Of a DNA stretch of 64,000 bases, positions 1 through 64,000 are shown in pieces. The position numbers and the translations under genes were made by a program. Below the pieces are notes generated by a model. It ran no database searches, was not told the DNA's origin, and saw only the letters and a list, made by a program, of their open reading frames with translations. The DNA lies in assembly GCA_051313645.2 (NCBI GenBank), contig JBNRSN020000006.1, positions 40,610,001-40,674,000 on the forward strand. Direction: 5' to 3'. The stretch comes from Centroscyllium fabricii (Eukaryota). Numbering within the stretch: position 1 is the first letter of the stretch; the number at the start of each line of letters is the position of its first letter.

Positions 1-523
1 GACACTAATGGCTTGCTGACTATCATTCAAGCAGCTGCAGCAGAAGTCATCCCTGGGCTCCAGCCTTCATGAGGACTAACTGTATCCCTAGGGTGTACAA
101 GATCAGTGGGAAAAAAGCTGTCACAAACTCATCTTGTAGCTGCTTTGACAGATAGCTCCTCAGTAGCTATCAATGAAATGGCTCTGCTGGAGCAGGCAGC
201 CATTGAAACAAACAGCAGCTGTCACTCAATCTTTGTGGTTTTCAAGTAGGCATTGTGATGTCACAGAGCTCTATCACAATCCTTTGAAACAGCAGCTATC
301 ACTCAATCTCTGTGGTTTCAGTATGCTAACGGCTCTGCTGTCTAAACAGCTGTCCGACTTTCTGTTTGGAAACAGTCCAGTAGCAAGGGCTCCCACACAC
401 AAGGATTAAATTGACCAATTAAGCCAAAATTGCGTGGATCTCCCAGACCCTTCAGAAAACGTGAAGAAAACCTGACCTGCGGGAAATCCACCAATTCCCC
501 ACACCTTGAAGAAAATTGACCCC
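1..523. mobile_element. Right part of a PIF/Harbinger-type MITE (runs off window start)
   Basis: Ends in GAAAATTGACCCC. Colinear with 18773-19769, whose complete copy has GGGGTCAATTTTCC...GGAAAGTTGACCCC terminal inverted repeats. Confidence 0.75.
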
Positions 524-532
524 AATGACTCA

Positions 533-905
533 GCATCACCAGCCCTTTGGGGCAGAGAATTCCAAAGATTCACAACCCTCTGAGTGAAGACATTCTTCCT
601 CATTTCAGTCTTAAAAGACTGACCCCTTGGCCTGAAACAATCTCTGAGCTTCTATCCTGTCAATCCCCCTCACATTCTTGTAAACTCCAGAGCATATAGG
701 CCCAATCTACTCAATCTCTCCTCATAGGACAACCCTCTCATCCTAGGAATCAATCTAGTGAACCTTTGTTGCACCACCTCTAAGACAAGTGTATCCTTCC
801 TTAGATAAGGAGACCAAAACTATGCACAGTGCTCCAGGTGTGGTCTCATCAAAGCCCTGTACAATTGTAGCAAAATTTCCTTAGGATTGTACTCCATCCC
901 CCTTG
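533..905 (-). mobile_element. CR1 LINE ORF2 3' fragment
   Basis: Translates to RKNVFTQRVVNLWNSLPQ, the typical CR1 ORF2 C-terminal motif; decayed. Confidence 0.85.
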
Positions 906-909
906 CAAT

Positions 910-2872
910 AAACATAGAAGATAGAAACATAGAAGATAGGAGCAGGAGTAGGCCATTCGGCCCCTCGAGCCTGCTTCCGCCATTCAATGAGATCATGACT
1001 GATCATCCAAATTCAGTACCCGGTCCCTGCCTTCCGCCCATATCCCTTGATCCCTTTAGCCTTAAGGAATATATCCAACTCCTTCTTGAATATATTTAAT
1101 GAACTGGCCTCCACCGCCCTCTGTGGCAGAGAATTCCACAGGTTCACCACTCTCTGGGTGAAGAAATTCCTCCTCATCTCAGTCCTAAATGGCTGAACCC
1201 TTATCCTTAGACTGTGACCCCTGGTACTGGACTCCTCGGCCATCGGGAACATCTCTCCTGCATCTAGTCTGTCCAGGCCTGACAGAATTTTATAGGTTTT
1301 GATGAGATCCCCACTCAAGTGCGTATAAGCCCAATCAACACAATCTCTCCTCATACTTCATTCCTGCCATCCCAGGTATCAGCCTGGTGAACCTTCGCTG
1401 CACTCCTTCAATGGCAAGAAAATCCTTCCTCAGATAAGGCGACCAAAACTGCACACAATACTCAAGGTGTGGTCTCACCAAGGCCCTGTACAGCTGCAGC
1501 AAGACATCCTTGTTCCTATACTCAAACCCTCTTGCTACGAAGGCCAACATACCATTTGCCTTCTTAACCATCTGCTGCCCCTGCATGCTTACCTTCAGTG
1601 ACTGGTGCACAAGAACACCCAGGTCTCATTGCACTTCCCCTTCTCCCAATCTATTGCCATTCAAATAATTATCTGCCTTCCTGTTTTTTCCACCAAAGTG
1701 GATAACCTCACATTTATCCACATTATAGTGCATTTGCCATGTTTCTGCCCAATCACCCAACCGGTCCAGATCATACTGGAGTTTCACGACATCCTCCTCA
1801 CAGCATACCCTCGCACCCAGCTTTGTGTCATCTGCAAATTTGGAGATGCTACATCTAGTTCCCTCATCCAGATCATTAATATTTATTGTGAACAGCTGAT
1901 CCTTGCGGTACCCCACTAGTCACTGCCTGCCACTCGGAAAAAGACCCGGTTATTCCTACTCTTTGCTTTCTATCTGCCAACCAGTTCTCTATCCAAGTCA
2001 ATACCTTGCCCCCAGTCCCATGTGCCTTAATTTTGCACGCTAATCTCTTATGCAGGACCTTATCGAAAGCCTTCTGAAAGTCCAAATACACCATATCCAC
2101 TGGTTCTCCCTTATCTATTCTACCGGTTACATCCTCAAAAATTCCAGTAGATTAGTCAAGCACGATTTACCTTTTGTAAATCCATGTTGACTTTGTCCGA
2201 TCCTGTCACTGCTTTCCAAGTGCTCTGCTATTACATCTTTTATAATGGACTCTAGCATTTTCCCCACTACCGATGTCAGGCTTACTGGTCTATAATTCCC
2301 TGCTTTTTCTCTACCACCTTTTTAGAATATAGGCTAACATTAGCTACCCTCCAATCCATGGGTACTGTTCCAGAGTCTATCGAGTTCTGGAAGATGACCG
2401 GCAATGCATCTACTATCTCCAGGGCCACTTCCTTAAGGACCCTAGGATGTAGATTATCAGGCCCAGGGGATTTATTGGCCTTCAATCCCATCAACTTCCC
2501 CAAAACCATTTCCCTACAAATACTGATTTCCTTCAGTTCATCCCTCTCATTAGTCCCTATGTTCCCCGACATCTCTGGGAGGTTATTTGTGTCCTCCTTT
2601 GTGAAGACAAATCCAAAATATGTATTTAATTGGTCTTCCATTTTTTTGTTCCCCATTATAAATTCCCCTGATTCTGTCTGTAAGGGACCTACACTTGACC
2701 TCACCAATCTTTTTCTCTTCACATCTCTATAAAAGCTTTTACAGTCAGTTTTTATGTTCCCTGCAAGCTTACTTTCATAATCTATTTTCACCCTCTTAAT
2801 TTATCCCTTTGTCCTCATTTGCTGAATCCTAAACTGCTCCCAATCCTCTGGTTTGCTGCTATTTTTGGCCAA
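910..2872 (-). mobile_element. 5'-truncated CR1 LINE (RT region plus 3' UTR and tail), frameshifted
   Basis: ORF pieces KSPGPDNLHPRVLKE, YLDFQKAFDKV, SKFADDTKL, LYRALVRPHLEYC, FFTQRVVNLWNSLP; 3' UTR with GGCCGAATGGCCTACTCCTGCTCC and (TTCTATGT)n-like tail. Confidence 0.93.
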
Positions 2873-3552
2873 TCAACCCAATCTCTCCTCATATGTTATT
2901 CCTGCCATCTCAGGTATCAGTCTGGTGAACCTTCGCTGAACCCCTTCCATGGCAAGAACATCCTTCCTCAGATAAGGCGACCAAAGCTGCACACAGTACT
3001 CAAGGTGTGGTCTCACCAAGGCCCTGTACAACTGCAGCAGGACATCCTTGTTCTTATACTCAAACCCTTTCGCTATGAAGGCCAACATACCATTTGCCTT
3101 CTTCACTGCCTGCTGTACCTGCATGCTTACCTTCTCCCAATCTATTGCCATTCAGATAATAGTCTGCCTTTCTGTTTTTGACAGCAAAGTGGACAACCTC
3201 GCATTTATCCATGTTATATTACATCTGCCATGCTTCTGCCCAATCACCCAACCTGTCCAAATCATCCTGGAGTTTCTCGGTATCCTCCTCGCAGCATACA
3301 CGCCCACCCAGCTTTGTGTCGTCTACAAACTTAAAGATGTTATATTTAGTCCCCTATCTGGATCATTAATGTATATTGTGAACAGCTGGGTTCCAAGGAC
3401 CGATCCCTGTGGTACCCCACTAGTCACTGCCTGCCACTTGGAAAAAGACCTGTTAATTCCTACTCTCTGCTTTCTGTCTGCCAACCAGATCTCTATCCAA
3501 GTCAATACCTTGCCCCCAATCCCATGTGCCTTAACTTTACATGCTAATCTCT
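2873..3552 (-). mobile_element. Second CR1 RT fragment abutting the first, repeating ~1335-2050
   Basis: VTSGVPQGSVLG and LYRALVRPHLEYC motifs; near-identical to the neighbouring copy but with different small deletions. Confidence 0.9.
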
Positions 3553-4282
3553 CAGCCGCAATTGAATTTTTAGGCTTTATTTTTGTAAGTCTAAAAAGGA
3601 GTTGTATGTAAATTTAATGATGAATTGCTGTATTCATTTAAATTTTTTAATGTTTTTGTGAATTTGTTTCGTGCAATATATTTGACTGGTAATTTAGCCC
3701 AAACCATATTGCCTGACAGGATAATGATTTCCACCTATCAAAGAAAGCAGAGGCTCATGGCAAGCACCCTGGCTGTCTTCCAGCAACATCTTGGTAAAAG
3801 GGGCATTGCTAATCCTGTGGCACACTATCCCATTCATTCCATGCACAGTATTCGAAGTTCCAGTTCATAGAAGGTCTGGGCTTGCCTATGGAAACTGCCT
3901 TGTTGCTATGAGCACCAATAGAGTGTTAGGAAAAGGGTCAAATTGTAATAATAGCTGGCAATTTCCTTGGAGCTTCTCCGATGGTGGAGCGGAAGCAATT
4001 CTGAGGAAACTCCCAGTCAATGTATTTGTTTTCGCTGGTGGTTGATATGGTTGCGATACAAATGGCTTTTATTACATATTCCAGCGATGCCTGTCTTAAA
4101 CAATATTCCAGCAGTGGGTCACAAACTGTTGGATGTAAATGCCCTGATATTATTTAAAGGATTTTATCTGACCGGTTGTCATTTGTAAAGAATTTTCGCC
4201 ATGCCTACGGACTGATTTTTAAAATCCTAAACAATTTTAATCATGGTAAGGAATTGACTTTTAACTGGGAGTTAATACATAC

Positions 4283-4895
4283 AATTCATACAATTCAATT
4301 TATTGTCATTGTAAAGCGAACACAATACAACGAAATGCAAACATGCAATCCCCCAAAGAAACAATAGATGTTAAAATGTCCTCTCCTGTAAGTCCCAGTC
4401 TGGTCCATAACGCCCCCCTGACGGTCCCGATGCTCAGGCCACGATGCTCCAGCCCCGAGGCTCGGTCCACGCAGGCTCCAGCCCCGAGGCTCCAGCCCCG
4501 ATGCTCGGTCCTCGCAGGCTCCAGCCCCGAGGCTCCAGCCCCGATGCTCGGTCCTCGCAGGCTCCAGCCCCGAGGCTCCAGCCCCGATGCTCAGGCCACG
4601 ATGCTCCAGCCCCGAGGCTCCAGCCCCGATGCTCAGGCCACGATTCTCCAGCCCCGAGGCTCCAGCCCCGATGCTCAGGCCACGATGCTCCAGCCCCGAG
4701 GCTCGGTCCACGCAGGCTCCAGCCCCGAAGCTCCAGCCCCGATGCTCGGTCCACGCAGGCTCCAGCCCCGAGGCTCCAGCCCCGATGCTCGGTCCTCGCA
4801 GGCTCCAGCCCCGATGCTCGGTCCTCGCAGGCTCCAGCCCCGATGCTCGGTCCACGCAGGCTCCAGCCACGACGGCCTCGATGTCGTGGCACCAA
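4283..4895 (-). mobile_element. Rex1/Babar-tailed non-autonomous retroposon carrying a GC-rich VNTR
   Basis: Minus strand ends in CAATGACAATAAATTGAATTG, matching the 3' end of the Rex1 copy at 28713-28750; the body is the minisatellite at 4425-4870. Confidence 0.55.
4425..4870. repeat. GC-rich modular minisatellite (14-15 bp modules)
   Basis: Shuffled modules GCTCCAGCCCCGA(T/G), GCTCGGTCC(T/A)CGCAG and GCTCAGGCCACGAT. Confidence 0.95.
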
Positions 4896-5130
4896 GTGAG
4901 TCAACCTAACAAAAGAGATAATAAAGTTTTTCCAAATGAAACAGCAAAAGTCATTTTGGTAAAAGTCAGCCCGTGCTTAAAGCTTGTTAACTGTCTATTA
5001 TTGTCCCAAAATTCCCTGCATGCCATAACAAATTTAATTTCGGGAAAGGTTGTCCAACCTTGTAAGGACAAATCATTACCCTGAATTAAACTGCACAGAT
5101 GAATTGCTCACTTTGTACTTCTGACATTAG

Positions 5131-5229
5131 CTTTATAAGAGATTTGGACAAATTAGTCAAAATAGTGCAATGGCTGGGGAAGAAAAACTCTTAAAAGCTT
5201 TGCAAGAGCACAACAAGCTCCAGAATAAG
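5131..5229 (+). CDS. Candidate isolated coding exon (LYKRFGQISQNSAMAGEEKLLKALQEHNKLQNK), gene unknown
   Basis: 99 bp, phase 0/0, stop-free, helical-looking peptide. Preceded by CTCACTTTGTACTTCTGACATTAG and followed by GTACAA, in non-repetitive sequence. No partner exons identified. Confidence 0.3.
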
Positions 5230-5519
5230 GTACAATCTGACACTAGTGATAAGCTGGGTCACTTTGATTTTCATGGACGAGTGGCTAATCTGTTGAATTT
5301 GCTGTACGGTAACACTCATTTATACTCTTTCCCAAATTTAATGCGACATACCACTGGGGAGGTGAAGCAACTGAGGTAAAATAACACCCCAAATCATGTT
5401 TAAGCTTTAACCTAAACAGAGGTACGATTTTATTTGACACTAAATATGTTGAATGCTTCTTTTACTGAGGAATTGAATTAAACGTTTAAAAGAAACACTT
5501 GCAAGATTTGCATTTATAT

Positions 5520-5978
5520 AGCGGCCCAGGTTTTACGCACAGAACCGACAAAAGTATGAATTGGGTTCGCATTTAAAAACACACTAAATATTAAATACAT
5601 TTTTAAAAAGCATTACATAATTAAAATGAATTAAAATTCCATTTAATTAAATATTTTTTGTCAAATGTAATTTTTTAAAAATTACATGTTTTTATGGGGC
5701 TAAAAATAAACTTACCTTTTTGAAGAGTATTTTTAATTTATAAATGAGTTATCAAATTTAATTTTTCTATTTTTCAACACTCTTAAGCTGGTAAAAAGAG
5801 GCCTTATGCAGGCGTAAGAATTCTATGGCCTTTCAGCGGGCAGAAGCTGAACAAAAAGTGCAACTCCCCACCCGCGGAGGCCCTTTTCCCAGGGCAGGCA
5901 GACGATCTATCAAGAGAATTCTTGACAGGTCGCGAGTGCCAGTTTTCAGCGCATGTGTGGGGGTCGGAATATCCGGCC
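5520..5978. mobile_element. AT-rich Harbinger-type MITE remnant
   Basis: Right end GGTCGGAATATCCGGCCC resembles the end of the 60565-61325 element (GGTCGGAAATACCGGCCC); left end unclear. Confidence 0.5.
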
Positions 5979-6308
5979 CATTAGTTTCTAGTGCCCTTCC
6001 TTCAACATGCACGTCCACAGTAACACCACCCAAATATCATCGCAGGGATGCATAGCATCGAATGTTCATTTAATGCACAGCACTGTCACATTTCTGAGCA
6101 CGGTGATGCGACTTTGGCACTATTGCATTGGCGCATATGTACACTCACCAAGCACTCATGACGAATTAACCATGTGGGGGGTTACATTAAAATGTATTGT
6201 AATGAGACCAAAACAGAATGAACATTAAAAATGACCCAGGCAAAATGCAGACGGAAGTGATGATAGCAGGAGAAGTGGCTGCAACGTTCCCAGGAGAGGA
6301 AAGATAAT

Positions 6309-6600
6309 GGGCCAGAAATTAGGCCCGCAACGCGTGAGTACGGACGGGGTGCTCACGTGTGGAGCCATCGGAATTGCCGGTTTCTGGCATGCACCGCGCA
6401 TGCGCGCGAAACCGGCACTTCCGATCCTCTGAAAGAAGGGGTCAGGGGTCGGAATGCGTTCACGTGCGCGGCAGCGGGTGCGCAATGCACTTGCGATTTT
6501 TTTACAGCTTTTTATCAGCGTAAGTATTTGAAAAAGTTACGGCCGATATTTTCATGCGCAAAGGGTGGATTTCAGCAGGTAAGTCTTTAGTTCATTCAAT
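6309..6600. mobile_element. Left part of a MITE with GGGCCAGAAATT terminus
   Basis: Same terminus as the 15997, 48136 and 60565 elements; sub-terminal hairpin GCCGGTTT...AAACCGGC shared with the 33251 element. Confidence 0.55.
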
Positions 6601-7120
6601 TTACACATTTTTTTCCACGATATAAAGCTATGGAAAATGTGTTTGACTTCAGTAGCCAAAGATTGAAAGGGGGGATTGTTTAGTTGGTTAACGCCTCCCG
6701 TTCACGCCTGCAGAGGTCGGCAATGGGGCACTGATGCAATAGCGCCGGGGCGAGGCAACTCCAGCGACACACGGCAAATTTGCCCCCCACGCCCCCGGGG
6801 TTACCACCAGGGCCTTCAACACCAGGCAGATCGTGAAGTCAGTAAGCGTGCGACGCTCACTGGGCGCCCAATCTGCAAAATTGATTTTCACCACCTACCT
6901 TAGCGCCTTGCCAGCTTCAGGGACATTATTTAAAGTGATCATGAGTAATGAGTCGCAGCTGTCGGGTTAGTGGAGTTTCATTGCTTTCTTGTCAGTTTGA
7001 CATCGTGAAACAGTTTAATTCAGGAATTTAAGGTTCTTTTGTATCAGAAGTGCTGTGGTAAATAAAAATTAGTTACATTTATTCTTACAAAATATCAAGC
7101 TGCGACACTTAGTTACATTT

Positions 7121-9420
7121 ATGGGGGCTGTACTGACAGTCGACCTCACCCTCCAGGATCTATGGCAGAGGGAGCAGAGGCAGCGAGAAAGACTGGAACA
7201 TGTAGCCAAAGGGAGGAGGAGGGTCATCAGGGCTCTCAACAGGAGGCCTTACTTTCCGAGGGTATTCCGAGAGCACTTCTCCTACCTCCAGTTAAGCGAG
7301 GAGCAGTGTATTAGAAGGCTCTGCTTCACCAAGGAGGTGGTCACAGAACTCTACCACCTCATGCAACCAGACCTCCAACCTCAGATCAGATCGACCACGG
7401 CTCTCTCGGTTACAGTAAAGGTCACCTTCACCCTCAATCTCTTTGCCAGGGGGATCGTTCCAGTCTGCAACAGGAGACATAGCTAACATCTCCCAGTTCA
7501 CCTTGCATCACTGCATCCGGGAGGTCACAGTGAAGGGATAATTATTAGTCCTAGCCCCTTTAGGGCTACCCCAGATCAGGCGTATTCCTCAGACGTTCAC
7601 TTTCAACTAAAGTTAGAGGTAGCCGAATCCTAAAGACGCTTAACTGGGTCTAAAGGTCTGGACTATTTCTCCCTAAAGGAAAGGAGCAACCTGAAAATGT
7701 TACCGTCCTCCAGATAGCACTTTTAATAAGTTTAGCTAGACTGTAATGTTCCGGATATTATGAGGGTCCTGAAAACTCCCCCAAAATTCTGCAACTCCTC
7801 GCCAAAGAGTGTACAGAGATTGAGTTTGCGAGTTTGATACCGAAGTACTATGTGAGACAATTCTAAAAATATATAGATTTATTGAAGAACCGACATGTAA
7901 TTCACAGTTAGTGATTCAATCACAACATTAACAGTTCCAAAAAGAGAAAGCTTTACAATCTTATTATCAGAGATCCTTATTCTCAAATCTTAACTTTGCT
8001 ACAGTTTTACAGTTCTTAGTCTTATTCAGGATAACCACCAAAATCAAATACAGTACCTTTTGATCCCAAGGTACAAAGAGTTATAGACTTACAGAGCTGC
8101 CTCTGAAGCCTGAGAATTGCTTTGCCCCTTAACAGCGAATCTATTATCTCATTTGAGAGCTCAATATTTATACCCTTTACCAGTGGTATTCCCTTTAAGG
8201 TTTTCTGCTGATGTAAGCTAATTATCTCTAGTCATTTTTCTGCTGACTTCTGCAATTCTTAGTCACCTCAGCTGGTAGCAATACAGACTCGTGTCTCCTC
8301 TAGGTGTTCCAAGCTTACCATAAAAAATGGTGTAACAGCAGGTGCATTTTATTTGAAGTCATTTTTACTAAGCCCTTCTGTTTGTGCCTCTTTACAAAGT
8401 GTAAATTAGAACACCTTAACCGGGTTGAACCTTTGTTTCTTCCGAAAGATTCAGACTGTCAAGAGCCTTTAACCTTCTGTTTCAATAAGGTTATTGATTC
8501 AGTGTCAGCAACTATCTTATCTGAATAGCAAGAATACTACTACAGCTTTTTCAGTTAGGTTTCCAGATATCCAGACCCAGGTTGTCATATTTTAATAAGG
8601 TCAGAATTCTTTCATAGAATGGTGTATTTTTCTGAATAGATTTATGGCTTATTCCTTCACAACAGAGGCTCTCTACCGTAGGAGAAGGGACTACATTTCC
8701 TTCACCATCACCAGAGAGAAGCAGGACAAGCATGCATGTGGCTTTGCCAGGATAGGGGGATTCCCCACAGTGCAGGGCGCCACTGACTGCAACCATGTGA
8801 CTTTGCGGGCACCGCATAACAATCCTGACATCTTCCATAACCACAAAGGCTACCACTCACTTAATGTGCAGTTGGTGTGCAACCACACACCATGAATCCT
8901 CAGTGTGTATGTATGCTATCCTGGCAGCAGCCACGATGCCTTCATCCTGCGCCAGCGCTCTTCCAGCCACCACGTCAAGCTCATGTGTGGCTGCTCGGAG
9001 ACAAGAGCTATCCACTCTCCACCTGGCTCATGACTCCCCTCCACAACCCCAACACTCCTGCCCAGCACTCATATAATGACAGCCATGCTGCCACCAGGAA
9101 CATCATTGAGCAAACCATCGGGGTGCTCAAACAATGGTTCGGCTGCCTTGACCGCTCAGGAGGAGTCCTCCAGTAACTGGCTGAGCAAGTGTCCCATTTT
9201 GTGGTGGTATGCTGCATGCCCCACAACTTGACCATTATGAGGGCCCAGCCCTTGCCAGCAGGGATTGTGTGACCACCTTAGGAGGAGGAAGAGAGAGAGG
9301 AGGGGGAGGAGGAGGAAGATGAGGAGGAGGAAGAACAAGAGCGAGGGAGGAGGCAGCCACTTAATCGGCCTTCTTTAAGGATGGTCCGTGATCGCCTCAT
9401 CAGACTGTGGTTCCAATAAA
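7121..9420 (+). pseudogene. Harbinger (HARBI1-like) DDE transposase, frameshifted and split by a solo LTR
   Basis: Motifs [73 protein letters not shown] and a poly-Glu tail. EVT/EALY is rejoined when 7531-8661 is removed. Confidence 0.92.
7531..8661 (-). mobile_element. Solo LTR (~1.13 kb) inserted in the transposase
   Basis: TGAAGG...CCTTCACA ends, ACAG TSD (7527-7530 / 8662-8665), minus-strand TATAAA near 8170 and AATAAA near 7880; paralogous to 29598-32895. Confidence 0.85.
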
Positions 9421-10757
9421 TTAAGCCCCAGATACCCATTGCTCACCACATCCCCATCATTCCATCGCTGTCGCAGGCCATATCACAGCGCAAAGCTGAA
9501 ATGAGAGACACCACAAAATAATCCAAACTGAATTAATACATTTATCAATAATCAGAGAACACATATTTACAACAACAATATGAACTATTCACCCTTGTAC
9601 AATCCCTTAGTACCCCTTGTTACTGTGCCTTTTCCTGCTCTAGTGATCCTATGAAGTGTTGGCCCAGTGGCTGCAGCACGGCTGGTGGAAGGCTACTGAG
9701 TGACCGTGCGGGAGACTTCAGATGGTCTTGCAGGACATCCTCGACCAGCTCTGGACCTGGAAGGCCAGGCTGTAGACTGCACCACCTCAGCATGGGCGGC
9801 AGCAGTCTGGGCTGGCTGGATGACAGGCAGTGACAAGAGCAATGGCAGAGTGGTTGTGGTAAGAGCAGGAATGCTGTCATCCTGAGAGAGGACAGCAGGT
9901 TCCTGCTCCACTGCCCCACTGCCTCTCCCCTGGGGCAGCACCTCAGCATCCCTAGCAATCTGTTGGAGCACAGATTGCTGGCCTGCTGCGACACCGTGAA
10001 AGCCCCAGTTGACGGTAGTAGACCCAGCCATGATGGCAGCAGTCCGAGCTTAAGTGGCATCAAGCTGGCACTGCATGAGAGCAGTCTGAGATTGGATGCC
10101 ACCAAGCATCGACTGGTGTGCCTTGACTGCTCGGGAGGAGCCCTCCAGTAGTCACCAGAGCAGGTGTCCCATTTCGTGGTGGTCTGCTGCATGCTCAACA
10201 GCTTGACCATCATGAAGGTGCAGCCCTTGCCAGCAGTGATTGCATGACCACCTCAGGAGGAGGACAAGGCAGAGGAGGATGAGGATGAGAAGGAGGATGA
10301 GGAGGAAGAGGAACAGGAGGGAGGGAGGAGGCAGAAAGACAATCGGCCTTCTGGACAGGCTGTCCATGACCGGCTCATCAGATTCTGATTCACATGAATG
10401 AAACCCCAGATCCCTGTAGCTCACCACATCCCCATGATACCATCCCTGTCTCATGCCATATCACAGCATCCTCCTGGGCACTAAGGTGAAATGAAAGAGA
10501 CCACAAAATATTCCAAAGACCATTAATAAATGTATCTATAAACATATCACACATATCACATGAATTCTAATAATTAATTACCCTTGTGCCTGCCATAGTT
10601 GAATAGCCTGCATTGTCTGCAAGGTCTGAGATGTGGGTGTGAGTGCTGGTAGGTAGAGATTGTTGTTGGGTGAGTGCTGGGGGTGTGGTGCTTTAAGCAA
10701 TGTGTGAAGCTTGTGGTTCAGATGGTGGTATGTAGAATTGTTGAAGCATTGACTCAC

Positions 10758-10983
10758 CCTGACCACCCGAGTGAGGCCATTAAACTTCTTCCTGCACTGT
10801 GTGTGGGTCCTGGGGACCACAGTACTGCCTGAGACGTGCTGGGCTACCTCCCTCCACATGGTGCGGAAGACGTGCGGCGAGAGCCTCCTGCCACTTGCTC
10901 CGTCTCTCCACAGCGAACACCAACGCCTCCAATGTGTGATCGCAGAATCTGCAGGCTCTCTCCCTGCGGCGTGGATCTGCCAT
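10758..10983 (-). pseudogene. Myb/SANT (trihelix-type) DNA-binding protein exon of the Harbinger element
   Basis: MADPRRRERACRFCDHTLEALVFAVERR, frameshift, then WREVAQHVSGSTVVPRTHTQCRKKFNGLTRVVR followed by a GTGAGT splice donor. Confidence 0.85.
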
Positions 10984-11342
10984 CCGTACAGCTGCTTCAG
11001 TCCTCCGGCTCCTTCTGCTTGACCTGCTGCTGCTTGCTGAGGCAGCTGCACAGCCAGCAATGCTGAGCATGAGGTTCTGTAGCATCAATGAACCTCCTCT
11101 TTAAGAACTGGGAAAAGCCTGTGGCAATGATGACTTGCGATTAGACTGCACCTGATATTGGTCCACCCTTTGAGAGTAATGCCAATGAGCTTGGGTTTTA
11201 AGGCTTGAATTGGTGCCCCAATCATTTCTTTGAGCAATGAGACTTAATCTTGCATGCAGTCTACAGCATTATCGCCTGGTACTAGTTCTCCAGCTTTTCT
11301 CATTTTACTGCTCATTCCTGGGCTATAAGGAATTTCTAGCCC

Positions 11343-11555
11343 AAAGTGTCTCTCAATCTCAGTTTTGGTCAATTGACTAATTCAAAACTGAGACTGATAG
11401 ATTTTTGTTAGGCAAGGGTATTAAGAGTTATGGAACCAAGGCGGGTAAATAGAGTTAAGATACAGATCTGTCATGATCTAATTGAATGGCGGAACATGCT
11501 CGAGGGGCTGAATGGCCTACTCCTGCTCCTGTGTTCCTCTGTCCTTATGTTCCTG
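11343..11555 (+). mobile_element. CR1 3' end
   Basis: ATTGAATGGCGGAAC...GAATGGCCTACTCCTGCTCCT 3' UTR motif and tail. Confidence 0.8.
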
Positions 11556-12109
11556 CAAAACTGTGGCTAATATTGGCTTGAAAGTCAAGCTCTGAAAGGG
11601 AAAATAATCTAGCTTGTAGGGGGGTGTTTCTAATTGCTTTGGCCAGTCGGTTATGTCTCCGGCTGCCTTATCTCTGAGCAGTTCAAATCGCTCCCCCCTT
11701 AGTTCTGACCCCTGGGCTTATTGGCAGATAGCGATATAGACAAACGAGCCCGAGCAGACCAGTGGTTTGTTGCAAAGAAGACCAACGTTTTGTTACTAGA
11801 GAAGAACAAGATAATAATTCTATACACAGGATAATATGGATGCAGTACGCTTACACTTAACAGGGGAGGAGAAACAGCACATTGAGGGAAAATGGCTAAA
11901 ATGACAATTTAGCAACCCCCTTAATAATAATTCAACTTTTATTGTCATTATACAATGTACAAGTACATGAACAACGAAATGTGATCTTGCAAGCTCCCAA
12001 GAGTCCAGCAAAGCCGCTGCGTATTGTGCGCGCCGCCATTCCATCTTTTCCATCATTCCGATAATCTTCAGCCAACCACCCCGCCCCGGGGCTCCTTTCG
12101 TGACCTTCT

Positions 12110-12163
12110 GCACCTGGTATTCCCCCATCCAAGTACTAACCAGGCCTGGCTCTGTTTAGCTTC
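12110..12163 (-). pseudogene. 5S rRNA-derived fragment with internal deletion
   Basis: Reverse complement reads GAAGCTAAACAGAGCCAGGCCTGGTTAGTACTTGGATGG..GGGAATACCAGGTGC, matching the internal control region and 3' half of vertebrate 5S rRNA with about 11 nt missing. Confidence 0.8.
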
Positions 12164-12814
12164 TACAAGCCTTGCCAGCGACCCTGTCCCTGGTCCCAGG
12201 AACTCTCACCCTCTAAACCTATCTAGGTTATCTTATAAAGAGTCAGAATTCTATGCTCACCAGCAAAACAGATGAAAACTCACTCCTTTGCCCTGTTTGC
12301 CTGCCGATGTCACGAGGTTGTACCGCTTCTTAGGTTCACCATCCAGGTAGAGATACCTCAGTAATTAAAAAGTCTCTGACAAGGTATTCTACCTCTCCGG
12401 ACGGGCTCTTCTGTGACGGTCCTTCTTCCCTGGTTGGTGGCTGGTACAAACCAATGCACAATGTAACTAAACCAGGTAGAAGAGCAGTTTTATTCCTTCC
12501 TGTATTAGACCACATTTAGGGAGTTGGGGTTAGTGTCCTTGACACCACTATAGGGACAGCCGCTGACATCTGTACATTCCTTCATGCCTCCAATGGAATA
12601 AGGCCATAATGAGGCAAATGAAAAGTGGCAAGTGGTCCTGCACCTAAACTTGCTACCCTTTGCTTGGAAGTTAAGTTAATGTTCTGATAAATGAGTCGTT
12701 CAGATTTGAATGCATCCCCACTTCCCCGCTCCCCACCCCTCCAAAATAATTGACCATCGATATCTGAAAGCTATTAAAGAAGAATGGTGCAATAGTAGGG
12801 CACAGGTTTCCCAA

Positions 12815-14240
12815 ATAAAAACAGAAAATGCTGGAAATACTCAGCAGGTCAGGCAGCCTGTGTGAAGAGAGAAACAGAGTTAATGGGGGGTATTTTCATG
12901 TCCCCGTGAGGCGGGGTTTTGGGCAGCCCGGCCGGAAAAATAGCGGAACCAGCGGGTCCCGTCCCCCCCCTCGCCCGCCCAGATTCCCCGCCCCGAAACC
13001 CTCGCGCCGCCGACCGGCGGGGATGGGTTGTTACCTCGTTAAGGGCCCTTAATTGGCATCTCTAATGCCATTTTAAGGGCCCTCAGCCATTTCGCCCTGT
13101 TTTCCGCCCTAACCCCGCCACCTTAAACCCCGCTGGGTGAAACCCAGCGGGAGCACAGCGCTGGTTATAACTTTTGGACTATAACCTGGTGTTGTGTGAC
13201 TTCTTAAATTTATTACTTTCTCCTTTAAGTTGTGAAGGACATGCTGCCAAATGCTTAGCATGCCTCCAGCATTTTACAGGAGTAAGTACCTCCGTTCTGG
13301 CTTCAGCATCAGCTGTGAACAGAAACTGAGCAATCTCAGTTCTCACCATGTCCTCACAGCCGCTGCAAGCTGTGAGGGATTCTGAGCCCGCCCGCCCACC
13401 TGTCAGTCACCAGCACTTGGCCTTCCCCATTGGCTCCACTCTACTGTGATGTCACAGTGGAGTGTTTCCATGGGAACTGACAACAACCAGTGCTGGAACT
13501 GTCAATCAGAGTGCTCGCAGCTCCGCTGCAGCCCGACTCGATTGACCTAATTACCTCCCGCTCCCGCCGACAGGGATTTAACAACCTCATTAAACTAAAA
13601 TTGCGTGGCCTTCCCAGCTGTTTGAGCGGGCGGGACCAGAAGCTGCCCAGACCAATCCCCACCAGGTTCCCGCCCTTCTGCCAAAGGCCCCCCAGTGTTT
13701 CAGGTCAATGGCCCTTCATCAGAACTGGAAAAAGTTGGAGATGCAACAGGTTTTGAAGCAAGTGCAGGGGCAGGGAAAGGGGGGAGGGGAGGAAAGGGCA
13801 AAAAGGAAAGTCTGTGATAGGCTGGAAGGCAGGAGAGATTAAGAGACAAAAGGAATGATGGTGCAAGGCAAAAGGAGATGGTAATGGGACAAGTTAAGAA
13901 ATAAAAGATGACTCTAGATGAAGTGTAAAGGAGAATTGCAGAATCATCAGCAGCTGCCATGTGAAAAAAATAGGGGCCGAGGTTATGGTCTGAAATTATT
14001 GAACTTGATGTTGAGTTCAGAAGGCTGTAAAGTACCTAATCGAAAGATGAGGTGCTGTTCCTCGAGCTTACGTTGAGCTCCGTTGCTGAGAATGGAGAGG
14101 TCAGAGTGGGAGTGGAGCGGAGAATTAAAGTGACAGGTGACCGGAAGCTCGGGGTCACGCTTACGGATTGAATGGAGGTGTTCTGCAAAGCGGTCACCCA
14201 ATCTGCGTTTGGTCTCCCCAATGTAGGGGTTACCCATATC
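12815..14240 (-). mobile_element. Penelope-like element 3' part (GIY-YIG endonuclease C-terminus plus hammerhead-bearing terminal repeat), split by a MITE
   Basis: YIGETKRRLGDRFAEH...HFN...LEEQHLIFRLGTLQPSELN at 13983-14237; minus-strand CTGATGA...GAAAC hammerhead core at 13696-13726. Confidence 0.9.
12885..13693. mobile_element. Harbinger-type MITE
   Basis: GGGGGG...CCCCCC ends, AAT/AGT flanks; removal restores GAGTTAATGTTTCAGG. Shares AAGGGCCCTTAATTGG...CATTTTAAGGGCCC core with the 18479, 23103, 25100 and 38744 elements. Confidence 0.8.
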
Positions 14241-14369
14241 ACCAGGTAAATTAAACTCTCCTTGGCCACTGTCTGTGGCTGAACCAGACTGTTTGCCACT
14301 CTGGAGTCCTAGTTGACTCTGAGAACCTGAGCTGAGCTTCTAACCACATATCCCCTCCCATCACCAAGA

Positions 14370-15015
14370 CTGACTATTTCCACCTCTGTAACATTACCCA
14401 ACGTTGCCCCTGTCTCAGTTCATTTGCTGCTGAAACCCTCATCCGCCTCTTCGTTACCTCCTAGACCTGACTATTCCAATGCTCTCCTGGCTGGCCTCCC
14501 ACCTTGCACCCTGCATAAACTGGCGCTCATCCAAAACTCTGCTGTCCATGTCCTAACTCACGCCAAATCCCGTTAATCAATCACCCCTGTATTCGCTGAC
14601 TTACATTGGCTCCTGGTCTGGCAACGCCGCGATTTTAAAATTCTCATCCTGGCTTTCAAATCCCTCCATGGCATCACCCCTCCCAATCTCTGTAACCACC
14701 TCCAGCCCTACAACCCTCCAAGATACCTGCGCTCCTCCAATTCTGGCCTCTTGCACATCCCCGATTTTAATCACCCCACCATTGGTGGCCGTGCCTTCAG
14801 CTGCCTGGGCCCTAAACTCTGGAATTCCCTCCCTAAACCTCTCCACTTCTCTACCTCTCTCTCATCCTTTAATACGTTCCTTAAAACCTACCTCTTTGAC
14901 CCTCACCTGTCCTAATATCTCCTTATGTGGCTCGGTGTCAAATTTGGTTTGATAATCGCTCCTGTGAAGCACCTTGGGACGTTTCACTATGTTAAAGGCG
15001 CTATATAAATGCAAG
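14370..15015 (+). mobile_element. L2-type LINE 3' fragment
   Basis: Decayed RLDYSNALL/ITPVLADLHWL/FKIL-type coding trace; 3' end AAAGGCGCTATATAAATGCAAG shared with Deu-SINE tails. Confidence 0.8.
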
Positions 15016-15996
15016 ATGATGTTGGTATACTTATGCGAAGCAGGCTAAAGGTTATAAAGATGGCAAACTTGGCATCCTCAATTTGAAGACCAGTTACCTT
15101 ATGGCATGTTTGATTTTAAAGTTTCTTATAAATAATATGTAGATTCTTTTAATTACAGAGAGGGGATTGTATTTTCCACATAACACTTAAGAATAAGGCC
15201 TTTGTAAGACCTGATCCTGGAGATATTCCTTAAATCCTTTTGAAATGCGTGCTGCATCTCAAGGAATCTTACAGAATGAAACAAGCTTTTGTTTAAAGTT
15301 ATATTGATTTCAACCTTTTTTATAATAGAGTTCAATCTTGCTGAACATTACCAAAATGTATAAAAATGCCACTATTTTTAAGAAACCTTGCAGCATTGAG
15401 AAATGTTCTGTTGTCGCACAGATTTTGTAATTATGATATTCAGAGGGCTGCAAAGACAGCATATACAAACACAACAGCAGGATTAAAAAATAATCATCTG
15501 TGGCACTGCTGGAAAGTTAATTAAAACTCAGGCTGCATTCGTACTGTTCACGCCCCAAAAGATTATATCAGAACTTTCCTTGGCAGCAGTTTTCTCTCAG
15601 TGGTTGTTCGCAAGACAACACTTTTGTTTGTGCCGACATTTGAGAATTTTTAGAAAAATGTTGACGGCAAACTGCCCCAAGTGCAATTCTCTAGCCGCCG
15701 TCCGCATTATTATTTGAATGAATATCTGTTTCTTGTTTGTCCTTTTATTTGGATTGAGTAGACGAAATCTCCAAATAGTTACCTCAGAGAATGAAGCATT
15801 TTCAACAGTAAACCTTCAAAGCTAAGAATCTTTTAAGATATCCAAAACAATTTAACACTTGCCTTTTAAATGAACATAAAAAAAGGGAGAGATGGGATGT
15901 CTCCTGTCCGATTGCAGTCCCCTTGACATTGCTACAGCACATCATGCCACCTTTGCTGCTACAGTGTGCAGAACTCCCATTATGAAATTCAGTAAT

Positions 15997-16859
15997 GGGC
16001 CAGAAATTCGGGTGCCTGGGACGAGCTGCACCCGCACGGAGGGGGGCCAATATGCCCCGTGCGATCATCGCACGAGGCATGCTCATGGATCGGAGCTTTC
16101 CGATGCTGAGGGAGAAGAGGCCTCAGCATGAAATGCACAAAAGAATTGCACCCAAAAATCCCGATATTTTTTGGGTGTGATTCTGTGCGTGAATCTGTGG
16201 GCAACTGGGCCTGGGGCTGCACGAGAAAATAGGAGTCGTAACCTGTGCGTTGGTGAGAGCAGTGCATTCCTAAACACAGGTAATTGACTTTTTTACCTTT
16301 AATCTTAAGTTTTTTACGTTTTTTGGAGTAATGTGGCCAGATCGCTATCATTAAATTTTGCTGTTAAAGTTTTTTTTTTAATTTTAAAAATCCAAATTTC
16401 AACTGCTATACCTATTCCAAATCGCTTATTTTTAAATTTAAAGTTCAGAAATTTTTAACTCTTTCCTTAATTTAAAAAACTAAGAGAAAAAATCGCTAAG
16501 ACTTACCGACATTGAAAAGCTGCTCTGGCCGCGGTGCTCACTGCCGAGTTTGTGGGTGCAGCAGTGGGCGTGGTCCTAATAACGGCCTCACGTCCCTGCT
16601 CTCTCAGAAGTCCGACTGTGAAGCAGAGGGCGTTTTTTATTTAAATTAGGGATCTGTGGGCGGGGCATCACTGCTACACATGCACGACGGCAGCGCATAT
16701 ACTGCGCTCCTAGCGTGGCTGGACTGCCACGCAGCGCAGGAACGGGGCAGAGCCAAGAGGAAGGTCTGGACGTAAAAAATGTGAGATGATGTTGCGGTGC
16801 TATAGGTGTCCGCAGGGTCCTTGCACCCGCACAAACCGGCACACTGGAATTTCTGGCCC
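15997..16859. mobile_element. MITE with GGGCCAGAAATTC terminal inverted repeats
   Basis: Perfect 13-bp TIR; colinear with 48136-49541. Confidence 0.88.
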
Positions 16860-17119
16860 ATTATCTGTATGGTACTACTTTTGCCCATAAGACTGCAAAA
16901 TTTTTGTATTTGTAGTGTAACATTGCTAATTGCCCAGTTAATAGACTATCTCATGGTAACATGGCTCAGTGGGCAGCACTCTGTAGGTGGGAGGGGCTAG
17001 GAGTGAGCAGGTGCTACTGGGTGCTTGATTGCTGCAGGGAGTCAGAGTGAGTTTGTAAAAAGTTGCTGGTGTTTGTTTTTCAGGTTTTAGGGCCCTTTTG
17101 GTCCTTAAACAGCAGCCAG

Positions 17120-18478
17120 ATGGCTGTTGAGGTGCCCAGATTGCCGGGTACCTCAGAGGACCATGTTCCCAAGATGAATGTAATCAGGGGATAAAACGTT
17201 GGGGGAAGGAAGAAAAAAAGGCCCAAAGATTTGGGCCGGGACCCCAGGAGGTTGGGAAAAGAAAACACGGTGGTGGTTCAGTGCGAGGATAAGGAGGTAC
17301 AAGCTTGGGATATTATCCAAGCGGAACATGAGGACTGCGGTGAGCAAAGCTGCTTTGCCTATCGACCAAAGCTGAATGTTTGGTTCGAGGTGACGGTCAT
17401 TGGCCGAGAGAGGGTGGAAAGACTTTTACTGAACTTGAAGGTTGGAAGTAAGTCCTTGGAAGTAACGCTGCTATATTCTGAAGAGGTGGTGGTCTCATTC
17501 TTAAACCTGCCGCTTTATATTGAGGACGATGTGCTAAATAAAAAAGTTGGAGTTGTGGGACATTAAAGTTTGCTCGGCAATAAAGAGGAGATACTATCCA
17601 GGAACATGGGTAGTAGATGGAACCCATTATGTAAAGGTGCGGTTCCCAGAGGGGGTGAAATCATCGCTCTATAGCATGAAATTTGAGACAATGGAAAGAG
17701 TGCAGTACTTCTGGGTACTGCATGATAACCAGGTGAAGGTTTGTTATTATTGTCTTGGACATGACCATCTTGTAAGAAGCTGTCCTGTCTTGTACTGTTA
17801 TAACTGCAGTGAGTCTGGACACATCGCGCGGAGCTGCAAGGCGGAGAGCTGCGGGGTGTGTCACAAAGGCCCCACCCGCTGTGAGTGTGCGGCAGGAGAA
17901 AGCCCCTTGAGTGACGAGGAGATGGGAGAAGGAGCAGGAGCAGGAGGCGTGAGTGGAGCAGCTGGAGGAGCGGAGCAGGCGGAGGACGCAGCTGATGAAT
18001 GGAAGGAGAAAAGAGCACAGGAAGAGGCAGAGAAGAGAACAGGATGGAAATGGTGGAAAACACACCAAGTATGGTGGAAAAGGACAAAGACAGCAGCGGG
18101 CAGCATGGGGCGAGGGCAAAGTCAAGCCATAATGTGGCTCGGCTCTTCCTAAAGAATCTGGTGTCCGCGGGGGGAGAGGAGGCGGGAGTGGGGTGCGGGG
18201 TAAGTGTAAGTACTCCAAAGAAAGACAGGGAGTCAGACATCTCGGGGAGCAAGAGGGGACAAGACAAGGAGAGGGTGCAAGAGGCGGGAGCCTTAAAGGG
18301 GCAGCAGGGTGCGAGCGGGGAGGCAAAGATGACAGAAGAGAGCAAGATATGTGCAGATGCACCATTGTCCCAGAGAGAGATATAACGGGGAGCAAGGGTC
18401 AGTGGTGGAGATGAGGCCAAAGGGACAGGCACTATTGGAGAAACCGTGACAGTAGGAAGACTATCTAAGGGAGATTTA
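17120..18478 (+). pseudogene. Tx1-clade ORF1 (gag-like CCHC zinc-knuckle protein), frameshifted
   Basis: VVVSFLNLPLYIEDD...IKRRYYPGT..DGTHYVKVRFP...HDNQVKVCYYCLGHDHLVRSC..CYNCSESGHIARSC, then an acidic low-complexity tail. Confidence 0.85.
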
Positions 18479-19769
18479 GGGGTCAATTTTCCTGGAGCCG
18501 ACAGACAGCTTCTTTGGCGGCCGGGGAGGCAAAATCGCGGAAACGGGGGATCGCGACCCCTCCTGCCGGTTTCCCAGCAGCTTGTGAGTTTCAGCCTGGC
18601 AGGTCCAATCGAACCACTTCAGTCCTGCCTGCCACCGGCGGGGATGGTCGTTCAGCTCATTAGAGACCCTTAATTGGTATGTATAATGCCATTTTAAGGG
18701 CCCCTTACAATTTTCAGCTTTTTCCCACACAAAACCCACCAGCTGGAAACCCCGCTGATGAAACCTGGTGGGGACACTAGTGAATTCCTGACTATCATTC
18801 AAGCAGCTGCAGCAGAAGCCATCCCTGGGCTCCAGCCTGCATCGGGACTAACTGTATCCCTAGGGTGCACAAGATCAGTGGGATAAAAGCTGTCACAAAC
18901 TCACCTTGTGGCTGCTTTGACTGATAGCACGTAAGTTCTCAATGAAATGGCTCTGCTGGAGCAGGCAGCCAGTGAATGACATGGTGGCGCAGTGGTTAGC
19001 ACTTCTGCCTCACAATAAGGAGCTCCTGGGTTCGAATCCTGCTTGGCCCAGGACCTCTCTGTGTGGAGTTTGCATGTTCTCCCTGTGTTTGTGTGGGTTT
19101 CCTCCGGGTACTCCAGTTTCCTCCCACCACCCAAAGACATGCAGGTTAGGTGAATTGGAGATACTAAAAAAAGAATTGCCCATGAGTATGTGTGTGAGAT
19201 ATAGTTCTTAGAGTTGGGGGTGTCGGGGGATATGGGGAGAGGGTAGGAGAGGGGTGCTGGGTTTGGATGATCAGCCATGATCTCATCAAAATGGTGGAGC
19301 AGGATCGACGGGCCGAATGGCCTACTCCTGCTCCTATCTTCTGTGTTTCTGTATTTCTGTGAAACAGACAGCAGCTGTCACTCAATCTCTATGGTTTACA
19401 AGCAGCCATTGTGATGTCATACACCTTTTTGACAATCCATTGAAACAGGCAGCAGCTGTCACTCAATCTCTGTGGTTTACAAGTAGCCATTGTGATGTCA
19501 TATACCTCTTTGACAATCCATTGAAACAGACAGCAGCTGTCACTCAATCTCTGTGGTTTAGTAGGCTAACGGCTCTGCTCCTTAAACAGCCAAAACCCGC
19601 CGGCTTTCTGTCTGGAAACAGTCCTGAGGCAAGGCTTCCCACATGTGGGGATTTAATTGGCCAATTAAGCCAAAATTGCATGGAGCTTCCAGACCCTTTA
19701 GAAAGCGGGAAGAAAACGTGACCCACGGGAAACCCATCAATTCCCCACACCTTGAGGAAAGTTGACCCC
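18479..19769. mobile_element. Harbinger-type MITE with an internal ~81-bp tandem repeat and a nested SINE
   Basis: GGGGTCAATTTTCC / GGAAAGTTGACCCC TIR; paralog at 1-523. Confidence 0.85.
18977..19358 (+). mobile_element. V-SINE (HE1-like: tRNA head, V domain, CR1 tail)
   Basis: A box GGTGGCGCAGTGGTTAGC, B box GGTTCGAATCC, V domain TGTGTGGAGTTTGCATGTTCTCCC, CR1-type tail; GTGAA flanking repeat; empty site near 200 in the paralogous MITE. Confidence 0.9.
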
Positions 19770-20171
19770 TATGTATCTGACAGAGAGCAGGGACATGACA
19801 TTACAAAAGAACTCAGGGAGTGAGGAGTCAGAGAGGGACAGAGACATGGTAGTGGGGGTAGAGCAGCATCGTGTGGAAAGGGAACGGTTAGTGAGGGGCA
19901 GGAGGTGGGAGAAGGGAAGGGCCGGAGATTAAATGATGGGGGGATTATCAGGCACACTTTCCTTATATGGAGCCATGATTACTGATCAATTTTTAAAGTA
20001 TGATAGATTAGTATATGTTATGGGAGACAAATTAAACTCCAGGTTTTGATGTTAATATGTAGTGGAGGAATGGCTGTGCAGAGTGACGGAATGGATTTGT
20101 ATGATACAATGGATGACCACGATGTTGCAAATGTTTTTAATGTTTAATAAAAAAAAATTTTTAAAGCTGTT

Positions 20172-20600
20172 AGCACTCAGGCCTCTGAGTCAATAGGTTG
20201 TGGGTTCAAGCTCCATTCCAGAGACTTGAGTACAAAAATCTAGGCTGGCATTCCAGTGCAGTACTGAGGGAGTGCTGCACTGTCGGAGGCGCTATCTTTC
20301 AGATGTGAACTTAAACCAAGGCCCTGTCTGCTCCCTCAGGTGGACGTAAAAGATCTCATGACACTATTTTGAAGAACAGCAGAGGAGTTCTCCCCGGTGA
20401 CCTGGCCAATATTTATCCTTCAACCAACATCAGTTAAAAATCTGGTCATTATCACATTGCTGTTTATGGGACCTTGTTGTGCCCAATTTGGCTGGCACAT
20501 TCCCTACATTAGAGCAGTGACTACACTCCAAAAATGTACTTCATTGGCTGTAAAGCATTTTGGGATGTCCTGAAAGGTGCTATATAAATGCAAGTTTGTT
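20172..20600 (+). mobile_element. Deu-domain SINE (head begins at ~16958)
   Basis: tRNA-like B box GGTTCAAG, Deu core GGGACCTTGTTGTGCCCAATTTGGCTG, L2-type tail. Confidence 0.8.
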
Positions 20601-21344
20601 ATTTCTTTCTTTAACAGCATGTTTGCCTAATCCTGTGTGCCAACATACAGGACCACGTTTTCTTTTTTACAGCAATATCTGAATGCTGCATTTGCACAAA
20701 TGGCCTCCTGACTGTTTTCTAAGATTCAGATGTGACATTTCATTATCGTGATCATATTACTGTACAGCTACAAATGTACTTTTAATTTAGCTTATAGCAG
20801 ATATATTTCACACTTGAGGTAGAACAAAATCATACAGGCACACAGCAGACGCATACTTAATAGAAGGAAACATTACAAGTTTACTAAAGATTTATATGTG
20901 AGCTTTTTTTTTCATTTTTTCCATCAGGGCTGTTAAACCAACCAGTAAGTTGTGTTTTTCCTCAGTACATTTATCTGAAGAATACTTACAGTAAAATGGT
21001 TCTATAATTACTGATCAGTGGTCCTACACCAACCAGTCATTCTTTTATACATAAAGAACGTACTATAAATGGATTCATATCTGCACTGAATGCTTAAAAT
21101 ATATTTTTACAATGACCCATCAATCTTACAAAAAAATCTTGTTTTCCATATTTGTTTTTCTAGATTGTTCTTGTCTTTCTTTTCTCCTCTTCCCCTCCTG
21201 CCAGGCTGCTCCTTAAAATATGAAAAAATCTCGAACATTTCTCACAACATTAATATCATTGTCACTCCCTGGGGTGATTAGATGGAAGAATCTGACACCA
21301 GGAGTCCATTCAGAGTCTCGTGCCCAAGTTTCAAGAGTTCAACA

Positions 21345-21790
21345 ACAACAACTTGCATTTAAGTAGCACCCTTAACACAGTAAAACATCCCAAGGTGCTT
21401 CACAGGAACGGTTATCAAGCAAAATTTGACACGGAGCCCCATGAAGAGATATTAGGACAGGTTATCCAGGCCTTGGTCAAAGAGGTAGATTTGAAGGGGT
21501 GTTGTAAAGGAAAAGAGAGAGGTAAAGAGGTGGAGAGGTTTAGGGAGGGAATTCCAGATCTTAGGACCTCGGCGGCTGAAGGCACGGCCGCCAATGGAGG
21601 AGCGAACAAAATCTGGGATGCTCAAGAGGACAGAATTGGAAGAGCGCATAGATCTGGAAGGGTTGTTGGGCTGAAGGAGGTTACAGAGTTAGGGAGGAGT
21701 GAGGTCAGGGAGGGATTTGAAGACGAGGATGAGAATTTTTTAAATCAAGGCATTGCCGGACCGGGAACCAATGTAGGCCAGCGACATTGG
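21345..21790 (-). mobile_element. L2-type LINE 3' fragment
   Basis: Reverse-complement paralog of 14600-15015; GGRAFS...PKIWNSLP motif. Confidence 0.8.
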
Positions 21791-22248
21791 ATTTGGGGGA
21801 TTAAAGGGGAAGAAAAGTAAGTGCAATAACTATATTGACAGGCTACACAGTTTGGTCAGACTTGTTTACTGTATAACTGGAATGCAAACAATTTATTGGC
21901 GTGTTTAAATTATGACTTGTCCAAGCAGTATTCCATAGTTTTATTGACAGGAGATATACTGGCTGATGTAATAATGGAGTCTGATACATCAATAACTTAA
22001 ATGAAAGCCTTAATCCACTACATTATCACTATGTACAAAGACGGGTTTTACCATGCTTCCAGGTGAAGCGTTCACCCCATACTGAGCAGTTCCAGTATTT
22101 ATACTAACAAAACAGGAAGTGACATGTACAGAGTTCACCCCATAGCCTTCCCCCGGAAGTCTGTTCAATATTACCACACTGGCTATGGATAATAAGAATG
22201 AATTTACACATTTTCTTGAAATAGGAGAAGTAACAATTTAAATGAGAA

Positions 22249-22770
22249 CTGTTATGTATGATGTGTATGTATGTGTTATCCTCCCACCTGCGGTGGCGCT
22301 GCTGCAGCACTGCGCAGCCATGAGGTTCTTTTACTTTTTAGTTTCAGTTTCTCTTTTAACTGTTGATTAAACTAGACAGATTTTGACATCTCAGTAGTTT
22401 GAATTCTCTTTGTGTTTAAGTAGAAAGTCTTTGATACAATAAGTGGTGACGAGGATGGGATGGTTTGGATGAAGGAAATGGCCAGAAGCTACTTCTGGTG
22501 GCCAGGCCTCGATGGAAACATTGAGGAGAAAGCAAAAACATATTCCTCCCCCCTTAAATAAAATGTCCCATTATTACTTATTGTATGTAAGTCTTTCTAC
22601 TTAAACACAAAGAGAATTCAAACTACCGAGCTGTAAAAAGCTGTCCAGTTTAATCAACAGTTAAAAGAAAAACAGAAACTAAAAAGTAAAAGAACCTCAT
22701 GGCTGTGCAGTGCTGTAGCAGCGCCACCACAGGTGGGAGGATAACACATACATACACATCATACATAACA
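22249..22770. mobile_element. Foldback element of two inverted Gypsy-type LTRs with PBS, integrase scrap and PPT
   Basis: ~195-bp inverted arms starting TGTTATGTATG; AGAAC TSD on both sides; TGGTGACGAGGATGGGAT PBS; MKEMARSYFWWPGLDGNIEEKAK integrase zinc-binding-domain motif. Confidence 0.85.
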
Positions 22771-23102
22771 AGAACATATTACTATTATTCCACAACATCC
22801 CTCGTACTACAAGGTAAAGTTATGTCCCAAAGATTGGGTGTTAATGAGGGTTGTATTGAAGGGAATATTGCATGGGATTTTTTGCAGAAACGGGTGCAGT
22901 TTTACATTGGCTGCAGTGTGTGTAAGAGTGGGGATGGGTTATTACTATGTGCAACTAATGAATCTATTTGTATGCCTTGTGAGCATAATTTGGCAGATAG
23001 TGTAACTTGGCTGTGGTAAGCCCCATTGAGTCAGTGGACTATACATCATAGTTTGTAACACAAAATGTACCCAGTGTTCTAGCCAATGAGTGGAAAAACT
23101 GA

Positions 23103-23554
23103 GGCGTCAATTTTCCCATAGGTGCGGGGAATTGGCGGGTTTCGGGCAGGTCAGGTTTCAGACCCGAATGTTAAAGGGCCTGGGAGCCCCACGCAATTTT
23201 GGCTCAATTGGTCAATTAATTCCCCGCGTGTGGGAACCCCTGCCAATTGACTGATTTAAGACAGAAAACCGTCGGGGTTTCAGGCTGGTGGGTTAAGGGC
23301 GGGAAACGCTTCAAAATCACAGGGGGGGGCCCTTAAAATGGCATTATACGTGCCAACTAAGGGTACTTAATGTGCCTTATGACCATCCCCGCCGGCCACC
23401 AGCAGGAAAGATTCGGGGCGGCTAGACACGGCGGCGGGAAATCACAAAGCGGCGGGGATCCGGCGGGGGGGCCAGGACCCCCCCCCCCGGTTTTGGTATT
23501 TTGCGGCCATCCCTGCCGAAAAGCCCGCCTGATGGCTCACTAAAAATTGACGCC
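23103..23554. mobile_element. Harbinger-type MITE
   Basis: GGCGTCAATTTT / AAAATTGACGCC TIR with a perfect TGA TSD. Confidence 0.88.
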
Positions 23555-24004
23555 TGAGAGTTTAAAAAGTGTAAAAGTGTATATTATAATATATATTTTT
23601 TTTTATTATTTCTCATTTTCTCTCTCAGGGTTGTCCTGCATCATGTACCATTTGACCAGCAAGCTGCCAGTTTCCAGGACATTTCTCACCACTCTGTGAT
23701 GACTCACTAGAAGGTACACAAGAGCAGCTTGGGTCGACTGTCTATAGGATTTTCTGTCCTTTCTTGCGAATAGCTGTTTAGCCTCCACTTGGGGCTTCCC
23801 CACCCACAAACCAATGACCCTACCGAGATGGTGAACTGACAGTGTGTGGAGCGTGGGGAGCGAATTTGTGACACTGTGACGGGTACACGGGCGCATTGTG
23901 CAACCGCATTGCTTTCCGTTTCTTTTGAGTTGCGGGCCAACCCAGTCCCAAAACAATTAAAACTGGGTGCATTTGAACCTTTACAAATTAACTCTGGTAT
24001 TGTT

Positions 24005-24400
24005 CTCCTTGCAGCAGAGAAGGTTAATGGGAAATTTAATGGAAGTGTTCAAAATTTTATGGGATTTTGATAGATTAAATAAGGGGAAACAGTATCCGCT
24101 GGCAGGAGGATTGGTAACCAGAGGACACTGTCATTGTCATTGTCAAAAAAGCCAGAGGGTAGATGAGGAGATTTTTTTTTACGCTGCGAGTTGTTGTGAC
24201 CTAGAATTCAGTGCCTGAAAAGGTGGAGGAAGCAGATTCAACAGTTACTTTTAAAAGGGAATTGGATAAATACTTGAAGGAGAACAATTTGCAGGTCTAT
24301 GGGGAAAGAGCGGGGGAGTGGGACTAACTGGAAAGCTCTTTCAAAGAGCCAGCACAGGCACGGTGGGCCGAATGGCCTCCTTCTGTGCTGTAAGATTCTA
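24005..24400 (+). mobile_element. Old CR1 3' fragment
   Basis: TRGH motif trace and 3' UTR GGGCCGAATGGCCTCCTTCTGTGCTGTAAGATTCTA. Confidence 0.8.
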
Positions 24401-24401
24401 T

Positions 24402-26204
24402 GTGGGGAAAATTCAGTTGGTTGCGCCTCCCGTTAGTGCCTTAAGAGGGCGCTAATGGGGGCGCAACGCAACTAGCGCCCAGGCGCGGCGAGTTTAGCGC
24501 TGCTCGGGAAATTGACTAGGCATTTTGCGGCGGCGCTAAGCACTACCACCACGGTCTCCTGCGCCAGCAGATTGTGACATCATTCGAGTGCGCAACACCC
24601 TGGTAGCGCCCCGGACCGGATATTGAGTGGCGCCCCCTGCCTTGCCGCCTGCCGCTAGCAACGACAGATTGAGGGGAGCATTTTGCAGTCAGAAAGGGAC
24701 TGGGGGAGCGCTATTTAAAGTTGACTGCTTCCTGACTTTTTTTGTTGGTGATATTTTTGCACCACACATTCTGAGAGAGGGTCTTCTGGAGAGATTCAAC
24801 ACTGTGTGAAGGAGGTTTGGGTACTGAGCAGCACTTTGCAGGTTCATTTTGATTTTCCCTTCCTAGTATCGATTTAGAAGAGAATGTGGGGGCTGCACTC
24901 TCAGCTCTTTCCCTGGATCTCGCCATTGTTCTTCCCAGCAAATTTGATGTACCTGTCTCTCCAGGCCGAGGTTCAAGGCTGCAATGAGCAGGATGTGGAC
25001 GAAGAGCAAGATCAACCCGCCCCTTTAAGATAAAAACAGAAAATGCAGGAGAAACTCAGCAGGTCAAGCAGCATCTGTGAGGAGAGAAACAGAGTTAACG
25101 GTGGGGATTTTCCCGAAGTTGCAGCGATTTGGTGGGTTTTGGTCAGGTCGGGTTTCTGGCCCGCCCGCCCAAGGGCCTGGGAACCCCACGCAAATTTGGC
25201 TTAAGTAGCCAATTAATTCCCGCGTGCGGGGAGCCGCTTCCAATTGTTTGAATCAAGTCGGAAAGCAACGGGCTGAAGCTGGGAGCCAGAGCTTTGATGG
25301 ACAGTTCTAGGGACTGTCTGTTGTCAGTTTCCATGGAAACAGTCCACTGTGACATCACAGTGGAGTGCAACCAATCGCAAAGCCCAAATGTGTTGAGTGA
25401 CAAGTGTAAGGACGTGCTGGAAATCTTTCAGAGTTAGGGGCCATCTCTCAATCCAGCATTTCATCATCAGTCAAGGTGAGTCTTTTCAGTGTTTTCTCCA
25501 CAGATGGTCATCAGAAAAGGGAGTCACTTACACCTCCAGGGTGTTGAAGGCCTGGAAAGCAATCTGCTCTAGGTTCTTCAATGCCTTGAAGGTGAAAGTG
25601 GCCTAGCCGACTGTGATCCCGCTAGCGGGGTTTCAGGATGGCGGGGAATGGGTGGGAAGGCCTTTAAAATCGCGAGGGGCCCTTAAAATGGGGTTACCCA
25701 TGGCAATTAAGGGCCCCTAATTACCTCAACGATCTAACCGCCGGTGGCGGGCGAGAAAGAATCGGGGTGGGAAAACAGGCCAGCGGGAAAGTGCAAATCG
25801 GCAGGGATCCAGCGGGGGTGGGGGTCGTGATTCCCCCCCCCCCGGTTTCGCGATTTTAGACCCACCAGAAACCCACCCTCACGGACCCGGGAAAATTCCT
25901 CCCAACGTTTCAGGTCGATGACCATTTGTCAGAACTCTCCTTTAAGAATTGGACGGTGCCAGTGTGTCTGTGTTCCATTGCTGACTGACATCACATGAGC
26001 TTTGCCAGCGCTCTGAGGTAACGCCTCGCTCCTTGGCCATTGCGCCTTAACAGTGGTGTGGAGCGCCCGATTTAGCGCTCAAATCACCTCCAGGGGCGAG
26101 AAAAGCCAAATTTGCAATTGGAGACGATAATTAGCGGCAGGCGCTAAACTTAGTGCATCACCCAGAATGGCGGCCCAAACGGGGCGATACTGAATTTTTC
26201 CCCC
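24402..26204. mobile_element. Harbinger deletion-derivative MITE carrying a Penelope terminal fragment and a nested MITE
   Basis: GGGGAAAATTCAG / CTGAATTTTTCCCCC TIR; colinear with 29640-30629 and 50497-51768. Confidence 0.88.
25100..25903. mobile_element. Nested Harbinger-type MITE
   Basis: GGTGGGGATTTTCCCG / CGGGAAAATTCCTCCC TIR, AAC TSD; empty site visible at 30337-30352. Confidence 0.9.
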
Positions 26205-27029
26205 TAAGATCCTAACTCAAAATGGCTTAATCCATATTCCTAAATGTACTTTGTTGCACGTCCTTAATCCCAAAACCTAAACTTGAATGTCATTGCTCTC
26301 GACTGATCACAAGGGATGGTGGATTATTCGCAGTGAACATTTTCTATAGCTTCATATAGTATTTACTAGCTTTCAATTCAGCTTAATATACTCCTGTGTA
26401 GCATTCAGTCCTAACCTAACCTCATGCAATGACAGGCAATTCATATTTGGTGACAGATTGGATATATTACTGAAATTTCTGACTTTGCGCTGGTGTCAAA
26501 AATGTTGTGATGCAATCAAAGACCAACACTCGCTGGAACAGTCATGCGAAGGTATTCGGCCCTTCCTCTCTCACACGCTAAAGATAATTGACCTGAAATA
26601 AACGTGGTCATTAGGTGTTCCAAAAGCCAACTACTGGAGTGAATAAAAACAAGATTTTATCATCTTAACAGGCCTGCAGCTTCACCCAGAGCAGTCAGTT
26701 TTAATCTGCACCAATAATAGCTGGAGCATTTTCAAATTATCAGACCTGCTCTTACTAATAGTCATAATAGGAAAAACTGGGAAACATTGTCAGCTGGTTT
26801 TGAGAGACAATGGAGATTGGGGTGAAATGATAAAACCGGCATCTACAGAATTAGATTAATGATTCTTTTATTCAAGATGGTTTCAAATCCATCAAGCAGA
26901 GGCAGGATAAGTACAAAACCAGACAAGTATTATGCAATTCATTCTTTTTAAAAAACACAAATGCTGGAAATCTGAAATCAAAACAGAAAAAGCTGGAAAA
27001 GAAAGAAAGAAAGGAAGACCAGCAGTATT

Positions 27030-28750
27030 AGAATGTGGTACTGTCCTGTCCTCGACGTATGTGGCAAGGCATACAGTCCATCACGGACTACAAGTGCAGA
27101 AACACCAGCCCCCCGACCAGCGATGCCTCCCTACCAGAGGAACTCAACAACTTCTACGCTCGCTTCGACAGGGACAACAGGGAGCCAGCCACCAAAGTCC
27201 TGCAATTCCCGGAAGACCAGCCATTAACACTGTCCTCCTCCGACGTAAGAGGTGCTCTACGTGGAGTGAACGCACGGAAGGCCGCAGGTCCTGATGGAAT
27301 CCCCGGCTGGGCACTCAAAGACTGTGCTGACCAACTGGCTGAAGTCTTCACCGACATCTTCAACCTGTCACTGGCGAAGGCAGCTGTCCCTACCTGCTTC
27401 AAGACCGCCACCATCATCCCTGTGCCCAAGAAAACGGCCGTGTCGCACTTACACCCATTATCATGAAGTGTTTCGAGCGGCTGGTCCTGGCCCACATCAA
27501 AGCCAGTGTCCCCGCCACCCTAGACCAATACCAGTTCGCCTACCGAGGAAACAGATCTATGGAAGATGCTATCACTACGGCTCTTCACTCTGCGCTAAAC
27601 CACCTGGATAGCAAAGATATGTATATCAGAATGCTGTTTATTGACTACAGCTCAGCATTCAACACCATCGTCCCCAGCAAATTGTCTACCAAACTCCTCA
27701 CCCTCGGCCTGAACACCTCCCTCTGCAACTGGACCCTGGACTTCCTAACCAACAGACCACAGTCTGTGAAGTTAGGCAACCTCACCTCCCCCCCCACCTT
27801 ACCCTGAACACGGGGGCCCCACAAGGCTGTGTGCTGAGCCCCCTCCTCTACTCCCTCTTCACTCACGACTGTGCGGCTGTCCATGGCTCCAACACGATCA
27901 TCAAGTTTGCCGACGACACCACGGTGGTTGGCCAGATCACCAACAACGATGAGTCAGCCTACAGGGATGAGATCCAGTGCCTTGTGGGATGGTGTGCCGA
28001 CAACAACCTGGCACTGAACACCAAGAAAACTAAGGAGATCATAGTAGACTTCCGGAGGACTGAAAGCAGAAGACACACCCCCATCTTCATCAAAGGGGCT
28101 GAGGTGGAAAGGGTGTCCAGCTTCAAGTTCCTCGGGGTCTACATCTCGGAAGACCTCTGCTGGTCACTAAACACCTCCTCTCTGGTTAAGAAGGTCCAGC
28201 AGCGCCTGTACTTCCTGAGGAAGCTGAAAAAAGCCAGGCTGTCATCCGGCATCCTCTCCAACTTCTACCGCTGCACAATCGAAAGCATACTGACAAGCTG
28301 CATCACAGTCTGGTATGGAAATTGCACCATCTCGGACTGGAAGGCCCTGCAGCGGGTAGTCAAAACTGCCCAATGAATCACCGGTACCCAGCTACCATCA
28401 ATGGAAAGCATCTACCTCAAACGCTGCCTACGGAGGTCTCTGAACATTATTAAAGACCCCACACACCCCAGCCACAGTCTGTTTGCCCCCCTGCCCTCCG
28501 GGAGACGCTACAGATCAATTCGCACCCGCACGACTAGATTTAAGAACAGCTTCTTCCCCAGGGCTGTCAGCCTCCTGAACTCTAAAAAACAAAAACCTCC
28601 GGTACCTGCACACCTGAAAATGTACTTTACTGTATGCAATTTGCATGTAATTTATTTGCACTACTCTCGGGAGCGTCGAGTCTTCGTCTCGTTGTATTGT
28701 ACTAGTACTCTGCAATGACAATAAAACTTGAATTGAATTGAATTGAATTG
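27030..28750 (+). mobile_element. Rex1/Babar non-LTR retrotransposon, 5'-truncated, RT region to tail
   Basis: [63 protein letters not shown]; AATAAA plus (AATTG)n tail; frameshifts and a stop. Confidence 0.93.
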
Positions 28751-29639
28751 ATTTTGGTGCCGTGTCATTTGCTTCCTGTGGGAATGGGTCAGATCGCTCA
28801 ACGTGACTTGAGAAAAATGAGTCACTTACATAAATAGTGTATTCAGAAGATTTGTTTGTGCCTGTTTCATCTAACATCAGAAAAGGCAGTTAATACAAGT
28901 AATTACTGAAGCGATCGTGTTGCACGCACTCTATTTTACACAAGATGCACAAACGTTTTTTCTTACGTTAATCATGTTAACTGAAGTGTAAATTGAAGAG
29001 TGAAAGTCAATAAAATCAGGAAGAATCATCAAATAATGGAGACCTCATTATTCAGACCATGCCACATATCAAGCATGCTTTCATCTAATATGTAGTAACC
29101 CTGAACCCGCTCCCACCTTCCCCCAACCCCAACCCCTGCAATCGTAAAGCTCTGCTGTAGCGCTGTTTTTGTTACTAAGCCTTGGCTTAAGTTTTTTCAT
29201 GTTACCTTTAAACCTATGTTATGAGATAGTCATTCAAGTAACAGGTAGCAAGTACAGGTACTTCATTATATCAAACATACAATGCATGTCTGCCCAGAAT
29301 CACATGATAATGAGGTTGAAGTGCATACAGTAGATAAACTTCATAAGACAGCGATTAATGTGAAAATTGTGTCCCATTGTAATTTAAGTACTCTGTATGA
29401 TTTGAGTGATAATCAATATTATCTGATTTTAACAGCAATGTGATAATGACCTGCTAATGGTTTTTAAGTGATGTTAGTTGAGCGATAAATATTGGCCAGG
29501 GCTCTGGGGAAAGCTCCCTAGCTCTTCTTCGAAATAGTGCCATGGGACCTTTTATGTGCACCTCAGTTTAATGTCTCATCCGAAATAAGGCACCTCCTGC
29601 GAAGGAATAAGCCATATAACCTATTCAGAAAAATACACT

Positions 29640-30629
29640 GGGGAAAAAAATCGGTTGGTTGCGCCATCCATTGGCAACCTAGGAGGGAGCTAATGGAGGC
29701 GCAAAGCAAGTAGCGCCTGGGCACGGCAAGTTTAGCGCCACTCGGCAAATTGACTAGGTACTTGGCGGGGGCGTTAAACATTAGCGCCATGATCTCCTGC
29801 GCCGGCAGATTGTGACATCATTCGAGTGCGCAATGCCCCGGTAGCACCCCAGACCAGATATTGAGTGGTGCCCCCTGCCTTACCGCCTGCTGCTAACAAT
29901 GATAGGTTGAGGAGAGCGTTCTGCAGTCAGAAAGGGACTGGGGGAGCGCTATTTAAAGGTGACTGCTTCCTGCCTTTTTTTGCTGGTGACATTTTTGCAC
30001 CACACATCCTGAGAGAATGAGAGAGAGATTCTGGAGAGATGCAACGCTGTGTGAAGGAGTTTTGGGTACTGAGCAGCACTTTGCAGGTTCATTTTAATTT
30101 GACCGTCCTTGTATGGATTTAGAAGAGAATGTGGGGGCTGCACTCTCAGCTCTTTCCCTGGGTCTCTCCATTGTTCTTCCCAGCAGATTTGATGTACCTG
30201 TCTCTCCAGACCGAGATTCAAGACTACAATGAGCAGGATTTGGATGGAGAGCAAGATCAACCCTCCCCTTTAAGATAAAAACAGAAAATGCAGGAGAAAC
30301 TCAGCAGGTCAAGCAGCATCTGTGAAGAGAGAAACAGAGTTAACGTTTCAGGTTGATGACTATCCATCAGAACTTTCCTTTAAGAATTGTGTCTGTGTTC
30401 CATTGCTGACTGACATCATATGAGCTTTGCCAGCGCTCTGAGGTAACGCCTCGCTCCTCGGCCTTTGCGCCTTAAGAGAGGTGTGTGGTGCCTGATTTAG
30501 CGCTCCAATCACCTCCAGGTGCGATAAAAGCCAAGTTTGCAGCTGGAGGCGATAATTAGCACCAGTTGCTAAATTTAGCACTGCGCTGAGTATAGCGCCC
30601 CAAATGGGGCGATACCGAATTTTTCACCC
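29640..30629. mobile_element. Harbinger-derived MITE nested in the LTR
   Basis: GGGGAAAAAAATCGG / CCGAATTTTTCACCC TIR with ACT TSD. Confidence 0.9.
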
Positions 30630-31502
30630 ACTGTCTTATGAAAGAATTCTGGCCTTATTAAAACTTGACAAACTGGGTTTGGAAATTTAGAAACCTAACT
30701 ATGAAATAGCTATGAAAGCATTCTGGCTATTGCGATAAGATAGCTGTTGACCCTGAATAAATAACCTTATTGGAACAGAAGGTGAAGGGTTCTGACAGGC
30801 TGAACTTTTGGGAACGAAACAATGGTTCACCCTGGATAAGGTGTTCTAAATTAAACTTCGTAAAGTGGGCACATAAGATAAGGAACATCTGCCCTCATAA
30901 AGATGACATAAAATAAGGAACACCTGCCTTTCACACCTTTCTATATTATGACCCTAGAGTACCTGGAGATGAGACAAAATTCTGGCTGATGTAGCAATAA
31001 GAATTGCAGAGGTCAGCAGTAAGATGAATAGGGAAAATTAACTTGCATCAGCAGAAAACTTTAAAAGAAATAGCACTGAATAAGGGTATAAATATTGAAA
31101 TCTCAAATGGGATATCAGACTCGCTTTAAGCAGGCAAGGCAATTCTCGGCTACCGAGGCAGCACTGTAGTCTCCAACACTTAGTATCTCGGGGATCAAAG
31201 GTATTTGATATTGATGGATATCCTGTATCGAAACCTTTAAGAACTGTAATACTGTAGCAAAGTTAAGATATAAAAGTAAGATTCTCTGTTAAAAAGATTG
31301 TATTTCTTCTATTTTTAGAGCTGTTAATGTTGTGATTGCCTGATTCACCCACTGTAAATTACATGTCGGTTCTTTTAATAAATCTCTATATATATTTAGA
31401 ATTGTCTCACATAAGTCTTCTGTATCAATAACTCGCAAACTCAATTTCTGTGCACTCTTTGGTGAAGAGTTACAGAATTCTGAGGGAGTTTTCCAGACAC
31501 TC

Positions 31503-32657
31503 TGTAACGGTCGGGGTGCGGGGCCCAAATGCAATGACACTGAGAGAACGGTCTAGATCCTAATTCCTTTAATATACAAAACATGTTATAAAAAGACATA
31601 CATATCAAAACACTAGTCTTTGCTAAAGACAGGCACAAACCTTACAGAGATTATTAAAACCCTCAAGACACACATAATAGAGTATCTAAAATACAGAAAG
31701 GGCCTAAATAATAAGAGGAAGTGAAAAGTCCAAATAATGAAGGCAGATGATGCAACAATGTCCTGACCTCTGGAACACTCTTCCTAGAGTATCCCTATCT
31801 ATGGCCTTTAGGTGGTCATCCTCAGAACTTCCAGAACTCAACCAAGAGCAAACCGGATATCCAAAAGGGCCTCATTGTCACTGGAAAGAAAGATGATTAC
31901 AACAATGTCCTGACCTCTGGAACACTCGACTAAGAGTATCCCTATCAATGGTCTTTAGGTGGTCATCCTCAGAACCTCCAGAACTCAACCAAGAGCAAAC
32001 CGGATATCCAAAGGGCCTCATTGTCGTGAAATGAAATATGATAGCAACAATGTCCTGACCTCTGGAACACTCTTCCTAGAGTATCCCTATCTATGGTCTT
32101 TGGGTGGTCATCCTCAGAACTTCCAGAACTCAACCAAGAGCAAACCGGATATCCAAAGGGCCTCATTGCCACTGGAAAGAAGTAAGCAAAGTCCATGAAG
32201 TAATATTGAAAGTCCAAACCTGAAACAGGCGATGAAGCACAGTGTCCAGAATTTAGGGTATAGAAACCCTCCAGAGTCCACTCATAAACTGGAACTCTCA
32301 CTTCCAGAGTCTTGATCACCAGGAACTCACACTTCCAGAGTCTTCTGAGGAGGGAATCCAAAACCCAGCTCACTGTCTTCCACTGAAACTGCCAAGTGTT
32401 ACATTGCTCCCATGCTTGAATGAAGAGCTCTCAAGGATCCAGCAACAGGCTGGTCAAAACCTCTAGCTTATAAACCAAACCGGCAAGCAGATAATTTGGT
32501 GTTAACCAACCAGCTGCAGGCACTGACAACAAGAACACACAGGAATGAGAAACAACAAATTGAGGTACAAATTAACAATACTACAGAACAAAACCAAGAT
32601 ACAAAGATGGATACCTTAAAGGGGTATGCACCTTAAAGGGGTATGCCAACTGTGACA
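31503..32657 (-). mobile_element. Second solo LTR nested in the first, with three ~140-150-bp internal tandem repeats
   Basis: TGTAAC...GTGACA ends with 5-bp TSD CACTC; repeats starting CAACAATGTCCTGACCTCTGGAACACTC at ~31753, ~31900 and ~32045. Confidence 0.85.
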
Positions 32658-33384
32658 CACTCATAATATCCGGGACATTACAGTCTAGCTGAACTTATTA
32701 AAAGCGCTAACTGGAGGACGGTAACATTCTCAGGTTGTTCCTTTCCTTTAGGGAGAGATAGCCTAGACCTTTAGACCCAATTAAGCGTCTTTAGGATTCG
32801 GCTACCTCAAACTTTAGTTGAAAGTGAACATCTGAGAAATACGCCTGATCCAGGGTAGCCCTAAAGAGGCTAGGACTGATAAATATCCTTTCACATCAAC
32901 AGTGCAGCCCTGCCTCAGTACTGCACTGAAGTGTCAGCTGAGAGTACGTGCTCAAGTCTCTGGAGTGTGGCTTGGACCCACACCCTTCAGACTCAGAGAT
33001 GAAAGTGCACCCACTGAGCCAGTTAGCTCATACTCACTGCTCAAAAATGCACACATCGCTGCGATCAGTTTGAGCACCCAATATCAGAGGTGACAGTGTG
33101 TCCCTGAAGCAAACATAAATAGTGGCAAAGCTCCTTGAGATACGGGGACAACATTATGCAATTTGTGACCTTTCAATGCGGTCACCCCTCAGCCTCATGA
33201 ATTATGACTCAATATTATTCTAACAGCAGCATTGAGTTAATAATTTTAATGGCCCAGATATTCTGATCCCTACGGGTGAGTACATGCTGTGTACCCACCC
33301 ATAGGGACATCGGAAATGCCGGTTTCAGGCATGCACAGCGCATGCACCGAAAACCAGCATTTTCGATCTGTCAAGAATGGTGTT

Positions 33385-33593
33385 CATGATGTGGAGGTGC
33401 CGGTGTTGGACTGGGGTGGACAAATGCAAGAAGTCACACAAACACCAGATTATAGTCCAACAGTTTTATTTTAAATCACAAGCTTTCGGAGCTTTTGCCC
33501 CTTTTTTCACCTGACGAAGGGGCAAAAGCTCCGAAAGCTTGTGATTTAAAATAAAACTGTTGGACTATAATCTGGTGTTTGTGTGACTTCTTG
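33385..33593 (+). mobile_element. Short Penelope-type insertion forming a perfect hairpin
   Basis: 13-bp TSD CAAGAATGGTGTT (33372-33384 / 33594-33606); inverted arms 33425-33503 and 33517-33595. Confidence 0.88.
33506..33545 (+). ncRNA. Minimal type I hammerhead ribozyme motif
   Basis: Stem I TCAC/GTGA, core CTGACGA, stem II GGGGC-AAAA-GCTCC, GAAA, palindromic AAGCTT stem III region, UH = UU; matches the Penelope-associated minimal hammerhead architecture. Confidence 0.8.
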
Positions 33594-34650
33594 CAAGAAT
33601 GGTGTTGACAGATCCTTCAGCTGCCCTGAAGAAGGGCCTCTGTGGGTAAATAGTTCTGCTTTTTTGAGACCCTCCACCCACAGAAAACCCTTACAATTAT
33701 CATTTTAAAATATTTTAAGTAAAGCTACGTTTATTTTTAGCCCCATAAAAAACTTCAATTATTTTTTTCAAAAAATTAAATTTTTGTTTAAAATACTTAA
33801 ATTAGTGTAATTTCAAGTCATTTTAAAAATGTGTTTTTTTTTATTTATTTAAAGTTTCACTATGTTTTTTCATTGATCGCCACTCATATATTTGACAGGT
33901 TTTCCTGTCAAATGTATGAAGGGAGATTCCCTTCTGTGATTGGCTAACCATGGCCTATGTGATCACAGGGAGGCTGCGAACTACCTGCGCCCCTGGGATA
34001 CGTGGGCCCTGCGCACTTCAAGTTTGTTGAGGCGCAGGTGTGAAAGCGTGTGCATCCCAGGAGCCCTCAGGTAAGGGCGCAGATTTTTCCAGATCGCAGG
34101 CCTCCACCCGAGGGAGGCCTGCGATCAGAAAATACGGGCAAATATGTGAATTGCTGTTGATTACTCTGTCTCTTGTGTTGGGTCTGTTAGTCGTAGCTGT
34201 CCCCTTCCACTAAACTCCATGCAGGAACTATTGCAAATAACCTTTCAAACACAACAATCTTTTGCATTGGTGTTCCAAACATGCAAAAATAAATAAATAA
34301 TGTGAAAGGAAGAATGCCTCTGCAGTATACTTATGAGAATAAGCCCCGCCATTAAGGTAACAGTTAACTAAGTCAAAAGCTCCACTGTATGTGCCAGCCC
34401 ACATGATCAAAGGGTGCCCCTTTCCATTGCCAGAAGCATAAGTTATTGCAGGGTATTAACAATGAAGGTATGACAAGGAGCAGTGGTGTCCGGAATGTAC
34501 ACTGCTGAGTGACAGCAGACCAAATCATCCTTGAGCCCTGCAGGCATGCTTGAACGCTCAGGTACGTCACAAGAGGAGCATTTCTTCCATATGCTGCTTA
34601 TTGTATGCTATCTTTCTGTTCATACCAGACAGTGGTGATGTGCTGTTGAA

Positions 34651-37478
34651 GTGAGACAGGATGGTACACAACTCACACGGAGTGAGACACAATTGATGCA
34701 CACCTCACATGGAGTGAGACACAATTGGTGCACACCTCACACGGAGTGAGACACGATTGGTGCACACCTCACACGGAGTGAGACACGATTGGTGCTCACT
34801 TCACATGGAGTGAGACACAATTGGTGCACACCTCACACGGAGTGAGACACAATTGGTGCACACTTCACGGAGTGAGACACGATTGGTGCTCACTTCACAT
34901 GGAGTGAGACACGATTGGTGCACACTTCACACGGAGTGAGACATGATTGGTGCTCACTTCACACGGAGTGAGACACGAATAGTGCTCACTTCACACGGAG
35001 TGAGACACGATTGGTGCACACTTCACACGGAGTGAGACACGATTGGTGCACACTTCACACGGAGTGAGACATGATTGGTGCTCACTTCACACAGAGTGAG
35101 ACACGATTGGTGCTCACTTCACACAGTGAGACACGATTGGTGCTCACTTCACACGGAGTGAGACACGATTGGTGCACACTTCACACGGAGTGAGACACGA
35201 TTGGTGCTCACTTCACACAGAGTGAGTCCCGATTGCTGCACACTTCACACGGAGTGAGACACGATTGGTGCTCACTTCACACGGAGTGAGACATGATTGG
35301 TGCACACTTCACACAGAGTGAGACACGAATAGTGCTCACTTCACACGGAGTGAGACACAATTGGTGCACACTTCACACGGAGTGAGACACGATTGGTGCA
35401 CACTTCACACGGAGTGAGACACAATTGGTGCTCACTTCACACGGAGTGAGACACGATTGGTGCACACTTCACACGGAGTGAGACACGATTGGTGCTCACT
35501 TCACACAGAGTGAGACACGATTGGTGCTCACTTCACACAGTGAGACACAATTGGTGCACACTTCACACAGAGTGAGACACGATTGGTGCTCACTTCACAC
35601 AGTGAGACACAATTGATGCACACTTCACACAGAGTGAGACACGATTGGTGCTCACTTCACACAGAGTGAGACATGATTGGTGCACACTTCACATGCTGTA
35701 GTGAGACACGATTGCTGCGCACTTTACATGGAGTGAGACACGATTGGTGCACAATTCGCACAGAGTGAGACAAGATTGGTGCACATTTTACACAGATTGA
35801 GACACGATTGGTGCACACTTCACACGGAGTGAGACACGATTGGTGCACACTTCACACGGAGTGAGACATGATTGGTGCACACTTCACATGGAGCGAGACA
35901 CGATTGGTGCTCACTTCACACAGAGTGAGTCCCGATTGGTGCACAATTCGCACAGAGTGAGACAAGATTGGTGCTCACTTCACACGGAGTGAGACACGAT
36001 TGGTGCATATTTTACACAGATTGAGACACGATTGGTGCACACTTCACACGGAGTGAGACCCGATTGGTGCTCACTTCACACGGAGTGAGACACGATTGGT
36101 GCACACTTCACACGGAGTGAGACACGATTGGTGCACACTTCACACGGAGTGAGACACGATTGGTGCACACTTCACACGGAGTGAGACACGATTGGTGCTC
36201 ACTTCACATGGAGTGAGACACGATTGGTGCTCACTTCACACAGAGTGAGTCCCGATTGGTGCACACTTCACACGGAGTGAGACACGATTGGTGCTCACTT
36301 CACACGGAGTGAGACATGATTGGTTCACACTTCACACGGAGTGAGACACGAATAGTGCTCACTTCACACGGAGTGAGACACGATTGGTGCACACTTCACA
36401 CGGAGTGAGACACGAATAGTGCTCACTTCACACGGAGTGAGACACGATTGGTGCACACTTCACACGGAGTGAGACACGAATAGTGCTCACTTCACATGGA
36501 GTGAGACACGATTGGTGCACACTTCACACGGAGTGAGACACGATTGGTGCACAATTCACACGGAGTGAGACACGATTGGTGCTCACTTCACACAGAGTGA
36601 GACATGATTGGTGCACACTTCACACGGAGTGAGACATGATTGGTGCTCACTTCACACAGAGTGAGACACGATTGGTGCTCACTTCACACGGAGTGAGACA
36701 CGATTGGTGCACACTTCACATGGAGTGAGACACGATTGGTGCTCACTTCACACAGAGTGAGACACGATTGGTGCACACTTCACACGGAGTGAGACACGAT
36801 TGGTGCACACTTCACACGGAGTGAGACACGATTGGTGCTCACTTCACACGGAGTGAGACACGATTGGTGCTCACTTCACACAGTGAGACACAATTGGTGC
36901 TCACTTCACACAGAGTGAGACACAATTGGTGCTCACTTCACACAGAGTGAGACACAATTGGTGCACAATTCACACAGAGTGAGACAAGATTGGTGCATAT
37001 TTTACACAGATTGAGACACGATTGGTGCACACTTCACATGGAGTGAGACACGATTGGTGCACACTTCACACAGAGTGAGTCCCGATTGGTGCACAATTCG
37101 CACAGAGTGAGACAAGATTGGTGCATATTTTACACAGATTGAGACACGATTGGTGCACACTTCACACGGAGTGAGACACGATTGGTGCACACTTCACACA
37201 GAGTGAGACATGATTGGTGCACAATTCGCACAGAGTGAGACAAGATTGGTGCATATTTTACACAGATTGAGACACGATTGGTGCACACTTCACACGGAGT
37301 GAGACACGATTGGTGCACACCTCACACGGAGTGAGACACGACTGGTGCACAATTCACACGGAGTGAGACACGATTGGTGCTCACTTCGCACAGAGTGAGA
37401 CACGATTGGTGCTCACTTCACACGGAGTGAGACACGATTGGTGCATATTTTACACAGATTGAGACACGATTGGTGCAC
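34651..37478. repeat. Tandem satellite, 32-bp unit, about 88 copies
   Basis: Consensus CACACGGAGTGAGACACGATTGGTGC(A/T)CACTT repeated head to tail over ~2.83 kb. Confidence 0.98.
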
Positions 37479-38145
37479 TCTGGAATGCACTGCCTGAAAG
37501 GGGCTGTGAAAGCAGATTCAATAGTAATATTCAAAAGCGAATTACAGGTTGAACACCATTATAACGGCACGGGCGGGACTAGGCCCAGGCCGGTATAGCA
37601 AAAAAACGGAAGAACAAAGCCGGCCAGTGCGCGCACCATTAAAAATGGCCGCGCGCATGCTCATAACATTGGAAATGGCTGCCGCGAAGTTTTGATTGAT
37701 CTGCGCCTGCACCGCTGAACAGCGAGCGCATGCGCAGATCATTCAAAAATGGCCACCAAAAGTTTGGAATGGTCTGCGCATGCGCTCGCCATTCGGCAGC
37801 GCATACGCAGATCATTCAAAACTTCCGGCGGCCATTGTGAATGATCTGCGCATGCGCTCACCATTCAGCGGCGCATGGGCAGATCATTCGCCGAAGCATT
37901 GATCGTGGTGGCCATTTTGCACATGCGCAGGGCAGTCGGGGCGATTTATGCCGGCCAACTGAAGTTGCCGGCTTTCCGGTTACCGGATAAACGGTGTTCA
38001 ACCTGTATATAAATTCTTGAAAAGTAAATACTTGCAGGTCTTTGAGGAAAGAGCAGGGGAGTGGGACCAATTGGATAGCTCTTTTTAAGAGCTGGCACAT
38101 GCTCGATGGGCCAAATGGCTTCCTTGTGTGAAAGATTCTATGATT
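37479..38145 (+). mobile_element. CR1 3' fragment split by a Tigger-like MITE
   Basis: WNALP trace and 3' UTR on either side of 37545-38005; similar to 24210-24400. Confidence 0.75.
37545..38005. mobile_element. pogo/Tigger-like MITE
   Basis: TA|CAGGTTGAACACC...GGTGTTCAACCTG|TA. Confidence 0.9.
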
Positions 38146-38743
38146 CACAAATGTGCTATCGTGCACAGCCCTGTATCAGATTAAAAATTACAACTTTTTC
38201 TTTCGAAAATATAAGTTTCTGAGAAAACTATGCTGATACAGAAAATATATATAAACACACAGGAAATGCACAGCAGGCTCGACAGTATTTCAAATGAGGA
38301 AGCGAGGCTAACTTTGAATGAAGCTTCATATGATAACTTATGTTTGAATCTTTCAGATGCATACCAACCTGCTGTGAATTTTGATTATTTCCTGCTTTTA
38401 TTTCAGATTTGCACCCATTCTTTCTATTGCTAACATGTTGGTTTATATCTATCTCTATATTTGATTTTTTTTTTTTAATAATGTAATACCAGCATTTCCC
38501 TTTGTTCCTACAAAAACCCGGTTTAGTATTTTTCTTTAAAGCAATCTGGTAAACTAAAATACTGCAGCTTCCCCTTTCAAATTGTGTACACTCATCTAGG
38601 GGCGTGGAGTCGGGATCCTGGATTATTTGTGAACAGGAAATCCTGAAAGATAATTTCATGGTCTAACTAGTAAGAGTTCGGAAAAAACGCAAAATGTGCA
38701 ATAATAATGGAAGGGCAAATATTACCAGGGCCACTGAGCTATG

Positions 38744-39645
38744 GGGTGGAATTTTAGGAGGTCCCTAAGTGCGGGTTTCTGGCGGGTTGGTTTCTAAAAT
38801 TCCAATCCGGCGGGCGGGAAGGCACCCCGCTGGATCCCCGCCCATTTGGGATTTTCGTCGGGCGGGTTTTGCCGCCCCGCATGTTTCCCGCCCGCCGCCG
38901 GTGGGGATACAGATTGAGGTCGTTGAGGGCCCTTAATTGGATGGCTAATCCTATTTTAAGGGCCCTCAGCTATTTTAGCCCTCTTCCCACCCAAAACCCG
39001 CCTGGTGAAAACCCCGCCATGAAAAAGGTGGTGGGAACCCAGGCGGCTGGGTGTCTACCACCTTCAAGGGATGGGCACAGCACCCACACAGCAGCTTGCT
39101 AGCCTCCACCATGCTGGAGGTGCAGCTGCCACCCAAGGGTGAGAAACTTCAGAGCCCAAAACCTTGAAATCATTCATCTTCAAATCGCTCCTATTCAACA
39201 GAGATCGCACTGCTGTGCTGTGTCTGTGAGCTCAGCTGTCAATCACCCAGGGGATCAGTTTCTGTTTACATTCCATTGAAATCACAAACAAACATGACTC
39301 ACTACAACTGTTTGTTTCGTGGTTTCAAGTGGTCCTTTCATAGTCTGACTCACAGAGGCTATGTAAACATAGAAACAAAGGCAACACTTCAGATCTGTCA
39401 ATCAAGCTTAGTGAGTTCTTACTACTCAGGCCTGTCAATCAACAGCCCGCCCAACTCAAACAGTGAATGTAAAGGGCTATGTTCACCCCCATTAGTGTGT
39501 ATTGGGAGCCTGACAGTTCGGCGGGGATGTAATTGGTCACTTGAGCCAAAATTGCTCGGGCCTACCAGATCCTTGGGCGGGCAGGACAGAAAACTGACCC
39601 GCCCAAAACCCGCCAGCTTCCCACAGCTTTTTAAAAACTCCCCCC
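38744..39645. mobile_element. Harbinger-type MITE
   Basis: GGGTGGAATTTT / AAAACTCCCCCC ends, ATG TSD; empty site at 42038-42040 in the local duplicate. Confidence 0.88.
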
Positions 39646-39804
39646 ATGGTGACTAAATGAGTCAAATTCCATTATAATATGTAACATCCCGAGATTTTCA
39701 CTAGTGATTTGGGAATCACATTCCACAATTCTGTCCATCTTTCCATTTTTCTTATTGTCCGAAAATTCTCGAGAACTTAACTGCCAAAACATCCATGTTT
39801 GTGC

Positions 39805-40005
39805 TATATATTTATCACTCAACCAACATCGCCTAAAAAGAGATGACCTGGTGATTGTCACATTGCTGTTTGTGGGAGCTTGCTGTGCGCAGATTGGCTG
39901 CTGAGTTTTCAACATTCCAACAGTGACTACACTTCGAAATTACTTCATTGGCTGTAAAGCACTTTGGGACATCCTGAGGCCATGAAAGGCATTATATAAA
40001 TGCAT
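39805..40005 (+). mobile_element. Deu-domain SINE 3' half
   Basis: GTGGGAGCTTGCTGTGCGCAGATTGGCTGC core plus tail. Confidence 0.8.
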
Positions 40006-40137
40006 GTCTGTCTTTATTTATATATATATATATATATTTATATATGTATTTATTTATTTCTTCCTTTCTATCCACGGTGCACCATGACTCATCAAAGTTT
40101 TCAACCACAAGCCACACTTATCGAGCAAGGGCACGTG

Positions 40138-40537
40138 TCACGGTGGCACAGCGGTTAGCACTGTTGTCTCACAGCACTGGAGACCCGGGTTCAAATCCAG
40201 CCTCGGGTACTATCTGTGTGGAGTTTGCACATTCTCCCCGTGTTTGCGTGGGTTTCCTCCGGGTGCTCCGGTTTCCTCCCACAGTCCAAAGATGTGCGGG
40301 TTAGGTTGATTGGCCAGGATAAATTGACCCTTAGTGTTAGGGGGATTGAATATGTGGGGTTACGGGGATAGGGTGGGATATGTGTCAGTTTAGGCTCGAT
40401 AGGGATCATGGGGAGAGGGCAGGGGTGGGGTACTGGGTTTGGATGATCAGCCATGATCTCATTGAATGGCGGAGCAGGCTCGAAGGGCCGAATGGCCTAC
40501 TCCTGCTCCTAGTTTCTATGTTTCTATGTTTCTATGT
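40138..40537 (+). mobile_element. V-SINE (HE1-like)
   Basis: A/B boxes, V domain, CR1 tail (TTTCTATG)n; highly similar to 42122-42524. Confidence 0.9.
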
Positions 40538-41664
40538 CACACTTGAGCCCAGAAATTACTGTTGGCAATGTTAGTGGACCAATACATTCATACAACATTC
40601 CGCTTTTTAAATGGCGATAACACCGACAGCGGAATGTCGCACAAGTGTGTTAAGCATTCATCCACTGATGTCGCCGACCGTAATTTCTAAGCTCTGATTA
40701 CAACTTTAAAAACACCTCCTATCAAAAAGGCAGGTTGTGCGGGGGTGGGGGGGTTGGGTGGGCAGGGGAGGGGGAAACTTGTGGAGAAAAGCCTTTGCCT
40801 CACAAAAAATAACATACAACAAAAAAATGCACCAGTCAAGCTTTCCCGAGCGCTTCAGCCGGCATTTCAGAAACAGCCTCGGGTGAGATAACAAGGAAGG
40901 TACTTCAAAATCCATTAAACATTTCACAGCCATTTCCCTCCAGGGCCTGAGCGTGGAGCCAATAAACAGGTAAATGGAAGTGACAGTGTATTATTGAGGG
41001 GCGCCTGTTTGTGCATGAAGTTAGATAATGCGCTCTTCTCTGTCATTATATTCAAAATCTGAATTCCCTGAATACACTCAAGACAGGACTGCAGTGTCAT
41101 GATGGTATGTCTTTTATCAGGGATTAAGAATGATGATTGCCATCCAGGAGTATGTAAAGTAATAGCAGGTGTTGGGGGGTAATTAAGTAACGTTTAGGGT
41201 AAATGTAGAATTCACCTAGACACTTTCCAGTTCATGTTTATTCCATTTCTTCTTTCATCCAATCATTTGTTTTAACCAGTGCACTGCATTTACCAGCATT
41301 AAAGCATCTGATGCAGCGTTCAAAGATTCTCCATCTACAAACTCCCATCAGGTACGCTTTTTTTTAATTGCCCTTTTTAAGAGATGTTTGTTATTGTGCC
41401 TCTGTCCCATCTGGTGTTCCTCCCTTGTCACGCATCATCCTCAGTGGAGGTGGCAGAGGGCTGACCTTCTCCCTGACCTGTACCAAAGCTTCACCGTCAC
41501 AGCATGCCAGAGGTGCAGAAGAGATGTTTGGGGTGACTCACTGCCAACGTCCCCCCTCAAGTTTTTTTTCCGCTCACAGTTTCGCGCATGCGCGACATTT
41601 AACATGGGAAAAGCCAGTCCCAGTCTGCGCGGGAGCGGCAGGGAGCTGCGCAGCTTAGAGGCAG

Positions 41665-41930
41665 CTTTGCTCACTACCCTGTCTTTGCTTTCCAAGGTGT
41701 CAGCCATGGTTCAAACCCCACTCCGGAGATTCCAGCACATAATCCAGTCTGACACTTCCGTGCAGTACTGAGGGATCAGTCGGAGGTGCCGTCTTACAGA
41801 TGAGATATTAAACCGATGCCCTGTCAGTCCTTTCAGGTGGACATAAACGAGCCCACGGAACTATTTTGAAGAACAGCAGGGGAGTTCTCCCTGGTGTCCT
41901 GGCCAATATTAATCCCTCAATCGACATCAT
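41665..41930 (+). mobile_element. Deu-SINE 5' half
   Basis: GGTTCAAACCCCACTCC B box and body GCAGTACTGAGGGA...GGAGTTCTCCCTGGTGTCCTGGCCAATAT. Confidence 0.7.
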
Positions 41931-42121
41931 GATTTCATAGTCTACTTTTATTTTAAAAGTGGCCCATTGAGAGTTAGGAAAAAACACAACAAGTGCAATA
42001 ATAATGGAAGGACAAATATAACAAGGGCCACTGTGTTATGGTGACTAAATAATTCAAATTCCATTTTATTATGTGACTTCCCAAGAGTTTTACTAGTGAT
42101 TTGGGGATCATATCCCACAAT

Positions 42122-42524
42122 AGGCATGGTGGCACAGTGGTTAGCACTGTTGTCTCACAGCACTGGATACCCGGGTTCAAATTCAGCCTCGGGTACTATC
42201 TGTGTGGAGTTTGCACATTCTCCCCGTGTCTGCGTGGGTTTCCTCAGGGTGCTCCGGTTTCCTCCCACAGTCCAAAGATGTGCAGGTTAGGTTGATTGGC
42301 CAGGATAAATTGACCCTTAGTGTTAAGGGGATTGAATATGTGGGGTTACAGCGATACGGTGGGATATGTGTCGGTGCAGGCTCGATAGGGATCGAGGGAT
42401 ATGGGGAGAGGGCAAGGGCGGGGTACTGGGTTTGGATGATCAGCCATGATCTCATTGAATGGTGGAGCAGGCTCGAAGGGCCGAATGGCCTACTCCTGCT
42501 CCTAGTTTCTATGTTTCTATGTTT
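42122..42524 (+). mobile_element. V-SINE (HE1-like)
   Basis: A/B boxes, V domain, CR1 tail; empty site at ~39725 in the local duplicate. Confidence 0.9.
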
Positions 42525-42599
42525 AATTATGTCCATCTTTCCATTTTGCTTATGACTGAAAATTATCGAGAACTTAACTACCAAAACACCTTTGATGGT

Positions 42600-42782
42600 G
42601 TTACATATTTATCCCTCAATTAACATCACTTAAATAAAAGACGATCTGGTCATTATCACATTGCTGTTTGTTGGAGCTTGCTGTGTGCAAATTGGCTGCT
42701 GCATTTCTTACATTATAACAGTGACTACACTACAAAAAGGACTTCATTGGCTGTAAAGTTCTTTGGGAAATCCTAGGGTCAT
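42600..42782 (+). mobile_element. Deu-domain SINE 3' half (duplicate of 39805-40005)
   Basis: GGAGCTTGCTGTGTGCAAATTGGCTGC core. Confidence 0.75.
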
Positions 42783-43004
42783 TACAGGGACTGGATACAC
42801 GTCATATCGGAAATTATTCTCTGGCACAGTGGGTTGGATATCCAGCTCAGCGCTGCCTCTCCTAATAACATTTCCCATTCTGAAACCGAGAAGATGGTCT
42901 GAAAATCTAAAACATGAGGTACCTCAACCCCTCGTTTACTGTCCAGCCACTTGAAAAAAGCACTCCTCATAAGAGTGAGACTTTACCCGTTGTGAACGTG
43001 CAAC

Positions 43005-43521
43005 CGAAGAAAGGATATACTTGCCATAGAGGGAGTGCAGCGAAGTTTCACCAGACTGATTCCTGGGATGGCAGGACTGTCGTATGAGGAGAGATTGAGT
43101 CGACTTGGCCTGTATTCACTCGAGTTTAGAAGAATGAGAGGGGATCTCATTGAAACGTATAACATTCTGACAGGGCTAGACAGACTGGATGCAGGGAGGA
43201 TGTTTCCCCTGGCTGGGGGGTCTAGAACGAGGGGTCACAGTCTCAGGATACGGGATAGGACATTTAGAATTGAGATGAGGAGAAATTTCTTCACTCAGAG
43301 GGTGGTGAACCTGTGGAATTCTCTACCACAGAAGGCTGTGGAGGCCAAGTCACTGAATATATTTAAGAAGGAGATAGATAGATTTCTAGACACAAAAGGC
43401 ATCAAGGGGTATGGAGAGAGAGGGGAATATGGTATTGAGATACAGGATCAGCCATGATCATATTGAATGGCGGAGCAGGCTCAAAGTGCCGAATAGCCAA
43501 CTCCTGCTCCTATTTTTCTAT
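43005..43521 (+). mobile_element. CR1 3' end (ORF2 C-terminus and 3' UTR)
   Basis: Open 140-aa stretch QRSFTRLIPGM...TRGHSLRI...FFTQRVVNLWNSLP; tail interrupted by a MITE. Confidence 0.92.
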
Positions 43522-44292
43522 GGGGGCTAAATTGGTCAGCGCACAAAAAGTGGCGTTGACCTGGGCGATGCGCTATTTTTATCGCCAGCTCATCGCTGGA
43601 GCTAAAAATGCCGATATTCACCGCATCGCCCATTCCGTTTGGGCGGGCGCTAAATCAGGCAGGCCACCTCGCTCTTCGTGCGAGGCGGCCGAATACCTGG
43701 GCGCCGGCGCCGCGCTGCACGAGGGAGACTGCAGCGGCGGCCTGCGGAATGGCAGGCTGGCCTCCTCCATTAAAGGGGAAGGGCCTAGCACGGCTGCAGC
43801 GAGAGACCCGCAGGGCCACCAAGGGACCGGGAGACGCCTAATGAGCCCGGCACTTGGGGGAAGTGCCGGGCACAGCTGAGGGAAGCCTCACCCCGCCGGG
43901 GAGCAGCGGGGGAGGCTGGGGGAAGCCGAGGGGGAAGGTGCTGGCGGTCGGCCAGCAATAAAAATGGCCGACCACCGCACTTGCCTTTAAGCAGCGCTTG
44001 GGCGCTGCTGCTTGCACAGATAAAAGCTGGCGCGGGCAGAGCTCCGTGATAAAACGGTGGACGCTGCCCAATTTCGGGCGCCCAGTGCCTCCCAGGCGCT
44101 GCGCGGCATGATGACGTCATTCAGGATGTCCAGCTGGGCGCTAAATTCGTTGGGGCGCTAACAGTTAGCCCCCAGTTTAGCGCCCAGCTGAATTTAGCGC
44201 GGGCCGCTATTTTTGGCGCTAATTCGGCGCTGGCCCATTAGTGCCCATTTTGGGCGCTAACGGGCCGGCACTAGAGCGCGAATTTTGCGCTC
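43522..44292. mobile_element. GC-rich Harbinger-type MITE in the CR1 tail
   Basis: GGGGGCTAAATT / AATTTTGCGCTC imperfect TIR, TAT TSD, many GCGCTAA/TTAGCGC sub-terminal motifs. Confidence 0.82.
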
Positions 44293-44969
44293 TATGTTTC
44301 TAATTAAAGTGTTGCCTTTGTTATTTGATTGATTTTATTTGTAACCCTTTTAGTACTGAGTACAGTATCAATTTTTGGTTTCCAAAAGATTTCTTGACAA
44401 ACCATCTGCCGAAGTTACTTTTTGCGAACTCTAACTTTAGAAAGTGTGCGACAGGGTAGGTTTAGAGAAACACAACGAACCACTGGAATTGGGTATCTCC
44501 CAGGCAAAACTGAACAGGTTTCCAGCAAAGTTCTTGTTATCTTAAATGTCCATGCAGAGATGGGACAGTCCTCCTCAAATAATTATATTAATATATTTAT
44601 TGACTGGTGTCTGTTACACTTTGCCTTTAAAAGAATGGAACACAGATCAGTGCATCCACAAAGAAGTGCTAACCACTAATATACACCTTGCCACAGACAT
44701 TTATTCAAACCTAAATATAGGTTCACACAGGCCAAACGGTCATGACTAGGGCAGGCCATCATTTTATTGTTCTTTCTTTTGTTGTACACTCACATACAAA
44801 TACATAATATCACATACTTAAAATCTACCCAATAGTAAGGAATGTCCCCAGAGTTTGTTTTAGGTGCTTGGAGCAGTAACAACGTCCTTAGTTTTGTCTG
44901 TCTGCTTTCTTCCTCATTTTCTTTTTAAATTCGGCATATTCAGCCTGGTTTACGTGACATTTTATACTC

Positions 44970-45148
44970 GTTGAGTATATTCAAGACAGAGATCGATAGA
45001 TTTTTGGATACTAAGGGAATCAAGGGATATGGGGATAGTGTGGGAGGGTAGAGTTGAGGTCGTAGGTCAGCCATGATCTTACTGAATGACGGTGCAGGCT
45101 CGAGGGGCAGAATACCCTACTCCTTCTCCTATTTCTTATGTTCTTATG
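44970..45148 (+). mobile_element. CR1 3' end
   Basis: FKTEIDRFL..KGIKGYG trace and 3' UTR. Confidence 0.8.
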
Positions 45149-45258
45149 CCCTTACTTTGACTGAATGCAAATTCGCTTGGACATTAGGAATAGGGCTTTT
45201 CTGAGCACTTACACTTATCAGATCAGTTAACAAAAGTGGCTCGTCATAAACAGTGTAC

Positions 45259-45559
45259 TGTAGCGGCGCTACCCAGGGAAGCCACCAGGGCTCCCCCTCT
45301 CAGGCATTATCCCCATGCAACGGTCGGTCCCGCCCCCGCAGTTCGATTGGACAACCGGTTTGCCAGCCTCGGTCCCTCAGTGGCCGAAGGAACTGCCACT
45401 CAGACCGACTCATGTGCCCCAGAGTGCTTTGTGGATTCGCGGGCTTTTTCGAACAGTTTTCCTTCTGAGCAAATGTAATAAAGACGTGTTGTACCTGTGC
45501 TCCCGCACCCCGCGTCTTTTTACTTTCAACAGCGAGTAGGTAGTCCGCCGACTCCTACA
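45259..45559 (+). mobile_element. Solo LTR, 301 bp
   Basis: TGTAG...CTACA inverted termini, GTAC 4-bp TSD, AATAAA at ~45477. Confidence 0.85.
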
Positions 45560-45701
45560 GTACTACCTGCTTTCAATAGTTTTCTCACTCTCATTGCCGT
45601 ATAGGAAAATCAAGAGTGATGTTCATGTCACTCCTGCCCCGTTTATACCTAAAAAAAATGGGGCCGGCGGCAGAATCGAACTTGCGAGTGGAATGGGATT
45701 A

Positions 45702-45960
45702 CAGGTTGAGCACCAGTAATCCGGCACCCGATGGTCCGGCAGCTTCAGTGGTCCGGCACGATTGGAAACCGGCGCTCTTCATTTTGCGGAGCAGCCGCTC
45801 GGCGGCGCCACCGTTTCCCGGGAAGGGTGAGCGAGCGCCAAAGGCGTCAGGCGTTTGGGTTTCTGTTTCTTTAGGTTCTCTAACTGTTCTATCCCCGGGC
45901 TCCCTCCCGGGGAGTGTTCTACCCGCGCTCGAGGGTGCCGGATTAACGGTGCTCAACCTG
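45702..45960. mobile_element. pogo/Tigger-like MITE
   Basis: TA|CAGGTTGAGCACC...GGTGCTCAACCTG|TA; reverse-orientation paralog of 58466-58864. Confidence 0.9.
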
Positions 45961-46429
45961 TAGTGCCTTGCCTCAGGGCTGCCCGTTCTAATTTTCAGAT
46001 GGATCTTAGTTTAAGCGGCCGGAGCTCCAGCCAGAAACAAGCCTCGTGAATAAATGCAAATGGGGGTCAGGCGACAGAGTTCCCACCCCGGCCACCGTTT
46101 TCCCCTTGTTGCCACCGTCAGTTGCTTATCCCACCCGGCAAACACAGCTGGTAAAATTCGGGAGGTGACCATTTTAAGCGTACATTAAAGGGATCCTTCG
46201 CCGGAGTGGGGGAAAGCTGGACGCAGGTCTGGCACTCGCTTCTACTCCAATCACATGAGTGTGGGGGCCTTAAAGGCTTTCAGATATAATCCCCTTGTTG
46301 CTATAGGTGCTGTAAAAATGTTGTTTGCTGCGAGAAGCTGTTGCTCTATTTCATTCCCGATGCTCCCACTCCTCCGCTTTGAGACGGCCCATCAGATTTT
46401 CTGCCCCCAGCTTCGGCGGGCTGCCGATA

Positions 46430-46827
46430 ACAACAACAATGTGCATTTATATAGCCCATGTAACGTAGCAAAAACCCTCCCAAAGTGCTTCCCAGGAGCG
46501 CTATCAGAAAACATTTGACACCAAACTACATAAAGAGAAAGAAAAAAAAGACTTGCATTTATATAGCGCCTTTCACGACCTCAGCATGTCCCAAAGCACT
46601 TTACAGCCAATGAAGTACTTTTGAAGTGTAGTCACTGTTGTAATGTGGGAAACGCGGCAGCCAATTTGCACACAGCAAGCTCCCACAAACATCAATGTGC
46701 TAATGACCAGATAATCTGTTCCTGTTATGTTGGTTGAGGGATGAATTTTGTCCAGGACACCGGGGATAACTCCCCTGCTCTTCTTCGAAATAGTGCCTTT
46801 TACATGCACCTGAGTGAGCAGACGGGG

Positions 46828-46858
<31 letters not shown>

Positions 46859-47175
46859 ACCTCCGACGGTGCAGCACTCCCTCAGCACTGCACTGGAGAT
46901 ATTAGGACAGGTGACCAAAAGTTTGGTCAAAGAGCTAGGTTTTAAGGAGCGACTTAAAGGAGGAGCGAGAGCTAGAGAGGCGGAGAGGTTTAGGGAGGGA
47001 ATTCCAGAGCTTAGGGCCCAGGCAGTTGAAGGCACGGCCGCCAATGGTGGAGCGATGACATTCGGTGATGCACAAGAGGCCAGAATTGGAGGAGTGCAGC
47101 GAGGAAGGTTGTAGGGCTGGAGGTGATCACAGAGGTAGAGAGGGGCGAAGCCATGGAAGGATTTGAAAACAAGGT
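46430..47175 (-). mobile_element. L2 3' fragment split by a Deu-SINE (~46535-46895)
   Basis: CATAAAGAGA / GGAGATATTAGGACAGG junction; SINE core GCAGCCAATTTGCACACAGCAAGCTCCCAC. Confidence 0.8.
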
Positions 47176-48135
47176 GAGTATTCGTGCTTCATATTGGCAG
47201 GTTGGCGAATTAATGTAAATATGCCACGATGACAAAAATAGCTCAGGATGCACACTGACTCCTTCAGGCACGTGGAACTCATGCTCCTCCCATGCGATTA
47301 ACGCGATAGAAGAAATCTCCCCCACTGTGTTTTAATACAAGACACTATCAACTGAAATTAAATATTAATAATTGGATGTCCCTGTTATTTTAATATATAG
47401 ATTTTTTTCAGTCCATTATCACTGAAGCCATCCTTCTTGCAGTAATTGCATTGTGTATTCCTGCTGTGCATATAAAACATGGCCTACTCTGCATTTAGAG
47501 ATAATTTTATAAGTGATAAAACCTGTGAAAATGGATTGCTATTTCTTCACGCAGCGCAGTTACAGTCGGACAAGTCTCGCTCGATTTTCTTTGCATCTTT
47601 TTCATTCATTTCTCAGCCCGTCTCATATGTTTTTAAAAAGTCAAAAAAAATTACAACTGTATCCCTTTTAATCTGCTCCAACATTCTCAAATTGCTCTGT
47701 TGTAACCAAAGTCTAAATACAAAACTAAGAAAAGGCTACTGCTCCAAGCAACTATGGCAACTTTTACAAACATTCCTTTAAAGAATATCAATAGATTTAT
47801 ATGTATGGCGGCCCAATAGTGTTGTGTCCAGCGGGAAATCACCTCTCTCCTTTCCCCCTCCCCCTCCATCTTAACCTGCCTGTCCACTAGATCGGAAAGC
47901 AGTCCCATGTGGCCTCCTCCAACTCGCTGCTTTGCCTGCAGTGAAGTTAAAAAAAAACTCCAGACCCAAATCAAGCCGATCCCACCGTCATTGGATCTGG
48001 GCTCCAGACTGGAGGCGGGAACTGAAAGGCCAAGTGCCGAGCGGTTCTCTCATCCTACCCCCAGGTGCAAAGGGTGCTTTGCCCCCAGGTTGCCCTTCCT
48101 CCCTGTCAGAGGTGCCATCTTCCGCATGAGACAAT

Positions 48136-49541
48136 GGGCCAGAAATTCCGATGCCTAAAGCAGATGCCCACGGAGATGCCCACGAATCAATTCAATTCAA
48201 GTTTTATTGTCATTGCAGAGTACTAGTACAATACAACGCGACGAAGACTCGACTCTCCCGAGAGTAGTGCAAATAAAATAAATAAATTACATGCAAAATG
48301 CATACAGTAGAGTACATTATCAGGCGTGCAGGTACCGGAGTTTCTTTTTAGAGTTCAGGAGGCTGACAGCCCTGGGGAAGAAGCTGTTCTGAAATCTAGT
48401 CGTGCGGGTGCAGATTGCTCTGTAGCGTCTCCCGGAGGGCAGGGGGGTGAACAGACTGTGGCTGGGGTGTGTGGGGTCTTTAATAATGTTCTGAGACCTC
48501 CGTAAGCAGCGTTTGAGGTAGATGCTTTCCATTGACGGTAGCTGTGTACCGGTAATTCGTTGGGCAGTTTTGACTACCCGCTGCAGGGTTTTCCGGTCCG
48601 AGATGGTGCAATTACCATACCAGACAGTGATGCAGCTTGTCAGCACGCTTTCTATTGTGCAGCGGTAGAAGTTGGAGAGGATGCCGGATGACAGCCTGGC
48701 TTTCTTCAGCTTCCTTAGGAAGTACAGGCGCTGTTGGGCCTTCTTAACCAGAGAGGAGGTGTTTAGTGATCCGAGATGCCCACGGATCCGAGATTTCCGA
48801 TGCTGAGGGAGAAGGGCCCTCAGCATCAAATGCACGAGTGAGTTGCACCCAGAAATTGGGCTCCAAAAGGGTGCTTTTTTTTCTGTGATTCTGTGGGCAA
48901 CGGAGCCCTCGGACGCACTTGAAAAAAGCTGCAGTAACTCGTGCGTGAGGTAGAGAGAAACGTTCTTAAACAAGGTAAGTTACTTTTTTACCTTTAATTT
49001 TAAGTTTTAACAGTTTTGGGGAGTAATGTGGCCAGATCGGTAGCGTTAAATTTTTAAGTTAAAGTTTTTTTTTTAATTTTACAAATCCGATTTTAAGTTA
49101 ATTTACCTGTTTCAAATCGCTAATTTTTAAAGTTAAATTTCTGAAATTTTTAACTATCTAGCTATAATAAAAAATCTAAGAGAAAAAATGGCAGACTTAC
49201 CTAGCGTTTCTTCCTCTGAGAAGCTGCTGTGCTCGCGCTGCTCCCCGCCGAGTCTGTGAGTGCAGCTCCGCACGTCCCTGCTCTCACAAAGGTCCGACTC
49301 GGGATCTGTGCGCATTTTTTAATTTAAATTAGGGATCTGGGGGCATTTTTTATTTAAATTTGGGATCTGTGGGCGGGGCATACACTGCGCACCTAGCGTG
49401 GCTGGACTGCCACGTTGCGAACGAAGGGGGCGGAGCCAATCGGAAATTCAGAGCATAAAAAAACTCCGATGTTGGTGGGCTTCTTAAGTGCTCCGCATGG
49501 TCCTAGTTGCCCTCCAACCAGCAAACCCGAATTTCTGGCCC
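48136..49541. mobile_element. MITE (GGGCCAGAAATTC TIR) inserted in a Deu-SINE and carrying a Rex1 fragment
   Basis: TIRs at both ends; paralog of 15997-16859; SINE resumes at 49542-49835. Confidence 0.88.
48185..48772 (-). mobile_element. Rex1/Babar 3' fragment
   Basis: KKAQQRLYFLRKLK...TTRFQNSFFP, nearly identical to 28165-28750; GAGATGCCCACG flanking duplication. Confidence 0.92.
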
Positions 49542-49835
49542 ATTAAACTGAGGTGAACCTCTCAGGTGGACGTAAAAGATCCCGTGGCACTATTTCGAAG
49601 AAGAGCAGGGGGAGTTCTCCCCGGTGTCCTGGCCAATATTTATCCATCAATCAACTTCACTAAAACCGATTATCTAGTCGTTGTCACATTGCTGTTTGTG
49701 GGAGCTTGCTGTGCGCAAATTGGCTGTCGCGTTTCCTACCTTACAACAGTGACTACACTTCAAAAAGTACTGCATTGGCTGTAAAACAGTTTGGGATGTC
49801 CTGAGGTTGTGAAAGGTGCTATATAAATGCAAGTC
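49542..49835 (+). mobile_element. Deu-domain SINE body and tail
   Basis: GTGGGAGCTTGCTGTGCGCAAATTGGCTG core; tail AAAGGTGCTATATAAATGCAAG. Confidence 0.85.
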
Positions 49836-50496
49836 TGTTTTTCTTTCTCTGTTAGAAACTCTGGACAAGCCACTGCATCGCAAAGGCTCAATGTCAGCAG
49901 AGATAAGAGCACCCACTGTGTGCAGCAACGGTAACCGAACATGCAGCTAAAGCAAGCAGAAATGAATGCATCTTACTCACGTCAGTAGAATTCATTGTAA
50001 CGGAGGAATTAGAAGCGATTGGGTTTCTGGTCTGTTTTATAAACTATCTTTTTAATCTTTTCTCGCTTTACTTCATGTACTACAGGTACTATTATTAGGC
50101 TATGAGTCTCTGTATCAGAATGGTCGTGTTGCTAGCACTGGAACACTGTGGCAAATGAGGCTTCAGAGGATTTGCACAAGACCTCTGTCTATAAGTGCAT
50201 TAACCCCATTAAATGAGTGCGTTAGGAGGGGAAAACGCTAAACTGCGCACATGAAAAATGACAGTGCTTTTTTTATTCTCTTGGAGTTTATGACATCATT
50301 TTGAATCCTTCCATCACAGAGTGGCCTTTTAATCACTCCCAGGTGACCATTCTAAAGCAGACTGTGGACCTTCACCCAGTACAGACACTAACATGGTCAC
50401 AAATGGTGTCAAAAAAGGAGTGTCATACTTTTTTGCGAGGATTATTCAGCTGTCGTTTCCGTCACAGAACAGGAATGGTTTTAGAAGAAAAGCCAT

Positions 50497-51768
50497 GGGG
50501 GGAAAATTCAGTTGGTTAGCGCCTTAAGAGGGCGTTAATGGGGCGCAAAGCAACTCGCGCCTGGGCACGGCGATATTTGCGCTGCTCGCAAAATTAACTA
50601 GACTTTTTGTGGCAGCACTAAACACTACCACCACGATCTCCTGCGCCGGCAGATCGTGACGTCAGTCGAGTGCGCAACGCCCCGGTAGCGCCCCGGACCG
50701 GATATTGAGTGGCATAGAAACATAGAAGATAGGAGCAGGAATAGGCCATTCGGCCCCTCGAGCCTGCTCCGCCATTCAATGAGATCATGGCTGTTCATCC
50801 AAACTCAGTACCCTGTCCCTGCTTTCTCCCCATATACCTTGATACCTTTAGCCTTAAGAAATATATCTAACTCCTTCTTGAATATATATAATGAATTGGC
50901 CTCAACTGTCTTGTGTGGCAGAGAATTCCACAGGTTCACCACTCCCTGGGTGAAGAAATTCCTCCTCATCTCTGTCCTAAATGGCTTACCCCTTATCCTT
51001 GGACTGTGACCCCTGGTTCTGGACTACCCGACCATCGGAAACATCGTTCCTACATCTAGTCTGTCTAGTCCTGTTAGAATTTTATAAGATTCAATGAGCT
51101 CCCCTCTCATTCTTCTAAACTCCAGTGAGTATAAGCCCAATGGACCCAATCTCTCCTCATATGTCATTCCTGCCATCCCAGGTCTGGTGAATCTTCGCTG
51201 CACTCCTTCCATGGCAAGAACATCCTTCCTCAGATAAGGCGACCAAAACTGCACACAGTACTCAAGGTGTGGTCTCACCAAGGCCCTGTACAACTGCAGC
51301 AGGACATCCTTGTTCCTGTGGCGCCCCATGCCTTACCGCCTGCCACTAGCAACGATAGGTTGAGGGGGCGTTTGGCAGTCAGGAAGGGACTGGGGGAGCG
51401 CTATTTAAAGGCAACCGTTTCCTGCCTTTTTTTGTTGGTGACATTTTTGCACCATGCTTTCTGAGAGAGAGAGAGAGAGACTTCCGGAAAGATTCAATGC
51501 TGTGTGAAGGAGTTTTGGGTACGGAGCAGCACTTTGCAGGTTCATTTTGATTTGCCCTTCCTTGCTTCGCCCGTGCTCTGAGGTAGCACCTCCCTCCTCA
51601 GCCTTTGCACCTTAAGACAGGTGTGAAGCACCTGATTTAGCGCGCCAATCACCTCCGGGGCAATAAAAGCCAAGTTTGCCGTCAGAGGCGATAAATAGCG
51701 GCAGACGCTAAACTTTGCGCACGGCCGATAATGGCGCCCCAAGCAGGGCGATACTGAATTTTTCCCCC
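50497..51768. mobile_element. Harbinger-derived MITE with nested CR1
   Basis: GGGGGGAAAATTCAG / CTGAATTTTTCCCCC TIR; third copy of the 24402 family, lacking the Penelope segment region. Confidence 0.88.
50714..51317 (-). mobile_element. CR1 3' fragment
   Basis: LYRALVRPHLEYC to 3' tail; GTGGC TSD. Confidence 0.92.
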
Positions 51769-52262
51769 ACAGTCTTTCCGATCTTTAATTACAGCTGCTT
51801 TGAGTCAATGAATTAAAATGGTTTGTTTTCTTAATCCTTATTAACATTTATGTGCGACAATCTAGATAGCTGCACTAAAACACACACAGGAATTCTCCGA
51901 AAGAAAATGCTTAAAATTAATCAGTGGCATCAATTTTGATTTTACCATGTGCATGTGGTAGCTAAGAAAAGTAATGGATACAGCACCAGGAGGCAGGTAT
52001 AATAACTGTAATGTAATCACTGGATTAACTTGCCATTAATAATTGCAAGGATGCCTTTCATGTTGTGCAAGCCAGTTACACTAGACATCTTTCTGTTTTT
52101 CACACAACTATCTGCGATGTAGCATGGGACAATTTCTACGTTAAAGGCCTCTATAAATGTAAATTTATTATTGTTGCTGCTGCATCAATGCTAAATAGTT
52201 TCAGTTCCGAATCAGCACAAATAAAGTGTGATTGAAATAAGTGTAGTCTATTATTACCCCTT

Positions 52263-52472
52263 GGGGTAGAATTTGGGTAGCGCTACCTTCGCCCGGGCAC
52301 TACTTATAGCTCCCCGAAAAAGTTAGCGCCCCGCGGCCGATTTTCCCTAGCCGTCACTGAATTTCGCGGGAGGCGTTAGCGAGGCTGCGCCCAGGCGCTA
52401 ATTGATTTGCGCCCCGTTAGCGCGGTCTTAGGGCATTAATGGGAGATGCATATCAACCAAATTTAGCCCCCC
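52263..52472. mobile_element. Short Harbinger-type MITE
   Basis: GGGGTAGAATTTGG / CCAAATTTAGCCCC ends; GCGCTAA motifs. Confidence 0.65.
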
Positions 52473-53049
52473 ATGAATTGTTCGTGGGTCAGACATTTCA
52501 GTTTTAATATGAACCATGCCTTGATCACAACAGCCTGCATTTATATAGCGCCTTTAGCATAATAAACCATCCCGAGTTGCTTCGCAGGGACATTAGCGAA
52601 CAAAATTTGACACCGAGCCACATAAGGAGATATTAGGACAGGTCAAAGCTTGGTCAAAGAGGTAGGTTTGTGTTGACGTAAAGCTGAAACCTGGTGTAGG
52701 TGTGGACATCTGGGAGTGAGCGATTGGAGTTGGCTGTTATTTTAAAGGAGACGCTAACACATTCACTAAAATACCAAAGACATTTTACATAAATACATTA
52801 AAGGGGTAATCTTTCAACTCCTGGCAGTGGCAGCACATATTGGGGATTCAAGTACTCACTGTGCACAATTATCCAAATAACATCGGATAATCATGGCTCC
52901 CCAGCAGCAGCAATTACCCCTTAAATGCTCGTGTGCTTGAGCACATTAGGAATACACCCTAAAAACATGGCATAACTCAGGTGTGAAGCTGCTGAACTGA
53001 TGGCACTTCACGTGTTGCCAAGTGATGCAAGACCGTCTTGCGGAGGTGT

Positions 53050-53452
53050 CCTCAGCTGTGGCTCAATTGGTAGAGAACTTGTCCCTGAGTCTTGAAGGTT
53101 AAGAGTTCAAGCCTCATTTCAAGTGAGACTTGAGCATGTCAGCTCGGCTGCCGCCAGTACAGTGCAGTACTGAGGGAGCGCTACACTGTCGGAGGTGCTG
53201 TCTTTGAGATGTTAAACCGAGGCCCTGTCTGCCATCTTGATTGAAGAACAGGGGAGTTTTCCTGGCCAACAATTATCCCTCAACTAACACCTAAAACAGA
53301 TGCTCTGGTCATTTATTTCATTGCTGCTTATGGGAGCTTGCTGAGTGCAAACTGGTCTGTTGTATTTTCTACATTCCGACAGTCACTATACTTCAAAAAA
53401 TTACTGCTTTTGGATGCCCTGAGGCCTTGAAAGGCACTATATAAATGCAAAG
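53050..53452 (+). mobile_element. Old full-length Deu-domain SINE
   Basis: TGGCTCAATTGGTAG A box, GTTCAAG B box, Deu core, L2-type tail. Confidence 0.75.
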
Positions 53453-54067
53453 CTTGCTTTCTCGCTCTGCAGTGGGTGCAGTAAACACTCAACTACTCAA
53501 AGAGATGTTATAAAAAATTCCCAGACTATCCAACTGAGCATCTGGGAACACTTAGACTTCATATTATTAATTCTGACAGAAAAAAAGAAGCTGAGTGTCC
53601 AGCTGACTATTCACCGACTGCTCCAATGTAACGGATATTTGAGTGTGGCTGACCGCGGGCTCTACGCAGCTCGGGTAGATATTCAATTTGTCGCTCGGGC
53701 ATAAAATTGAAGTTGTGGACCGGGCGAAAATGAAAATCGGGCGGGTTCTATAACGGGCGGCCAATCCACAACACCGGGCTTACACCTGGGCGGTGAGTTG
53801 AACATCTACCCCAAGTATTCATGTGCACAGTTACATTTCCCCCTGACTCTACATTACAGAGGTGACACAATCTGGTCGTTATCTCATTTCTGTTTGTGGG
53901 ACCTTGCTGTGCGCACAAATTGGCTGCCGTGTTTCCTACATGACAACAGCGACTACACTTCAAGAAGTGCTACATTGGCTGTAAAGCACTATGGGATGTC
54001 CGGAGGCCAAGAACCGTGCTATATAATTGCAAGTTCTATATTTTCTTTTTATGGAGCCCGTTGTATT

Positions 54068-54525
54068 TTATTTTATTCGTTGATGGGATGTTGGCGTCGC
54101 TGGCTGGCTCGGCCTGCATTTAGTGCCCATCCCTGATTGCCCTTGAGAAGATGGTGGTGAGCCGCCTTCTTGAAGCACTGCAGTCCATATAGTGTAGGTA
54201 CACCCACAATGTTGTGTAGCGGTTGTTTACAACTGAGTGGCTTGTGAGGCCATTTCAGAGAGGGCATTAAGAGTCAACCACATTGCTGTGGGTCTGGAGT
54301 CACTTGTAGGCCAGACCAGGCAAAGATGGCAGATTTCCTTCCCGAAAGGACATTAGTGAACCAGATGGGTTTTTGCAACAATCGACAATGGTATCATGGG
54401 CGCCATTACTAAGACTAACATTTAATTCCAGAATTGGTGGGATTTGAACCTATATCCTCGGAGCATTTTGACTGAGCCTCTGGCTTACTAGTCTAGTGAC
54501 ATAACCACTACACCACCGCCTCCCC
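54068..54525 (-). mobile_element. tRNA-derived SINE with RTE-type tail
   Basis: Reverse-complement copy of 59652-60130. Confidence 0.8.
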
Positions 54526-55736
54526 AGATGGGTTTACCTGCAACACATCTCTGTATGTAGGAATAGGTCCCTACTTAAAACTGTTTAAACTGAAGTGTGT
54601 AACCCAAGTACTTCATGGGTTATTGGGAAACAACAGACTACTCTGGGTACTATTATATTCCTTCCTGTAAATACTTATAGACAGTTAAATAATCACATTT
54701 GTATTTTTATTTTACACTTAGTTCCATGGTGGAGACACAAGTGTCCCAATTTAAGTTGACCATGTTACTGAGACACGGGCCCAGAGTCAGTTATTTTTAA
54801 TGCTGTTCAAGCCAATGCTTTTAAGAACCAGAATTGCCTAATGGAGCAGTTTTATGCTGTGAATATCTATTTGTCCAGAAGGATTTAACAACTCATGACC
54901 CTTGTCATGACCCTGTAGCACCATTAACTGTGAGCTAAAATTGGGATGTTATCCCTGGGCTGCGTTTGTTCTCCAGGGTAAAAGTAGCTGCACCCTGACA
55001 ATAATAACTGTACTTCCCAATCAGTCTTTCCATCAGTATTTCATGGGTTGGGTGGAGAACGTATGCCAGAGTTCGAAGGTCAGTCAAAGTCAACTGCTTA
55101 CTGGTATTTGGCTCAGCTGTTTGCATATCATTGATATTTACACCTAGTTTGGCTGTCTATACCAGTTCAACTATCTGTGTTCAAAGACCATTCGTACAGT
55201 TTCCCAGGTGTAAGTTTCAGCATTGTGATGTATTATCTTATAAACGCCGAATGGTAAGTTGAGGGAACACCATTTGAAAAAGCTGTGATAGTAAGTGATG
55301 CTAGGCCGGAGAGCTCGCAATTCCCAAAAGTGCTGAGTGTTGCAAACTCAATAGTCGTCATGTCAGCATGACTTCAAAACCAATAAACACCTCTCTGTCT
55401 ATAAATAATTTGTTGTACTATTATATCATTCCCACCATACTGGGAGGGAGACCAAAGCCTCAGACTAACTCATAATTTGTTAAATTTCCAGTTGAACTTT
55501 TTTTTTCACATAACCAATTAATAGGGAGACCTTTTCTTTATCTCATCCATTACCCAGCAGTAGTGTGTTTATTGCTTTCCTGCAAGAGCCTGCATTGCCC
55601 ATTATCAATGTGCCTCACTGGGGAATAAGTGCTGCAGCATTGCACTGCACGGTGGAGCAGGAATGCAGCACGTGCTTCATTAGAAAAATACGGACCTTCC
55701 AATAAATTAGGAGCAAAACTATTCTAGTCATTATTA

Positions 55737-55739
55737 CGA

Positions 55740-55787
<48 letters not shown>

Positions 55788-55790
55788 AAC
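55737..55790. repeat. (GAAA)n microsatellite
   Basis: Pure GAAA run, resuming at ~56295 after the CR1. Confidence 0.95.
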
Positions 55791-56294
55791 ACAGAAACAC
55801 AGAAACACAGAAACATAGAAGATAGGAGCAGGAGTCGGCCATTCGGTCCCTTGAGCCTGCTCCACCATTCAATGCGATCACGGCTGATCATCCAAACTCA
55901 GTACCCTGTTCCTGCCTTCTCCCCATATCCCTTGATACCTTTAGCTCTAAGGAATATATCCAACTCCTTCTTGAGTATATTTACTGAATTGGCCTCAACT
56001 ACATTCTGTGGTAGAGAATTCCACAGGTTCACCACTCTCTGGGTGAAGAAATTCTTCCTCATCTCTGTCCTGAATGGCTTACCCCTTATCCTTAGACTGT
56101 GCCCCCTGGTTCTGGACTCGCCGATCATCGGTAACATCCTTCCTGCATCTAGTCTGTCTAGTCCTGTTAGAATTTTATAAGTTCCAATGAGATCCCCTCT
56201 CATTCTTCTAAACTCCAGCGAGTATAAGCCCAGTTGACCCAATCTCTCCTCATACGTCATTCCTGCCATCCAGGTATCAGTCTGGTGAATCTTC
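55787..56294 (-). mobile_element. CR1 3' end
   Basis: 123-aa open C-terminal ORF2 stretch plus (GAAACACA)n tail. Confidence 0.92.
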
Positions 56295-56314
56295 GAAAGA
56301 AAGAAAGAAAGAAT

Positions 56315-57735
56315 TAGAAATTACGTTGGGGCGCTAACGTTTGAAAAGTAGAAAAAGTAGCGGCAGGCGCTAATGAGGGACGTGGAGCGCTAAATCAAGC
56401 GCTAACCACTTCTCTTCGGGCGCTAAAGTGCAAGAGCGGAGCGCATTGCTAATGACATCAGAGGCTGCTTCCCTCTCTTAAAGGGAAGGACACAACCTAC
56501 TTGTCGGCAGTTCTGCGTTGCGAGGTGACCTTGGCGGCTGCCATTACAGCCCCAAACACTCTCTCAAAGTGGCGGGCTTGGACATCTTGCAGCAATGAAA
56601 CATCAAACATTTTGAGCAGGCACCAGACGGGGGTGCAAATAATAAAGGTTGGCCGACCTGAAAACTATTGCCTTTAATTAGCGCTCCCCAAGCGGCCAGC
56701 CGAGTTGATAACGCCTCCTCTTCCTGCCGTTGTTCACGCCCGGTGATACAGCAGGGGGCGGGAGGCAACTTCACATCCGGGGCGATAACGAGGCTCTGCG
56801 CACTTTATAACATCACGGGGGAAATTTTTTTAGCACCCTGAAAATTTTTAGCGCCCCAAAAATGTTTGCGCCGTTGTGGCGCATATTCAGTTGCAGCACC
56901 CCAAGCAGGAGGTGGGGCGCTCCTGGAAGCGCTCCACCTCGTTCCTGGGGCGCTGCAACTGAATTTCTTGGCACTGCATGTCGCAGCGCCACGCTCCGCG
57001 GCACCTCACACCGTGGTACTGCAGGCCGTCCTCCCCTTCTTAAAGGGGAGGGGCCTAGCGCAGCGCGACCCAGGGACCAGCTCGGCTACTGGGGATCGAG
57101 AATGCCGGCAAAAGAGCCCGGCACTCGAAAGAAGTGCCGGGCTCACGGAGCGCAGCCGGCACTTCGCGGGTGGGGGGCTGCAGAGGAGGCCGGGACGGCA
57201 GAGGGGGCAGGTGCTGACAGGCGGCCAGCAACAAAAATGGCCGCCCGGCACTGCTCCTTTAACTTGCGCTGCCCTGGCTGCAAGTACGCCCCCGTGACCC
57301 TGCCGGAGACAGCGTCTGGCGGTAAGTCAGGGGCCACGGCTGAAGATCGCGGCCGGGGCGCGAGCAGAGTGCTGCGCACGGCAATGTTGTCATCGCTGGT
57401 GGTGCAGCGCCATGGGGCGCTAACGGCTACCGTCGCTGCCAGCCTCCCACTGAATTTCACAGGAGGCGTGGGCAGCGCCACGCCCAGGTGCCAGGTGCTT
57501 TGTACCCCATTAGCGCCCCTCTTAGGGCGCTAACGGCTGGCACAAGCAACCCAATTTCTAGCCCCATAATCTGCGAGGGGCTAGAGGCCCAGGCGGTAAG
57601 GGTTAGCGCCAGCGCTAAACCAGCATTGAAGTTTGCGGGCGTCGCTGCATTGGCCACGCCCAGTCGCTAACTCCTTAGCGCCCCGTTAGCACCAACCCCC
57701 CCCACCCAGGCGCTAACCAACCGAATTTCTCCCCC
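56315..57735. mobile_element. Large GC-rich Harbinger-type non-autonomous element(s), probably nested
   Basis: Right end CCGAATTTCTCCCCC; an internal GGGGGAAATTT (56817) ... AATTTCTAGCCCC (57565) pair with AT-containing flanks; dense GCGCTAA motifs; similarity to 43522-44292. Confidence 0.65.
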
Positions 57736-58465
57736 ATTGTAAGTAAGTAAGTGAAGACCCGTTCTATTGGCTGTCTCACTCAGATAAAGTCAGCGGGTAA
57801 CATTGTAATTGGTCAGACCTTTGCCATTGTCTTTTCCAGCCTTTTTGACAGAAGTGCTGCCAGACTATTTTACAATTAAAATTCAGTCTGTGACTCGTGG
57901 AGGGACCGCGATTCTTGCTCGTTTTATCAGTGATAATGAGTGCTTCTTTCATGTGTCAAGAAGGTTATTCAGTACTCAAGCAGCATTAAAATTAATCCAT
58001 TAAAAGAGGCGGTCATGTTAGAGCAGTGAATAAAATTCCACAGTAAATCTATCCTAGCAGGGAGACTTCCATAAACCGCTATTCCTTAACTATCATTGCC
58101 ATTCTTCTGAACCCATTTCCGTAATTATCAAGTGGCCTTTCCTTCATCTCTTTTAATAAAGTTGATACTACATTTTCTCCAACAAAAAAGAATCATTATA
58201 GTCTCTTTGCATAAATGTTAAACTTGATGAGCTGGGTTTTCCTCTCCTACAGTTAATTTAATGGTAAAGTGATGAAAATGAGAGGTAGTTTGCGATTTGC
58301 ATATTCCCCCATCCACTCAGTGGGCGAGCAAGTAGACAGTCTGCTCACATTGAGAAGCTGAGGTTGATCTGAATGGCTTGAGCCGCCATTTAAACTGCAG
58401 CATTCTTGCCTGGGGTTGCAGGCAAAAGATTTGCGATGGAAAATTGGGAGTTTCCTGCTCTTGTA

Positions 58466-58864
58466 CAGGTTGAGCACCGGTAATCCGGCACCCTCGGGAC
58501 CAGGCCGGTGCCGGACCATTGAAAATTCCGAACCACTGAAGGTTCGGGTAGAACGCTCCCCGGGGCCCGGAGCACGCGGGTAGAACACTCCCCAGGGCCC
58601 AGAGCGCGCGGGTAGAACACTCACTGGGGCCCGAGGCGCGCGGGTAGAACACTCCCCAGGAGGGAGCCCGAGGATAGAACACTTACAAAACCTAAAAAAA
58701 CAGAAAACCAAACGCCCGACGCCTTCGGCGCTCGCCCACCCTTCGCGGGAAAGGCTGGCGCCGCCGAGCGGCTGGTCCGCAAACTGAAGACCGTCGGTTT
58801 CGATTTGTGCCGGACCACTGAAGGTGCCAGACCATCGGGTGCCTGATTACCGGTGCACAACCTG
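58466..58864. mobile_element. pogo/Tigger-like MITE with internal ~33-bp tandem repeats
   Basis: TA|CAGGTTGAGCACCGG...CCGGTGCACAACCTG|TA; repeated GCGGGTAGAACACTCCC units at 58545-58680. Confidence 0.9.
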
Positions 58865-59651
58865 TACCACCACGTTTTGATTATGCTTCAGAAGAGCTGA
58901 CAACTGGGAGGTGAGGAGGAAAGAAAGTACCATTTGTTTAAAATAAAGAGCTGTCAAAGAACGTTGTTGAATTATGCCATTACCTGTGGCAGCATTTGCA
59001 TAAAATATATCTATAATAAATTCCTTAATTTTATGATGGTAATTCTTCCTTTGATATATTTGTTCATGTTGAGAGCTGTGCCTCAAGGTACTTTTTTTAG
59101 ATGAATAAAGTTGAGGAAGTCCACACTCAATTGGTATTAAATGTGTTTTAGATATAAATGCAATGACTGCCTCCATTCAATTTAGGTACCACAGTTTCTG
59201 GCTGTTTTATAGGGCTACAGATTGCGTGCACATTACAGAGAGCAAGTACAATTCCTTATTCAACCTAGGTAGCCCGATCAAGTCAAAGAAGAATTATTTC
59301 TCAATGCTCTCTGATGGCTCAGCAAGTTTCGTTGAGCCAGGAAAGATTCAGGTTTGATCCCCAGTCTGTGCTGAGGTAATTGATAATGGCCAAGGTAATA
59401 GGAGGCAGTGCTCAAAATCTTTGGGTTCGGGAGGGGAAAATCAAACGACGTTTCTACTGCTGATCGCTATCTTGTAGCTGCTGCTGGAATTGTAAGGGTG
59501 TGGTTGCCCCACGAGGACAGGATCAGACTTGGCTGTGGTGTCCTCCATCAATGAATGCCCTGCCAACATTCACAATCAAGGCTCAATGAATCATGATCAG
59601 TTGGGCAAGGTAACAAGTTTGAAGTTTTCAAGATATTAAAACTTCAAATAT

Positions 59652-60130
59652 GGGGGAGGCGGTGGCGTAGTGGTTATGTCACTAGACTAGTAAGCCAGAG
59701 GCTCAGTCACATGCTCTGAGGATATGGGTTCAAATCGCACCACGGCAGCTGGTGGAATTTAAATTCAATTCAATTTAATTCTGGAATTAAATGTTAGTCT
59801 TAGTAATGGCGACCATGATACCATTGTCGATTGTTGCAAAAACCCATCTGGTTCACTAATGTCCTTTAGGGAAGGAAATCTGCCGTCCTTACCTGGTCTG
59901 GCCTACATGTGACTCCAGCCCCACAGCAATGTGGTTGACTCTTAATGCCCTCTGAAATGGCCTAGCAAGCCACTCAGTTGTAAACAACCGCTACGCAACA
60001 TTGTGGGTGTACCTACACCATATGGACTGCAGCAGTTCAAGAAGGCGGCTCACCACCATCTTCTCAAGGGCAATTAGGGATGGGCACTAAATGCAGGCCT
60101 AGCCAGCCAGCGACGCCCACATCCCATCAA
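59652..60130 (+). mobile_element. tRNA-derived SINE with RTE-type tail
   Basis: GGTGGCGTAGTGGT A box, GGTTCAAATC B box, 3' AAGAAGGCGGCTCACCACCATCTTCTCAAGGGCAATTAGGGATGGGC. Confidence 0.8.
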
Positions 60131-60149
60131 CAAATTGTTTAAAAAAATT

Positions 60150-60495
60150 AAGGGGAACAGATAGCGTAGATAGAGAGAAACCATTTCTGCTGGTTGGGGA
60201 ATTCTAGAACCGGAGGGCATAGTCTAAAAATTAGAGCCAAAGCTTTCAGGAGTGAAATTAGAAATCACTTCTAAACAAAAAGGGTGGTCGAAGTTTGGAA
60301 CTCTCTTCTGGGAGGTCTATTGTTAATTTTAAATCGGAGATTGATAGCTTTCTGTTAATCAAAAGTATTAAGGGATATTTGCCAAAGGCGGTTTTGTGGA
60401 GTTAGGTCACAGATCAGTCATGATCTCATTGAATGGCGGAACAGGCTTGAGGGGTTCAATGGCCTACTCCTGTTTCTATGTTCCTTTGTTCCTAG
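60150..60495 (+). mobile_element. CR1 3' fragment
   Basis: Decayed TGGHSLKI/RVVEVWNSL trace plus 3' UTR. Confidence 0.8.
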
Positions 60496-60564
60496 TTTAA
60501 GCTATGTTTCCTCCTGTATGTACCATAACCATACATCTGAAATTATTCAATTCCACAGAATATG

Positions 60565-61325
60565 GGGCCAGAAATTAGGATTGGGGCTTTTGTGCGGGTG
60601 CAGTGCTCTTATTAGCGCATACCCAGCACTTTTTCAGTTTTGAGTTTTTGCACTGTGACTTTCCGATTAGCACAGCTTGACAGAGCTCTGTGCGAGCTCC
60701 GTGGGCAACTTAGTGGCGTAATTAGTTCGAAGTCTCGTACGAGATCACGTGATCGGCAGGGAGCCAATCAATGGAAGCAATCCTCCATTAAAAACTTACA
60801 CACAGAAATCTGTGTAAGTTTTCAAAAGAGAGATCTTCCAAAGTACATCTAAACTCAAAAATAAAAATTTTAAAAACCCACATTTTTTTAACATTACTTC
60901 AACTAACATAAATAACCTATTTTAAAGAAGAAAAAAATTACGGAAAAATTTTTCAACGTTTAACAGGCCTAAAAAAATACTTACCTGTCTTTAAATTTAA
61001 CAATAATTAAAACCCTCAAAAAACAAGACTTATAATCAATAAAATACAGACTTACCTGATAAAAATGGGTGCTTACGACTCCTTTTTTCAAGCGTAAAAT
61101 CTTTTGTGCTTGGTCCAGAGAAAAACTTTTTTTTAAATCGGAATGCTTCAGCGCACCCTGTGGTGCGTTGGTTCCTGCGATAGCCATCGCACAAACTCTG
61201 CCCCCCCTGCTGGCCACCATCGGAAAACATGAAGCAGCGCAAACGGCTGCTTCATGTGCGTTTAAGCTCTGGTGCGCTCGCACCAGAGCTCAAACGCGAT
61301 ATGCGCGGGTCGGAAATACCGGCCC
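60565..61325. mobile_element. Harbinger-type MITE
   Basis: GGGCCAGAAATT / AAATACCGGCCC ends with ATG TSD. Confidence 0.8.
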
Positions 61326-61707
61326 ATGATCTTCAACCTCCTTCTGTAATGGGGTGTGTTATGATTGCCCTGCAGTACTTTGTTTATGGGGCATTATTTC
61401 ATCAGATTGTTCAGAAGCTTTTTTTCGCCTCACATTTAATGGTAATGGGTTACTCTCTAACAGACCCATTCTCTCTTTACTTTTCCATTGGTGCTGAAGC
61501 CTTTGATAGCCCAGGTCAGGCAAAGGCCTGCCGTCAGGGAAGAGTGCATCCAAAGAGCGTTCTGAAAGTCAATGACATTCAATTCTTTTTGTCCAAACCT
61601 CTTCAATCTGCAATGCCTTTGATGTATCTGAAGAACAAGTTTTTCAAGGTATCCAAAAACTAAGCCGAATCAAAAGCCTCTCATAATTTAAGGATAGCTG
61701 TGACTGG

Positions 61708-61882
61708 TGTAAAGACAGCACAGGCTTGACTTACATCTGACGTCACGCCCGAGTGGCGGGAGCCGACGCTATCTTAGCCATGCTTCAGTTGAGGCTTGGA
61801 GTGGCAGTGTATAAGACCTGATTAAAGAAGCTCCTTTGAAACTTAGTGTTGGCCTCCCGTCTGATCTTTAAATAACATTACA
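61708..61882 (+). mobile_element. Gypsy 5' LTR followed by PBS
   Basis: TGTAA...TTACA termini, ATTAAA signal, immediately followed by TGGTACCAGGA (complementary to the tRNA-Leu(TAA) 3' end) and gag. Confidence 0.82.
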
Positions 61883-61923
61883 TGGTACCAGGATTAATGA
61901 ACTCACGAACGGACTGATGACGA

Positions 61924-63345
61924 ATGGTGGAAGGTATTAAACCCCCAGCCAATCTTCATCTAGAAGGCAACGTTGACAAGAATTGGCGAGTATTCAAGCA
62001 GAGACTTCTCCTATACCTGGCAGCCATCGAGGCAGCCACAAGCCCAGGATCACGTAAAGTTGCACTATTACTAACTGTAGCAGGCTTGCAGGCAAGCGAG
62101 TTGTTCAATACCTTTACTTTTGAGTCCGAGGAGAAAAAAAGTGACTTTGACAAAGTTATTAAAAAAATTGAAGATTTTTGCACGCCAAAAAAGAATGAGA
62201 CCTATGAAAGGTTTGTGTTCCACTCCAGAACACAAAAACAAGGGGAGTCCTTCGATGCATTCCTAACTGATTTAAAAATCAAAGCACATAGATTTAAAAG
62301 AATCGATGATAAGGGATCAAATAGTCTTTGGAATATTGGATAAGAAATTTAGAGAAAGAATGCTGAGAGACAGCGAGTTGAAATTGGATGCTACAGTAAA
62401 GCTTTGCCATATGAGTGAGCTTTCAGCGAGGCAAACAAAAAAGGTTCGAGGGGAACGTCCCGGGGCCGCAGAGCCTTCCGGTGGATGTAATACAGCAAAG
62501 AGATTACAGAGAGCCACGAGGGCCCACAGAATATAACAAAATGGTGTCGCATGACTCAAGAGAGCCTAGAGGGCCCAGTGAGTACAACAAAATGGCAGCA
62601 TATGATTTCAGAGGGCCCAGTGAGTACAGGTTGAGCACCGTTAATCCGCGTCCCGAATAGCCGGCAGCTTCAGTCTGCCGGCACAAATTGCCCCGACTGC
62701 ACTGCGCATGCGCAAAATGGCAGCCCCCATCGTGGCTTCAGCGAATGATCTGCGCATGCGCCGAGCGCATGCGCAGATCATTCAAAACAGCTGCGGGTGT
62801 TTTGAATGATCTGCGCATGCGTCACCGGACAGTTAGCGCATGCGCAGATAATTCAATACGGCCGCCGGTTATTTTCCCGACAGCTGAGCCCCGTGACTGA
62901 GGCGGACAGTCACTAGGCAACAGCTGTCAGCCTGAGTCCGGCTCGGCGGCAGCAGCAACCCGAAAGGCGATGGAGAGGGAACGCGGACCCGTGCCCGATC
63001 TGCGCATGCGCGCGCCAGCCAATCGCAATGCTGCGCGCATGCGCGTGGCCATTTTGAATGGCGCGCATGCGCAGTGTCCAAACTCGTACTCCCGGTTTTT
63101 TCCATTTCCCGGTACGGGCCTGGTCCCGCCCGTGGCGGATTAACGCTGCTCAACCTGTACAACAAAATGGCGGCATTCAAGTGCAAATGGTGCGGAAACA
63201 AACATGGGGCCAGGCAGTGTCCTGCGTTTGGGAAGAGTTGCGCGAAATGCAAAGGCAGAAATCACTTTGCGAAAATGTGCTTTTGGGAGCAAAGAGGTGA
63301 AATTAAAAAGGCAGTGTATGCAGTAGAGACTGCAGAAGCGGGAGC
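61924..63345 (+). pseudogene. Gypsy gag, frameshifted, interrupted by a MITE and truncated by CR1
   Basis: NWRVFKQR...KVALLL...PKKNETYERFVFHSRTQKQGESFDAFLTDL, MIRDQIVFGI, and CKWCGNKH...CPAFGKSCAKCKGRNHFAKMC knuckles. Confidence 0.92.
62627..63157. mobile_element. pogo/Tigger-like MITE in gag
   Basis: TA|CAGGTTGAGCAC...GCTGCTCAACCTG|TA; removal restores GAGTACAACAAAATGG as in the upstream gag repeat. Confidence 0.92.
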
Positions 63346-63359
63346 TCAATCATGAATAA

Positions 63360-64000
63360 ACAGGGGACTCTGGGGGGTGCAGAGCTAATTACGATTAAAG
63401 TCACTAAGGAAGTGGTACTCGGTAAAATAATGGGACTTAAGGCGGATAAATCCCCTGGCCCTGATGGCTTACATCCTAGGGTCTTGAGGGAAGTGGCAGT
63501 AGGGATTGTGGATGCATTGGTAATAATTTTTCAAAACTCTCTGGACTCAGCAAAGGTCCCGGCAGATTGGAAAACTGCTAATGTAATGCCTTTATTTAAA
63601 AAGGGTAGTAGACAGAAGGCTAGAAATTATAGACCAGTTAGCCTAACACCTGTGGTTGGCAAAATGGTAGAGTCCATTATTAAGGGAACAGTAACAGGGA
63701 ATTTGGATAAACATAATTTAATAGGACAAAGTCAGCGTGGTTTTACAAAGGGGAAGTCATGTTTGACAAATTCGCTAGAGTTCTTTGAGGACATAACATA
63801 AAGGGTGGATAAAGGGGAACCAGTGGATGTAGTGTATTTAGACTTCCAAAAGGCATTTGACAAGGTGACACACAAAATATTATTACTCAAGATAAAAAAT
63901 CATGGGATTGGGGGTAATATTCTGGCATGGGTGGAGAATTGGTTTTGTAACAGAAAACAGAGAGTTGGGATAAATGGTTAATTCTCAGACTGGCAATCAG
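63360..64000 (+). mobile_element. CR1 ORF2 RT region (runs off window end)
   Basis: KSPGPDGLHPRVLRE, NYRPVSL, GKSCLTN, YLDFQKAFDKV; in-frame stop at ~63800. Confidence 0.93.

Follow-up and report, generated by a model that had tools for sequence, protein, structure and literature searches.

Harbinger-type MITEs at the cleavage triplet of a Penelope hammerhead ribozyme: a hotspot probably set by an ordinary landing preference

Within the 64,000-nucleotide stretch of the Centroscyllium fabricii genome analysed here (hereafter, the window), two diverged MITEs interrupt separate copies of the same Penelope-like terminal repeat at the same base, and this base belongs to the cleavage triplet of a hammerhead. 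So is a catalytic RNA targeted as such, are insertions that silence it preferentially retained, or does the triplet coincide with a preference that these transposons display everywhere? The first-pass annotation favored a palindromic hammerhead core that serves as a safe haven, or else selective retention. The elements concerned are listed below.

12815..12884, minus strand: Penelope-like terminal repeat, the part 3' of the hammerhead triplet on the RNA-sense strand; 91% alike over 69 bp to 30275-30343
12882-12884: left duplication of MITE1 (AAT), within the preceding feature
12885..13693, no strand assigned: MITE1, a non-autonomous Harbinger/PHIS-type element, one end resembling the decayed autonomous element L179
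13694..13726, minus strand: right duplication of MITE1 (AGT) and the 5' hammerhead half, read directly from the sequence
13986..14228, minus strand: C-terminal part of a Penelope-type GIY-YIG endonuclease (YIGET...RKLEEQHLIFRLG), recognized by motifs, with no match in Pfam
24403..26204, no strand assigned: larger TIR element carrying a Penelope fragment and MITE2
25030..25099, minus strand: left part of the Penelope terminal-repeat fragment, including the left duplication AAC (25097-25099)
25100..25903, no strand assigned: MITE2, a non-autonomous Harbinger/PHIS-type element in the orientation opposite to MITE1
25904..25936, minus strand: right duplication of MITE2 (AAC) and the 5' hammerhead half, core mutated (CUGACAA)
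29639..30629, no strand assigned: larger TIR element, paralogue of 24403..26204, with an uninterrupted Penelope fragment
30275..30374, minus strand: the uninterrupted terminal-repeat fragment, core mutated (CUGAUGG), triplet at 30342-30344

Both MITEs lie where they were first placed, and they are indeed diverged relatives in opposite orientations, aligning on opposite strands with 72-74% likeness over 279 and 100 bp. The TIRs of MITE2 (GGTGGGGATTTTCCCG / GGGAGGAATTTTCCCG) are flanked by a perfect AAC/AAC duplication, and among the matches listed this element has at least 39 full-length genomic relatives at 88-91% identity; the duplication of MITE1 is imperfect (AAT/AGT), and its host element is truncated near 14230. 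Read directly, TAA as an alternative duplication fits both MITEs more poorly than AAC. The two larger TIR elements are 87% and 82% alike, with unrelated outer flanks, and in both the same CCTTTAAGA duplication flanks the Penelope piece. These features make the uninterrupted site at 30337-30352 a genuine paralogue of the host of MITE2.

On the minus strand, the repeat displays the features of a minimal type I hammerhead, namely stem I (AGUU/AACU), a CUGANGA core with an extra A, a 5-bp stem II, GAAA and C-G-U-U, with an NUH triplet and a palindromic 15.2-16.2 pair, and the duplicated 3 bp correspond to the GUU triplet. The layout described in the first-pass annotation thus stands, but an intact core is found in only one of the three window copies, the one split by MITE1, in which the stem I 5' strand, CUGAUGA and GAAAC are accompanied by a single mismatch in stem II. 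Across 37 copies, 91% of the stem II cells and 73% of the stem I cells are paired, compared to 13-40% in slid controls; covariation within these 37 copies does not rise above shuffles, the Rfam scan yielded no hammerhead match for the motif, and single-strand folding of four stretches (z from -0.6 to 0.8) did not return the hammerhead fold. A second hammerhead family combines different stems with the same core. The repeat copies are 87-90% alike, and the hosts are mostly short, decayed Penelope fragments. In decayed paralogues, RT-like motifs lie upstream of the putative GIY-YIG piece, in the expected order next to the terminal repeat; a longer paralogue of the GIY-YIG piece gives a weak Pfam GIY-YIG match that is below the cut-off (E 0.047), and the RT-like pieces of the decayed paralogues show no match in Pfam. 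The terminal repeat often occurs in head-to-head pairs; neither of the two window hosts is such a fold-back pair.

The MITEs belong to the PHIS superfamily and are of Harbinger type, as originally suggested. Their TIRs start with G, the duplication is 3 bp, and a paralogous empty site is present in the window. Furthermore, the decayed autonomous element L179 sits at the same base and has ends related to MITE1 (the left end of MITE1 matches at 91% over 44 bp and at 81% across 163 bp), along with a Harbinger-type DDE transposase (DDE_Tnp_4, E 3.5e-34) and, 6 kb from it, a Myb_DNA-bind_5 domain (E 8e-7) that is tied to the element by position only; its far end was not found within 30 kb. The strict TWA duplication of PIF/Harbinger is not the rule here: among 106 duplications, AAT/ATT accounts for 18, ATA/TAT for 20 and TAA/TTA for 7. 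Candidate groups within PHIS include Pangu (ANT), NuwaI (CWG) and NuwaII (C|TNA|G).

How general is the nesting? Across the genome, 886 MITE ends are located no more than 30 bp downstream of a terminal-repeat anchor, against 0 for the reversed-pattern control, and a hand count of 100 matches listed among the 886 places 85 at the GTT/AAC triplet, 8 at AGA (a ratio of 10.6) and 7 elsewhere. A single MITE clade is present in about 3% of the anchored copies, roughly 5,000-fold over the average base, and when all families are counted, the triplet is filled in 16-17 of 100 anchor matches listed, about 1 in 6. Both the genome-wide enrichment and the interruption of hammerhead copies anticipated in the first-pass annotation are therefore real. 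Among 147 sampled MITE ends, no flank other than the triplet recurs strongly, and several families with different ends share it. MITE-like loose ends at the same base also appear in the runs of organisms labelled A and D. In listings and abstract openings, drawn largely from outside subscription journals, Repbase reports and supplements, no account of a DNA transposon at a hammerhead triplet came up.

What do these elements prefer away from the ribozyme? A target matrix for one MITE clade, built from 106 non-hammerhead half-sites only, shows that the 3-bp duplications of the clade vary in sequence but are AT-rich, with a preferred motif of roughly c-w-R-A-n-A-C on either side. Applied to the repeat, this matrix gives 8.2 bits for the triplet, 5.3 for AGA, 4.6 for ACA and at most 2.5 for all other positions (in 30275..30374, the triplet ranks first, followed by AGA at 30336 and ACA at 30334 as secondary sites), which is the order seen in the genome, with a predicted triplet to AGA ratio of 7.5. 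Outside the hammerhead, CTGAAAC is enriched about 37-fold beside MITE ends and CAGAGTT about 2.7-fold (hand-classified). The part of the repeat that fits this general preference is the CTGAAAC half-site with a purine-A at -5/-4 on the other side, and the original idea that the palindromic core is recognized is not supported; read directly, the site shows no palindrome about the centre of the duplication.

The duplications themselves carry a record of the targets. Among 39 pairs, 12 are AAT/AAT, 8 AAC/AAC, 4 mixed and 15 other, so that about half of the targets (approximately 48%, p=0.0009) were already AAT, that is, CpG-mutated, when the MITE arrived. The AAT variant has a higher matrix score than AAC and disrupts the C15.2-G16.2 pair. 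Were AAT strongly preferred, empty AATG sites would tend to be depleted relative to AACA sites; the first 100 rows hinted at such saturation, but the genome counts (AATG 4,759 vs AACA 4,127) show no depletion, and this idea was dropped.

In quantitative terms, the matrix alone predicts about 200-fold enrichment at the triplet compared to the approximately 5,000-fold observed. Two non-ribozyme repeats with the CTGAAAC half-site are hotspots as well, with about 13 of 3,304 and 11 of 2,202 sites filled (650- and 860-fold over average), rates that are extrapolated from 8 and 7 matches among 100 of 163 listed and are biased upward given that both repeats were picked for recurring among MITE flanks. 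Since these controls lie about 5-12 fold above their own matrix values, the gap between observation and prediction is in large part general, and it closes only after calibration on the two controls. The triplet is 6-8 times above them (all-family fill of 16-17 per 100 vs 1-2 and 0-1 per 100 listed), and a residual excess of about 2-8 fold over the two control hotspots is unaccounted for. In the second hammerhead family, which has GAAAG-CUU (3.0-4.6 bits), 0 of 22 copies are interrupted, and in a young SINE, the base predicted by the matrix (9.6 bits; 14 of 332,374 sites filled) received 14 of 23 insertions. The SINE was kept as a control for position only because its copies, at 94-96% likeness (87-90% in the hammerhead repeat), mostly postdate the MITEs; both the SINE and the GAAAG family look younger than the hammerhead repeat and are weak controls.

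The explanation that appears to fit these findings best, and to which we assign a probability of about 0.68, is that the GUU triplet received independent insertions from many MITE subfamilies of Harbinger/PHIS type because it happens to be a near-best match to their general preference. The ribozyme is then likely not targeted as such; an ordinary landing preference is matched instead. The coincidence would stem from the architecture of the minimal hammerhead: without loop III, the invariant GAAA and C15.2 abut the triplet, and the matched DNA reads CTGAAAC, directly followed by the three-base triplet and AACTCTG. The half-site and the 3-bp duplication would thereby fall in register with the cleavage triplet, and a staggered cut of the antisense strand opposite the scissile bond would be a by-product of this spacing. 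Penelope retrotransposition could have supplied on the order of 10^5 sites, some of which CpG decay from AAC to AAT would have turned into better targets. From geometry, an insertion is predicted to take away the stem I 3' strand, separating stem I and disabling the copy, presumably with little consequence, since most hosts are decayed fragments. The residual excess might reflect a slightly older age, error in the matrix, the additional GAAAC half-site located 9 bp away or open chromatin.

The last two factors lead to the alternative that fares best among the remaining ones, although we consider it unlikely: sequence preference with a regional boost, whereby an accessible or bendable terminal repeat yields most of the excess, through germline promoter-like open chromatin, fold-back pairs or the pseudo-palindrome GAAAC-N9-GTTTC with its two best half-sites. 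This possibility draws on AGA being hit above its matrix value (about 470-fold over average vs about 28), on the low-scoring AGT being hit in 3 of 100 matches listed, on copies with two MITEs, one at AGA and one at the triplet (4-5 of 19 rows), and on the head-to-head pairing of the repeat. However, matrix values are also surpassed at the non-ribozyme controls, and neither window host belongs to a fold-back pair.

A bolder proposition, which we regard as unlikely, is that shark-type Harbinger transposases are tuned to the unchanging GAAAC-triplet core as a renewed, harmless landing pad, possibly helped by the structure of the site; roughly 20,000 ribozymes would then be split, by the first transposon class known to settle systematically on the catalytic RNA of another. 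Its stricter form, the safe haven of the first-pass annotation, in which transposases evolved to recognize a core that cannot change and is continually renewed by Penelope, as Dada does with small RNA genes, appears quite improbable. The recurrence of this one flank, its use by several families and the loose ends in organisms A and D are compatible with such a specialism, as is the share of clade ends at this one base, about 6-9% (6 of 100 listed; 2 of 29 nearest relatives). But the remaining 94 of the 100 listed, and over 90% overall, lie elsewhere, unlike in Dada, where nearly all copies occupy one multicopy target; the variant favored is the mutated AAT; the left half-site matches poorly (2.7-fold); and the GAAAG hammerheads are spared.

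That a few MITE-in-Penelope composites were amplified by retrotransposition or within larger MITEs is very improbable and largely refuted already. Such copying does occur, in that a Penelope fragment was duplicated within a larger TIR element in the window, and four copies form a group with 94-95% likeness; yet the hammerhead-inserted ends fall into 8 of 10 end-type clusters plus singletons, from several unrelated families, in both orientations and with different lengths, their likeness to each other (95% at most) is about the same as to copies elsewhere, which also reach 94%, and their nearest neighbours are often at other sites. The insertions are independent, as claimed at the outset. Finally, retention of insertions by selection for silencing the ribozyme or the retroelement is hardly credible: splitting stem I should abolish function, but an intact core is no more frequent among filled copies (13 of 39) than among empty ones (4 of 17; p=0.54), the triplet had already mutated in about half of the targets, selection across thousands of mostly short, decayed copies is implausible, and, in the part of PMC11167929 available, an anole PLE inserts in vitro without the need for hammerhead cleavage.

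How does this hotspot compare to known systems, as far as the available parts of the respective sources go? Extended target preferences of PIF/Harbinger elements are known, spanning 9 bp in plants and 15 bp in vertebrates (PMC2836001). The present elements share with PIF/Harbinger and other PHIS members the DDE_Tnp_4 transposase and Myb/SANT protein, G-starting TIRs, 3-bp duplications, Tourist-like MITEs and a preference that extends some 7 bp past the duplication; they differ in that the duplication is no fixed TWA, ANT or CWG and the preference coincides with the ribozyme core of a repeat with about 10^5 copies, creating a single-base hotspot (PMC2836001; PMC4482050). The hammerhead resembles the minimal type I ribozymes of metazoan Penelope-like elements in the CUGANGA core, the extra base after position 9, the short stem I, the missing loop III, the palindromic 15.2-16.2, the position next to a putative RT/GIY-YIG frame and the mostly single, dispersed copies, whereas the usual G-C pair 10.1-11.1 is A-U or G-U here (PMC4209133); the splitting of about 1 in 6 copies at the triplet by a DNA transposon goes unmentioned in the available part of that source. 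Dada and Pokey likewise insert repeatedly at one position of a multicopy sequence encoding a structured RNA, and Pokey, as this clade, inserts elsewhere too, whereas Dada is strictly specific to host genes, in contrast to a target that is itself a transposon, with mutated sites preferred (PMC3706591). P-element hotspots, too, are best matches to a general staggered-cut motif, palindromic in that case, and are used in both orientations, but here a repeat multiplies the hotspot, and the insertions measured are old and decayed (PMC2577343).

With a rough 20,000 insertions, the split hammerheads represent a hotspot at which one transposon class nests in another at a single base, on an unusual scale, and any tally of genomic hammerheads in such genomes overlooks a large class of split copies. 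Thousands of replicate targets amount to a natural experiment on how PHIS elements read DNA beyond the duplication, CpG decay included, and the prediction is that ribozyme families with GAAAC are hit and those with GAAAG are spared. Should the residual excess prove to be a real adaptation, it would represent a new route to target specificity.

The window contains both MITEs and the empty site that the first-pass annotation reported: MITE1 (12885-13693), with an imperfect duplication (AAT/AGT), and MITE2 (25100-25903), with a perfect one (AAC/AAC), align at 72-74% identity on opposite strands, and the uninterrupted site lies at 30337-30352. Both the MITE2 host and the uninterrupted site consist of the same ~110-bp Penelope fragment, each in its own copy of a larger TIR element; the outer flanks of these two copies are unrelated, which makes the uninterrupted site a true paralogue of the MITE2 host. 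Given that these two copies combine the same fragment with a 9-bp duplication, the hammerhead was moved by a DNA transposon; the 50.5-kb copy is without the fragment region. The copies of this larger family and the continuation of the MITE1 host are:

Window 24403-26204: larger TIR family copy
Window 29639-30629: larger TIR family copy
Window 50495-51776: larger TIR family copy
Window 57311-57734: larger TIR family copy
Window 13986-14228, minus strand: GIY-YIG-like C-terminus, continuation of the MITE1 host

RT-like motifs are found further upstream in paralogues of the MITE1 host, the Pfam support for the GIY-YIG and RT assignment being weak. More distant relatives of the MITE clade occupy non-hammerhead sites at 38743-39645 (with an empty paralogue near 41970-42121), 18479-19770, 23100-23500 and 200-527, and positions 34647-37481 are taken up by 2.8 kb of tandem repeats (period 32/64 bp, ~90% alike).

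By its layout and pairing, the motif in the Penelope terminal repeat is a minimal hammerhead and a predicted ribozyme. Its minus-strand order (AGUU, CUGANGA, A, a 5-bp stem II, GAAA, C-G-U-U, AACU) agrees with that of the minimal hammerheads of metazoan Penelope-like elements described in the available text of PMC4209133, with the one exception of pair 10.1-11.1, here A-U or G-U. Of the 55 uninterrupted copies found, 37 were used after exclusion of 18 whose core was badly decayed; across these, paired cells make up 91% in stem II and 73% in stem I, compared to 13-40% in slid controls; covariation within these 37 copies does not rise above shuffles, an Rfam scan gave no match to the motif, and only one of the three window copies has an intact core. 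Head-to-head inverted pairs of the terminal repeat are frequent (loci L007, L133, L184-L186). A second hammerhead family, with stem I UCAC/GUGA and core end GAAAG-CUU, is represented by one feature:

Window 33425-33595: palindrome of two arms (171 bp, 95%)

How often is the cleavage triplet hit across the genome (7.2 Gb, 1,598 contigs)? A MITE2-only query retrieved relatives at 88-91% identity; among the 29 non-self loci examined out of 40 listed, two are at the identical triplet and one is six bases off in the same repeat, at the secondary site AGA. A nested-insertion pattern (a 13-base anchor from the terminal repeat, 0-30 free bases and a 12-base clade end) yielded 886 matches versus none for the reversed control; by hand count, 85 of the first 100 listed hit the triplet and 8 hit AGA, with 7 lying elsewhere. 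There are 68,110 clade ends versus 2,221 for the control (one filter position), and the triplet holds 6 of the first 100 listed. Among the first 100 listed of the 23,398 anchor matches, the triplet is filled in 16-17, AGA in 3 and the other secondary site, ACA, in 1 (hand count), about 10 being other than this hammerhead or uninformative; the rows listed come first on two contigs (C1 and C2) and do not form a random sample. The fillers include end types beyond the clade's, and duplications were confirmed for four (L190 and L196 at the triplet, L188 at AGA, L198 at ACA), whereas no far ends were found for the remaining examined ones. This MITE clade alone fills anchored sites at a rate of 3.0%, versus 6.0e-6 per average position, that is, ~5,000-fold. 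Among 7 assessable hammerhead copies in 400 kb of unselected sequence, 2 are filled, which suggests copies on the order of 10^5 and roughly 20,000 insertions. Some copies apparently contain two MITEs six bases apart, at AGA and the triplet (e.g. G000:C1378:2166904, C789:13904809).

Amplification of composite copies does not account for these insertions: the hammerhead-inserted ends fall into 8 of the 10 end-type clusters, plus singletons, in both orientations, with mutual identities of at most 95%, similar to those with copies elsewhere, and an autonomous element starts at the same base:

G000:C1:130938500-130948400: L179, decayed autonomous Harbinger-type element at the triplet

The L179 end matches MITE1; its DDE_Tnp_4 (E 3.5e-34) and Myb (E 8e-7) frames enclose nested LINE-type RT pieces, and its far end was not found. 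Loose MITE-terminus-like ends occur at that base in contigs of runs labelled organism A (5 and 7) and organism D (6), with none among the matches listed for organisms B, C, E and F.

So is the ribozyme itself the target? Among 70 loci examined, both ends were found at 39 filled ones, with duplication pairs AAT/AAT (12), AAC/AAC (8), mixed (4) and other (15); a mixture fit to these loci indicates that ~48% of targets were AAT before insertion (p=0.0009 versus later decay). AAT scores higher than AAC in the clade's target-preference matrix and breaks the 15.2-16.2 pair. Furthermore, filled copies show no excess of intact cores (13/39 versus 4/17 in empty copies), and none of 22 copies of the GAAAG-CUU family, which scores 3.0-4.6 bits, is interrupted (p ~0.02 versus 17%), although this family may be younger. 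Against the reading that AAT is preferred and the ribozyme is not targeted, empty AATG copies are not depleted in the genome.

The matrix rests on 106 half-sites (141 minus 11 in the hammerhead and 24 with a TIR-ambiguous G as last duplication base; one hammerhead end, L163, had been removed by the family filter). It favors C at -1, A at -2, A at -4, a purine at -5 and C at -7, with a variable, AT-rich duplication; an extended target preference is an established trait of PIF/Harbinger elements according to the available part of PMC2836001. Within a copy, the triplet scores 8.2 bits, AGA 5.3, ACA 4.6 and all other positions at most 2.5, a ranking identical to the order of fill in the genome. 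Direct counts beside MITE ends outside the hammerhead give ~37-fold for CTGAAAC (stem II end, invariant GAAA and C15.2) and ~2.7-fold for CAGAGTT, so a single excellent half-site does most of the work. Because the minimal hammerhead is without loop III, this half-site would adjoin the triplet, and the 3-bp duplication would fall on it. Nine of 23 SINE insertions occupy a second site (AAT) and have one MITE end type in common; they may go back to the amplification of one composite, or the SINE sequence may by chance continue in this way.

The matrix predicts ~200-fold enrichment at the triplet, well below the observed value. Two ribozyme-free repeats served as controls:

L265-L274: recurrent clade target in a LINE-like repeat, CTGAAAC half-site
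L275-L284: recurrent clade target in a LINE-like repeat, CTGAAAC half-site

With 7.4 and 6.7 bits and pairwise identities (88-93%) near that of the hammerhead repeat (87-90%), they show fill rates of 0.39% and 0.52% (650- and 860-fold); thus, the matrix under-predicts generally, as decayed flanks and the dilution of the genome by younger DNA would lead one to expect. Triplet fill is 6-8 times above these controls, or ~2-fold once its higher score, chiefly of the AAT form, is allowed for; since the controls were chosen for recurring as targets, the true residual may be larger. A 2-8 fold excess at the triplet is unexplained.

The clade shows the features that define the PHIS superfamily and lacks the strict TWA duplication of PIF/Harbinger (PMC4482050, available text). 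In titles and abstract starts, a literature search found no report of DNA transposons at hammerhead triplets. The independent insertions and the enrichment proposed in the first-pass annotation are thus borne out; the specialist targeting is not, because more than 90% of insertions are elsewhere, which sets the clade apart from Dada, a target specialist as portrayed in the accessible portion of PMC3706591. For P elements, hotspots are known as motif matches (PMC2577343, in the part available), and the triplet likely behaves as a hotspot of this kind, multiplied by a repeat.
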